Notes under the pieces: model-generated
Database searches by the model: none
The model's input: the letters and a program-made list of their open reading frames with translations, nothing else
What the model was told of the DNA's origin: nothing
Program-made: the position numbers and the translations under genes
Source of the DNA: Eledone cirrhosa
Lineage: Eukaryota
Reading direction: 5' to 3'
DNA length: 64,000 bases
Assembly (NCBI GenBank): GCA_964016885.1
Contig: OZ024757.1
Coordinates: 11,284,001-11,348,000 of the forward strand
Shown: positions 1-64,000 of the stretch, piece after piece
Layout: every line of letters begins with the position of its first letter
Numbering within the stretch: position 1 is the stretch's first letter

Positions 1-199
1 GTGAATAATCGATTGCAAGACTAGTTTTACTGGATATTGTTTGTTTTTTTTCTGAAGATAGACCACCGTCTTTGCAGTTAATAAAGTTTTCACGGAACAT
101 GCTAACTCTGTAATCTATGATGTATTCTACTCTATTATAAATTATCTATTCTAGACGCCCGTATGAACATATTTTCTTGCAGCTGATGGAAATGAGCGT

Positions 200-271
200 A
201 TGGAATTGGTGGGCCCCCTTTAGATCGGATTCCCCCCCCCCCCCTGGCTTTAAAAGCTAGTTACGCCACTG
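200..271 (-). mobile_element. Probable terminus of a non-autonomous DNA transposon (hAT-like TIR)
   Basis: CTAGTTACGCCACTG at 257-271 is CAGTGGCGTAACTAG on the minus strand, next to GGGCCCCC/poly-C subterminal motifs. The partner TIR is not seen in the window. Confidence 0.35.
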
Positions 272-654
272 CTTCCAGCCCGATAAGTTGAGCACTCTAC
301 AGTTTCAGGAAATTAACTAACATACACCATGGACGTTTATGAATTGGATTATTCTATCAAAAATATACTTACTCCTTCCAACAAAATATACCTACTCCTC
401 TACAAAATTCCTTTTTGCCCGTTTTTTGCAGCCTCACTTTCATATTTCCTAAATTTTGTTTTCAAATCCATATTTAATAAAAACACCATGTTATTTATTC
501 CGACGACTGAAGACAGACACATCTGCCTTCAAAAAACCACTGGTAAATGAAATAATTATCTTATGTTGTTTATTACATAACTAATATATATATATATATA
601 TAAGTTAATAAAAACAATGAAATAAAAAAAAGAACAATTCCTTATATTAAAAAA

Positions 655-786
655 TTCATCATTTTACGATCGTTTCTGGGATATATGTGTGTGGTATGTA
701 TATCATGTTAAAGATCTATGTAAAAATTTTACAAATTATCAGAGAAAATATACCTTTACATACATGCTATCTTCAGAAATGGTGAA
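655..786 (-). ncRNA. Type I hammerhead ribozyme motif with long stem II
   Basis: Minus strand reads TTCACCATTT-CTGAAGA-(~95 nt stem II region)-GAAA-C-GATC-G-TA-AAATGATGAA. Stem I pairs, the stem III loop GATC is palindromic, and the cleavage triplet is GUA. Confidence 0.7.
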
Positions 787-908
787 GTATGTTTATTGAA
801 AAAAACACCTATCAACTTGACCTCTAACTCTTTTCCGTTGGTCAATTCAAAACCTGTTCCTAAACAGACTTTTTATATTAATTCTTTGTTTTTTTCAATA
901 AACACATC

Positions 909-1046
909 TCATCATTTCTGAAGACGGCATGTATATGTGAAAGTATGTATATCTTCTCTGATAATTTGTAATATTTTAAAATAGATCTTTAACATGATAT
1001 ATATACCACACACATATATATCCCAGAAACGATTGTAAAATGAGGA
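909..1046 (+). ncRNA. Type I hammerhead ribozyme motif with long stem II
   Basis: TCATCATTT-CTGAAGA(918-924)-(~100 nt)-GAAA(1026-1029)-C-GATT-G-TA-AAATGAGGA. Mirror copy of the 655-786 motif. Confidence 0.65.
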
Positions 1047-1239
1047 ATTTTTTAATATAAGGAACTTGTTCTTTGTTTTTATTTCATTGTTTTTATTCAT
1101 TTATTTTGACTCTGTTTTCCTATGACATTTATCGTAAATTTTTGAATGCATCTTCTCTTTTCACGATATCTTCTATATTTGGATTACATTGAGTTCTTCA
1201 TACGGATTGGACACTACCGTATAGTTTGGTAGATTTATC

Positions 1240-1282
<43 letters not shown>

Positions 1283-1411
1283 GTGAGGTTTTTTTTACAA
1301 AATGAAAAATAACCGGTGTCCTACACGAGTGAAAGTATAAAGAAAAAGAGATGAAATCGAAAATGCAACTGGAGTCTTATTTAAAAAAAAAATATATTTA
1401 TTTATTTGGTT

Positions 1412-1449
1412 CCTTTACCGGTTTCGCAGTTCTTCTGCTTTTCAAAAGG
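1412..1449 (-). ncRNA. Minimal type I hammerhead ribozyme (U3/A8 core variant)
   Basis: Minus strand: CCTT-TTGAAAA-GCAG-aagaa-CTGC-GAAA-C-CG-G-TA-AAGG, then AATAAA. All three stems close. Confidence 0.7.
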
Positions 1450-1745
1450 TGAGTTGAGATGGAGGGTCTGTGGTTTTCTCAGACCCTCCATCTCAACTCA
1501 CCTTTGAAGAGGTCACAGAGTGTGTGACGAAAGAACTATGACAATATATAAACAACTATCTGGTTTTGGAACCAACCAACCAACCAGAAATTTATAAATT
1601 TATTATAAATTTATTATAATAAATTGAAGTGAAAGCAACTGGTGCGTGTGTTTCTTATTGGCAACATGACCCTCCCAAAGTATAACAATATCGGTTTCAA
1701 AACACGATTTCAGATAAAGAATCTTGCTAAACAAATTCAGAAACG

Positions 1746-1796
<51 letters not shown>

Positions 1797-2309
1797 CACA
1801 TATATGTCCTTCTTCCTCTTATGTCGTCTATGGCTGATATCTCTAGCATGTTTATATATATGTCCTTCATTTTCTCTTGAGCTCCCATTCTCCTCCAAAA
1901 GTGTGTGTCTGAGTGTGTAAAATGCAAACCCTGAAAATATTTGTAATGATATAAAAACGAAGGACATGCTAGAAAGAGCAGCTAAATCACATAAAATATT
2001 TAAAAAAAAAAACGAAGGGCAGATATACATGCTAGAAATAGCAGTCAAATACCAACAATCAAGACCAAATAAATTGCACACCCGCAGCATTTTTGTCTCG
2101 ACTTTTGCAATTAAGTAAGACAAGAGTTACCTTTCTTGGCAAACATCTCGGGGGTTTTTTACATTTAATTTTCTATTGTTTAAAATATTTTCACTGATTT
2201 TAAGCCAAAGTTTTTTAATGACTGCCACTTCCGGTTTGTGTTGTGCGTCTACAGGACAGCAGTAAACCTGCTAGAAATAGTAGTCACAGCAACACATATA
2301 TTTATATAT

Positions 2310-2640
2310 CAGGGATTCCCAACGAGGGGTGCACGCCCCACAAGGGGCAATTTGAATATAATAGGGGTCAATATGAAAGTGATATAATACGACCAAACTT
2401 CCAGTTACACTTCGTCTACACATGTTATCGTGTATCGGGCACCTACGAGAAGTTTGTTTAGATTTTGGAGATTGTTTTGATCATCGCTGCATCGTAGCTT
2501 TGTTTAAATAAAGGGTTTCTACTTTATATTACAGTAATAACACCTTTACAAGACTCAGATTGTTTTTATATTAAAGGGGGACATAAACATATTTTAAATG
2601 TTGAGGTGGGGCATGGTGCAGAAAAGGTTGGGGACCAGTG
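2310..2640. mobile_element. hAT/Charlie-type MITE
   Basis: Imperfect TIRs CAGGGATTCCCAAC ... GTTGGGGACCAGTG, flanked by near-identical 8-mers TTATATAT/ATATATAT. Confidence 0.55.
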
Positions 2641-2730
2641 ATATATATTTATTTATGTCCTTCTTTCTGTTGTTTTTTAAACTCTAAACTCATCATTGTT
2701 CTGTTGTTCTCTGGGATTCTAGCATGTGTG

Positions 2731-2761
<31 letters not shown>

Positions 2762-2764
2762 TTT

Positions 2765-3316
2765 GATAGTTACGGAGTAGGTAGACCCAGAAAAACCTGG
2801 GACGATCTGATAAATTCCGACCTTACACACTTACACCTCTCTAAGACAATATCACTGGACCGGGAGTTTTGGCGCTACGCAGTAATACAGAAGACCCGCC
2901 TTGCCTATGTACAAAGCGAAACCTACAGTCAGTAGGCACCTCTTAACCAAATATACACCCCAATCCACTATCCCTACCCTATCCTCCCACTCCCACCACC
3001 TCTCTTTGTAAAGTTGGTACCACAACATCCAGTCCAAATATATGAGATAATGAGATCGAGATCGTGTGGGTGTCACGACAAAAAAACACACGGTCCACGC
3101 TGTAATGTGGCCATGTAGGTAACACAGTAATAAGTTCCCAGTCCACACTGTAAATGTGGTTGGTGTTAGGAAGGGCATCCAGCCGTAGAAAACCTGACAG
3201 ATAGTCCTATATGAGCGAGACACGGTCGTCTGCCCAACCTTGCCTCAAGTGGGACAACTCCCGTCTAACCCATGCTAGCGTGGTAGATGGACATTAAACG
3301 AAGATGATGATGATGA
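2765..3316 (+). mobile_element. RTE-clade LINE, 5'-truncated 3' end (family A)
   Basis: GRPRKTWDDLINSDL...DREFW C-terminus, shared 3' UTR and (GAT)n tail, between (TA)n tracts. Confidence 0.85.
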
Positions 3317-4434
3317 TATATATATATATATGGCAGTCAACCTCACTTGGCACAGACTCGAAAAAATCGTGATCCTTGGGGTTATAATTAGACTAAAGTG
3401 CTTCCACTGGGCACCATAAGCTGGTTGTGATCGTTGGAGACTGCTCTGGTGGGCCTAAAACTAAAAGATATATATATATAGCTGTTGAAACGGCCGGAGC
3501 TCAGCCGTCGGGGTCCTGAATATTTTCATATATATATATATGTGTTCTGCGACATTTATAATTACATAAGCAAGCATCTAATTATTTGAATAACAAAATT
3601 TCAGGTTTAAATACTTTATTTTTTACCAATAACATTAAGAAAGGCATGAACAACACCACATGTTAATTACTTCAATATTGAAAGTAGGTTTATGAATATT
3701 AAATTTCAGTAGTTTCTTATAACCTTCATGGTGGTCTGGTGGGAGATACCAGAGATGGTGGAGGTCCTGCTCTGGGGTTCAATCCTGGTCAGGAGATACT
3801 CTAAGGGGGTTCATACTAAACTTCTTCAGTGTTTCTTATCTCTAGAGACAAATATATATACATAAGGTAATCTGGTAAAGTTGTTAGAACATCACATAGA
3901 ATTCTTTGTAGTATTTTTTCCAGTTCTTTAATCTGAGGTCAACTTTACCTTTCTTCCATTCGGGGTTGATAATAAAGTACCAGTCAAATACTAGGGGTTA
4001 ATTCTTCCTCTATATCTCACTCTCTGTCTTTCTCTGGAAGAAATCTGTTTTATTCCGACCTGGAGAAGTTTTTATTCTAGAGAGAAAGAGAGACTTTTGT
4101 TATGTATTTAAACGTAAATTTTTTCACTGGACTTTGAATTCCTTTTTCTTCTCTTTAGATTGAATAAACCTTAACATTTTACGTCTACAATTATATTTAC
4201 CTTAACTCCTGTTAATCTTTACAGTCAAGGACCTGTTTATACTCCATCATATAAACACATCAATCTTGTTTTGTTTTTCTTGCACTGATGGAGTCATAGG
4301 GGTGTCACTGTTGACATTTGAAGCTTGGTGGAGCCCTTCACTCACCAGGTTGGAACAGATGATTTCTTCCAGAGAAGGAGAGAAAATGAAAGAGAGGAAG
4401 TGAGAAAGAAATATAGAGAGGATGAACAGACCCC

Positions 4435-4760
4435 TGTGGTAGACTGGTACTTTTTTGTTATCAACCTTGAATGGATGAAAGGCAAAGTTGACCTCAGCAG
4501 GATTTAAACTCAGAGAGCTAAGAACCAGAACAAATATGGCAGAAAGCATTCTATCTATTGTTTTATGGACATTAAATAAATGTTTCTACTTTTAACTCAA
4601 CCCCAGTGCATTACTGGTACTTTATTTTACTGAACCTCTGAGGAAGAAGAGTAAAGCTAACCTCAGCAGGATTTTACTACAGAACGTAAAGGGATGTAAC
4701 TATATGACACAAAGCATATCGTCTGACACTCTACTGATTCTGCCAATCCACCACCATCAC
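4435..4760 (-). mobile_element. tRNA-derived SINE copies (two adjacent, degenerate)
   Basis: Reverse complement of GAGGTCAACTTTGCCTTTCATCC...AAAGTACCAG core and of the GGTGGATTGGCAGAATCAGTAGAG head. Same family as 11769-11956. Confidence 0.65.
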
Positions 4761-5136
4761 CAATAAAATAAGATTGTGTCTTTATAAGAAACCTTAATGA
4801 CAAATAATATGAAGTAGAACTTTCTACAGGGTGTATTTGTGGATTACAATACAAAACCTCTGAGAATGATTTCTAACATATTTCCCGAAAATAAATGTTC
4901 ATTAATATATATTAATATAATTATTATTTATTAGGTCAGGTGGATTTGCCAGAACAATTGTACTCTTCTTTTTTAGATGTCATGATCTTCCATGACATTC
5001 CTGAGATCATTAATCTGCAGCTGGACATCCAGAGACATCTGATCTATGTAGGTCAATCTCAGTCATCCCACTAGGGTCTTACTATGTTTAGGTATCCACC
5101 ACAGGAGCCAGCTCATCAGGTCATACTACCCTCAGT

Positions 5137-5187
<51 letters not shown>

Positions 5188-5239
5188 CAGACACACATAT
5201 ATATATTTATTTTCTTCTTTCCAGAGTGTGTTTGTATAT

Positions 5240-5528
5240 TTGTGTGTTTCACATTTCACAGTGATGGGGTTTATCACTAGTGTTGACTACATTTGTGAAC
5301 AACCAGTGAAGAATTCCATGTGAAAGATTTCTCACATATTTCATAATGGAAGGGTTTTTCACCAGTGTGACTCCGTATGTGGATGACATGTTTAGAATTA
5401 TAAGTGAAAGATTTCCCACATATTTCACAATGGAAGGGTTTTTTTCCAGTGTGTATTTTCTCGTGTGAGGTTAGATTCAGTTTTGAAGAGAAAGTTTTCC
5501 TGCAAATCTCACAGCTATATTCAGACAT
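5240..5528 (-). pseudogene. C2H2 zinc-finger pseudogene (about 3-4 fingers, degenerate)
   Basis: CEICRKTF..HEKIH-TGKKPF-HCEICGKSF..HIRSH-TGEKPF-HYEIC. The third finger has lost a Cys and the frame then breaks; further finger-like DNA continues out of frame to ~5240. Confidence 0.75.
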
Positions 5529-5780
5529 ATTTCTAGCTAGTGATCTTTACATAAAGGATTCTCACCACTTCTACTCATACATTAAGATATGTAGATATGG
5601 TTAATATATACCATGTAGTCTAATATACAAAGGGTCCATAAAAGACTGCAGAACTCTGCTTTCTTCTTCTACAAAGTTGTAATGTAGCATTTAGTTGGTA
5701 CAAGTAATAAGACATATGACAGCGTAAGACTGATCTTGGATGGAGAAAAAGAAAGTGCTTATATATATATATATATATAT

Positions 5781-5965
5781 CATCATCATCACCGTTTTAG
5801 GTCCGTTCTTCCACGCTAGCATGGGTTAGGTGGGTTTTCCTGTTGTGGGCAGTGTCCGGTCAGCTGACCTTGTTTTGCTCATACGGGAACTGATTCTGGC
5901 TTGATTTCTACAGCTGGATGCCCTTCCTAACACCAACCTCATTTACAGTGAGTGCTGGGTGCTTT
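5781..5965 (-). mobile_element. RTE LINE 3' UTR fragment (family C)
   Basis: (CAT)n tail abutting (TA)n. Reverse complement of the 20590-20778 UTR. Confidence 0.75.
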
Positions 5966-6974
5966 TTATCTATCTATATATATATAAGTGATTATTGTGG
6001 AGTATACCACTATTATTTTTGCTAAGGTGAGAGAAGCTCTATTCATACTAAAATCCTCAGCTCATAAAACAAACGAATAAGACTTCTATAGTTAAGGTTC
6101 TTGTTATTGAGGACGTTCAGGTGACAAGAGAATTAATATTCATAATTTCAAAAGACGAAGGTTAATATATATACATATATATAAATAGACATACAGTGTG
6201 TACGTATGAAAGAGAGAAGTAGACGTGTGTGTGTGTGTGTACGCATTGTAATAATCAAGATATTTCACTTTAGATACTAGAAAAGTTCACAATGTTTGTG
6301 TTGTGGTGGAAAATGAAATAATACGTACTCTAGTTGTCAAATAAAGTCAAGAAAATTTAGTAAAAACTAATTATTCACTGATTTCTGATTATAAAAGCAT
6401 TTTCCTGGCCTGTAAAATGAGCAGATGGCAGAAGTTAGGCAGCCTGCTGTTTCTTGTTATGTAATTCTACCAGAATCTCTTTGGGAGCCTTCGAGATGTT
6501 GGTCGAGGCAGTGTTGATCTGGTTCTCTATCAGTGTGGGCGTAACTTCAGTGACGTCCGAGTAGAGACTGTCCTAGTTGAGATGTTGGTGGGCTCGGTTG
6601 TTGTAGGCCTCTCTGGTAATAACACAAAACTCTTTTCCCTTGTCCGATGAGAGGTATACAAGGTTCTTACATCTGAGGTTAACTTAGGGTAGCGAGTTGT
6701 GGTCTGGAGAGGTTGTGGCGAGTATGGGTGTGTTTTTGTAGGATCTCGAGAATAAATTCTCACAGTTAAAACTTACCATGACTAACATCCTACAAAAACA
6801 TACACATACTCCCCACAACCTCTCCAGAGGTGAAAGCAGTGATTCTTTGCTTAAACTTTAATCTGTTCTTATAATATATATATAACCAAGTGGAAAGATA
6901 TATACATATACCTTTTCACTTGGTTATATATACAGAGAGAGAAAGAGCCAAATATTGTGTAAGATATATGATAT

Positions 6975-7026
6975 ATGGGTCTTTCTCTCTCTATATATAT
7001 ATATATATTTGTATTTGGTTGTTATG

Positions 7027-7083
<57 letters not shown>

Positions 7084-7095
7084 TTGGTTATTATG

Positions 7096-7134
<39 letters not shown>

Positions 7135-7259
7135 CTTTATATTTGGTTGTTATGTCTCTCTCTCTATATATATATATTTGGTTGTTATGTCTCTCTGTCG
7201 CTCTATATATATATATATATATATCTTTATATTTGGTTGGTATGTCTCTCTCTCTCTCG

Positions 7260-7313
<54 letters not shown>

Positions 7314-7346
7314 TTATATTTGGTTGGTATGTCTCTCTCTCTCTCG

Positions 7347-7408
<62 letters not shown>
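6975..7408. repeat. Compound minisatellite TTGGTTGTTATG(TC)n(TA)n
   Basis: About 8 units with variable TC/TA tract lengths. Continues on the other side of the Penelope insertion. Confidence 0.9.
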
Positions 7409-7416
<8 letters not shown>

Positions 7417-7448
7417 AGATCAAAAGATGGTTAAAGGAGTTCCATGTA

Positions 7449-7515
7449 TTTTATTATGCGCATTTCAAAAACAAACATCATCATGCAATAATATTTGTGT
7501 TTTCATCAGATAAAA
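7449..7515 (-). ncRNA. Minimal type I hammerhead ribozyme in 3' pLTR
   Basis: Reverse complement of the 10557-10623 motif. Confidence 0.85.
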
Positions 7516-8333
7516 CAGGAGGACATGATATGAAGGCTAAAAAACACTTGTGGATAGTGCAGTTTTAAATCAACATATGAAAAGTAATTTTAGATTGATG
7601 TGTGATATTGGGAAAATATTTTGTTTAGAGAGGGGGGTTGGAAAGGATGAAAAAAAGGGGAGGAGATGAGAGTGAAGGTGGAGAGGGAGAGATGGGTGAT
7701 AGAGAGAAAGAGATAGTTTTTATAACTGAGAAAAGATATATTGTTTTACATAGAGAGGTTGAAAACCGTTGGAAGATAATGTATAAATTAAAAGAATTTG
7801 AAAATTAACGAAGGGAAAAATATGTACGAAGAAGGAGAGGGAGTTAATATGTATTGAGATTAAAAAGTTTGATGATAGAGAGAAAAGAATAATGTATTGC
7901 GGATGAATATTCTAACGTCAAAAAAAATTGTGTGTATGTTTACAAGTATTATGGAAATTTGAAAATTAACGAAGAGAAAAAATTATTAAGGTTTGTGTAT
8001 TGAAGGATTTGAGAAAAATAATGTGAAGTTAAGGTTTGTATATTGAAGGAATTGATAATATGTGCGAAGAAAGAGTTAATATGTATTAAGAATGAGTTAG
8101 ATGATGGGGAGAAAAAAAATAATAAATTAAGGATGAATAATCTAGCGTCAAAAACAAATGTATATGTTACGAAGGATTTTACAAGGTGAAGATAGAGTGA
8201 GGGTAATGAGTAAACAAGTATTATAGAGTGTATAATACCCTTTGAAGTAAGGTAGGAAGATGGGTATATTTTAAAAGAGGTGTATGTATATGTGCCTTTG
8301 AGAAAAGATTCTAAATTGATAAAGAATTGAATA

Positions 8334-10169
8334 TTAGCTGTATACTTTGTGAAAAGTCTTATGGAATTTATGCAAGCAGATAGAAAACAAATCTGTACGT
8401 CTATTTATTATAGAATCTAGATTAGAGATAATGGTAAATTTTTCATTTAGGCAGAGATTACAGATTTTAGATAGAGAGCTGTTCAAGTATGAAGACGCAG
8501 AAGAAACCTTCTTCCAAAAGATGGTATATTTAATGTTTTTGTCTTTCAAGGACCATATGAGTTCTGAGAGAGCCGTGTTGGTTCTTTTAAGTTTGTATTT
8601 AAAAGATGAATGATGATTATAGAGACGAGCTTTAAAAGAGGTGGAAGTGGAGCCAAAATAGGTGAAGGAATTGGTGCTAGTTATAACTTTACATTCATAA
8701 ATTAAGTTTTTATCAAGGCAATGGTTGTTGAGAGGACATTTATTTTTAATGCGGCAGTTGCAATTAGAGAGATTATTAATGAGTGACCTAGTGTTATCTA
8801 TAGAAGGAATTGGATTGGAGAAGTTGTTTGCGATAGGAATAATAGTTTCTTGATTTAGAGTTGGATTATGAACATTTAGCGAAGTTGTGTTTGACGTTGT
8901 ATTTGGGTTTACAGAAATTAGCCTAGGGTTTACAATGACGTCGGGAGTACTATTACTGTTATTATGAAATTCAGTGTTGGAAGGAAGAGATTTAGTATTT
9001 AGTATTTTATTGTTGTGTTTAGAGATAATGTTGGAAATATTGGAGGATGTAGAATAAGAAAATTTTATGGTGTGTTTGTTAAATATTTTACTATAGATAT
9101 GTGAGGGAGGGAAGCATTTATTTAAGGCACTAAAGAATAATTTAGGAATATTGTTATTAATAGAGATGGAGAAAGGAGCATTATACCAGATTATGTTTTT
9201 GTATCTAGGTCTTTTATTAAAGTTATTGGAATGATCATGATTAATTATTCTACTGTAAGTTTTTCTAGAATTTGTTTCTTTACTATATTTGATTTTATCA
9301 GGATAGCCGGCTTTATAAAGTGCGTTATTATAGTAATTGGCGTTAGCATCAAAGATGTTTTTATTAGAAGATATGTTAGATATTCTTTTTCCAATATTAC
9401 TAACTATAGCATTCTTGATATTGGTAGGATGGTTAGATTTAAAGTTAACATAATTTAGGTTCTCATTGTTTTTATGGTAAGGGTAATATAGGCCAGTGTC
9501 AAGATTAAGAGATACATCCAAGAAATTAGCTAGTTTGATACTGTTATCAAATTCAATTTTTAGGTTATTAAAGAGATTACGTATATTGTTCTTAATAATA
9601 TTAAGGTTAACTATATTGCAATTTAAGATAGTAAAGAGTCCATCGTCACGATAAATTCCACCGCGAAGTTGAGGAATTTTCCGACTCAAAGAGTTCAAAA
9701 TAAAGATACCAATTAAATCAGTCAATTGGGATGAATCGGATGCTCCCATTGTGATGTCGAAGTTGTTAGAGGTATCGGCTCTGGTCCAATATTCGTTGTT
9801 GAACTCTAGGATGGTTTTACGTGCGGTGAGGATGATGTGAAGTTCATCTGTGGTGATGTCAGAATATTTAAGTGCGAAAGATAGAGCATTATTGAGAAGT
9901 GAAGGCGAAATGGAGGAATAGTAGCTGGCAATATCAAATTGAATAAATTTTAGTTTGTTTTTATTATCCAATTTGTTGAACCAGCCAATCACTTCAGAAG
10001 TACCAAACCATAAATTTAGGTTCAAAGAAGAGCAATTAGAACTAACCTGTGGGATAATTCTATCCAAGATGGCTTTACTAACAACCCCCAGATCAGATTT
10101 AGAGGGGGCGATTAATCTAACAGGTAGTTCAGTGCGAAAATTGTTTTTGTGATCCGTTAGAATATTCAT
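8334..10169 (-). CDS. Penelope-like reverse transcriptase + GIY-YIG endonuclease (N-terminally truncated, frame open)
   Basis: DHK..RLIAPSKSDLG, FDIASYYSSI, FDITMGA, GIYRDDGL, FLDVSLNL, CNCx5CPLxxxC, NLIYECK..YFGST..FKARLYNH, CNLCLNEK..CLH. No internal stops. Confidence 0.9.
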   Translation of the reverse strand: MNILTDHKNNFRTELPVRLIAPSKSDLGVVSKAILDRIIPQVSSNCSSLNLNLWFGTSEVIGWFNKLDNKNKLKFIQFDIASYYSSISPSLLNNALSFALKYSDITTDELHIILTARKTILEFNNEYWTRADTSNNFDITMGASDSSQLTDLIGIFILNSLSRKIPQLRGGIYRDDGLFTILNCNIVNLNIIKNNIRNLFNNLKIEFDNSIKLANFLDVSLNLDTGLYYPYHKNNENLNYVNFKSNHPTNIKNAIVSNIGKRISNISSNKNIFDANANYYNNALYKAGYPDKIKYSKETNSRKTYSRIINHDHSNNFNKRPRYKNIIWYNAPFSISINNNIPKLFFSALNKCFPPSHIYSKIFNKHTIKFSYSTSSNISNIISKHNNKILNTKSLPSNTEFHNNSNSTPDVIVNPRLISVNPNTTSNTTSLNVHNPTLNQETIIPIANNFSNPIPSIDNTRSLINNLSNCNCRIKNKCPLNNHCLDKNLIYECKVITSTNSFTYFGSTSTSFKARLYNHHSSFKYKLKRTNTALSELIWSLKDKNIKYTIFWKKVSSASSYLNSSLSKICNLCLNEKFTIISNLDSIINRRTDLFSICLHKFHKTFHKVYS

Positions 10170-10556
10170 CCGCAATACATTATTCTTTTCTCTCTATCAT
10201 CAAACTTTTTAATCTCAATACATATTAACTCCCTCTCCTTCTTCGTACATATTTTTCCCTTCGTTAATTTTCAAATTCTTTTAATTTATACATTATCTTC
10301 CAACGGTTTTCAACCTCTCTATGTAAAACAATATATCTTTTCTCAGTTATAAAAACTATCTCTTTCTCTCTATCACCCATCTCTCCCTCTCCACCTTCAC
10401 TCTCATCTCCTCCCCTTTTTTTCATCCTTTCCACCCCCCCTCTCTAAACAAAATATTTTCCCAATATCACACATCAATCTAAAATTACTTTTCATATGTT
10501 GATTTAAAACTGCACTATCCACAAGTGTTTTTTAGCCTTAATATCATGTCCTCCTG

Positions 10557-10623
10557 TTTTATCTGATGAAAACACAAATATTATTGCATGATGATGTTTG
10601 TTTTTGAAATGCGCATAATAAAA
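10557..10623 (+). ncRNA. Minimal type I hammerhead ribozyme in inverted pLTR
   Basis: TTTTAT-CTGATGA-(16-bp stem II, 10570-10605)-GAAA-T-GCGC-A-TA-ATAAAA. Palindromic GCGC loop, AUA triplet, 6-bp stem I. Confidence 0.85.
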
Positions 10624-10751
10624 TACATGGAACTCCTTTAACCATCTTTTGATCTTATATATTATGTATACTCCAGTCCTACAAACTGTAGAGTGCTTCT
10701 TATCCGATATCTGCATTGCTTTATTGTACTACAATAAAACTCACCTCCTAC

Positions 10752-10777
10752 ATATATATATATATATGGTTGTTATG

Positions 10778-10808
<31 letters not shown>

Positions 10809-10828
10809 CTTTATATTTGGTTGTTATG

Positions 10829-10869
<41 letters not shown>

Positions 10870-11153
10870 CTTTGTATTTGGTTGTTATGTCTCTCTCTCT
10901 CTCGCTCTAATTATATATATATATATAACAAAGAAATTGGGGTAAGGAACCAGATGGACCATAACGCACCAGTGTACTGAATACTTAGGGTAGTAGAGTG
11001 GGAAATAGAATAAAGTATAACCCCGACGGCAGAGCTCAAGCCGTTTCGACGGCTATTTCTGGACTCAGAGTCCAGCAATAGCCGTCAAAACGGCTTGAGA
11101 TCTGCCATCGGGGTCATACCTTTTCCTATATATATATATATTTGGTTGTCATG

Positions 11154-11186
<33 letters not shown>

Positions 11187-11238
11187 CTTTGGTTGTTATG
11201 TCTCTCTCTCTATATATATATATCTTTATATTTGGTTG

Positions 11239-11271
<33 letters not shown>

Positions 11272-11490
11272 CTTTGTATTTGGTTGTTATGTCTCTCTCT
11301 CTGTATATATATATCTTTGTATTTGGTTGTTATGTCTCTCTCTCTCTTTGTATATATATATATATCTTTGTGTATGGTCGTTATGTCTCTCTCTCTCTAT
11401 ATATATATATATTTATCTTTGTATTTGGTTATTATGTCTCTCTCTTTCTATATATATATACATATATCTTTATATTTGGTTGTTATGGCT
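10752..11490. repeat. Compound minisatellite TTGGTTGTTATG(TC)n(TA)n, interrupted at ~10925-11127
   Basis: Same unit as 6975-7408. Confidence 0.9.
11015..11119. repeat. 105-bp palindrome made of two hammerhead 3' halves
   Basis: Near-perfect hairpin centred at 11067. The minus strand of the left arm reads GAAA-CGGC-ttgagctct-GCCG-TC-GGGG. Confidence 0.7.
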
Positions 11491-11556
11491 CTAGATAAAG
11501 TCTATTGAGCTTCGTTATTGAGAAACACAAAATTCTAAACATATTTGATATGTCAT

Positions 11557-11750
11557 ATACTCAAATAATTATTTCTACTTTTGGCACAAGGCCAGCAATT
11601 ACCCAGTACATTACTGGGACTTTATTTTCTCGACTCCGTAAGGATGAAAAGCAAAGTTGACCTCGGCGGGATTTGAACTCAGAATGGAAAGGGCCGTAAT
11701 TCTATGCGTCAAAGCATGGCGTCCGACCCTCTACTGATACTACCAATCCA
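11557..11750 (-). mobile_element. tRNA-derived SINE (left arm of head-to-head pair)
   Basis: Reverse complement of 11774-11966, including the B box GAGTTCAAATCCC. Confidence 0.85.
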
Positions 11751-11768
11751 TATTTGAGTATATAATAG

Positions 11769-11956
11769 GGCGGTGGATTGGCAGTATCGGTAGAGGTCGG
11801 ACCCCATCCTTTGACGCATAGAGTTACGGCCCTTTCCATTCTGAGTTCAAATCCCACCGAGGTCAACTTTGCTTTTCATCCTTACGGAGTCAATAAAATA
11901 ACGTACCAGTAATGCACTGGGTAATTGATGGCCTTGTGCCAAAAGTAGAAACAATT
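11769..11956 (+). mobile_element. tRNA-derived SINE, full length
   Basis: A box TGGCAGTATCGGTAGA, B box GAGTTCAAATCCC, core GAGGTCAACTTTGCTTTTCATCC. TATTTGAGTATATA occurs on both sides (TSD-like). Confidence 0.85.
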
Positions 11957-11974
11957 ATTTGAGTATATATATAT

Positions 11975-12365
11975 ATATAGAATTCACAAGAATAAAAGCT
12001 ATGTTCAAAGCATTTATTCACTTACAATTGTTTCATCCAAACCAAGGCTTGGAGTCTTCGGACCATTTTTCAATGCTTGTACACATAATTGACCTCCTTT
12101 CCAACGCAAGAGACGTACAGATACATATATATATCTATTGATGTACAGTGGAGTGACATATATTATACTATACTATATTATATGTCACTCCACTGTACAT
12201 CAATAGATATATATGTATCTGTATGTCTCTTGCGTTGGAAAGGAGGTCAATTATATGTACAAGCATTGAAAAATGCTCCGAAGACTCCAAGCCTAGGTTT
12301 GGATGAAACAATTGTAAGTGAATAAATGCTTTGAACATAGCTTTTATTCTTGTGAATTCTATATA
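11975..12365. mobile_element. Foldback element: ~185-bp inverted arms, each with a hammerhead-like motif and AATAAA
   Basis: Near-perfect palindrome centred near 12171, inserted in (TA)n. Confidence 0.85.
12274..12320 (+). ncRNA. Minimal hammerhead-like motif (non-canonical core)
   Basis: TGCT-CCGAAGA-CTCCAAGCC-TA-GGTTTGGAT-GAAA-C-AATT-G-TA-AGTG-AATAAA. It has U4C and a C/T mismatch at the base of stem II. Mirror copy at 12019-12065 (minus). Confidence 0.55.
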
Positions 12366-12514
12366 ACTGCTCTGTAGAACAACTGATGTTATTACATTGA
12401 GCTATTTATCTTACTGGTAATAAGGTAGTAATAAATTATTGACCTTCCCTGTTTATAGTTTTAATATACATAACTATAAAAAGTTTAAAATATACATAAC
12501 TATAAATAGTATCC

Positions 12515-12549
<35 letters not shown>

Positions 12550-12756
12550 CCTGGTAGTCACAGATCTGTCCAGTTTGTTTGTCTACCAACATATCAGTAA
12601 TAAAATTAAACATTTTCTATGTATTTTCTCTAAGGAGAACCTGTTTTGTTTCCTGTTATACATAAAACTTTGCATCTTCGAAATATATATAATGAAATAA
12701 ATAGAGATGATATAAAGTATATATCATCTGTTTATTACTAATATTATATATATATA

Positions 12757-12890
12757 GTTACGGCCCTTGCCATTCTGAGTTCAAATCCGCCAAGGTTAAC
12801 TTTGCCTTTCATCCTTACGGGGTCGATAAAATAAAGTACCAGTAATGCACTGGGTAAATGATGGCCTTGTGCCAAAAGTAGAAACAATTA
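12757..12890 (+). mobile_element. 5'-truncated tRNA-derived SINE
   Basis: B box and core as in 11769-11956; flanked by (TA)n. Confidence 0.8.
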
Positions 12891-12996
12891 TATATATATA
12901 TATATATAACTCCGGAAAACCATAACTGTTGAGTGCCTCCAATCTATTGTAAAACTCATTCTTTGATTTATTCATTGAACCTTGTTTAACATTTAA

Positions 12997-13027
<31 letters not shown>

Positions 13028-13139
13028 TGTCATTATAGTTTATTGTCACGACAGGAAAACCTTTAATTATTAAGACTATCATGGAAAGCTTGGAAAAAGG
13101 GTGGGAGTAGAGAAGGATATACAGCCGCTAAGTGAGAAG

Positions 13140-14170
13140 CTATTTCTCTCATTTCTCTCCAGCCGTCGCATATCCTCTGCAGTTGCTGCCCATGTCTCAC
13201 TACCATGCAGCATCGCGCTCTTCACACCGGCATCATATAACCAGCCTTTCGTATGCAGGGAGAAACCCTTCTTCGACAGCAGCTCCCTAAACTTCTTCCA
13301 ACCCGTCCTTATTCTAGATACTATGGCCTCTGAACCCCCCCCCCCCCTCCCATGCTAATCTGATCTCCTAGGTACCGGAAGCTATCCACCACTTCTATAG
13401 CACCTGCCTGCATTTGTAAAATGTGTCTATCACTGTGACTTCTACTGTCTAATTTCCCTGTACATCTACTGCATACGTATTTCTCCCTACCTGTTAGTTT
13501 GCCTGCTATCCCGCTACATCTCTTGTGTACCCAGGATCTGCATTGTGCGCATTTTATGGAATTTATGCCAGTTCCTTTTCTGCATATCGAACATGGCCAT
13601 TTCCCTGATGAAATCAGATTTTTGTCCTCTTTTCTACTCATCAACACTTTTGTGTTAGCTAGGTTCACTCTCAGTCCTCTTGCTTCCAACTGCTGTTTCC
13701 ATAGCCAGAATTTATTCTCTAGCTCCTCTACTGATTCTGCTATAAGAACCAGATCATCAGTATAGAGAAGTTCCCATGGACATCCAGTCTTTAGCTCCTC
13801 TGTTATGGCTTGGAGGACTATAATGAACAAGAGTGGGCTGAGGACGGAACCTTGATGTACACCTACTTGCATCTTGAATTCCTCACTAAACTCCATTCCT
13901 ACCCTGTCTTTACTGACAGCACCTCTGTACAAAGTTTGCACTGTCCTCACAAGCCATTCCCCAACACCTAGTTTCCTTAGGGACCACCATGACAGATCGG
14001 GGTACCCTATCAAAGGCCTTCTCTAGGTCAACAAAGGCTAAGTATAGAGTATAGTGGCTTATTCATCTCTAAGAACCTCTCTTGTAATTGTCTCACCAAG
14101 AAGAGCGCATCTGTTGTACTTTTCCCAGACACAAAACCAAACTGCATCTCATCTAGTTTAACCCTTTCAT
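13140..14170 (-). mobile_element. RTE LINE RT fragment (family B), frameshifted
   Basis: MQFGFVSGKSTTDA, GVHQGSVLSPLLF, LLYTDDL, PHD-like Cys cluster, VDSFRYLG. Confidence 0.9.
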
Positions 14171-14182
14171 AACCTGATCCAC

Positions 14183-14227
<45 letters not shown>

Positions 14228-14257
14228 CATATATATATATATACATATATATATATG

Positions 14258-15495
14258 TCTAAGACTAAAGTCCTAGTTTGTAGGAAGGAAAATAGGGCAC
14301 AGGTACCCTCAGGGAAATGGCCATGCTCAGTGTGTAGGAAAGGAGTAGGCAGAAATTCCATTTTATGTCCCAAATGCAAAGTATGGGTACATAAAAATGT
14401 AGTGGGATCACAAGTAAACTATCTAAGAACGTAGACTTTATATGTGGCCGATGCTCAGGTGCAATAAGTAGCAAGTGTCCACAGGATACTAGCTCCTTCT
14501 ATTGCCCAGATGGTTCTATAGAAATAGTAGACACTTTCCGTTACCTGGGTGACGAAATCAGCAGTGGTGGAGGGTGCTCTGAAAGTACAGTAGCCAGAGT
14601 CAGAACGGGATGGAAAGAGTTCAGAGAGCTTATACCGCTGTTGGGCGCTAAAGGTTTCTCTCTAAAAATGAAAGGCAGATTGTATGATGCTTGTATATGA
14701 ACAACAATGCTACATGGCAGTGAGACATGGGCATTACGTGCAGAGGACCTGCGTGGACTGGAAAGGAACGTAGCATGCATGCTCCGTTGGATGTGTAATA
14801 GTAATATACGTGAACAGCAAAGCATAAATGAACTAAGTGAGAAATTAGGAATAAGAGGGATCAGATGCTGTTTACTCGAGAGAAGACTACGGTATGGCCA
14901 TGTGATGCGCATCTAAGACGACAGCTGCATAAAAACGTGCAGGGCGATCAAAATTGATGGTAGTTACAGAGTAGGTAGACCCAGAAAAACCTGGGACGAT
15001 CTGATAAATTCCGACATTACACACTTGCACCTCTCTAAGACGATGTCACTGGAACGAGATCTTTGGCGCTACGCAGTAATACAGAAGACCCACCTTCCAC
15101 ATGTACAGAGTGAAACCTACAATCAGTAGGCTCCTCATAACCAAATATACACCCCAATCCACTACCCCTACCCTATCCTCCCACTCCCACCAACCTCTCT
15201 CTATTGGTACCACAACATCCAGTCCAAATAAATGAGAAAATGAGATCGAGATCATGTAGGTATCATAAAAAAACTCACAGTCCATGCTGTAATGTGGTCG
15301 TGTAGGTAACACGGTAAAAAGTTCCCAGTTCCACACTGTAAATGTGGTTGGGCATCCAGCCGTAAAAAACCTGCCAGATAGTCCTATATGAGCGAGACAC
15401 GGTCACCCGACCAACCTTGCCTCAAGTGGGACAACTTCCGTCTAACCCATGCTAGCGTGGAAAATGGACGTTAAACGAAGATGATGATGATGATA
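14258..15495 (+). mobile_element. RTE LINE 3' portion (family A)
   Basis: KTKV..GKWPCSVC..YLG..HGSETW..GRPRKTW, then 3' UTR and (GAT)n tail. Contains stops and frameshifts. Confidence 0.9.
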
Positions 15496-15626
15496 CATAC
15501 ATATATATATACATATATACGTACATATATATATATACATATATATATATACATATACATTTATATATATACCTATATATATACATTTGTATATATATAC
15601 ATAAATATATATATATACATATATAC

Positions 15627-16525
15627 ATGGCTTGTATAGCTCTCATAAGCCATTTATTATACACCTAGTTTTCTAAGAGCCCACCAGATAATGGAGCGGA
15701 CGACTCCCTCAAAGGCTTTCTCCATGCGCAGCCGGTCTTGAACTCCTCTGTTATAGCCTGAAGGACAATAATAAATAGGAGGGGGCTAAGGACAGAGCCC
15801 TGATGAACACCAACTTTTACACTAAATTCTTCACAATATTCATTGTTAATTCTAACCTTACTGACTGTTTCATTATACATAGCTTGTATAGCTCTCACAA
15901 GCCATTCATCTACACCTAGTTTTCTAAGAGCCCACCAGATAATAGAGCGGGGGACTCTGTCAAAGGCTTTCTCCAGGTCTACAAAAGCTAAGTAGAGGGG
16001 TTTACTTTTAGCTAGGTACTTCTCCTGTAGTTGTCGTACAAGAAAAAGAGCGTCTGTAGTACTTTTACCTGACACAAACTCAAACTGCATTTCATCTAGA
16101 TCAATTCGCTCTCTGTGACATTCATGACCTGGTCAACTAACTTAATGCTTCTATAGTTTCCCCAATCTAGAGCATCCCCTTTACCCTTGTAGCAGTTAAT
16201 GATGATGCTGCTACACCAGTCCTTCGGAACAACCCCATTCTGTATTACTTGGTTTACTATCTGGGTAACCATAGTATGTCCCACCATTCCAGATGCTTTC
16301 AACATCTCAGCAACTATCTCTGAAGGTACAGCTGTCTTCATATCTTTGATTGCCTTACTTATTATACTACCTTTAATTTGCACTGCTGGTCCCTCTATTG
16401 GATCATTGTGGGGTAGACTATCTTTTTCCCATTTATTCTACTCACTTAGTAGCCTCTCGTAGTGACACTTCCAAGCTATCTTCTTATCAGTAAAAGTGAG
16501 GGCAAGTACACCATTATCATTATGG
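15627..16525 (-). mobile_element. RTE LINE internal fragment (family A), rearranged
   Basis: YKGKGDALDWGNYRSIKL, FVDLEKAFDRV, GVHQGSVLSP. A ~95 bp segment is repeated at 15627-15724. Confidence 0.88.
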
Positions 16526-17103
16526 CCACATAATTAAATAGACGGAGGTAATTTAAATAATAAAGACAGTCATGATAATAATATATTTTATATCACATGT
16601 AACAGTGGAATCTGGTTAATTACTGGATCGTTGTAGGGTTCACATAATTATATTATTTACACACATTAATATAGACATTAAGTAAATCTTTGTCAACTTA
16701 CCTCCTTCACATATAATCAATGTGTTGTGTTGTTAGTTGTTACTAAACAACCAAAGAAATAATCTCTTTGTTATCAATTTAAATGTTTCAAAGATGTTAT
16801 CAGCTTTATTTCACGACATTAACGTTGGTGTATCTTCTTCATCTTTAGTCATAAATTGATATCTTGTCAGAATGAAGTAGTGAGGCTGACTTTATGTCTT
16901 TAGCTACAGATTTGATAGGAAATATATATATATTAGGTTGATATGTGGTCTAAAATATATATATTGTCTATAAATGACTGATAGCAGATGTTCTGGTGAA
17001 ATAGTAGTGTTACTACTACAGATTGTAATGGAACTCTTAGTAGACACAATTGTAAAGTAAGAATAGATATGACAGTGTAAGACTGATGTCCGGGAATTAA
17101 AAT

Positions 17104-17164
<61 letters not shown>

Positions 17165-17400
17165 GTTACACAAGATATAATTAGATTAAGAAGACAGCAG
17201 TTACTCGATGTCGTTGGAAATGATTTAACTCCCTTACCGGTGTCATTAGTTAAAAGTCCCTGATATAATTTAATACATTCAGACAGTTCCAATCGTATTT
17301 AATCGATAGTAAATGAAAAGGTGTCACTCAGTAAAATATCAATTATATATCTACGTAGTGTCTCTGACTGCTAGAAATAGCAGTGAAATTATCCATTACA
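16526..17400. repeat. Segmental duplicate of 32056-32915 containing a minus-strand splice donor
   Basis: Long near-identical direct repeat. GAG|GTAAGT donor at 16696-16701 (minus). Confidence 0.85.
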
Positions 17401-17861
17401 GACTTTTCTTTCTTTAAACTCTTACGTTTAGTAGATGTTTGTGTTGAGAATTTGTGTATGGTATCACGGAAGTCACCATTGAAGATGTTAAAAGCAATGT
17501 TGTTGAAAATAGCATCGTACAGCTTTGTAATTGTTTATATATAATTTATTTACAGATTACAAAGGTTAGAAGAATGTCTCTTGAGAGGATAGTTAATGTT
17601 ATCAATAAAAAGGTTATAAAGATTTAAAGACGTACGGTCAACTGGCTGAGGCGTTAGCCAGACCTGTATTGATATCTGTTGCTACATATTGTCTATGCTT
17701 GAGGAACGATTGGCTGGACTGAGCCAAACAACGCACAGAGAATGTATCCATGAGCCCTCGGAATGTAGGTCACTACAATACCCTCTATTTAGTCTGCAAG
17801 ACGATACATAAGATTGAATCAGCAGGAAAAAGGCTTAAAGAGAGGACATCAATGAATATCA

Positions 17862-20116
17862 TCAGCATCGTTTAACGTCCATATTCCACGCTTGCATGGG
17901 TTTGGACGGGCGTTTTCCAACTTGAGGCAAGAGTGGTTGTCTTGCTCGCATAGGACTGTCTGGCGGGTTTTCTACGGCTGGATGCCCTTCCTAACACCAA
18001 CCACATTTACAGTGTAGAACTGGGAGGTTTTTACCGTGTTATCTACCATTCACATTACAGCGTGGACCTACACGACCTCATTTGTTTCGGCCTGGATGTT
18101 GTGGTACCAACATAACTTTACATTGAAAGGGGTGGTGTGGATGGGGTGGAGGTAGTGTTACGGGGGTGTATTTTGTTAGAGGTGTCTACTGATTGTATTA
18201 GGTTTTACTTTGTATTTAGGTAAGGCGGGTCTTCTCTATTACTGTGAAGTGCCAAAGATCTCGGTCCAGTGACATTGTCTTGGAGAGGTGTAAGTGTGTG
18301 AGGTCGGAATTTATCAAGTCGTCCCAGGTTTTTCTGGGTCTGCCTACTCTGTGGCTACCGTCTATTTTTATTGTCCTGCACTTTTTTATGCAGCTGCCGT
18401 CTTTCATGCGCATCACGTGACCATACCAACGTAGCCTTCTCTCGAGTAAACAACATCTGATACCTCTTATTTCTAATCTTTCCCTTAGTTCGTTTATGGT
18501 TTGCTGTTCACGTATATTACTATTACACATCCAGCGGAGCATGCAAGCTACGTTCCTCTCTAGTCTGCGTATATCCTCTGCACACAATGCCCAGGTCTCA
18601 GTGCCATGCAACATTGCTGTTCGTATGCAGGCATCATACAGCTTGCCTTTCAATTTAAGGGAAAACCCTTTAGCGGCTAATAGTGGTATAAGCTCTCTGA
18701 ACTTTTTCCATCCAGTTCTGACTCTAGCTATTGTACTTTCAGAGCACCCTCCCCCACTGCTGATTTTGTCACCCAAGTAACGGAAGCTGTCCACTATTTC
18801 TATAGAACCATCTGTGCAATGGAATGTGCTAGTATTCTGTGGGAACTTGCTGCTACTTATTGCACCAGAGCACCGACCACATATAAAATCTATGTTCTTA
18901 GTTAGCTTACTTGTGATCCCACTACATCTTTTATGCACCCATACTTTGCATTTGGGACATAAAATGGAGTTTCTACCTACTCCTTTCCTACACACTGAGC
19001 ATGGTCATTTCCCGGATGGGACCGCCGCCCTATTTTCCTTCCTACAAACTAGAACTTTAGTCTTAGACAGGTTAATTTTAAGGCCTTTTGATTCTAGGCC
19101 ATGCTTCCATGTTTGGAATTTCTTCTCTAGTTCGGCCATTGATTCAGCTATGAGCGTTAGATCATCTGCGTATAGGAGTTCCCATGGGCAGCCGGTCTTG
19201 AACTCCTCTGTTATAGCCTGAAGGGCAATAATAAATAGTAGGGGGATAAGAACGGAGCCCTGATGAACACCAACTTTTACGCTAAACTCTTCACTATATT
19301 CGTTGTTAATTCTAACCTTGCTGACTGTTTCTTTATACATGGCTTGTATAGCTCTCACAAGCCATTCATCAACACCTAGTTTTCTAAGAGCCCAACAGAT
19401 AATGGAACGGGGGACTCTGTCGAAGGCTTTCTCCAAGTCGACAAAAGCTAAGTATAGGGGTTTACTTTTAGCTAGGTACTTCTCCTGTAGTTGTCGTACA
19501 GGTGTCCCACCGTTCCAGAAGCTTTCAACATCTCAGCAACTATTTCCGAAGGCCCAGCCGCCTTACCCTTCTTCATATCTTTGATTGCCTTACTTATTAT
19601 ACTACCTTCGACTAACACTGCTGGTCCCTCTATTGGGTCGATGTGGGGGAGACTGTCTTTCTCCTATTTATTCTCCTCATTTTGTAGCCTTTCGTAGTGA
19701 CACTTCCAAGCTACCTTCTTATCAGCGTCAGTGATGGCAAGTACACGATCATCATTAAGTACACACTTCTCCGCGACAATATCACGGTTTTCCTTGACAC
19801 ATTGCCTAACAATCCTGAACACGTCACGTTTTTGGTCTTTGCGTTGTAGAACATGCTTGAACTTTCTTTCCTCTGCTTCCCTTCTTGCGAAGTACACTTG
19901 TCTCCTAGCTTCCCTCCTGGCCACTTGATAGTCTTCTCTACTTCCCCCATTCCGCCATACATTCCAAGCCTGCTTTTTGGCCTTAATTGACTCCTCCTAC
20001 TGTTCCACCACCATGTTACTCTCCTCCTGCCTATAGGCCTGTTCCAGCCACAGACTTCATCTGCTGCCATCAGCAGGTTTGCTTTCAGGAATTCCCACTG
20101 TTCCTCTATATTGTAC
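17862..20116 (-). mobile_element. RTE LINE (family A), longest copy, 5'-truncated with internal deletion
   Basis: TWWWN, DLEKAFDRV, QGSVL, LLYADD, PHD-like cluster, FRYLG, LRWYGHV, GRPRKTW, 3' UTR. Deletion junction near 19500. Confidence 0.92.
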
Positions 20117-20189
20117 TGCTTTCAGGAATTCCCACTGTTCCTCTATATTGTACATATATATGTATATATATATATGAATATAGATGTAT

Positions 20190-20778
20190 TGAGAGAGAGA
20201 CTGAGCATAAGAGGAATCAAATGCTGCGTGCAGGAGAGGCGGTTACGCTGGTATGGACATGTGATGCGTATGAAGGATGACAGCTGCATAAAAAGGTGCA
20301 GAGCACTAGAAGTTGATGGAAACCGCGGAGTGGGGAGACCCAAGATGACTTGGGATGAGGTGATAAAAGCCGACCTTACCCAACTACACCTCTCAAAGTC
20401 AATGACACACGACCGTGACTTCTGGCGTCACGCAGTAATACAGGGTACCCGACCTCCCATGGGTACATGCTGAAGCATATAAACAATATGCCCCCCCCCC
20501 CCCACCGCAAGGTGGTCGTGGAGGTGCCACGGCAAAAAAGCACCCAGCCCACACTGTAAAGTGGACGTGTAGGCGCCACGAAAAAGCACCCAGCACTCAC
20601 TGTAAATGAGGTTGGTGTTAGGAAGGGCATCCAGCTGTAGAAATCAAGCCAGATCAGTTCCTGTATGAGCAAGGCATGGTCAGCCGACCAGACACTGCCC
20701 ACAACAGGACAACCCGTCTAACCCATGCTAGCGTGGAAGAACGGACGTAAAACGGTGATGATGATGATGATGATGATG
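20190..20778 (+). mobile_element. RTE LINE 3' end (family C)
   Basis: RRLRWYGHVMRM..GRPKMTW..DRDFW, 3' UTR, long (GAT)n tail. Confidence 0.88.
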
Positions 20779-20907
20779 TATATATATATTTGTATATAGT
20801 TTTAATATAGATGAGATTCTACAGGACTAGAACTGTTTCATTCATTAGAAATCATCAGGAATCATTTGTATATATATATATGTATGTATATATGATATAT
20901 ATATGTA

Positions 20908-21769
20908 CATGTGTGGACGATATTTGGTCGCAATTTTCAACTGCTAATTTTATGCAAATTTTGTTTACTTCCGTTGTCACTCTTGTCCTCATAAAAACAG
21001 TGACTATATTTCCATTATTTATTTTCAGAATAATTGATTATGAATAATTTTGAACCTCCAAATTTGTGGCAGAGACACAGAGTTCTTCTTGGAATCTGCG
21101 CCGGGAGGACAAATAAGACCAGAATATCAACTCCCAGAACAACAGGTGGCTCGCTGTCTCATCCAAAGACGTGCCCAGAGTCATGCAGATAAAGTTTCCA
21201 TCGACAACATTGGTCTTAGGTGTCGTCATGCCACCTGACTGCTTCCCTGAGAGTCTCAAGCTGAACACCGATGGCTACATTCGCGTTCTGAGCGAGGTAG
21301 TAAAGCCCTGGATCGACCAGGTAGCTGCAGGTAGGCCGTACATGTGGCACCAAGACTCAGCGCCCTGCCATACCAGCCGAAAGGTCCAAGCCTGGCTGTC
21401 AGAGAACTTCGTCGACCTCACCTCCCCTGATATTTGGCCTCCCAGCTAGCCTGACTGAAATCCTCTCGACTTCTTTGTGTGGGGCACAGTGAAACAAGAC
21501 ACCAACAGATCTAGTTGCAATACGAAAGACGATATGAAGGCCAGGATCACAAGTACCTTTAGGGGCCTAAGTCAGGGGACAGTGACGAAGGCTTTTAGCC
21601 GGTTTCGAGGCCGTCATCAAAGCCAATGGCAGGGTGATCAAGTGAGATTGAAAGAACAAGTCATGAAGACAAACTGACCCAAGTTTGATAAATAAATCTT
21701 AAAAAACAAAACTACTGTGTTATTCTTTCCTAGACAGTAATCTTGCGAATAATTATCGTCCGCACCCTG
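20908..21769 (+). mobile_element. Tc1/mariner relic, DD37D (maT-type), internally deleted
   Basis: TA-flanked imperfect TIRs CA(T/GG)GTG(T/C)GGACGATA..TCGCAA. QDSAPCH...WPPS*PD*NPLDFFVWG has 37 residues between the last two Asp. Confidence 0.85.
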
Positions 21770-21809
21770 TATATATACATATATAATATATACATATATA
21801 TATGTATGT

Positions 21810-23282
21810 ATAAAAAGGGGATGCTCTGGAGAGGAGCAATTATAGGGGTATAAAACTGATGGATCGGGTTATGAAAGTGGCAGAAAGGATATTAGCACAA
21901 CTAATTAGAGAAAGGGTCAAACTAGATATGATGCAGTTTGGTTTTGTGCCTGGGAAAAGTACAACAGATGCCCTCTTCTTGGTGGGACAATTGCAAGAGA
22001 GGTTCTTAGAGAAGAATAAGTCACTATACTTAGCCTTTGTTGACCTAGAGAATGCCTTTGATAGGGTACCCCAATCTGTCATCTGGTGGTCACTAAGGAA
22101 ACTAGGTGTTGAGGAATGGCTTGTGAGGACAGTGCAAACTATGTACAGAGGTGCTGTCAGTAAAGTCAGAGTAGGAATGGAATTTATTGAGGAATTCCAG
22201 ATACAAGTAGTACATCAAGGTTTGGTCCTCAGCCTGCTCTTATTTATTATAGTCCTCCAAGCCATAACAGAGGAGTTTAAGACTGGCTGCCATGGGAACT
22301 TCTCTATGCTGACGATCTGGTTCTTATAGCAGAATCAGTAGAGGAGCTAGAGAATAAATTCTGGCTATGGAAACAGCAGTTTGAAGCAAGAGGATGGAGT
22401 GTGAACCTAGCTAAGACAAAAGTGTTGATGAGTAGAAAAGAGGACAAAACTCTGATTCCGTCAGGGAAATGGCCATGTTCGATATGCAGAATAGGAAATG
22501 GCATAAATTCTATAAAATGCACACAATGCAGATCCTGGGTACACAAGAGATGTAGCGGGATAGCAGGCAAACTAACAGATAGGGAGAAATATGTATGCAG
22601 TAGATGTACAGGGAAATTAGACAGTAGATATCGCATTGATAGACACATTTTTCAAATGCAGGAGGGCACTATAGAAGTGGTGGCTAGCTTCCGGTACCTA
22701 GGAGATCAGATTATCATGGGATGAGGGTGTTCCGAGGCCATAGTAACTAGAATAAGGACGGGTTGGAAGAAGTTTAGGGAGCTGCTTCCTCTGCTGAAGA
22801 AGAAGGGTTTCTCACTGCGTACGAAAGGCCGGTTGTATGATGCCTGTGTGAGGAGCGCGATGCTGGATGGTAGTGAGACATGGGCAGCGACTGCAGAGAA
22901 TAAGCGACGGCTGGAGAGAAATGAGGCAAGCATGCTCCGTTGGATGTGCAGTGTAAATGTGCTTCAATGACCCAGCATAAATCTGTTGAGAGAGAAACTG
23001 TGTCTGACAGGGATAGAATGTAGTGTACGGGAGAGGAGACTGAGGTGGTATGGACATGTGATGGAGGATGACCGATGGGTGAAGAAGTGCCAGTTGAAGG
23101 AAGACGTGGTAGAGGTAGACCACGAAAAACATGGGCGGAGGTGGTGAGAACAGACCTCAGATCATTGAAGTTCATGGTGGAGATGAAGAAGGACCGTGAC
23201 GAGTGGAGAGATGCTGTGCTGAATAAGACCCGTCCCACCCTTGCAAGCAGGGAAAAGCGGACGTAAAATGATGATGATGGTG
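21810..23282 (+). mobile_element. RTE LINE (family B), 5'-truncated, frameshifted
   Basis: KGDALERSNYRGIKL through GRPRKTW..DRDEW and (GAT)n tail. Confidence 0.92.
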
Positions 23283-23302
23283 ATATATATATATATATAT
23301 AT

Positions 23303-23530
23303 ATCATCATCATCACTGTTTTACGTCCGTTCTTCTATGCTAGCATGGGTTAGACGGATTGTCCTGTTGTGGGCAGTGTCCGGTTGGCTGACCTTGTCTT
23401 GCTCAGACGGGAACTGATTTTGGCTTGATTTCTACAGCTGGATGCACTTCCTAAGACCAACCTTATTGACAGTGAGTGTTGGGCACTTTTCTTCCGTGGT
23501 GCCTACATGTCCACTTTATAGTGTGGGTTG
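23303..23530 (-). mobile_element. RTE LINE 3' UTR (family C), tail-to-tail with previous copy
   Basis: (CAT)n, then the reverse complement of the 20545-20760 UTR. Confidence 0.8.
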
Positions 23531-23593
23531 ATATATATATAATATATTTAATATATATATATAACATATATATATAATATAATATAATATATA

Positions 23594-23770
23594 TCTAGAT
23601 ATCTAAAATAGAGAATGCCTAAAACTCAAGAACCACCCAACCGATTGTTTTTAAACTTTACACATATAATACTTATAGTCCTGTGAGTGTTTTGAGGAGA
23701 AAAATTTCAATTTTTCAATGCCCTAGGGACCGCATTAGGCGATTTAGCGATCTCAGGGCCATTCTGCTAG
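23594..23770 (+). mobile_element. Short non-autonomous Helitron-like element
   Basis: Starts A|TC, ends with a GCCCT...AGGGC hairpin and CTAG|T. Confidence 0.5.
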
Positions 23771-23790
23771 TAATATATATATAATATATA

Positions 23791-23902
23791 TGGCTTAGTG
23801 GTTAGAGCATTGGGCTTGTAATTGAAAGGTTGTGAGTTCAATTCTTGGACCGAGTGATGTGTTATGTCCTTGAGCAAGACACTTTATTTCCCGTTGCTCC
23901 TA
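23791..23902 (+). mobile_element. tRNA-derived CORE-type SINE fragment
   Basis: A box TGGCTTAGTGGTTAGAGC, B box GAGTTCAATTC, CORE-like GTCCTTGAGCAAGACACTT. Confidence 0.7.
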
Positions 23903-24229
23903 CCTGGAGTTGTGACCAATAGATAGTATTAGCAATTGGAAAGACCAATGGAAACATTGTTTCTTTGGTCCAATTTGACGAAAGTCGATCGACTGGCGAT
24001 ATATGTATATGTATATATTATACATATATATATATATGTGTCACTTGCTGGATCTGCTAGAAGGACCCAGATAATATGAGATGTTTTCCCGGCTGTATCA
24101 TATACTGCAAATCTATGCAGATGTATACACATATATACACAAACACATAAAGATACACAAGTAATTATACACACACACATTGGAAGTGGTTGATAGCTTC
24201 TGTGACTTAATTAGCAGTGGAGGATGACT

Positions 24230-24572
24230 GTATAACACCTGCCAATAAAATATGATGCTGCATGGTAGTGAAACAAGGGCTGTGACAGCAGAAAAAAAGT
24301 GTAGACTGGAGAGAAATGAAGCAACCATGCTTCATTGGATGTGCCATTTAAGTGTGAGAGAAAGGCAGAGCTTGGACAAATTCAAGAAGAAGCTGGGTTT
24401 AAGAGGGATCTTAAGTGGTGTGTAAGAGAGAAGACTGCATTGGTACGGACATGTGATACACATGGATAATGTCAGCTGGGTGAAGAATTGAAGTTGAAAG
24501 ATGCCATGTTAAGAAGCATGGAAGCATGGAAAAACCAACATAAAAACAGTGATGATATTGATGAAGATGATG
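24230..24572 (+). mobile_element. Old RTE LINE 3' fragment
   Basis: MLHGSET..LERNEATMLHWMC..RRLHWYGHV remnants and GAT tail. Confidence 0.7.
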
Positions 24573-24839
24573 TACATGTACACACATACATAATAAATAA
24601 ATCAAATACAGATATGCACATACTTATATACAAACACAGATAGAAACATATACATGGACACAAATTTCTACACACATACATTCACATATATATAACATAT
24701 GTCAATTCTGAACAATACAGTTTTGTTAGTACAAGTCTTGGTTACAACTTCTACAAATAAAATGAAAGGAGAATAATTTCTTAGTAAAACAGTTTTATTC
24801 AAAATATTAACAACATTGGTGGCACTATTTTAGGTGAGT

Positions 24840-25430
24840 AATATGGTTTTTATCTTGTCTGATTGAGTTTCTGTTTCATTAAGTAACCTTTACAAGAGAA
24901 TGATTTACCACAGACATCAAGGTAATATGGATCCTCTCTTGTATATGTTAGTGTCTAGTGAAGCCACAACATATAGAGAAGGATTTATCACAGACATCAG
25001 TGATATAGTTCCTCTCCTGTATGTTAGTGTGTAGTGAAACCAAAATTAGAAAAATGATTTACATGGGTGGAGGTGGCGAGAGCAGACGTTTGAAGTTCAC
25101 GGTGGAGATGACGAAGGACCGTGACAAGTAGAGAGATGCTTTGCTGAATAGGACCCATCCCACCCTTACATGCAGGGAAAAGCGGACGTAAACTGATGAT
25201 GTTGATGATGATATGGTTTCCCTCATCTATGCATAAATTTAGTTAAATTGCTGCATAAAAAGATATATTTTCCAAACATATGAAAGTGATATGGCTTCCC
25301 ACCTGTATATGTTTGTGTGAAGTTAATGTAGCATTGAAAGAGAATGATTTACCATAGATATTACACTGATATATATTTGTATTCTCATTAATTCACAATT
25401 TTGAGAGGATTTATCACTGATGTCAATGCG
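24840..25430 (-). pseudogene. Decayed C2H2 finger repeats in the ZNF 3' UTR
   Basis: Recurrent GAGAATGATTTACCACAGA.ATCA..GTGATATGG units as in the CDS, but with stops and indels. AATAAA on minus strand at 24794-24799. Confidence 0.75.
25065..25212 (+). mobile_element. RTE LINE 3' end (family B) inserted in ZNF 3' UTR
   Basis: Matches 23130-23280, with GAT tail. Confidence 0.8.
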
Positions 25431-26705
25431 TTAAGATTTCTCCTCTGCATGTATGAGTTTGTGAGTAGTTAGGCTACTTTTCCCAGAGAATGATATAGCA
25501 CAGATATCACAGTGATATGGCTTGTCTCCTGTATGGGTACGTTTGTGGCTAGTTAAGTTACCACTTACAGAGAATGATTTACCACAAATATCACAGTGAT
25601 ATGGCTTGTCTCTTGTATGGGTACGTATGTGTCTATTTAAATGACCACTTACAGAGAATGATTTACCACAGATATCACAGTGATATGGCTTGTCCCCTGT
25701 ATGGGTACGTATGTGTCCCGTTAAGTTACTACTTTGAGAGAATGATTTACCACAGATATCACAGCGGTATGGCTTGTCTCCTGTATGTATACGTTTGTGG
25801 CTAGTTAAGGTACCACTATCAGAGAAAGATTTACCACAGATATCACAGTGATATGGCTTGTCTCCTGTATGTATACGTTTGTGGCTAGTTAAGGTATTAC
25901 TTTCAGTGAATGATTTACCACAGATATCACAGTGATATGGCTTGTCTCCAGTATGTATATGCTTGTGTCTAGTTAAGGTACTACTATCAGAGAATGATTT
26001 ACCACAGATATCACAGTGATGTGGCTTCTCTCCTGTATGGGTACGTATGTGTCTCGTTAAGTTACTACTTTGAGAGAATGATTTACCACAGATATCACAG
26101 TGGTATGGTTTGTCTCCTGTATGTATACGTTTGTGGCTAGTTAAGGTACTACTATCAGAGAATGATTTACCACAGTTATCACAGTGATATGGCTTGTCTC
26201 CTGTATGTATACGTTTGTGGCTAGTTAAGGCATTATTTTCAGAGAATGATTTACCACAGATATCACAGTGATATGGCTTGTCTCCTGTATGTATACGTTT
26301 GTGGCTAGTTAAGGTACCACTTACAGAGAATGATTTACCACAGATATCACAGTGATATGGCTTGTGTCCTGTATGTATATGTTTGTGTCTAGTTAAATTA
26401 CTACTAACAGAGAATGATTTACCACAGATATCACAGTGGTATGGCTTCTCTCCTGTATGTATGCGTTTGTGTTTAGTTAAATAAAAACTTACAAAGAATG
26501 ATTTACCACAGATATCACAGTGATATGGCTTGTCCCCTGTATGCATAACTTTGTGAGTATTTAAGGTACTACATATATTGAATGATTTACCACAGATATT
26601 GCAGTGATATGGTTTCTCTTCTCCAACTTTTGTCATCTCACCAGGAATACTAAACATTTTCGATTGTGTTTCGCATTTAACTTTTTCACTCAATTTATTT
26701 TCCAT
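25431..26705 (-). CDS. C2H2 zinc-finger protein, 14 tandem fingers, single coding exon (gastrula zinc finger-like)
   Basis: 14 x [10 protein letters not shown]-x5-L-x2-H-x3-H with TG(D/E)KP linkers. First ATG at 26705 (MENKLSEK); the track's 26723 start is GTG. Acceptor TTTCTTATTTCAG at 26883-26895 (minus). Confidence 0.93.
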
Positions 26706-26979
26706 AATAATTTTTTCTTCCACAGAATATACAAATATTTTACTTGTAATATTTTTTATATTATATTCTTAAAAAATAATATTTCCCTCAACTGTGATTT
26801 CAGTTAATAGACTTCAAATGATGATAAATAGAGGTGATGTATCCGAGATTGAAAATAATTTATCCCAATGTCATCTGGTATTCTGAAATAAGAAAGAAAC
26901 AGTATGAGATAATGCAGAATACTTAAAAGCAGAGATAGATTTAACAGTGGAAACTTTATATTTCTATATTGATAAACTG

Positions 26980-27420
26980 TAGATATCAACTTTCCTGTCC
27001 AGAGTAATTCTCTCCAATGCAAACAGTGGTATTCCAGCATGCTCTATAAATGTTATCCTTCTATCTCTAGAGAGGTCTGCTCTATGGCAGTTTAGTGAAA
27101 AATTCATTCTGATAGGACTTTCTAACATAGCTATTATCTCCTCTCCTGGTGACATGTCAACACCAGTTTAACAACTTTTTATTAGTAGGAGTCAATTGTT
27201 CCTCTACATCTTTTTCTTACTACCTTTCTACCTTTCTCTGGGAGAAATCGGCTGTGTTTAGACCAGGAGTTACGAGTCTATATGAATCCATACAAGTTTT
27301 ATTCAGATCTCAATTGTGTTCCAACGAGAGAGGTGATGGGCTCGATCAGGTTTTAAAATATGCCCGAGAAATACTGTATGTCACTTAGAGTACCCCTACA
27401 ACTCCACCAGTGTTTCATTT
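26980..27420 (-). mobile_element. Highly degenerate LINE RT C-terminal fragment
   Basis: Remnants resembling L.W.GHV.R...RP..RW.DNI...LDR. Confidence 0.35.
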
Positions 27421-27459
27421 GTTTAGGACTATGTCTGGGTTAGCCAGCCAAGTATCAGT

Positions 27460-28070
27460 AGAAGGGAAAACAGGTCCCTGATCCCCTCAGAAAAATGGCT
27501 TTGCTCAGTGTGCTAGAAAGGTGTAGGTAGAAATTTCATTCTCTGTCCAAAATACAAACAATGGCTACACAAGAGATGTAGTGGGATCTCAGTATATATA
27601 TATACATTAAGACATTGTCACTGGACCGAGATCTTTGGCGCTACTCAGTAATACAGAAGACTCGCCTTGCCTATGTATGAAGCAAAACCTACTGTCAGTA
27701 GGTACCTCTTAACCAAATATACACCTCCATCCCACTACCCCTACCCCCATCAACACCACCCTTTCTCTGTAAAGTTATGTTGGTACCACAACATTCAGTC
27801 CTAAATAAATGAGGTCGTGTAGGTGTCACGACTAAAAAACACACAGTCCACGCTGTAATATGGCTGTGTAGGTAACATGGTACAAACCTCCCAGTCCACA
27901 CTGTAAATCTTGTTGGTGTTAGGAAGGATATCCAGCCATAGAAAACCTGCCATCTAGTCCTATACAAGTGAGACACGGTCACCCGACCAATCTTGCCTCA
28001 AGTGGGACAATTCCCGTCTAAACCCAGGCTAGTGTGGAAGGTAGACGTTAAACAATGATGATTATGATGA
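27460..28070 (+). mobile_element. RTE LINE 3' part (family A) with internal deletion
   Basis: PHD-region remnant joined to DRDLW, 3' UTR and GAT tail. Confidence 0.8.
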
Positions 28071-28119
28071 CAAGCAATATATATAATCTAAGTAGAATGG
28101 TATAATGAAAGCATATAAT

Positions 28120-29563
28120 GTAGGTACAGCATTGTTCTCATAAATTGCTACAAAGGTAAAGGGGATGCTCTAGAGAGGAGCAATTAGAGGGGCATAAAGC
28201 TGATGGATCAGGTTATGAAAGTGGCAGAGAGAATATTAGTGCCGCTGATTAGAGAAAGAGCCAATTTAGATGAGATGCAGTTTGATTTTGTGCCTTGGAA
28301 AAGTACAACAGAAGCCCTCTTCTTATTGAGGCAACTACAAGAGAGGTTCTTAGAGAAGAATAAGTCTCTATACTTAGCTTTTGTTGACCTAGAGAAGGCC
28401 TTTGATAGGGTACTCCGTTCTGTAATCTGGTGGTCCCTAAGGATACTAGGTGTAGAGGAATGGCTTGTGAGGACAGTGCAAGCTATGTACAGGGGTGCTG
28501 TCAGTAAAGTGAGGAATTCCAGATACAAGTAGGTGTACATCAAGGTTCGTTATAGGCCTACAAGCCATAACAGAGGAGTTTAAGACTGGATGCCCATGGG
28601 AACTTCTCTATACTGATGATCTGCTTCTTATAGCAGAATCAGTAGAGGGGTTAGAGAATAAATTCTGGCTATGGAAACAGCAGTTGGAATCAAGAAGCCT
28701 GAGAGTGAACATAGCTTAAACAAAAGTGTTGATGAGTAGAAAAGAGGACAAAACTCTGATTCCATCAGGGAAATGGCCATGTTCGATATGTGGGAAAGGA
28801 ACTGGCATAAATTCCATAAAATGTACGCAATGCAGATATTGGGTACACAAGAAATGTAGTGGGATAGCAGGCAAACCAACAGGTAGGGATAACTATGTAT
28901 GCAGTAGATGTACAGGGAAAGTTGGCAGTAGTAATCGCAGTGATAAACACATTTTTCAAATACAGGTGGGTTCTAGAGATGTGGTTGATAGCTTCCGGTA
29001 CCTAGGTGATCAGATTAGCATGGGAGGGGGTTGTTCTGAGGCCATAGTATCTAGAAAAAGGACAGGTTGGAAGAAGTTGAGGGAGCTGCTTTCTCTGTTG
29101 ACAAAGAAGGGTTTCTCCCTGCATACGAAAGGATGGTTATATGATGCCTGTGTGAGATGTGCGATGCTACATGGTAGTAAGACATGGGCAGCAACTGCAA
29201 AGGATATGTGACGGCTGGAGAGAAGCAAGTACGCTCCATTGGATGTGCAATGTCAATGTGTGTGAACGACCAAGCATAGACGAGTTGAGAAAGAAACTGG
29301 GTATAAGAGGGATAGGTTGTGGTGTGCAGGAGAGAAGACTGAGATGGTATGGACATGTGACCACTGGGTAAAGAAGTGCCAAATAATCCCAGTAGTAGGA
29401 AGACGCAGAAGAGGTAGACCACGTAAAACATGGGCGCAGGTGGTGAGAGAAGACCTTTGATCGCTGAAACTCACCGAGGAGATGACAAGTGGAGAGATGC
29501 TGTGCTGAATAGGACCTGTCCCACCCTTGAAGCAGGGAAAAACAGACTTAAAATGATGATGAT
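28120..29563 (+). mobile_element. RTE LINE (family B), 5'-truncated, degenerate
   Basis: YKGKGDAL, DLEKAFDRV, LYTDD, PHD-like cluster, FRYLG, GRPRKTW, GAT tail. Confidence 0.9.
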
Positions 29564-29793
29564 ATATATATATATATATACTGGTATTCAAGATAACATT
29601 GTTAGAACTCATTGCAGCCTTGAAGAGATGGTTTCAACAAGATTGGGTGATGAAAGTTATAGTTTTTGTAGTAGGATCTCATCACTTAAGGTTCCTTCAA
29701 AGATTCTTCTACAGTTACAGAGTCATTTATATATATGTGTGTGTGTTTTGAACAATGAAAGTAAAACTAGAGACAAAGATATGTTCTTGATTA

Positions 29794-29977
29794 GTTCATT
29801 GTTTTACCATCATTTCAGAGGTTTGATTGATCATGGTAGATTGATATATTGACAAACAGTTAGTTGTTATGTCACTAACTATTTCTAGTCTCAAAATCCC
29901 TGATCAATCACACCGTATCAATATATTGATTTACCATGATCAATCAACACTCTGAAACGATCGTAAAACAATTAACC
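29794..29977. repeat. Inverted repeat (~60 bp arms) with hammerhead 3'-half motif
   Basis: 29794-29853 versus 29917-29977. The right arm contains GAAA-C-GATC-G-TA-AAAC. Confidence 0.6.
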
Positions 29978-30359
29978 ATATCTCAGACTTTTGTTTTATT
30001 TTCAATGTTCAATACCCACAAACACACATATATAATTGACAATTTCTTTGGAATAATTGATAAGACTTGTGGCTGGAACAAAGTACCAGCCAGACAGAGG
30101 GAGACCTAGTGGTGAAACAGCACAGTAGATAGAGCTATTAACCCTGTAGCATTTACATTACTCTATATTCACTATTATATTTTCATGGTAAAGTCTTTAT
30201 CTCACATAATATTGAATCTATGAGACTTTGATATTACTTATTTTGAGGACAATACATTAACATCAATATGAGCAGCGAGTTACAGCCGGTTTGAAACAGA
30301 AAGAAGTGAGAGTATTCTGGCTGGATATGGCCAGTTTAAATGCTAAAGGGTTAAAAACA

Positions 30360-31715
30360 AGTGACAGGCATGGAAAGACTGGAAAAGAAGGGGTATCAGA
30401 CCAGGTATCTAAGATAGAAGCTAGAAGACAGGTATACATAACACAGAGAGAGGCTGAAAAAAGAAAGTTTGCCAATGTCTTGAGACATGAGAATCAGGTG
30501 TGAAGTGTTCCACATTGCAAGACAGGGAAAGGTGTGTTAGAAATGACACTGGTACACTTAGCACCACTGATGCTCAAAAGAAAGAGGCCTGGAAATGTTA
30601 CTATGAGAGATTGATGAATGTAGAGAATAAATTAAGGAGCAATCTTAGACTTTTGTTTTATGTTCATTGTTCAACATACATACACATATAAGTGACATTC
30701 TCTTTGGAATTACTGATGAAAGTTGTTAGTGACACAACTACAAGAGAAGATCCTAGATCTAGAAAAGGCCTTTGACAGAGTACCTTACTCTATTATCTGG
30801 TGGTCCTTCAAAAAATTAGGTGGAGAATGGCTTGTCAGAGCAGTGAAAGCCATGTACAGAGGAGCTGTCAGTAAAGTGAGAGTAGGAAGGGACTTTAGTG
30901 AGGAATTCAATGTACAGGTAGGTGTTCATCATGGTTCAGTTCACAACCCACTGCTGTTCTTCATAGTTCTCCAGGCCATAATGAATGGGTTTAAGACTGG
31001 CTGTTCGTGGGAAACAATCTATGTGAATGATCTGGTCCTTATAGCTGAATCCATAAAAGAACTAGAGAATAAGTGACCCTACTGCGCATGTAGGAAAGTA
31101 GTAGGCATAAACTGTACACAATGATAGCTTCCGCTATCTAGGTAACCTAATTAGCAGCAGAGGCGGGTGCTTCGTAAGAGAGGATAGGATTGAAGTTTAG
31201 AGAACTACTTCCACTGTTAGCAAATAAAGTTTCTCCCTACGTACAAAGATGTTGGCTGTACAATGCTTGTGTGTAAAGTGCAATACTGCATGGAAGTGAA
31301 ACATGGGCAGTAACTGCAGAAGACATGCATAAGCTGGAGAGAAATGGAGCAACCATGCTTCGTTGGATGTGCAACGTAAATGTGAGAGGAAGGCAGAGCT
31401 TGGATAAATTTAGGAAAAATTTGGACTTCAGAGGAAACCGAAGTGGTGTGCAAGAGAGAAGACTGCTTTGGTAGCGATATGTGATATGCATGGATGGTTA
31501 TCACTGGTTAAAGAAGTGCCACAGTATACCAGAAGAGGGAAGCCATACTAGAGGGAGACCAGGGTAAATGTGGTAAGAATTGATCTCAAATTGCTGAGAC
31601 TCACTGAGAAAATGACGAAGGAACAAGCGAGTGGGGAGATGCTGTGCTTAACAGGACCCATCCAACCCATGCTAGGACTGAAAAACGGACGTAAAACTAT
31701 GATGATGATGTAGAT
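30360..31715 (+). mobile_element. Old RTE LINE with multiple deletions
   Basis: EARRQVY..EAEKRKF, DLEKAFDRVP, GVHHGSV, FRYLG, LHGSETW, GAT tail. Confidence 0.85.
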
Positions 31716-31770
31716 GAAGTAAATTATATCAAAATAGATTTAGACTAAAAGGAACAAAACTTCCCTGAAA

Positions 31771-32090
31771 CAACAAGGTACAGCTAAATATAAACTATAT
31801 TTTATAATATAAGGTAGGGAACCACATAATTAAATAGACGGAGGTAATTTAGATAACAAATATATCTTTAATTTACTTAAAGCAATAACAAGGTACAGCT
31901 AAATATAAAATATATTTTATAATGTAAGGTAGTGAACCACATAATTAAATAGACGGAGGTATTTTAAATAATAAATATATCTTTAACTTACTTAAAGCAA
32001 TAACAAGGTACAGCTAAATATAAAATATATTTTATAATGTAAGGTAGTGAACAAGATAATTAAATAGACGGAGGTAATTTAAATAATAAA
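31771..32090. repeat. Tandem repeat, 115-bp unit, ~2.8 copies
   Basis: ACAAGGTACAGCTAAATATAAA recurs at 31773, 31888 and 32003. Confidence 0.9.
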
Positions 32091-32627
32091 GACAGTCATG
32101 ATAACAATATATTTTATATCACATGTAACAGTGGAATCTGGTTAATTACTGTGTCGTTGAAGAGTTCACATAATTATATTATTTACACACATTAATATAG
32201 AAATTAAGTAAATCTTTGTCAACTTACCTCCTTCACATATAATCAATGTGTTGTGTTGTTAGTTGTTACTAAACAACCAAAGAAATAATCACTTTGTTAT
32301 CAAATTAGAAGTTTCAATGTTATCAGCTTTATTTCACGACATTAACGTTGGTGTATCTTCTTCATCTTTAGTCATAAATTGATATCTTGTCAGAATGAAG
32401 TAGTGAGGCGAACTTTATGTCTTTAGCTACAGATTTGATAGGAAATATATATATATTAGGTTGATATGTGGTCTAAAATATATATATTGTCTATAAATGA
32501 CTGATAGCAGATGTTCTGGTGAAATAGTAGTTTTACTACTACAGATTGTAATGGAACTCTTAGTAGACACAATTGTAAAGTAAGAATAGATATGACAGTG
32601 CAAGACTGATGTCCGGGGAAATACAAT

Positions 32628-32671
<44 letters not shown>

Positions 32672-32915
32672 ATTATAACACAAGATATAATTGACAGCAG
32701 GTACTCGGTGTCGTTGAGAACGTTTCAACTCTCGTACCGGTGTCGTACGTTAAAAGTCCCTGATATAATTTAACACCTTCAGACACAGTTCCAATCGTAT
32801 TTAATTTATTGTAAATCAGAAAGTATCACTCAATAAAATATCAATTATATATCAATAAGAAAACCTCTACGTAGTCTCCCTAACTGCTAGAAATAGCAGT
32901 GACATTATCCAATAC
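32056..32915. repeat. Segmental duplicate of 16526-17400
   Basis: Near-identical direct repeat; donor GTAAGT at 32222-32227 (minus). Confidence 0.85.
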
Positions 32916-32994
32916 AACTGCTCTCGCTCTCTCTATATATATATACACGCACATATGGACATATGTATGTAAATGTGTATACAACTCGTATGTG

Positions 32995-33345
32995 TATGTA
33001 TAAACAACTATTTTATGGAGAGTTAGTTAAAGGTAAACGACCTCCACATAAACCAAAAAAGAGGTATAAGGATTCCTTGAAATCCTCTTTGAAAGACGCT
33101 AACATCTCTGCTGATACATGGGAAAATGTTGCTGGTGATCGTAATAAATGAAGAAAGACTGTATATGAGGGGAAAGTTGCCTTTTTGGCATCTCGAATGG
33201 CATACGAGAAAGTAAAGCGGGATGTGAGGAAGGGCATTGCTGTTGCACTTCCAGACGGAGAGGGTCCTCCTATGATGCTGACATGCAGCGTCTGTGCGAG
33301 ACTCTGCCTCAGCAAAGCTGGACTCGAAAGTCATCTTCCCAACTA
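32995..33345 (+). mobile_element. RTE/BovB-type LINE 3' end with C-terminal CCHH-like finger
   Basis: KQLFYGEL..GKR...KKRYKDSLK..WE..A.DR..*R, then CSVCARLCLSKAGLESH. Confidence 0.8.
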
Positions 33346-33502
33346 CAGCCGACTATTCCCAGTGAATGTTATGGCTGCCAACTCAGTGCAAGACATTTTA
33401 GATCATTGGCTGGGCTAAAAAGCCACATTCAATCGCAACGCTGTTAATTGCTATCACGCGCGCGTGTGTGTAGGTATGTTTATGTGTGTGTGTGTATATA
33501 TA

Positions 33503-36500
33503 TGTAGCAAGAGTTGCCTCCCTTGCCATGACAATATCATCACCGCTCTCTAGACAGGAAGTAGGTGGAGTTGCTTCCCTTTGGGATTGACAGACTCCCT
33601 GTCAATCAATTTCTATAGGCCTAAAAGTTTTCTATAGGCGTTTCATTCCTCATTGTGCTAATTGGCTATCTTCCCTTACTGACATTTTAAAAAATCGTCG
33701 TAAGAAGAATAAAGACATTTCCTTGACACAAGGACAGCTTCAGGACTTCCAGTCTGCCAAGACAACACTCGCTAGTTCTTCTTTGCTATCCCACCCGGTA
33801 CCAGAGGCCAAGCTTTCGCTTTGTGTTGATGCATCTGATACCGTTGTGGGAGCAGTTTTACAGCAGTCTTACGCTGAAAACCAACAACCTTTGGCATTTT
33901 TCTCGAGGAAGTTGAAACCAGTAGAAACGCGTTATAGCACGTTTGGGCGGGAATTATTAGCCATATATCTGTCGGTGAAACATTTCTCTCATATCCTTGA
34001 GGGGAGAAATTTTACGGTTTTTACCGACCACAAACCATTGACCTTCGCTTTGAGGGCCAAAGCCGACAGATATTCGCCCAGAGAGACAAGGCACCTGGAC
34101 TACGTTTCACAATTTACAAACGATATCCAGCACATTGCCGGCTCGCCAACATAGTTGCAGACGCATTATCACGTTTGCCAATTAGCTCCATCTCGTCATC
34201 CCAGGAGATTGACTTAGGTCGTTTAGCTGCAGACCAACTTGCACTCCAATCGTTGGACACTCCTTTCTACTGAATTTGCGACTTGCATTTTCAAATATCT
34301 GCCCTTGTCCACCACCGACAGGCAGATTCTTTGTGATGTATCTACGGATGCACCACGACCACTTGTTCCTGAGACTCACCGTCGAATTGTGTTCCTGGCT
34401 TTGCACAACATTTCTCATCCAGGATCTGCTGCCACAGTTAAACTCATAACAGCCAGATTCTTCTGGCCAAATATGAGGCGCGACATTGCTGCTTGGTGCC
34501 GTTCCTGTATCGCTTGCCAGAAATCGAAGATCCATAGACACGTCCGGACTCCACTTGGTACTTTCAGTACTCCAGATGCTCGGTTCCAACACATCCACAT
34601 TGACATCGTTGGACCTTGGCCATTCAGCAGTGGATATTCCTACATATTGACGTGTGTCGATCGTTTTTCGCGATGGCCTGAAGCCATCCCTTTACAAGAC
34701 ATGACTGCTTAGACTGTAGCACGTGCCCTGGTATCAGGGTGGATTACCTGCTTTGGGGTACCAACTACACTCACTACAGACCGCGGTAGACAATTCGAGT
34801 CCCATCTCTTCTCTGAGCTCACCAAAATAATTGGAGCTCAACGGATTCGGACCACAGCCTATCATCCTGCTTCAAATGGAATGGTGGAACGATTCCACCG
34901 TCAATTAAAGGCCGCTCTTCGCGCCTATCCAGACTCTCAACGTTGGAGCGAGTACCTTCCTATTGTGTTATTAGGAATTCGGTCATCAATAAAGGAGGAC
35001 CTTGGGTTCTCCCCGGCCGAATTAATTTACGGTGCTCCTCTAGCGTTGCCTGGGCAAATGCTTGCCCCTGTTGATCTTGCTTTCCAAGATCCGCTTTCCT
35101 ACGTATCCCGTCTGCGTTCTTATTTTCAGGACCTGCCGCCGATGGATACGAGGAAGCAAACTGTAAAATTTGCGGTCCCGAGGGACATTGCCTCGTGGAC
35201 CCATGTGTTTGTAAGGAACGATGCTGTGAGACCACCCCTCACACAACCATACTCTGGACCCTACCGTGTGTTAGCAAGCACTGACAAACATTTCACTGTA
35301 GACGTTAAGGGGTCCAGAGAGACAATTTCGGTGGATAGACTGAAAAGGGCACACAATGACGCTCATACACCGGAGCCACAAATACCCCAATCTTTCTCTC
35401 TTGTGCATACACGTGCTCCTTCTGCCCCACCTTCACCTACATACAAGACTACGACCCGTTCCGGTCGGAGAGTCCACTGGCCCAAAAAGTTCTGCCAAAC
35501 TATTTTTATGTGAACTGGCCATTGGAGCCTTATATATATATTTTTTTCTTGCTGTTCTTGTTATTTATTGATTTATTGTATTACAATGTACCTCTCATTA
35601 CCATTTCACTGGATGTATATATATGTTTTTCGTTTCCTTTACAACGAACATTTTAAGCTATATTCTTCTATTTGCCGGTTTATAAATTTACCACGTAAAT
35701 TTGCCGTTGAAAACCGCGCATTTATTAAGAATGCTTATTTCTCTGGTCGCTGGCCTCTTGACCCTTCCAGGTCAACGCATTCACAACATCAACAACACAC
35801 AACACAGCTTCACCAACAGCTAAAACCAGCAGAACAAGCCAGACAATTTATTTCTGCAGCACTCTGCCTGTGAGAAATTCCCTTCGGAAGTTGGAAATTT
35901 CATGTTATACCACAGACCAGAAACCACCTGCATTCATTCTCTGGAACACATTCTTTACTGCTGTCATGTGACTGCACACATGTTAACTGTATTTTAGATA
36001 TTTGAACTTTTGTCCTCTTCTCTTACTTTCATTACTTTGTACCATAATTTCCATGCCTCTTACATGCTCGCCATCTTACTCCATGCATGCTTCTTTCGAT
36101 TTTTATGTTTTAAAAATCTGGCGGGGGATAATGTAGCAAGAGTTGCCTCCCTTGCCATGACAATCTCATCACCGCTCTCGAGACAGGAAGTAGGTGGAGT
36201 TGCTTCCCTTTGGGATTGACAGACTCCCTGTTGGTCACTTCCGGTCAACTCATATAAAAGGAGCAGTTTACCACGAAATCTCTCTCTTGCCTCCTGATCC
36301 CTGAAGTGGTAACACCTGCGACCTTAGCTGGCGATGATTCCTTCTTGATGACCCTTTCGTTACCAAGAACAATGCAACTTGCAGCATGAGATGAGAGCCT
36401 AAGATGTCAATACCAGCTAGAAAAGATCTCTTCTTTTCTCTACCAACTCCAGCTTTGTATCATGACCATCGGGTAACAAATCCATATATTTAATGCCTTT

Positions 36501-36596
36501 GACTTCCATGACGTAAAAACTTTATTATAACACACGCACCGGTATTTACTGTCTTTTATATTATGTTGTATGTACACCGATACTAATTTCCTAAAG
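33503..36596 (+). mobile_element. Ty3/Gypsy LTR retrotransposon, gag-PR-RT deleted; RNase H and integrase pseudogenised
   Basis: 5' LTR stub 33503-33602 matches 36132-36231 (2 mismatches). [79 protein letters not shown] precedes the 3' LTR. The 3' LTR end is approximate. Confidence 0.92.
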
Positions 36597-36719
36597 TATA
36601 TACGTGTGTTTAATTGTAGCTATGGTGCTTCCATAGCCGGTATGCCAAAATTAGCACTCAATGTTCTTACAGAGCAGAGTGTGAATAGTATAAAAAAATG
36701 CTCTCAAATATTATAAAGC

Positions 36720-37192
36720 TGAGCGTCGTCTCTTTCACCCTCTCTATAATTTAACTGCGTTACTCTCTCTCTCTCTCTTCACTCTCTATATGACAACACT
36801 CTTTTACTTTCCGTAGAGATGAGCGTCGTGTGTAAATTCGGCTCTCTCTAATAGACCATTCCCCCTCTCTATAATTTAACTACTTTACTCTCTCTGTCTC
36901 TCTTCACTCTCTATATGACAGCAGGTAATACATACATCAAAAGGCAACCCTGACAAATATAATTATGTATCCCAGACACTTTTTCTGTCGTCACTCGCAT
37001 AACACACACACACACATACATACACAAATACACACACACACACACACAGACGCACACATACACAAACACACAAACACACACATCTATACTTTATATGTAT
37101 GTAAGATCGTTCCCCCTCTTTATAATTTAACTGCTTTACTCTCTCTGTCGCTCTTCACTCTCTATATGACAACACTGTTTTAGTTTCCGTAC
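36720..37192. repeat. Three dispersed copies of a ~70-bp pyrimidine-rich unit plus (CA)n
   Basis: CTCT.TATAATTTAACT.C.TTACTCTCT..CTCTTCACTCTCTATATGACA at ~36740, 36865 and 37115. Confidence 0.7.
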
Positions 37193-37217
37193 TCCCTTCA
37201 ATATATACAGAGAGAGA

Positions 37218-37257
<40 letters not shown>

Positions 37258-37394
37258 GGGAAAGATTAGGAAAACTACACACACACATCTACAGAGAGAG
37301 AGACAGAAAAACAGAGGGAGGGGAAAATAGAGAGATAGGCCGTTAGACAGAGAGTGATACAATTAAAGTGTTAGTTATTCAGAGAGAGAGAGAG

Positions 37395-37800
37395 AAGGAC
37401 AATGTGACAAGAGTCGCACCCAGTCGCTGGTTCGATTTGATTCCAGTGCACTCCCAATCGACGAAGCAAGGGCATCGGCTACCGGCACACGGGCTGCTCT
37501 CGGGATCCTGAGTGGTATCTTCCGGCACCGCCTGAGTCGAGCGATGATGACCAGTGACGCTAGGGCATCAGGCAAGCTCACTGTCTCATCTGGTAGTGTG
37601 CTAGATGGCCGTGGCTGGGCAGACAAAGAGAAGACAGTTTCAGCTTCTCCACTATGCGAGGTGCTGCAGGCGTCGACTGGTGGGGATAGAGGATAGGGCG
37701 TGGGGCACGGAGCAGCATCAGGGGTGAGTGGCTGGCTGCCACCAGCCTAGGTGCTAGGCACAACTGTGTGGGTGGAAGGGAAAATGCTGAGAAGAGGGCC
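37395..37800 (-). mobile_element. Possible CRE/SLACS-like non-LTR retrotransposon fragment (pre-RT region)
   Basis: GC-rich island. LRIPRAARVPVADALASSI..DWVRLL resembles the RIP..AR..A..L..W..LL block recalled from such elements. Abuts (GA)n. Confidence 0.35.
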
Positions 37801-38545
37801 TCATAGCTCACCTACATCAGATATGGAGGCATCAGAAGACAAGAGAGAAAAGAAGAGGGTGCATGGAGGGGGACACACAAGAAGGTAGAATGTTAGCAAA
37901 TAAATAAATGAATGAATGGATGAATTTACAAAAAAGAAAACAGGGGATTGTTCCCAGCGGGAAGACCCAGAGTTCAGCACGCACACATGAGAGCATGTTA
38001 GCAGTTTCTCATAGAACCTTGTGGCTAAAGGCGAGTCTTTCAATCCTGAAAACATATGTGTTGTTGTTATTGTCACTGGTGGTAGTTGAAACTGCTTCCT
38101 ATTCGGGCTGCCAGGCTGGTTGCTGGGACTCGAACGACTTCTATAACCGAAGATGCGGGGGTCGTTGTTATTGTCACTGTTGTTGTCGTTGCCTTCCTCT
38201 TGTTAATGGTAGTGATAATTGTAGGTGCTACCTATATTAGCTGTCATGCTGGCTGCTGTATCAGCTTCTGTGAGTGACACTCCAATGGCCTTCTTGACCA
38301 AAGATGTAGGTCAATGGCTTTTGTCATCGTTTGGCAACACAACGGCAAATAAATATATTCTCTATTTTTCTTTTCTCTCTTTCTAATCCGATTTAATATC
38401 ATCAATTGGAAAGTCCAATGGAAACATTGTTTCCTTGGTCCAATCTGATGAGTTCCACTCCACTTGGTAAGTAAGAACTGAGATGTTGAGATTTATTACA
38501 AAAAAATCACTAAAATCAAGATACTGCGTTGGTATAACTACCTGG

Positions 38546-38763
38546 TTTGTATGTGTTGTGGTGTGGTATGTGGTGTGTTGTGGTGTGGTATGTGGTGTGG
38601 TGTGGTATGTGGTGTGGTATGTGGTGTGGTGTTTTGATGTGGTGTGATGTGTTGTGGTATATGGTGTGGTGTGGTGTGTGTTGTGGTGTGTTGTGGTATG
38701 ATGTGTGGTGTGTTGTGGTATGTGGTGCGTTGTGGTGTGGTATGTAGTGTGTGTGTGTGTGTG
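38546..38763. repeat. (GTGTG/GTATG)n pentamer microsatellite
   Basis: Direct reading. Confidence 0.9.
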
Positions 38764-39101
38764 CAGGATGATGTGCAGTGTAAAGAGGAAATTTTACACA
38801 CCTAGGACCTAGAAGGGGTGTGTGAGGACTCTACCCCTACAACTCTCTCAGAAATAAATGGCTGAAGAAAAAGAGAAGAAAGTTGTAAAGTATTTTCAAA
38901 TGTGAATTATTTTTTTAAAAAGTCAAAATTTCAACTGTCATGAAAGTACCACCCAACAAATATTAAAGTTATGCAATTGTTTTTATTTACACATGTGGAT
39001 ATTTTGTCATAAATGTAAATATAAACCAGTTAAGGTTTACTAAATAAACACATATAAACACATCGATGCTTTTTTTTTTTTTTTTTTTTTTTTAATGATG
39101 T

Positions 39102-39782
39102 AGTCATAGGGGTGTCACTGTGGACATTTGAAGCTTGGTGGAGCCCTTCACTCTCCAGGTTTGAACAGTTGATTTCTTCCAGAGAAGGAGAGAGAATGAG
39201 AGGGAGGAAGTGAGATAGAAATATATAGAGGAAGCACAGACCCCAGGGATAGACTGGTATTGTTTTTTATTAACCTTGAATGGAGGACAGAAAGTTGACC
39301 TCAGCAGGATTTAAGCTCAGAGAGCAGAGAACCAGGATAAATATGGCAGAAAGCATTCTATCCATTGTTTTATAGACTTTAAATAAATGTTTCTACTTTT
39401 GACTCAAGGCCAGCAATTTGAAGAGAAAGGGGAATGGCAATTAAATCAGGCCCAGTGCATTACTGTTACTGTTTTTTTTATCAACCTTGAATGAATGAAA
39501 GTCAAAGTTGACCATGGCATGATTTAAACCCAGAACATAGAGGACTGTAACTTTATGACACAAAGCATATCGTCTGGAACTCTACTGATTCTGCAAATCC
39601 ACCACCCTCAACAATGAAATAAGATTGTGTCTCTGTAAGAGCCCTTAATGACAAATAATATGAAGGGGTACTTTCTACAGGGTGTATTTGTTAATTACAA
39701 TACAAAACCTCTGAGAATGATTTCCAACATATTTCACCACAATAAATGTTCATCAATATATATTAATATTATTATTATTTTC
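39102..39782. repeat. Segmental duplicate of 4292-4932 including minus-strand SINEs
   Basis: AGTCATAGGGGTGTCACTG...ATTATTATT is shared with 4292-4932. Confidence 0.85.
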
Positions 39783-39952
39783 TGCTAGCATGTGTAGTGT
39801 GCATATTGATATTATACACAGGTATATATATATACATGTAGATATGATACATCAAATAAAATCGTAATTGACAATATATAATACATTGAAATTGAACGGA
39901 GACTGTGTTACACTGTCTTATGTAATCAGTAACTTAATCCATGATACATTAA

Positions 39953-40247
39953 AGGCACTACAACGGAATTGACTGTCAGAAGTGAAAGTAGAAGAATGTG
40001 ACGTCAATCTGACGTCATTCGTCAACCTTCGTATATTTCCGTATCCCCAACACCACCATGTGTAAATAAATAAACTTTGAAATCACCACGTTGATGTAAA
40101 ACTTGGTTTTTCACTTTGGGATAATACACGTATTTGCAACTTATTTATGTTTATTTACGTTTAGCGTAATCGATTTGTTTCCATTCCGAAGCAGTAACTC
40201 TTCGAATATTTCAATAAATATTAACGAGCCAATTCCGTTGTAGTGCC
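39953..40247. mobile_element. MITE with 18-bp TIRs (possibly Kolobok-type)
   Basis: GGCACTACAACGGAATTG (39954-39971) / CAATTCCGTTGTAGTGCC (40230-40247). The left end follows TTAA-A; the right TSD is absent. Confidence 0.7.
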
Positions 40248-40599
40248 AGACACTTCACTTCACATTGCTCCAGTACACCTAGTTACACATAGCCAGATAT
40301 ATACATACACATATATACACGTATATACACATATGTACACGGATAGAAATAAGAGGTAGATAGAGTGATAGATGTAAAGAGAGAAGGAGAAATAAGACGG
40401 AAACAGTAATAGAAGTAAAGAGAGGGGAGAATTAAGCGGAAGATAGTGTAATAGATGTAAAGAGAGTGTGAGAAATAAGAGGGAGATGGAGTAATAGATG
40501 TAAAGAGAGGGGGAAAAGGACGAGTTAGATAGACTGAAAAATGTAAAGAGAGGGGGAGAGTGTGACACGCATTTATCTGTCTGTCTCTCTTTATGTTTG

Positions 40600-40930
40600 C
40601 CCCTTCCTTATATCGTAGTCTCTCACCGCTCCTCCGCAAAGCCGATCGCCGCGCCCTCTTTGCTCCTTTTCAGTAACCCGCACTAAGTAAAAAGAGTAGG
40701 AGATAACTCGAGAAGAGCCGGAGAGGGTCAAATTCGAACCATTTAAAGTCGTAGGCCCCTGAGGTTCGTAAGCGGAGCTGCTACTCACTGAGCAACGCAG
40801 GCAGCAAGGCAAATCGCGCAAAAAAATAAGGCTTATATCGAGTAAAAAACAAAAATGTCCCTGTCTGTCGCCATCTTGTTTGTTGTTCTTTTATTTTACG
40901 TAAACATTCGCTGCTCTAGCGTCTTATTTC
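40600..40930 (-). promoter_or_regulatory. CpG-rich putative promoter and non-coding first exon
   Basis: Local CpG enrichment, YY1-type AAGATGGCG at 40869-40877 (minus), donor-like CA|GTGAGT at 40783-40788 (minus). Confidence 0.55.
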
Positions 40931-41208
40931 CTATTAAATTACATTTAATTCCATTAAACATTCATTCTTTATCATGGTAAACTACTCCATCTTTATTTAT
41001 ATCAATGCTACAGCCTTTTATTTCTACATCTTTCACGTATACCGACTGTTGCACCGGTAGTATAAGTAGCTTTATAACAAGAAACGATGATATAACTCCA
41101 CAAAATGTGTTCTTGAGCAAGACACTTCACTTCACATTGCTCCAGTACACCTAGTTACACATAGACAGATACATACATACACATATATACACATATATGT
41201 ACACGGAT

Positions 41209-42001
41209 AGAAATAAGAGAGGGTGAGAGATAATAGGGAGATAGAGTAATAGATGTAAAGAGAGGGTGAGGGATAAGAGGGAAATAGAGTAATAGATGTA
41301 AAGAGAGGGTGAGAGATAATAGGGAGATAGAGTAATAGATGTAAAGAGAGGGTGAGGGATAAGTGGGAGATAGAGTAAAAGATGTAAAGAGAGGGTGAGA
41401 GATAAGAGGGTAATAGAGTAATAGATGTAAAGAGAGGAGGAGGGATAATATGGAGATAGAGTAATAGATGTAAAGAGAGGGTGAGGGATAAGTGGGAGAT
41501 AGAGTAAAAGATGTAAAGAGAGGGTGAGAGATAAGAGGGTAATAGAGTAATAGATGTAAAGAGAGGGGGAGGGATAATATGGAGATAGAGTAATAGATGT
41601 AAAGAGAGGGTGAGGGATAAGAGGGAGATAGAGTAATAGATGAAAAGAGAGGGTGAGGGATAAGAGAGAGATAGAGTAATAGATGTAAAGAGAGGGGGAG
41701 GGATATTAGGGAGATAGAGTAATAGATGTAAAGAGAGGGGGAGAGATACGAGGGAGATAGAGTAATAGATGTAAAGAGAGGGTGAGGGATAAGAGGGAGA
41801 TAGAGTAATAGATGTAAAGAGAGGGTGAGGGATAAGAGGGAGATAGAGTAATAGATGTAAAGAGAGGGGGAGGGATAAGAGGGAGATAGAGTAATAGATG
41901 TAAAGAGAGGGGGAGGGATAAGAGGGAGATAGAGTAATAGATGTAAAGAGAGGGGGAAGGATAAGAGGGAAATAGAGTAATAGATGTAAAGAGAGGGTGA
42001 G
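41209..42001. repeat. 43-bp purine-rich minisatellite, ~18 copies
   Basis: GATAAGAGGGAGATAGAGTAATAGATGTAAAGAGAGGG(T/G)GAGG. Older copies lie at 40345-40560. Confidence 0.95.
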
Positions 42002-42044
42002 CACGTTCAACTAGGCAGTCAATACTAAAGTTCAACATGGTAGC

Positions 42045-42537
42045 CAGAGGTCCCAACCACCCTCACGAGCATCACCAGTTACCTCGGGTGATGGCAAGGG
42101 TGAGATCCGGCAGCAGCCAAGCGCCCCCATGTGGAACATTACCTGTTACATCGGGTGTTGGCACCGTTGGGTGCTGGAATAGCCAAGCACCCTCAACAGG
42201 AGTAACATCATTTATTTCTGTTGATGGCAAGGCTGAGGTGCTGGAATAGCCAAGCGCTCTCATGAAGAGCATCAGCAGTTACCTCGTGTGATGGCGAGGT
42301 TGAGGTGCTGCAACAGTCAAGCGTCCTCACGAAGAACATCACCAGTTACCTATGGTGATGGCGAGGGTTAGATCTGGCAGCAGCCAAGCGCCCCCGAAGA
42401 ACATCTGTTACCTCGGGTTTTGGCGCGGCTGTAGTGCTGGGATAGTCAAGTGCCATCACGAACATCACCAGTTACCTCGGGTGGTAGCGAGACTGATGTG
42501 CCGCAATAGCCAACCGCCCTCATGAGCATCACCAGTC
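42045..42537. repeat. GC-balanced degenerate minisatellite, ~60-70 bp unit, ~7-8 copies
   Basis: Recurrent CATCACCAGTTACCTCGGGTGATGGC..GG.TGAG.T.C.G.A..AGCCAAGCGCCC. Confidence 0.8.
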
Positions 42538-42539
42538 AG

Positions 42540-45500
42540 AAGAGTTCTAGTCCTTTAGAAGCCATTTCTGCATTAAATATTGTACATACACTACTATTTC
42601 GTTCAAATTAATGAGTTGTAGCACTGTAGAAGCTATTTATCTAATAAATATTGCATATAATCTATTAATACTCTTCAAATTAAAGAGTTCTAATGCAGTA
42701 AAAGCCGTTTCTGTATTAAATATTGCATTCATACTGCTATTTACTACAAATTAAAGAGTTCTTGTCCTTAAGAAGCCATTTCCATATTAAATATGGCATA
42801 TAATGTACTATTTCCTTTGAATTAAAATTTCTAGTCCTTTAGAAGCCATTTCTGCATTAAATATTGCGTATACTCTACCATTTCCTTCGAATTTATGGGT
42901 TCTAGATCTATTGAAGCTGTTTCCCTATTAAATATTGCCTATACTGTACTATTTCCTTTGAATCGACGAGTTCTAGTCTTTTAGAAGCAATTTCTGTATT
43001 AAATATTGCACATACATTACTATTTCCCTCGAATTAATGAGATTTAGTCCTTTAGAAGCCATTTCCGTATTAAATATGGCATATAATCTACTAATACCCA
43101 TCAAATTAAAGAGTTCTACTGCTTGAGAAGCCATTTCTTTATTAAATATGGCATATATACTAGTATTTCCTACAATTATATTAGTTTTACTCCCTTAGAA
43201 TCCAGCCCTTTCTTAAATATTTCTGTATTAAATATGGCATATAATCTACTAATATACTTCATATTAATGACTTCTAGCCCTTTACAAGCCATTTCTGTAT
43301 TAAATATTGCATATAATGTACTATTTCCTTCGAATTAATGAGCTTTTGCCCTTTAGAAGCCATTTCTATATTAAATGTTGCATATAATCTACTAATATCC
43401 TTCAAATCAGTGAGTTTTAGTCCTGTAGAAGCCATTTCTTTATTAAGTATGGCATATATACTACTATTTCCTTCGAATTAATGAGCTTTACTCCTTTAGA
43501 GACCATTTCTGTATTATATGTGGCATATAATCTACTCTTTCCTATGAATTGAAGGTTTCTAGTCTTTTAGAGGCAATTTCTGTATTAAATATAGCATATT
43601 ATCTATTAATGCCCCTCATATTAATCAGTTTCAGCCCTGTAGAAGTTATTTCTGTATTAAATATTGCATATACACTACTATTTCTTTCGAATTAATGAGT
43701 TCTAGCCCTGAGGAATCTATTTACGTATTAAATATTGCATATAATCTATCAATTACCTTCAAATTAAAGAGTTCTAGTGCTTCAGAAGCCATTTCCGTAT
43801 TAAATATTACATATATACTACTATTTCCTCCAAATATATTAGTTCTAGTCCTTTCAGAGTAATTTCTGTATTGAATATTGCATATACTGTACTATTTCCT
43901 TAAAACTAAAGAGTTCTAGTGCTTTAGAAGCCATTTATTTATTAAATATTGCATATACTCTACTATTTCCATCAAATTAAAGAGTCCTAGTATTTTAGAG
44001 ACTATTTCTGTATTAAATATTGTGTATACTCTACTAGTTCCTTCGAATTACTGGTTTCTAGCTCTGCGGAAGCTATTTCTGTATTAAATATTACATATAT
44101 ACTTCTATTTCCTCCAAATATATTAGTTGTCATCCTGTAGAAGACATTTCTGTATTAAATATACGATATATACTACTATTTGATTCGATTTAAAGAGTTC
44201 TAGTCCTTTAGAAGCCATTTCTGTATTAAATATAGCATAAAATCTAGTAATACCCTTCAAATTAATGACTTTCAGCCCTGTAGAAGCCATTTCTGTATTA
44301 AATATTGCATATACACTAATATTTCGTTCAAATTAATGAGTTGTAGCACTGTAGAAGCTATTTATCTATTAAATATAGCATATAATCTATTAATACTCTT
44401 CAAATTAAAGAGTTTTAATCCTGTAGAAGCCGTTTCTGTATTAAATATTGGATTCATACTACTATTTACTACAAATTAAAGAGTTCTTGTCCTTAAGAAG
44501 ACATTTCCATATTAAATATGGCATATAATGTACCAATTCCTTTGAATTAAAATTTCTAGTCCTATAGAAGCCATTTCTGCATTAAATATTGCGCATACTC
44601 TACTATTTCCCTCAAATTTATGGGTTCTAGCTCTGTTGAAGCTGTTTCTCTATTAAATATTGCCTATACTGTACTATTTCCTTTGAATTGACGAGTTCTA
44701 GTCATTTAGAAGCAATTTCTGTATTAAATATTGCACATATATTACTATTTCCCTCGAATTAATGAGCTTTAGTCCTTTAGAAGCCATTTCCATATTAAAT
44801 ATGGCATATAATCTACTAATACTCTTCAAATTAAAGAGTTCTACTGCTTTAGAAGCCATTTCTTTATTAAATATGGCATATATAATAGTATTTCCTACAA
44901 TTATATTAGTTTTACTCCCTTAGAATGCATTCCTTTCTCAAATATTTCTGTATTAAATATGGCATATAATCTACAAATATCCTTCAAATTAATGACTTTT
45001 AGGCCTTTACAATGTATTAATGTATTAAATATTGCATATAATGTAATATTTCCTTCGAATTAATGAGCTTTACTCCTTTAGAGACCATTTCTGTATTATA
45101 TGTGGCATATAATCTACTATTTCCTATGAATTGAAGGTTTCTAGTCTTTTAGAAGCAATTTCTGTATTAAATATAGCATATTATCTATTAATGCCCCTCA
45201 TATTAATGAATTTCAGCCCTGTAGAAGTTATTTCTGTATTAAATATTGCATATACACTACTATTTCCTTCGAATTAATGAGTTCTAGGCCTGAGGAATCT
45301 ATTTACATATTAAATATTGCATATAATCTATTAATATCCTTCAAATTAAAGAGTTCTAGTGCTTCAGAAGCCATTTCCGTATTAAATATTACATATATAC
45401 TACTATTTCCCCCAAATATATTAGTTCTAGTCCTTTGAGAGTAATTTCTGTATTGAATATTGCATATACTGTACTATTTCCTTAAAATTAAAGAGTTCTA

Positions 45501-46860
45501 GTGCTTTAGAAGCCATTTCTGTATTAAATATGGCATATATACTACCAATATCCTTCAAATTAAAGAGTTCTACTGCTTTAGAAGCCATTTATTTATTAAA
45601 TATTGCATTTACTCTACTATTTCCATCAAATTAAAAAGTCCTAGTATTTTAGAGGCCATTTCTGTATTAAATATTGTGTATACTCTACTATTTACTTCGA
45701 ATTACTCGTTTCTAGCTCTGCGGAAGCTATTTCTGTATTAAATATTACATATATACTTCTATTTCCTCCAAATATATTAGTTTTCATCCTGTAGAAGGTG
45801 TTCCTCTATTAAATATACGATATATACTACTATTTGATTCGATTTAAAGAGTTCTAGTCCTTCAGAAGCCATTTCTGTAGTAAATATGACATATAATCTA
45901 ATAATACCCCTGTGGCAGTTGTCTCCCTTGTTGTGACTCACAACCCCAATAGATTAACAACATCTAGACGGGAAGTAGAACCCTTTCTGTAACTTCCGGT
46001 CAGAACCCTATAAAACTAACAACTTTAAGTTCTCACTCTCTCATTTGCCCTTCCGGCATCTGGCCTTCGCCAGGCGTCTTCTGCCAGCCCGCGTTTGCCT
46101 GGCAATCAAAACGGTAACTACTAACTTTGTTTCATTCTTTCGTTTATTCATTGACATGTCAACTATACTGTTAACTTGTTGATTAAATATTATACACACA
46201 AACCATGTCTCTTTGTTACATTCATACACACCAGTACACCGCTAGAGTTCTTCGCTATACCCCTCATATTAATGAGTTTTAGTCTTGTAGAACCAATTTC
46301 TGTATTAAATAATTCATATATACTACTATTTGATTCAAATTAAAGAGTTCTAGTCCTTTAGAACCCATTTCTGTATTAAATATGGCATATAATCTACTAA
46401 TACCCCTCATATTAATGAGTTTTAGTCTTGTAGAAGCCATTTCTGTATTAAATATGGCATATATACTACTAATACACCTCATATTAATGAGATTTTAGTC
46501 TTGTAGAAGGCATTTCTGTAGTAAATATTGCATATATACTACTATTTGATTTGAATTGAAGAGTTTTAGTCATTTAGAACCCATTTCCGTATTAAATATG
46601 GCATATAATCTACTAATACCCCTCATATAAATGAGTTTTAGTCTTGTAGAAGCCTTTTTCTGTATTAAATATTGGATATACAGTATATTTCCATCTAATT
46701 AAAGAGATCTCTTCATTTAGAAGCCATTTGCGTATTAAATATGGCATATAATCTACTAATACTCCTCATATTAATGAGTTTTAGTCTTGTAGAAGCCATT
46801 TCTGTATTAAATATTGCATATATACTACAATTTCATTCTAATTAAAGAGTTCTAGTCCTT
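42540..46860. repeat. ~71-bp AT-rich satellite with ~1.7-kb higher-order repeat
   Basis: TTAAAGAGTTCTAGTCCTTTAGAAGCCATTTCTGTATTAAATATTGCATA... with period 70-72. The variant run at 42601 recurs at 44326. Confidence 0.95.
45911..46259 (+). mobile_element. Solo LTR (Gypsy-related) inserted in the 71-bp satellite
   Basis: TGTGGC...GCTATA ends, CCCC TSD on both sides, TATAAAA. Shares CTCCCTTG, AGAC.GGAAGTAG, ACTTCCGGTCA and GTACACCG with the 36132 LTR. Confidence 0.85.
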
Positions 46861-46865
46861 ATATA

Positions 46866-48070
46866 CAGCTACCTAGAGTACAGACCTCAGAGAGACACAG
46901 AGCCACCTAGGGTACAGACCTCAGACAGACACAGAGCCACCTAGGGTAAAGACCTCAGAGAGAGACCCAGTCACCTAGGGTACAGACCTCAGACAGACAC
47001 AGAACCACCTAGGGTACAGACCTCAGAGAGACACCCAGTCACCTAGGGTACAGACCTCAGAGAGACATAGAGCCACCTAGGGTACAGACCCCAGAGAGAC
47101 ACAGAGCCACCTAGGGTACAGACCTCAGAGAGACACCCAGTCACCTAGGGTACAGACCTCAGACAGACACAGAACCACCTAGGGTACAGACCTCAGAGAG
47201 ACACAGAGTCACCTAGGGTACAGACCTCAGAGAGACACAGAGTCACCTAGGGTACAGACCTCAGAGAGACATAGAGCCACCTAGGGTACAGACCTCAGAG
47301 AGACACCCAGTCACCTAGGGTACAGACCTCAGAGAGACATAGAGCCACCTAGGGTACAGACCTCAGAGAGTCACAGAGCCACCTCGGGTACAGATCTTAG
47401 AGAGACACAGAGATACCTAGAGTACAGACCTCAGGGAGACATAGGGCCACCTAGGGTACAGACCTCAGAGAGACACACTGCCACCTAGGGAACAGACCTC
47501 AGACAGACACAGAACCACCTAGGGTACAGACCTCAGAGAGACACAGAGTCACCTAGGGTACAGACCTCAGAGAGACACCCAGTCACCTAGGGTACAGACC
47601 TCAGAGAGACACAGAGTCACCTAGGGTACAGACCTCAGAGAGACACCCAGTCACCTAGGGTACAGACCTCAGAGAGACACCCAGTCACCTAAGGTATAGA
47701 TCTTAGAGAGACACAGAGTCACCTAGGGTACAGACCTCAGACAGACACAGTGCCACATAGGGTACAGACCTCAGGGAGACACAGAGTCACCTAGGGTACA
47801 GATCTTAGAGAGACACAGAGCCACCTAGGGTACAGACCTCAGACAGAGACAGAGCCACCTAGGGTACAGACCTCAGGGAGACACAGAGTCACCTAGGGTA
47901 CAGATCTTAGAGAGACACAGAGCCACCTAGGGTACATACCTCAGTGAGACATCCAGTCACCTAGGGTACAAACCTCAGAGAGACACAGATCCACCTAGGG
48001 TACAGACCTCGGGGAGACATAGGGCCACCTAGGGTACAGAGAGACAGACAACCAGCTAGAGTACAGACAT
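46866..48070. repeat. 34-bp minisatellite, ~35 copies
   Basis: CTAGGGTACAGACCTCAGAGAGACACAGAG(C/T)CAC. Confidence 0.96.
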
Positions 48071-48219
48071 CAGATTGGTACATTACTGAACTTTAAAGTA
48101 TCGCAGTTTTATACAGGGCTGGTGCTACCATGAAGGCCAACTAGGGTACATTACAGAACCTTAAGGACATACTTAGTTCCCCTGCAACAATATAATATAC
48201 ACATTACCTAGTCTGGTAT

Positions 48220-51200
48220 TATGAAGGCCCTGAACAAGAAAGTTAAAGGTACACTTAATACACAGTGGTGTTAGGAAGGCCCTGAACAAGGATGTTAAAA
48301 TCTACACTCTGTACACAGTAATGTTAGAAGGACCTCAACAAGGATATAAAATGGTACACTTAGTACACAATAATGTTAGGAAGGCCCTGAACAAGGATAT
48401 CCAAATATACACTTAGTACACAGTAATGTTAGGAAGGCCCTGAACAAGGATATAAAATGCTACACTCAGTACACAGTAATGTTAGGAAGGCCCTGAAAAA
48501 GGATATAAAATGCTACACTTAGTACAAAGTAATGGTAGGAAGGGCCTGAACAAGGATATCAAAATCTACACTTAGTACACAGGAATGTTAGGAATGCCCT
48601 GAACAAGGATATCCAAGTCTACACTTAGTACACAGTAATGTTAGGAAGGCCCTGAACAAGGATATACAAATCTACACTCAGTACACAGTAATGTTAGGAA
48701 GGCCCTGAACAAGGATATAATATGCTACACTTAGTACACAGTAATGTTAGGTAGGCCCTGAACAAGAATATAAAATGCTACATATAATACACAATAATGT
48801 TAGGAAGGCCCTGAACAAGGATATAATATGCTACACTTAGTACACAGTAATGTTAGGTAGGCCCTGAACAAGAATATAAAATGCTACATATAATACACAG
48901 TAAATTTAGGAAGGCCCTGAACAAGGATATCCAAATCTACACTTAGTACACAGTAATGTTAGGTAGACCCTGAACAAGGATATAAAATGCTACACTTAGT
49001 ACACAGTAATGATAGGAAGGCCCTGAACAAGTATATCAAAATGTATGCTTACAACACAGTGGTGTTAGGAAGGCCCAGAACAAGGATATAAAATGCTACA
49101 CTTAAAACATAGTAATGATAGGAAAGCCCTGAACAAGGATATCCAAATCAACACTCAGTTCACAGTAATGTCAGGAAGGCCTTGAACAAGGATATGATAT
49201 GCAACACTTAGTACACAGCAATGTTAGGAAGGCCCTGAACAAGGATATAACATGCTACACATAGTACAACATGGTGTTAGGAAGGCCCTCAACAAGGATA
49301 TAAAATGCTACACTTACAACGCAGTGGTGTTAGGAAGCCACTGAACAAGGATATCCAAATCAAAACTCAGTAGACAGTAATGATAAGAATGCCCTGAACA
49401 AGGATATAAAATGCTACACTCAGTACACAGTAATGTTAGGAAGGCCCCGAAAGAAAATAGAAAATGCTACACATAGTACACAGTAATGTTAGGAAGGCCT
49501 GAACAAGGATGTTAAAATCTACACTCAGTACACAGTAATGTTAGGAAGGCCCTGAACAAGGATAAAAAATGCTACACTTAGTATACAGTAATGTTAGGAA
49601 GGCCCTGAACAATGATATCCAAATCTACACTTAGTACACAGTGGTGTTACGAAGGGCCTGAACAAGGATATCCAAATGTACACTTAGTAAACAGTAATGT
49701 TAGGAAGGCCCTGAACAGGGATATAACATTTTACACTCAGTACACAGTAATGATAGGAAGGTCCTGAACAAGGATATCCAAATCTACACTTACAACACAG
49801 TAATGGTAGGAAGGCCCTGCACAAGGATATCCAAATATACACTTAGTACACAGTAATGTTAGGAATGCCCTGAACAAGGATATAAAATGCTACACTCAGT
49901 ACACAGTAATGTTAGGAAGGCCCTGACCAAGGATATAAAATGCTACACTTAGTACAAAGTAATGGTAGGAAGGGCCTGAACAAGGATATCAAAATCTACA
50001 CTTAGTACACAGGAATGTTAGGAATGCCCTGAACAAGGATATCCAAATCTACACTTAGTACACAGTAATGTTAGGAAGGCCCTGAACAAGGATATCCAAA
50101 TCTACACTCAGTACACAGTGATGTTAGGAAGGCCCTGAACAAGGATATTCAAATCTACACTTAGTACACAGTAATGTCACGAAGGCCCTGAACAAGGATA
50201 TAATATGCTACACTTAGTACACAGTAATGTTAGGTAGGCCCTGAACAAGGATATAATATGCTACACTTAGTACACAGTAATGTTAGGTAGGCCCTGAACA
50301 AGAATATAAAATGCTACATATAATACACAATAATGTTAGGAAGGCCCTGAACAAGGATATAATATGCTACACTTAGTACACAGTAATGTTAGGTAGGCCC
50401 TGAACAAGAATATAAAATGCTACATATAATACACAGTAATGTTAGGAAGGTCCTGAACAAGGATATCCAAATCTACACTTAGTACACAGTAATGTTAGGA
50501 AGACCCTGAACAAGGATATAAAATGCTACACTTAGTACACAGTAATGATAGGAAGGCCCTGAACAAGTATATCAAAATGTATGCTTACAACACAGTGGTG
50601 TTAGGAAGGCCCAGAACAAGGATATAAAATGCTACACTTAAAACATAGTAATGTTAGGAAAGCCCTGAACAAGGATATCCCAATCAACACTCAGTTCACA
50701 GTAATGTCAGGAAGGCCTTGAACAAGGATATGATATGCAACACTTAGTACACAGCATTGTTAGGAAGGCCCTGAACAAGGATATAAAATGCTACACATAG
50801 TACAACATGGTGTTAGGAAGGCCCTCAACAAGGATATAAAATGCTACACTTACAACACAGTGGTGTTAGGAAGCCACTGAACAAGGATATCCAAATCAAA
50901 ACTCAGTAGACAGTAATGATAGGAATGCCCTGAACAAGGATATAAAATGCTACACATAGTACACAGTAATGTTAGGAAGGCCCTGAACAAGGATAAAAAA
51001 TGCTACACTTAGTATACAGTAATGTTAGGAAGGCCATGAACAATGATATCCAAATCTACACTCAGTACACAGTGGTGTTACGAAGGGCCTGAACAAGTAT
51101 ATCCAAATGTACACTTAGTAAACAGTAATGTTAGGAAGGCCCTGAACAGGGATATAACATTTTACACTCAGTACACAGTAATGATAGGAAGGTCCTGAAC

Positions 51201-54200
51201 AAGGATATCCAAATCTACACTTAGTACACAGCAATGTTAGGAAGGCCCTGAACAAGGATATAAAATGTTACACTTAGTACACAGTAATGTTAGGAAGGCC
51301 CTGAACAGGGATATAACATTTTACACTCAGTACACAGTAATGATAGGAAGGTCCTGAACAAGGATATCCAAATCTACACTTAGTACACAGCAATGTTAGG
51401 AAGGCCCTGAACAAGGATATAAAATGTTACACTTAGTACACAGTAATGTTAGGAAGGCCCTGAACAAGGATATCAAAATCTACACATACAACACAGTGGT
51501 GTTAGGAAGGCCCAGAATAAGGGTGTTAAAATGTACACTCAGTACACAGTAATTTCAGGAAGACCCTGAACAAGGATATCCAAATCTACACTCAGTACAC
51601 AGTAATGTTAGGAAGGCCCTGAACAAGGATATCCAAGTCTAAACCCAGTACACAGTAATGATAGGAAGGCCCTGAACAAGTATATCCAAATCTACACTTA
51701 GTACACAGTTATGTTAGGAAGGCCCTGAACAAGGATATAAAATGCTACACTCTGTTCACAGTAATGTCAGGAAGGCCTTGAACAAGGATATAACATGCAA
51801 CACTTAGTACATAGCAATGTTACGAAGACCCTGAACAAGGATATTCAAATCTACACTTAGTACACAGTAATGTCAGGAAGGCCCTGAACAAGGATATAAT
51901 ATGCTACACTTAGTACACAGTAATGTTAGGTAGGCCCTGAACAAGAATATAAAATGCTACACATAATACACAGTAATGATAGGAAGGCCCTGAACAAGAA
52001 TATAAAAATGTACACTTACAACACAGTGGTGTTAGGAAAGCCCAAAACAAGGATGTTAAAATCTACATTCAGTACACAGTAATGTTAGGAAAGCCCTGAA
52101 CAAGGATATCCCAATCTACACTCAGTTCACAGTAATGTCAGGAAGGCCTTGAACAAGGATATAATATGCAACACTTAGTACACAGCAATGTTAGGAAGGC
52201 CCTGAACAAGCATATAAAATGCTACATATAGCACAACATGGTGTTAGGAAGGCCCTCAACAAGGATATAAAATGCTACACTTACACCGCAGTGGTGTTAG
52301 GAAGCTTCTGAACAAGGATATCCAAACCTAAACTCAGTAGACAGTAATGATAGAAATGCCCTGAACAAGGATATAAAATGCTACACTCAGTACACAGTAA
52401 TGTTAGGAAAGCCCTGAAAGAAAGTAGAAAATGCTACACTCAGTACACACTAATGTTAGGAAGGCCCTGAACAAGGATATCCAAATCTAAACTCAGTACA
52501 CAGTAATGATAGGAAGGCCCTGACCAAGTATATCCAAATCTACACTTAGTACACAGTTATGTTAGGAAGGCCCTGATCAAGGATATAACATTTTACACAT
52601 AGTACACAGTAATAATAGGAAGGCCCTGAACGAAGGATATCAAAATCTACACTTGCAACACAGTGGTGTTAGGAAGGCCCAGAACAAGGATGTTAAAATG
52701 TACACTCAGTACACAGTAATGTCAGGAAGGCCCTGAATAAGGATATCCAAATCTACACTCAGTACACAGTAATGTTAGGAGGGCCCTGAACAAGGATATC
52801 CAAATCTAAACTCAGTACACAGTAATGATAGGAAGGACCTGAACAAGGATATCCAAAGCTACACTTAGTAAACAGTAATGTTGGGAAGGCCCTGAACAAG
52901 GATATAACATTTTACACTTAGTACACAGTAATGGTAGGAAGGCCCTGAACAAGGATATCAAAATCTATACTTACAACACAGTGGTGTTAGGAAGGCCAAG
53001 AACAAGGATGTTAAAATGTACACTTATTACACAGTAATGTCAGGAAGGCCCTGAACAAGGATATAATATGCTACACTTAGTACACGGCAATGTTAGGAAG
53101 GCTCTGAAAAAGGATATAAAATGCTACACATAGTACAATGTGGTGTTAGGAAGGCCCTCAACAAGGATATAAAATGCTACACTTACAACGCAGTGGTATT
53201 AGGAAGCCCCCAAGCAAGGATATCCAAATCTAAACACAGTACACAGTAATGATAGGAATGCCCTGAACAAGGATGTTAAAATCTACACTCAGTACACAGT
53301 AATGTTAGGAAGGCCCTGAACAATGATATCCAAATCTACACTTAGTACACAGTGGTGTTAGGAAGGCCCTGAACAAGGATATCCAAATCTACACTTACAA
53401 CTGAGTGGTGTTAGGAACGCCCAGAACAAGGATGTTAAAATGTACACTCAGTACACAGTAATGTCAGGAAAGCCCTGAACAAGGATATCCAAATCTACAC
53501 TCAGTACATAGTAATGTTAGGAAGACCCTGAACAAGGATATCCAAATCTAAACTCAGAACACAGTAGTGATAGGAAAGGCCTGAACAAGTATATCAAAAT
53601 CTACACTTAGTACACAGTTATGTTAAGAAGGCCCTGAACAAGGATATAACATTTTACACTTAGTACACAGTAATGGTAGGAAGGCCCTGAACAAGGATAT
53701 CAAAATCTACACTTGCAACACAGTAATGGTAGGAAGGCCCTGAACAAGGATATCAATATCTACAAATACAACACAGTGGTGTTAGGAAGGCCCAGATCAA
53801 GGATGTTAACATCTACATTGTGTACACAGTAACGTTAAGAAGGCTCAGAATAAGTATATAAAATGCTACACTTAAAACACAGTAATGTTAGGAAAGCACT
53901 GAACAAGGATATCCAAATCTACACTCAGTTCACAGTAATGTCAGGAATGCCCTGAACAAGGATATTATATGCAACACTTAGTACACAGCAATTTTAGGAA
54001 GGCCCTGAACAAGGATATAAAATGCTACACATAGTACAATGTGGTGTTAGGAAGGCCCTGAACACGGATATAAAATGCTACTCTTACAACGTAGGTGTGT
54101 TACGAAGGCCCTGATCAAGGATATCCAAATCTACAATTACAACACAGTCATGTTAGGAAGGCCCAGAACAAGGATGTTAAAATGTACACTCAGTACACAG

Positions 54201-57200
54201 TGATGTCAGGAAGGCCCTGAAGAGGGATATCGAAATCTACACTCAGTACACAGTATTGTTAGGAAGGCCCTGAACAAGGATATCCAAATCTACACTCTGT
54301 AGACAGTAATGATAGTAAGGCCCTGAAGAAGGATATAACATGTTACACTTAGTACACAGTAATGGTAGGAAGGCCCTGAACAAGGATATCAAAATCTACA
54401 CTTACAACACAGTGTTGTTAGGAAGGCCCAGAACAAGGATGTTAAAATGTACACTCAGTACACAGTGATATCAGGAAGGCCCTGAAGAAGGATATCCAAA
54501 TCTACACTCAGTACACAGTATTATTAGGAAGGCCGTGAACAAGGATATCCAAATCTACACTCAGTAGACAGTAATGATAGAAATGCCCTGAACAAGGATA
54601 TAAAATGCTACACTTAGTACACAGTAATGTTAGGAAGGCCCTGAACAAGGATATAACATTTTACACTCAGTAGACAGTAATCATAGGAAGGTCCTGAACA
54701 AGGATATCCAAATCTACACTTACAACACAGTGGTGTTAGGGAGACGCAGAACAAGGATGTTAAAATGTGCACTGAGTAGACAGTAATGTCAGGAAGGCCC
54801 TGAATAAGGATATCCAAAGGTACACTCAGTACAGAGTAATTTTAGATAGGCCCTGAACAAGGATATCCAAATCTACACTTAGTACACAGTTATGTTAGGA
54901 AGGCCCTGAACAAGGATATCAAAATCTACACACAGTACACAGTAATGTTAGGAAGGCCCTGAACAAGGATATCCAAATCTAAACTCAGTAGACAGTAGTG
55001 ATAGGAAAGGCCTGAACAAGGATATCCAAATCTACACTTAGTAAACAGTAATGTTAGGAAGGCACTGAACAAGGATATAACATTTTACACTCAGTACACA
55101 GTAATGATAGGAAGGTCCTAAACGAGGATATCCAAATATACACTTACAACACAGTGGTGTTAGGAAGACGCAGAACAAGGATGGTAAAATGTGCACTGAG
55201 TAGACAGTAATGTCAGGAAGGCTCTGAACGAGGATATCCAAAGCTACACTCAGTACACAGTAATGTTAGGTAGGCCCTAAACAAGGATATCCAAATCTAA
55301 ACTCAGTACACAGTAAGGATAGGAAGGCCCTGAACTAGGATATCCAAATCTACACTTAGTACACAGTTATGTTAGGAAGGCCCTGAACAAGGATATAAAA
55401 GGCTACACTCTGTACACAGTGGTGTTAGTAAGGCCCTGAACACGGATTTGCAAATCTACACTTAGTAAAGAGTAATGTTAGGAAGGCACTAAACAAGGAT
55501 ATAACATTTTACACTTAGTACACAGTAAGGATAGGAAGGTCCTGAACAAGGATATCCAAATCTACACTTACAACACAGAGTTGTTAGGAAGACGCAGAAC
55601 AAGGATGTTAAAATGTGCATTGAGTAGACAGTAATGTCAGGAAGGCCCTGAATAAGGATATCCAAATCTACACTTAGTGCAGAGTAATGATAGGAAGGCC
55701 CTGAACAAGGATATCAAAATCTACACTTGCAACACAGTAATGGTAGGAAGGCCCTGAACAAGGATATCAATATCTACAAATACAACACAGTGGTGTTAGG
55801 TAGGCCCAGATCAAGGATGTTAAAATCTATATTCTGTACACAGTAACGTTAAGAAGGCTCAGAATAAGTATATAAAATGCTACACTTAAAACACAGTAAT
55901 GTTAGGAAAGCACTGAACAAGGATATCCCAATCTACACTCAGTTCACAGTAATGTCAGGAAGGCCCTGAACAAGGATATAATATGCAACACTTAGTACAC
56001 AGCAATTTTAGGAAGGCCCTAAACAAGGATATAAAATGCTACACATAGTACAACGTGGTGTTAGGAAGGCCCTGAACACGGATATAAAATGCTACTCTTA
56101 CAACGTAGTGGTGTTACGAAGGCCCTGATCAAGGATATCCAAATCTACAATTACAACACAGTCATGTTAGGAAGGCCTAGAACAAGGATATCCAAATCTA
56201 CACTTAGTACACAGTTATGTTAGGAAGGCCCTCAACAAGGATATCAAAATCTACACTTACAACAGAGTGGTGTTAAGAAGGGCCAGAACAAGGATGTTAT
56301 AATGTACACTCAGTACACAGTAATGTCTGGAAAGCCCTGAATAAGGATATCCAAATCTACAGTCAGTACACAGTATTGTTAGGAAGGCCCTGAACAAGGA
56401 TATCCAAATCTACACTCAGTAGACAGTAATGATAGGAAGGCCCTGAACAAGGATATAACATGTTACACTTAGTACACAGTAATTGTAGGAAGGCCCTGAA
56501 TAAGGATATCAAAATCTACACTTACAACACAGTGTTGTTAGGAAGGCCCAGAACAAGGATGTTAAAATATACACTCAGTACACAGTGATGTCAGGAAGGC
56601 CCTGAAGAAGGATATCCAAATCTACACTCAGTACACAGTATTGTTAGGAAGGTCCTGAACAAGGATATCCAAATCTACACTCAGTAGACAGTAATGATAG
56701 AAATGCCTTGAACAAGGATATAAAATGCTACACGTAGTACACAGTAATGTTAGGAAGGCCCTGAACAAGGATATAACATTTTACACTCAGTACACAGTAA
56801 TGATAGGAAGGTCCTGAACAAGGATATCCAAATCTACACTTACAACACAGTGGTGTTAGGAAGGCGCAGAACAAGGATGTTAAAATATGCACTGAGTAGA
56901 CAGTAATGTCAGGAAGGCCCTGAATAAGGATATCCAAAGCTACACTCAGTACAGTGTAATTTTAGATAGGCCCTGAACAAGGATATCCAAATCTAAACTC
57001 AGTACACAGTAATGATAGGAAGGCCCTGAACAAGGATATCCAAATCTACACTTAGTACACAGTTATGTTAGGAAGGCCCTGAACAAGGATATCAAAATCT
57101 ACACTTACAACAGAGTGGTGTTAAGAAGGGCCAGAACAAGGATGTTAAAATGTACAATCAGTACACAGTAATGTCTGGAAAGCCCTGAATAAGGATATCC

Positions 57201-60200
57201 AGATCTACACTCAGTACACAGTAATGTTAGGAAGGCCCTGAACAAGGATATCCAAATCTAAACTCAGTACACAGTAGTGATAGGAAAGGCCTGAACTAGG
57301 ATATCCAAATCTACACTTAGTACACAGTGGTGTTAGGAAGGCCCTGAACAAGGATATCCAAATCTACACTTAGTAAACAGTAATGTTAGGAAGGCAATAA
57401 ACAAGGATATAACATTTTACACTTAGTACACAGTATTGCTAGGAAGGCCCTGAACAAGGATATCAAAATCTACACTTACAACAGAGTGGTGTTAGGAAGG
57501 CCCAGATCAAGGATGTTAAAATCTACATTCTGTACACAGTAACGTGAAGAAGGCTCAGAATAAGTATATAAAATGCTACACTTAAAACACAGTAATGTTA
57601 GGAAAGCACTGAACAAGGATATCCCAATCTACACTCAGTTCACAGTAATGTCAGGAAGGCACTGAACAAGGATATTATATGCAACACTTAGTACACAGCA
57701 AATTTAGGAAGGCCCTGAACAAGGATATAAAATGCTACACATAGTACAACGTGGTGTTAGGAAGGCCCTGAACAAGGATATAAAATGCTACTCTTACAAT
57801 GTAGTGGTGTTACGAAGGCCCTGATCAAGGATATCCAAATCTACAATTACAACACAGTCATGTTAGGAAGGCCCAGAACAAGGATGTTAAAACGTACACT
57901 CAGTACACAGTGATGTCAGAAAGGCCCTGAAGAAGGATATCCAAATCTACACTCAGTACACAGTATTGTTAGGAAGGCCCTGAACAAGGATATCCAAATC
58001 TACACTCAGTAGACAGTAATGATAGGAAGGCCCTGAACAAGGATATAACATGTTACACTTATTACACAGTAATGGTAGGAAGGCCCTGAACAAGGATATC
58101 AAAATCTACACTTACAACACAGTGTTGTTAGGAAGGCCCAGAACAAGGATGTTAAAATGTACTCTCAGTACACAGTGATGTCAGGAAGGCCCTGAAGAAG
58201 GATATCCAAATCTACACTCAGTACACAGTATTGTTAGGAAGGCCCTGAACAAGGATATCCAAATCTACACTCAGTAGACAGTAATGATAGAAATGCCTTG
58301 AACAAGGATATAAAATGCTACACGTAGTACACAGTAATGTTAGGAAGGCCGTGAACAAGGATATAACATTTTACACTCAGTACACAGTAATGATAGGAAG
58401 GTCCTGAACAAGGATATCCAAATCTACACTTACAACACAGTGGTGTTAGGAAGGCGCAGAACAAGGATGTTAAAATATGCACTGAGTAGACAGTAATGTC
58501 AGGAAGGCCCTGAATAAGGATATCCAAAGCTACACTCAGTACAGTGTAATTTTAGATAGGCCCTGAACAAGGATATCCAAATCTAAACTCAGTACACAGT
58601 AATGATAGGAAGGCCCTGAACAAGGATATCCAAATCTACACATAGTACACAGTTATGTTAGGAAGGCCCTGAACAAGGATATCAAAATCTACACTTACAA
58701 CAGAGTGGTGTTAAGAAGGGCCAGAACAAGGATGTTAAAATGTACAATCAGTACACAGTAATGTCTGGAAAGCCCTGAATAAGGATATCCAGATCTACAC
58801 TCAGTTCACAGTAATGTTAGGAAGGCCCTGAACAAGGATATCCAAATCTAAACTCAGTACACAGTAGTGATAGGAAAGGCCTGAACTAGGATATCCAAAT
58901 CTACACTTAGTACACAGTGGTGTTAGGAAGGCCCTGAACAAGGATATCCAAATCTACACTTAGTAAACAGTAATGTTAGGAAGGCAATAAACAAGGATAT
59001 AACATTTTACACTTAGTACACAGTATTGCTAGGAAGGCCCTGAACAAGGATATCAAAATCTACACTTACAACAGAGTGGTGTTAGGAACGCCCAGAACAA
59101 GGATGTTAAAATGTACACTCAGTACACAGTAATGTCAGGAAAGCCCTGAACAAGGATATCAAAATCTAAACTCAGTACACAGTAGTGATAGGAAAGGCCT
59201 GAACAAGGATATCCTAATCTACACTTAGTACACAGTTATGTTAGGAAGGCCCTGAACAAGGATATAATATTTTACACTTAGTACACAGTAATGGTAGGAA
59301 GGCCCTGAACAAGGATATCAAAATCTACACTTGCAACACAGTAATGGTAGGAAGGCCCTGAACAAGGATATCAATATCTACAAATAGAACACAGTGGTGT
59401 TAGGAAGGCCCAGATCAAGGATGTTAAAATCTATATTCTGTACACAGTAACGTTAAGAAGGCTCAGAATAAGTATATAAAATGCTACACTTAAAACACAG
59501 TAATGTTAGGAAAGCACTGAACAAGGATATCCCAATCTACACTCAGTTCACAGTAATGTCAGGAAGGCACTGAACAAGGATATTATATGCAACACTTAGT
59601 ACACAGCAAATTTAGGAAGGCCCTGAACAAGGATATCAAAATCTACACACAGTACACAGTAATGTTAGGAAGGCCCTGAACAAGGATATCCAAATCTAAA
59701 CTCAGTAGACAGTAGTGATAGGAAAGGCCTGAACAAGGATATCCAAATCTATACTTAGTAAACAGTAATGTTAGGAAGGCACTGAACAAGGATATAACAT
59801 TTTACACTCAGTACACAGTAATGATAGGAAGGTCCTAAACGAGGATATCCAAATATACACTTACAACACAGTGGTGTTAGGAAGACGCAGAACAAGGATG
59901 GTAAAATGTGCACTGAGTAGACAGTAATGTCAGGAAGGCTCTGAACGAGGATATCCAAAGCTACACTCAGTACACAGTAATGTTAGGTAGGCCCTAAACA
60001 AGGATATCCAAATCTAAACTCAGTACACAGTAAGGATAGGAAGGCCCTGAACTAGGATATCCAAATCTACACTTAGTACACAGTTATGTTAGGAAGGCCC
60101 TGAACAAGGATATAAAAGGCTACACTCTGTACACAGTGGTGTTAGTAAGGCCCTGAACACGGATTTGCAAATCTACACTTAGTAAACAGTAATGTTAGGA

Positions 60201-63200
60201 AGGCACTAAACAAGGATATAACATTTTACACTTAGTACACAGTAAGGATAGGAAGGTCCTGAACAAGGATATCCAAATCTACACTTACAACACAGTGTTG
60301 TTAGGAAGACGCAGAACAAGGATGTTAAAATGTGCATTGAGTAGACAGTAATGTCAGGAAGGCCCTGAATAAGGATATCCAAATCTACACTTAGTGCAGA
60401 GTAATGATAGGAAGGCCCTGAACAAGGATATCAAAATCTACACTTGCAACACAGTAATGGTAGGAAGGCCCTGAACAAGGATATCAATATCTACAAATAC
60501 AACACAGTGGTGTTAGGTAGGCCCAGATCAAGGATGTTAAAATCTATATTCTGTACACAGTAACGTTAAGAAGGCTCAGAATAAGTATATAAAATGCTAC
60601 ACTTAAAACACAGTAATGTTAGGAAAGCACTGAACAAGGATATCCCAATCTACACTCAGTTCACAGTAATGTCAGGAAGGCCCTGAACAAGGATATAATA
60701 TGCAACACTTAGTACACAGCAATTTTAGGAAGGCCCTAAACAAGGATATAAAATGCTACACATAGTACAACGTGGTGTTAGGAAGGCCCTGAACACGGAT
60801 ATAAAATGCTACTCTTACAACGTAGTGGTGTTACGAAGGCCCTGATCAAGGATATCCAAATCTACAATTACAACACAGTCATGTTAGGAAGGCCTAGAAC
60901 AAGGATATCCAAATCTACACTTAGTACACAGTTATGTTAGGAAGGCCCTCAACAAGGATATCAAAATCTACACTTACAACAGAGTGGTGTTAAGAAGGGC
61001 CAGAACAAGGATGTTATAATGTACACTCAGTACACAGTAATGTCTGGAAAGCCCTGAATAAGGATATCCAAATCTACAGTCAGTACACAGTATTGTTAGG
61101 AAGGCCCTGAACAAGGATATCCAAATCTACACTCAGTACACAGTAATGATAGGAAGGCCCTGAACAAGGATATAACATGTTACACTTAGTACACAGTAAT
61201 GGTAGGAAGGCCCTGAATAAGGATATCAAAATCTACACTTACAACACAGTGTTGTTAGGAAGGCCCAGAACAAGGATGTTAAAATATACACTCAGTACAC
61301 AGTGATGTCAGGAAGGCCCTGAAGAAGGATATCCAAATCTACACTCAGTACACAGTATTGTTAGGAAGGCCCTGAACAAGGATATCCAAATCTACACTCA
61401 GTAGACAGTAATGATAGGAAGGCCCTGAACAAGGATATAACATGTTACACTTATTACACAGTAATGGTAGGAAGGCCCTGAACAAGGATATCAAAATCTA
61501 CACTTACAACACAGTGTTGTTAGGAAGGCCCAGAACAAGGATGTTAAAGTGTACACTCAGTACACCGTGATGTCTGGAAGGCCCTGAAGAAGGATAACCA
61601 AATCTACACTCAGTAGACAGTAATGATAGAAATGCCCTGAACAAGGATATAAAATGCTACACTTAGTACACAGTAATGTTAGGAAGGCCCTGAACAAGGA
61701 TATAACATTTTACACTCAGTACACAGTAATGATAGGAAGGCCCTGAACAAGGATATCCATATCTACACTTAGTACACAGTAGTGTTAGGAAGGCCCTGAA
61801 CAAGGATATCCAAATCTACACTTAGTAAACAGTAATGTTAGGAAGGCACTGAACAAGGACATAACATTTTACACTCAGTACACAGTAATGATAGGAAGGT
61901 CCTGAACGAGGATATCCAAATCTACACTTACAACACAGTGGTGTTAGGAAGACGCAGATCAAGGATGTTAAAATGTGCACTGAGTAGTCTGTAATGTCAG
62001 GAAGGCTCTGAACAAGGATATCCAAAGCTACACTCAGTACACAGTAATGTTAGGTAGGCCCTGAACAAGGATATCCAAATCTAAACTCAGTACACAGTAA
62101 TGATAGGAAGGCCCTGAACTAGGATATCCAAATCTACACTTAGTACACAGTTATGTTAAGAAGGCCCTGAACAAGGATATAAAAGGCTACACTCTGTACA
62201 CAGTGGTGTTAGGAAGGCCGTGAACATGGATTTGCAAATCTACACTTAGTAAACAGTAATGTTAGGAAGGCACTAAACAAGGATATAACATTTTACACTT
62301 AGTACACAGTATTGTTAGGAAGGCCCTGAACAAGGATATCCAAATCTACACTTACAACACAGTGGTGTTAGGAACGCCCAGAACAAGGATGTTAAAATGT
62401 ACACTTAGTACACAGTAATGTCAGGAAAGCCCTGAACAAGGATATCCAAATCTACACTCAGTACACAGTAATGTTAGGAAGGCCCTGTGTACAACACTTA
62501 GTAAACAGCAATTTTAGGAAGGCCCTGAACAAGGATATAAAATGCTACACATAGTACAACGTGGTGTTATGAAGGCCCTCAACAAGGATATAAAATGCTA
62601 CACTTACAACGCAGTGGTTTTTGGTTAGGCCCTGAACAAGGATATCCAAATCTACACTTAGTACACAGTAATGATAGGAAGGCCCTGAACAAGGATATAA
62701 AATGCTACACTCAGTACACAGTGGTGTAAGGAAGGCCCTGAACAAGGATTTCCAAATCTACACTTAGTAGACAGTAATGTTAAGAAGGCGCTGAACAAGG
62801 ATATAAAATGTTACACTTACAACACAGTAATGGTAGGAAGGCCCTGAACAAGGATATCAAAATCTACACTTCCAACACAGTGGTGTTAGGAAGGCCCAGA
62901 ACAAGGATGTTAAAATGTACACTCAGTACACACTAATGTTAGGCAGGCCCTGATCAAGGATATCCAAGTCTACACTCAGTACACAGTAAAGTTAGGAAGG
63001 CCCTGAACAAGGATATCCAAATCTAAACTCATTATACAGTAATGATAGGAAGGACCTGAACAAGCATATCCAAATCTGTACTTAGTACACAGTTATGTTA
63101 AGAAGGCCCTGAACAAGGATATAACATTTTAGACTTAGTACACAGTAATGTTTAGGAAGGCCCTGAACAAGGATATCAAAATCTACACTTACAACACAGT

Positions 63201-64000
63201 AATGGTAGGAAGGCTCTGAACAAGTATATCAAAATCTACACTTACAACACAGTAACGTTAGGAAAGCCCTGAACAAGGATATCCCAATCTACACTCAGTT
63301 CACAGTAATGTCAGGAAGGCCCTGAACAAGGACATAATATGCTACACTTAGTACACAGCAATGTTAGGAAGGCCCTGAACAAGGATATAAAATGCTACAC
63401 ATAGTACAACGTGGTCTTAGGAAGGCCCTCACACAAGGATATGAAATGCTACACTTACAACGTAGTGGTGTTAGGAAGCCCCTGAACAAGGATATCCAAA
63501 TCTACACTCAGTACACAGTTATGTTAGGAGGCGCTGAAAAGGATATAAAATGCTACACTCAGTACACAATGGTGTTAGCAAGGCCACGAGCAAGGATTTC
63601 CAAATCTACTCTTAGTAAACAGTAATGTTAGGAAGGCCCTGAACAAGGATATCAAATTCTACACTTACAATACAGTGGTGTTAAGAAGGCCCAGAACAAG
63701 GATGTTAAAATGTACACTCAGTACACAGTAATGTCATGAAGGCCCTGAACAAGGATATAAAATGCTACACATAGTACAACATGGTGTTAGGAAGGCCCTC
63801 AACAAGGATATAAAATGCTACACTTACAACGCAGTGGTGTTAGGAAGCCCCTGAACAAGGATATTCAAACCTACACTTAGTACACAGTAATGTTAGGAAG
63901 GCCCTGAACAAGGATATAAAATGCTACACTCAGTACACAGTGGTGTTAGGAAGGCCCTGAACAAGGATTTCCAAATCTACACTTAGTAAACAGTAATGTT
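48220..64000. repeat. 53-bp satellite array (~300 copies, runs off window) with higher-order repeats
   Basis: TACACAGTAATGTTAGGAAGGCCCTGAACAAGGATATCCAAATCTACACTTAG; period 53. Confidence 0.98.

What the first reader, a model, noticed from the sequence alone, without database searches (positions are those of the whole stretch)
606..1098. Foldback with two hammerheads carrying an unusually long (~100 nt) stem II
Both arms have a canonical CTGAAGA and GAAA-C-GAT(C/T)-G-TA core closed by a 9-10 bp stem I. The two core halves are separated by ~95-100 nt of imperfectly self-complementary (TA/CA-rich) sequence, which standard descriptors with short stem II limits would miss. The arms have visibly diverged elsewhere while CTGAAGA, GAAA and the GUA triplet are kept in both.
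Basis: partly seen in the sequence, partly recalled or inferred. Interest (0 to 1): 0.7.

Follow-up and report, generated by a model that had tools for sequence, protein, structure and literature searches.

The report
Penelope ends with oversized hammerhead ribozymes
This fold-back is two truncated tail ends of a Penelope-type jumping gene pasted head to head, a known layout, but each carries a predicted self-cutting hammerhead RNA whose second arm is about four times longer than in its published relatives and is kept base-paired across thousands of copies in this genome.

Summary
Both arms (601-807 minus, 808-1242 plus) carry CUGAAGA and GAAAC-GAU(C/U)-GUA, 93 and 101 nt apart; the predicted cut follows 1037. 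The arms are 5'-truncated 3' ends of a Penelope-like retrotransposon with Hydra-clade protein motifs, inserted head to head into (TA)n. That layout is published and common here (14 head-to-head pairs among 100 listed matches). The long stem II is a family trait, not a one-off: 6,419 genomic matches at 88-112 nt spacing against 5 controls, with compensatory changes in stems I and II (0/500 shuffles). Published Hydra-clade hammerheads have 12-26 nt there, and Rfam misses this one. Stem III is the palindrome ACGAUCGU, so cleavage would need a dimer. The two arms are not a working pair: a read-through RNA has one in sense and zips into a -252 kcal/mol hairpin, and both copies are decaying. Cleavage is untested, no RNA run was listed, and genomic 5' ends do not pile up at the cut site. 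The scan has noted long-stem-II Penelope hammerheads in this genome before. Verdict: new variant of a known kind.

The parts
585..601 (.). (TA)n target tract left of the insertion
   Evidence: sequence; family ends run into (TA)n
601..807 (-). Left arm: inverted, more strongly 5'-truncated copy of the element's 3' end (pLTR), ending about 63 nt past the predicted cut site
   Evidence: BLAST to family loci covers 600-807 in reverse
655..786 (-). Hammerhead motif of the left arm: stem I 786-777/664-655, CUGAAGA 776-770, 93-nt stem II (damaged by small deletions), GAAA 676-673, palindrome ACGAUCGU, predicted cut after 665
808..1242 (+). Right arm: 5'-truncated 3' end of the element with the longer 'tail' end (about 205 nt past the cut). 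Bases 808-884 are 3' UTR present only in this arm and form the loop of the fold-back
   Evidence: matches L031:6310-6745, downstream of RT and GIY-YIG, at 93%
909..917 (+). Stem I, 5' strand
   Evidence: pairs with 1038-1046; covaries across families
918..924 (+). Core CUGANGA; position 7 is A, G, C or U in relatives
925..1025 (+). 101-nt stem II: C.A, 2 bp, C.C, 11-bp helix (929-939/1011-1021), then an inner helix and a small apical hairpin
943..984 (+). GT...AG stretch of 42 nt inside stem II that resembles a short intron (unsupported lead)
   Evidence: sequence; 0 precisely spliced copies found for the one junction pattern tried
1026..1037 (+). GAAA, palindromic stem III region (ACGAUUGU here, ACGAUCGU in the family) and GUA triplet; predicted cut after A1037
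   Evidence: self-duplex -5.8 kcal/mol here, -10.0 in the family
1038..1046 (+). Stem I, 3' strand
1101..1242 (+). Tail: homologous to the 5' UTR that precedes the ORF in a full-length relative
   Evidence: 72% over 139 nt to L118:5302-5171; ORF start region
1243..1276 (.). (TA)n target tract right of the insertion

Best explanation
The fold-back is two 5'-truncated 3' ends of a Penelope-like retrotransposon with Hydra-clade protein motifs, joined head to head in a (TA)n tract, and each end carries a type I hammerhead motif with a base-paired ~100-nt stem II that likely cut the parent element's RNA as a dimer. Shown: element identity and layout, copy number, pairing with compensatory changes, palindromic stem III. 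Inferred: an intact element's RT-endonuclease copied uncut RNA from two internal start points (about 63 and about 200 nt past the cut site) and joined the two cDNAs. In the parent, two sense hammerheads (two direct pLTRs or two transcripts) would pair through ACGAUCGU to complete stem III, probably slowly and with help from the element's protein. The long stem II is likely a distal extension of the same basal module seen in a 30-nt sister family, kept paired by selection but outside the catalytic core. The two copies in this window are likely dead passengers.
For: Element: the repeat lies sense and about 0.9-2.7 kb downstream of a GIY-YIG-type domain in many loci. L031 is inverted copy, RT, EN, direct copy; L118 is hammerhead, ORF, hammerhead in direct repeat. 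L118's ORF has RRMRWR, DKT, YRDD, a CxCX5C linker, no CCHH, and CxxC and CxH around the conserved E and N, as PMC8557442 describes for Hydra. ESM Atlas neighbours of the L031 ORF include RVT_1-bearing eukaryotic clusters (30-48% of members, a lead). Layout: 14 head-to-head pairs within 7 kb among the 100 listed matches, against 1 tail-to-tail and 1 direct; published in PMC4209133, PMC8557442 and PMC3846280. Ribozyme: two copies found by BLAST without imposing the core (72-73% identity) keep all core letters except the free position 7. On 20 aligned copies 86% of cells pair and 15 of 23 pairs change on both sides (0 of 500 shuffles; slid controls 30-43%). Stem II pair 2 is GC in 28 and AU in 30 of 68 family A copies, and pair 7 is GC 22, AU 31, GU 13. 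Stem I is UUUA/UAAA-type in A and B, AACA/UGUU in C, UCCA/UGGA in D. For an intact copy (L008) two open-core folds plus the palindrome duplex sum to -89.0 against -86.4 kcal/mol for two monomer minimum folds; for the window's right arm the order is reversed, -61.2 against -66.8 (rough additive estimate).
Against: No cleavage was measured. The monomer minimum-energy folds are inactive: in the right arm UUUCUG pairs with CAGAAA across the core, -33.4 against -28.4 kcal/mol for the hammerhead. Genomic 5' ends are not clearly enriched at the cut site: 18 truncated of 39 matches there, against about 12 of 25 at a control site 8 nt downstream (15 flagged by script; two are not true truncations and one locus is counted twice). 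Family A lacks the usual G10.1-C11.1 pair. Family G (8 copies) has lost stem I next to the core yet still spread, so mobility may not need cleavage. The shuffle test ignores relatedness, and family B is out of register in alignment A1. Pfam found no RT or GIY-YIG family in the ORFs. Clade assignment is by motifs, not by a tree with reference elements.
Confidence: 0.8

Rival explanations
1. The hammerhead core in this lineage is a catalytically silent relic. The long stem II and its surroundings are kept as a structural signal for the element's protein (RNA binding or choice of RT start), not for cutting.
For: Inactive monomer folds; non-canonical 10.1-11.1 position and a fixed C.C mismatch; family G spread without an adjacent stem I; no pile-up of 5' ends at the cut. 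PMC11167929 reports that hammerhead mutants of an anole element still insert in vitro (passages).
Against: All invariant core letters are kept while position 7 and H17 vary freely (A, C, G, U; A, C, U) across families whose spacers are only about 50-75% alike. That pattern is expected of selection on catalysis. U.U at 10.1-11.1 occurs in natural hammerheads (PMC3088659 passage), and U/U or C/A flanks occur in the published PLE table.
Confidence: 0.12
2. Stem II is long because it contains a short spliceosomal intron (943-984, GT...AG, 42-45 nt), so that splicing shortens the arm and switches the ribozyme.
For: Family A has AG|GTATGT and TTTTACATAG|; family G has TAG|GTAAAT, a TAACTAAC branch-like word and CTTACATAG|. 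ACATAGAT is among the best-kept stretches of alignment A1. An intron touching the hammerhead is published for Drosophila virilis Penelope (PMC4209133).
Against: 0 precisely spliced genomic copies for the family A junction pattern, although these elements tend to keep introns. The same words are helix partners (GGUAUGUAU/AUACAUACC). 42 nt is very short for an intron (recalled). Families D and E show no such pair of signals (by eye).
Confidence: 0.08
3. The fold-back itself is a functional double-hammerhead device, or a hairpin-RNA gene selected at this locus.
For: The fold-back with its flanks recurs at 94-97% in at least five other places (L002-L006; L007 in part), and its junction is multicopy in an independent sample. 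A read-through RNA would give about 210 bp of double strand.
Against: The hammerheads are on opposite strands and the hairpin (-252 kcal/mol) buries them. Sister copies carry core or stem damage (AAGATTG in L004 and L006, ATGATTG in L005). The layout is frequent genome-wide. The duplication includes 2 kb of unrelated flank.
Confidence: 0.04

Closest known systems
Hydra clade of C-terminal-endonuclease Penelope-like elements and their hammerheads (Craig et al. 2021, PMC8557442; passages, supplement parts 1, 2 and 52 of 59; includes Hydra-1_Obim)
   Same: RWK-like, DKT, CxCX5C, CxxC and CxH motifs, no CCHH, (TA)n insertion, sense hammerhead near the 3' end, inverted 5'-truncated copy at the 5' end, unpaired or variable letters flanking stem II.
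   Different: The 26 Hydra rows of File S2 have 12-26 nt between the cores and a 3-4 bp stem III; the longest PLE row in that table has about 54 nt. Here the spacer is 93-108 nt, stem III is 2 bp with a GAUC loop, and the 3' UTR is 1-2.5 kb, giving a unit of about 4.1 kb (L118) against under 3 kb.
[quoted passage not shown]
   Same: Type I topology, palindromic stem III implying dimer cleavage, mostly solo copies from truncated elements, and pairs 100-700 bp apart on opposite strands.
   Different: Their 'larger than usual' helix II is 7-8 bp with G10.1-C11.1. Here it is a ~100-nt rod (families A, B, C) or a two-hairpin branch (family D) with a variable first pair and a fixed C.C mismatch in A and B.
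Poseidon element PAc of Anolis (PMC11167929; passages)
   Same: Two 3' end points downstream of the hammerhead cut (optional tail), implying copying from uncut RNA.
   Different: Its tail is 30-40 nt and its ORF starts inside stem II. Here the tail is about 140 nt, and in the full-length relative L118 the ORF starts about 290 nt past the cut.
Animal non-LTR retrozymes (bioRxiv 10.64898/2026.07.22.740005, part 1 of 5; PMC7229834, search listing only)
   Same: Short non-coding sequence with a type I hammerhead, mobilised by PLE enzymes.
   Different: Retrozymes are tandem arrays of non-coding monomers. This sequence continues directly into the 3' UTR and ORF of a coding element.

Membership tests
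Type I hammerhead ribozyme | CUGANGA and GAAA cores with NUH triplet | tested here: met
   N7 and H17 vary across families
Type I hammerhead ribozyme | Open stem I flanking the core | tested here: met
   8 of 9 and 9 of 10 pairs in the arms; covariation; absent next to the core in family G
Type I hammerhead ribozyme | Stem II closing next to the core | tested here: met
   Closes with C.A or U-A, 2 bp, C.C, then 7-11 bp, with compensatory changes; not the canonical G10.1-C11.1
Type I hammerhead ribozyme | Stem III (stable, or palindromic for a dimer) | tested here: met
   A-U, C-G and a 4-nt loop; 8-bp self-duplex
Type I hammerhead ribozyme | Match to an Rfam hammerhead model | tested here: not met
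   0 hits at gathering score in the window; expected for a 100-nt stem II, so it bears on detection only
Type I hammerhead ribozyme | Self-cleavage at the NUH site | not testable with these tools
   no RNA holder listed; indirect 5'-end test inconclusive
Penelope-like element (EN+) | Single ORF with RT and C-terminal GIY-YIG-type endonuclease | tested here: met
   in relatives L031, L118, L132 by motifs and order; Pfam gave no hit; absent from the window copy itself
Penelope-like element (EN+) | Direct and inverted pLTRs, optional tail | tested here: met
   L118 direct, L031 inverted plus direct; family A ends peak at 60-79 nt (27 of 73) and 180-219 nt (28 of 73) past the cut
Hydra clade | RWK, DKT, CxCX5C linker, no CCHH, CxxC and CxH motifs | tested here: met
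   L118 translation against the description in PMC8557442
Hydra clade | (TA)n insertion | tested here: met
Hydra clade | RT phylogeny with reference Hydra elements | not tested
Non-LTR retrozyme | Tandem non-coding monomers, each with a hammerhead | tested here: not met
   1 direct pair within 7 kb among 100 listed matches, and it brackets an ORF

The most novel reading that the evidence does not exclude
A whole branch of Penelope-like elements has built a ~100-nt regulatory domain into hammerhead stem II, either a retained mini-intron or a docking site for the element's own protein, that decides whether the RNA is cut or copied; such ribozymes would be widespread in animal genomes but invisible to current descriptors.
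Probability: 0.15. Interest if true: 0.75.

Novelty: new variant of a known kind. Interest (0 to 1): 0.45.

Why it matters
Descriptor searches for element hammerheads use short spacers (7-17 nt in the core-only search of PMC8557442), and Rfam finds nothing in this window. For this stem III type, 6,419 genomic matches have an 88-112 nt spacer and only 136 have 8-40 nt, so hammerhead counts in such genomes can be far too low, and elements scored as lacking a hammerhead deserve a re-search. The families also form a natural series (about 20, 30, 95-108 nt; rod or branched) on a shared basal module, which suits a direct test of what stem II does in retroelement ribozymes. The fold-back itself is ordinary.

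Tried and rejected
Rfam scan of the window: 0 hits. A shorter hammerhead using GAAA at 939-942: rejected, since it is absent from the left arm and from the family (GAAG or GTAG) and gives no stem I. RNA evidence: no RNA holder listed; the contigs laid (2 of 3 runs, one sample) say nothing on expression. Spliced genomic copies: 0 for one junction pattern. 5' ends at the cut site, a lead from note e1-8664355: 18 of 39 against about 12 of 25 at a control site, no clear excess. Metagenome scan for the family A/B/E pattern: 0 matches. PDB sequence search with the RT: nothing relevant. Endonuclease tree of 20 rows: A, A2, B and G group at 100/98, while the D rows fall outside in an open fork with short-spacer families; one or two origins of the long stem cannot be told, no clade test was run, and hammerheads were assigned to endonucleases by proximity. 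Family C's near-identical copies are not independent: they are one element end carried inside a hAT-like transposon. The permutation test (26 clusters; stem I 4.5 against 3.3 pairs, p = 0.0046; basal stem II -10.8 against -7.0 kcal/mol, 0 of 20,000) includes deletion derivatives and one false upstream core (L148), so it is only indicative. Among 15 older singletons the position-by-position stem II pairing was little better than cross controls. Lunse et al. 2017 on dimer cleavage was not held; only its citation and a review passage (PMC6765202) were seen.

Full report
Observation. The window begins with a fold-back whose arms (about 601-807 and 885-1101) match at 190 of 220 aligned columns, between two (TA)n tracts. 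On the plus strand: stem I 909-917/1038-1046, CTGAAGA 918-924, a 101-nt spacer, GAAA 1026-1029, CGATTG, and TA with the predicted cut after 1037. On the minus strand the same order runs from 776 to 665 with a 93-nt spacer. Rfam finds nothing in the window. The right arm folds well (z = -3.57), the left arm weakly (z = -1.44). The junction at 807/808 is also present, in many copies, in contigs of two runs from one sample, so it is not an assembly artefact.

What it belongs to. The window lies in a 3.0-Gb genome; its size and repeats suggest an octopus-like animal, which is my inference and was not tested. The arm is a dispersed repeat (1,915 first-look candidates, 40 scored). Family homology covers 809-1104 or 809-1243 and ends in (TA)n. 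Longer loci show the parent. L031 reads inverted copy, RT, endonuclease, direct copy. L118 has two direct copies 4.1 kb apart around a broken ORF. That ORF shows RRMRWR, DKT, YRDD, a CxCX5C linker, no CCHH, and CxxC and CxH around the conserved E and N, the features that PMC8557442 gives for the Hydra clade of Penelope-like elements (passages). Pfam gave no RT or GIY-YIG hit; ESM Atlas neighbours include RVT_1-bearing eukaryotic clusters. No tree with reference elements was built.

The fold-back is ordinary. The right arm is the element's 3' end from 808 to 1242. The left arm is a shorter inverted copy that starts at the junction. The loop (808-884) is simply 3' UTR that only one arm retains. 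Among the 100 matches listed, 14 neighbouring pairs within 7 kb are head to head (7 of them under 500 bp apart, 1 between different families), against 1 tail to tail and 1 direct. Inverted truncated copies, optional tails and opposite-strand hammerhead pairs 100-700 bp apart are published (PMC8557442, PMC3846280 passages, PMC4209133 parts 1-2). Family A copies end mainly 60-79 nt (27 of 73) or 180-219 nt (28 of 73) past the cut site; the left arm has the short end and the right arm the long one. The tail is the 5' UTR of the next unit. Both ends lie beyond the cut, so the template was uncut RNA, as reported for an anole element (PMC11167929 passages). A transcript through the locus has one hammerhead in sense and folds into a -252 kcal/mol hairpin.

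The long stem II is real. CTGANGA-N(x)-GAAACGATCGTH has 6,419 matches for x = 88-112 (control 5), 309 for 41-87 (control 15) and 136 for 8-40 (control 7). These counts impose the core and one stem III sequence, so they do not prove conservation. Unbiased evidence: two copies found by BLAST at 72-73% identity keep every invariant core letter and change position 7 or H17. A protein-anchored search retrieved a sister family (endonuclease about 40% identical) in which 12 of 30 loci showed a hammerhead within the DNA held, all with a 30-31 nt spacer and the same basal layout of first pair, GG/CC, C.C and helix. Among fetched loci, 160 distinct long-spacer copies form 26 clusters. In anchored register, family A pairs at 86-100% over 12 of its first 14 stem II positions; pair 2 splits GC 28 / AU 30 and pair 7 GC 22 / AU 31 / GU 13 of 68. 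Family B has G-C at five positions (5, 6, 7, 10 and also pair 2) where most A copies have A-U or U-A, and U-A for A-U at position 11. Positions 1 (C.A) and 4 (C.C) stay unpaired in both. On 20 aligned copies (18 chosen as non-redundant plus the two arms; 4 of 22 candidates dropped: one with a false upstream core, one with a deletion, one duplicate of the window's left arm and one near-duplicate of family C), 86% of cells pair and 15 of 23 pairs change on both sides, with 0 of 500 shuffles as high and slid controls at 30-43%. That test ignores relatedness, and family B is partly out of register. Stem I changes sequence between families while staying paired. Family D has a branched, two-hairpin stem II, and its endonucleases fall outside the A/B/G group, so the enlargement may have happened more than once; this is unresolved.

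Mechanism. Stem III is two base pairs with a four-base loop inside the palindrome ACGAUCGU, which self-pairs at -10.0 kcal/mol; the right arm's C-to-T change leaves it at -5.8 through G-U pairs. By the published model (PMC4209133; review passage in PMC6765202), two sense copies complete each other's stem III. Monomer minimum-energy folds are inactive, in the right arm because UUUCUG pairs with CAGAAA. A rough sum favours the dimer for an intact copy (-89.0 against -86.4) but not for the window's right arm (-61.2 against -66.8). I therefore infer slow, dimer-dependent and perhaps protein-assisted cleavage in the parent element, and no activity at this locus. The role of the extension is inferred only: selection keeps it paired, most simply so that the basal module stays folded or so that the element's protein can bind.

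Results against. No cleavage or expression data exist here. Genomic 5' ends show no clear excess at the cut (18 of 39 matches, against about 12 of 25 at a site 8 nt downstream). Family G spread without a stem I next to the core. A possible 42-nt intron inside stem II found no spliced genomic copy. Older singleton copies give little position-wise support.

Comparison with print. The 26 Hydra rows in File S2 of PMC8557442 have 12-26 nt between the cores, and the longest PLE row has about 54 (counted by hand). 'Long helix II' means 6-8 bp in PMC13725137 (passages) and 7-8 bp in PMC4209133. Eight searches of the held library showed no natural ~100-nt stem II in a retroelement hammerhead. Subscription papers, Lunse et al. 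2017, repeat libraries and most supplements were not seen. The scan's own notes report long-stem-II Penelope or retrozyme hammerheads elsewhere in this genome; none matched this sequence.

Verdict. A real, abundant and covarying variant of a known ribozyme in a known retroelement clade, seen in an ordinary inverted insertion. New variant of a known kind; interest 0.45.

Noticed in passing
window 1-271; L034:3795-8270: Right end of a hAT-like DNA transposon (DUF4371 ORF at L034:5204-7925; terminal repeat at about 255-271). It carries a diverged long-stem-II hammerhead end (L034:4670-5088) as a passenger, present in about 16 copies at 95-99% identity.
   Followed up: partly
window 272-2600; L002-L007: The fold-back with about 2 kb of flank recurs at 94-97% in at least five other places. 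In those copies a 23-bp unit from 360-408 is expanded into a minisatellite.
   Followed up: partly
L116, L118, L189 (family G): The strand that should form stem I lies about 9 nt away from CUGAUGA, so this family has no stem I next to the core although the core is intact.
   Followed up: partly
L045, L122, L172 (family D): A 95-98 nt stem II that branches into two hairpins, with a 4-bp stem I.
   Followed up: partly
L035:2211-2654 (-) and L214-L243: An abundant sister family (at least 150 endonuclease matches at 88-100%) with a 30-nt stem II and stem III region AUAUGUAU.
   Followed up: partly
L118 ORF: Long Asn/Thr-rich stretches between the RT thumb and the endonuclease, recalling the N-rich inserts of rotifer Penelope elements (PMC3846280 passage).
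   Followed up: no
window 1445-1505: A second short inverted repeat (61 nt, 88%).
   Followed up: no
window 13321-14022 and 18216-19004 (-): Retroelement fragments with RVT_1 and PHD-finger matches.
   Followed up: no
window 42540-64000: Large satellite blocks: 71/143-bp units (42540-46857), 34-bp units (46867-48040) and a 53-bp unit in about 298 copies (48219-64000).
   Followed up: no

Follow-up and report, generated by a model that had tools for sequence, protein, structure and literature searches.

A PHD finger in ORF1 of CR1/L2 LINEs was reportedly described by Kapitonov and Jurka in 2003. These LINE-borne fingers, which either belong to ORF1 or precede the endonuclease, have Pygopus PHDs (2vpb, 3zpv) as their top structural hits, and the CR1/L2 paper terms the structure of ORF2 highly constrained (PMC4120745). 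A PHD finger inside a retroelement reverse transcriptase (RT) is known from Chlamys Penelope-like elements (five Chlamydomonas families), where it separates RT2a from RT3 or is found within the endonuclease, and where a chromatin role has been suggested (PMC8557442). In cnidarians, PYGO-type PHD fingers are fused with different classes of retrotransposons; the preprint text gives no RT position (bioRxiv 10.1101/2021.11.30.470311). An insertion between RT motifs 6 and 7 is likewise known from R2, a site-specific RLE element whose short basic loop '6a' contacts upstream target DNA, is needed for nicking, and is described as unique to R2 (PMC10499050, PMC12180492). Among octopus LINEs, RTE-2_OV of Octopus vulgaris is a single-ORF RTE-clade element whose 1109-residue protein has a terminal C2H2 finger; in that paper the term PHD occurs in the funding section only (PMC9115989), and in a bivalve TE survey it occurs 0 times (PMC10294476).

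The element described here is likewise a single-ORF octopus LINE, but its PHD finger interrupts the polymerase itself, between RT6 and RT7, and recurs across hundreds of divergent families of an APE-RT LINE. Compared with R2 6a, the insert belongs to a dispersed APE element and consists of a 44-residue zinc finger plus its linkers; compared with RTE-2_OV, the protein of a near-complete copy (P0001, 1021 residues) has an internal PHD finger and no C2H2. Searches of the full-text literature, a scope outside which lie Repbase, Dfam and most subscription papers, returned no account of a LINE with a PHD at RT6/RT7. The finger is genuine and widespread, and its placement there apparently has no earlier description. 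The novelty is narrower than an earlier, sequence-only reading of this DNA supposed, given the PHD fingers inside Penelope-like RTs and the cnidarian fusions. The latter may include the RT6/RT7 lineage.

In the 64-kb stretch of DNA analyzed (the window), the finger is encoded on the minus strand at 13462-13593, from first to last zinc ligand, with the C4HC3 pattern C-x2-C-x10-C-x2-C-x4-H-x2-C-x14-C-x2-C. It begins 57 codons past the RT catalytic motif, YTDD here (13753-13764; YADD in most other copies), and stands in frame after motif 6, GLRVNLANTK (13648-13677), and before motif 7, FRYLG (13366-13380). A strand and N-terminal linker (13594-13647), aligned to where the 6a loop of R2Bm begins, lead into the finger, and a variable C-terminal linker and beta-hairpin (13381-13461) lead out of it to motif 7, all on the same strand. 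The host fragment (13148-14168, minus strand; P0001 residues 564-903; 93% DNA identity to the genomic copy L012) is dead, with three frameshifts, both ends missing, and YTDD in place of YADD; its 5' end adjoins a (TA)n tract.

A loose PHD regular expression, applied to the whole window in all six reading frames, returned four matches, every one in RT context: the family B finger at 13462-13593 (−); 18870-19001 (−), in a family A copy with all eight ligands and a stop codon two residues ahead of the first Cys; 22476-22607 (+), in a family B copy (21814-23304) that extends to the 3' end; and 28780-28911 (+), in an older family-B-like copy (28123-29580). All four exceed the curated cut-off (24 bits) of Pfam PF00628, at 28.8-30.9 bits (29.0 bits for 13462-13593), and score better against it than against RING, FYVE or C1. 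Scores for C1 and PHD_2 fall under their Pfam cut-offs; a C1, RING or FYVE identity was rejected as under cut-off in Pfam or last-ranked in the fold search. A frameshifted finger at 14324-14454 (+), in the family A fragment 14255-15495, and the N-terminal half of a decayed one at about 27502-27591 (+) bring the window to six copies, all of them broken. Between families A and B, identity in the finger is 61% for DNA and protein alike. Pfam, sequence and fold bear out the sequence-only reading that a canonical C4HC3 PHD finger lies inside the RT. The four complete fingers that it listed are there, although the one that it began at about 22494 starts 18 nt away, at 22476.

Several other features share the window. 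A 619-residue open frame at 8337-10193 (−) has no Pfam match and carries the motifs FDI..YY, TMG and YRDD; on these RT-like motifs it presumably resembles a Penelope-like element. A short inverted duplication with a (TA)n center lies at about 11975-12360, an ORF encoding 14 C2H2 zinc fingers as a tandem array of 84-bp units at 25434-26768 (−), and a broken LTR retrotransposon pol with RNase H and the zinc-binding and core domains of integrase at 33591-35510 (+). Adjacent satellites occupy 42540-64000, with units of 71 bp (42540-46857), 34 bp (46867-48040) and 53 bp (298 copies, 48219-64000).

Beyond the window, the finger-bearing element is an abundant single-ORF LINE of APE-RT (RTE) type. In a search of the 3.0 Gb genome with the RT-PHD segment, 150 copies were scored, at 89-100% identity; the first-look candidates numbered 68,384, which is not a copy number, because a PHD-less query yields 72,657. 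Among eight copies examined for long frames, L012 carries the 1021-residue ORF of P0001, laid out as Exo_endo_phos (9-170), RVT_1 (538-740), PHD (754-797, corresponding to the finger at 13462-13593), motif 7 and thumb. In RTE-clade elements the 3' UTR is very short and closes with simple repeats, and both a C-terminal CCHC and an upstream ORF1 are absent. In family B, (ATG)n starts directly at the stop codon, as in that clade, and the 3' UTR of family A is about 400 nt. A domain search of the 1021 residues found no C-terminal zinc knuckle (CCHC), and seven copies run beyond the reference 5' limit into GT-rich repeats. P0001 is one ORF with N-terminal APE and RT, which is how the RTE clade is defined (PMC13708176). 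The anatomy therefore fits the RTE identity that had been proposed from the sequence, and the label is an anatomical one. The only named close relative of the element is an Octopus bimaculoides UniRef entry, at 58%. Contigs from four presumed-RNA runs yielded short, divergent pieces of the element only. Two genomic copies of the PHD family, L067 and L093, have lost most of the finger and resemble internal deletions in single copies.

The insert is a feature of the lineage and not a local accident. Searches used the RT core alone as query, so that presence of the finger was not selected for, and the 240 best matches to P0001 and to a distant member, P0069, comprised 228 with the finger, four fish RTEs with a 25-residue spacer, and eight that are broken. 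For P0001, the best 120 of 1070 matches included 114 with a finger, 53-57 residues past YADD; the other six were the four fish proteins, one protein ending at the first Cys, and one database protein, P0264, in which motif 6 is joined straight to motif 7. For P0069, 114 of the best 120 of 288 matches had complete fingers, four were broken or degenerate, two were without the motif region, and none had the short spacer. With the motif 6-PHD-motif 7 segment as query, 617 representatives of 50%-identity clusters were recovered at E<=1e-10. Beyond these sets, an Atlas search returned PHD clusters, mostly without recorded taxa, and in two of them 13-22% of the members have RVT_1; a motif scan of prokaryote genomes returned six loci in five MAG contigs. 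All five of the loci with full context are RT-PHD-RT, and we read these loci as host DNA carried along.

The carriers probably share one origin. In a quick IQ-TREE analysis (49 rows, insert cut out, midpoint root, named RTE references absent), a branch with SH-aLRT 97 separates the 41 PHD carriers from only eight PHD-less rows, two of them on long branches. The fish and family C outgroups are taken to be RTE-like on their motifs. PHD distances track RT distances across 92 sequences (Mantel rho 0.36, with 0 of 500 permutations as high; 0.51 for a control segment). Purifying selection on the finger is shown by the comparison of families A and B that had been suggested as a check: pN is 0.25 for the finger, 0.15-0.19 for RT and thumb, and 0.67 for the linker, with pS at 0.79-0.92 (finger 0.25/0.92; linker 0.67/0.80). 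That the insert might be an artefact of the assembly, or a neutral segment passively carried along, has in our view negligible probability. The broken state of every window copy and the direct joining of motifs in P0264 would suit such an account, but nearly all relatives keep the finger, with near-invariant ligands and pN far below pS, and it appears in records of unrelated sources; because the finger is conserved, a neutral passenger is excluded.

Structure prediction, another of the proposed checks, indicates that the finger would fold as a PHD within an RT whose own fold is intact. The AlphaFold2 model of P0001 residues 431-1021 (alignment of 132 sequences) has pLDDT 93.8 and pTM 0.90, with finger blocks at 92-96 and linkers at 82 and 61, the latter C-terminal. 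It superposes on R2Tg with Z 25.9 (496 residues aligned, rmsd 3.7 A), and matches R2Bm with Z 24.7 and L1 ORF2p with Z 21.8. The RT fold is thus predicted to be intact, and the finger to form a folded domain at its side. In the separate PHD fold test (model pLDDT 76), the best match has Z 5.7 at rmsd 2.6 A over 53 aligned residues, and ranks 1-49 of the VIA fold search are PHD-containing entries, as assigned by title or known content. Pygopus PHDs come first by fold, narrowly, the PHD ranks lying within about 1 Z unit.

In R2, motif 6a lies between motifs 6 and 7, its His673 and Lys675 read target DNA, and deletion of 6a in R2Bm (672-677) blocks nicking, according to Wilkinson et al. (PMC10499050). 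The family profile aligns to R2Bm as far as residue 671 (about P0001 742) and the finger begins about eight positions on; by this alignment the finger is therefore placed in the loop equivalent to 6a, an equivalence that is the end of a sequence alignment and not a superposition with DNA. By analogy, the finger loop may face upstream target DNA as R2 6a does.

The residues of the finger can be compared with those of known PHD readers. Residue statistics cover the 211 of 240 fingers with canonical ligand spacing, the 29 rows without it being dropped. Top PHD profile matches are Pygo PHDs (E 1e-6 to 2e-5), followed by the next non-Pygo match at 1e-4. The methyl-lysine cage of Pygo consists of Y341, V350, A356 and W366 (PMC2726290). 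Of the 211 fingers, 178 have Y/F/W at the first of these positions, 208 have V/T at the second, 206 have S/A at the third and 209 have W at the fourth, and 172 keep all four together; family B has Thr at the Val position. The cage tryptophan, two residues ahead of His, is the invariant residue by which H3K4me readers are recognized (PMC3241642), and a second aromatic wall and a small or hydrophobic base are also found. The acidic residues of such readers are not kept, the D352 and E360 equivalents being acidic in 6 of 211 fingers each. Mutation of E360 abolishes H3K4me3 binding by Pygo (PMC2726290). Such acids are common in readers but not present in all, the RAG2 PHD having no acid in its Arg2 pocket (PMC3241642). 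Pygopus remains the best match by sequence and fold, with the walls and base of its K4me pocket kept; in contrast to it, the finger has no EVND aspartate, no E360 and no BCL9-binding long loop 2, and is strongly basic (PMC2726290). The finger does not match a reader of H3K4me0, of BHC80/AIRE type, either. That type is defined by an acidic cluster and the lack of an aromatic cage (PMC3241642), and here the cluster is absent before Cys1 (zero or one acid in the eight preceding residues of 187/211 fingers) and the cage Trp is present. When the finger was modeled together with two Zn and this genome's H3 tail in unmodified form, without use of an alignment, the complex scored 0.01, which is not read as evidence for or against binding.

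A history of the finger can be proposed. An ancestor of the RTE-type lineage probably took a Pygopus-like PHD into the motif 6/7 loop, possibly from the ORF1 of a CR1/L2 element, and the lineage has kept it. There the finger would hold the enzyme on nucleosomal target DNA during insertion: the aromatic/Val/Ser/Trp pocket would take a methylated lysine, most plausibly H3K4me, and the basic surface would grip DNA, where host PHDs instead rely on acidic contacts with the H3 tail. In this way the finger would raise access to chromatin without setting a sequence-specific target. We hold this tether on nucleosomal DNA tentatively, at a little short of an even chance.

The charge of the finger weighs on the other side of that argument, since a net basic finger is unfavorable for binding a basic histone tail. 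Every one of the 211 fingers is net basic (+1 to +10, mean +5.6), 170 have no acid between Cys2 and Cys4, and K/R follows His nearly always. It is accordingly possible, if rather doubtful, that the finger binds nucleic acid only, either upstream target DNA as R2 6a does or the 3' end of its own RNA, without histone reading; conserved aromatics would then stack on bases. Such binding would be consistent with the 6a loop position and with a protein that has no C-terminal CCHC finger. Against it, the four conserved non-ligand positions are those of the Pygo methyl-lysine cage, and the (TA)n junctions are shared with a PHD-less family, which leaves no ground for crediting the finger with a sequence preference.

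One further residue is conserved outside cage and ligands. Three members of the P0069 set carry two tandem fingers (P0475, P0484 and P0493, one related group); the second finger keeps the cage positions in all three, and in all three the near-invariant Asn is replaced there. This Asn, ahead of the Ser-Ile strand, is otherwise kept in 201/211 fingers, a pattern that would fit contact with the RT. The finger might then brace the RT palm, or dock a non-histone protein, such as a host repair or import factor, or a methylated lysine elsewhere. PHDs are known to bind non-histone proteins (PMC3241642), and the pTM of the whole model would suit a brace. We consider this improbable: PHD-less RTEs work with the 25-residue spacer, tandem duplication is tolerated, and the C-terminal linker is variable and modeled at low pLDDT. 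A tether through a methyl-lysine pocket and a basic surface remains the preferred account of the finger.

Insertion sites show no effect of the PHD, and the suggestion of the sequence-only reading that the finger could guide insertion gained no support. At the ends of the PHD family (family B), (TA)3 is found at 36 of 52 3' ends and 26 of 43 5' ends, with a background of 1005/7365 flank windows (14%). Targeting of (TA)n by the finger was nevertheless rejected: strong over background, the preference is matched by an RTE-like family in this genome that has no PHD (11/16 3' ends, 6/14 5' ends; Fisher p 1.0 and 0.35), and cannot be put down to the finger. This suggests a preference shared by both families, possibly driven by microhomology. 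Members of the PHD family (L002-L058) and the PHD-less family (L068-L096) alike sit within (TA)n tracts and terminate in GAT. A preference for promoter-like DNA or for small chromosomes was also rejected. Flank GC does not differ between the families (p 0.22), and CpG o/e of the 3' flank is 0.46 for PHD copies (n=46) and 0.70 for PHD-less copies (n=17; p 0.007), the opposite of promoter-like DNA; the lower CpG counts against promoter targeting. The four largest contigs hold 94/150 PHD copies and 45/58 comparison copies, 28 of these 58 being verified as PHD-less (p 0.049). These comparisons are weak, with small samples and uncorrected p values, and are confounded by family age.

How LINEs reach nucleosome-covered DNA, and what steers them beyond the endonuclease, is the general question that this finger addresses. 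Steering by chromatin readers is, to our knowledge, established for no LINE polymerase. For LTR chromodomains it is established, according to work cited in a preprint (bioRxiv 10.1101/2021.11.30.470311). In the present lineage, hundreds of families have a reader-type domain fixed in a single loop, and a protein of 60 residues makes a testable unit. The loop marks a place where RTE-type enzymes naturally tolerate an insertion, and relatives of these enzymes are under development as gene-insertion tools (PMC13708176). The RT6/RT7 PHD is a diagnostic character of a large LINE subclade, abundant in this genome. That the subclade is an ancient, undescribed one, defined by a histone-methyl reader in a target-facing 6a loop of its polymerase, seems to us somewhat unlikely; if true, it would be the first LINE ORF2 protein to read chromatin marks from inside its RT, and the 6a loop, used also in R2, would be a recurrently used mount for target-sensing modules.
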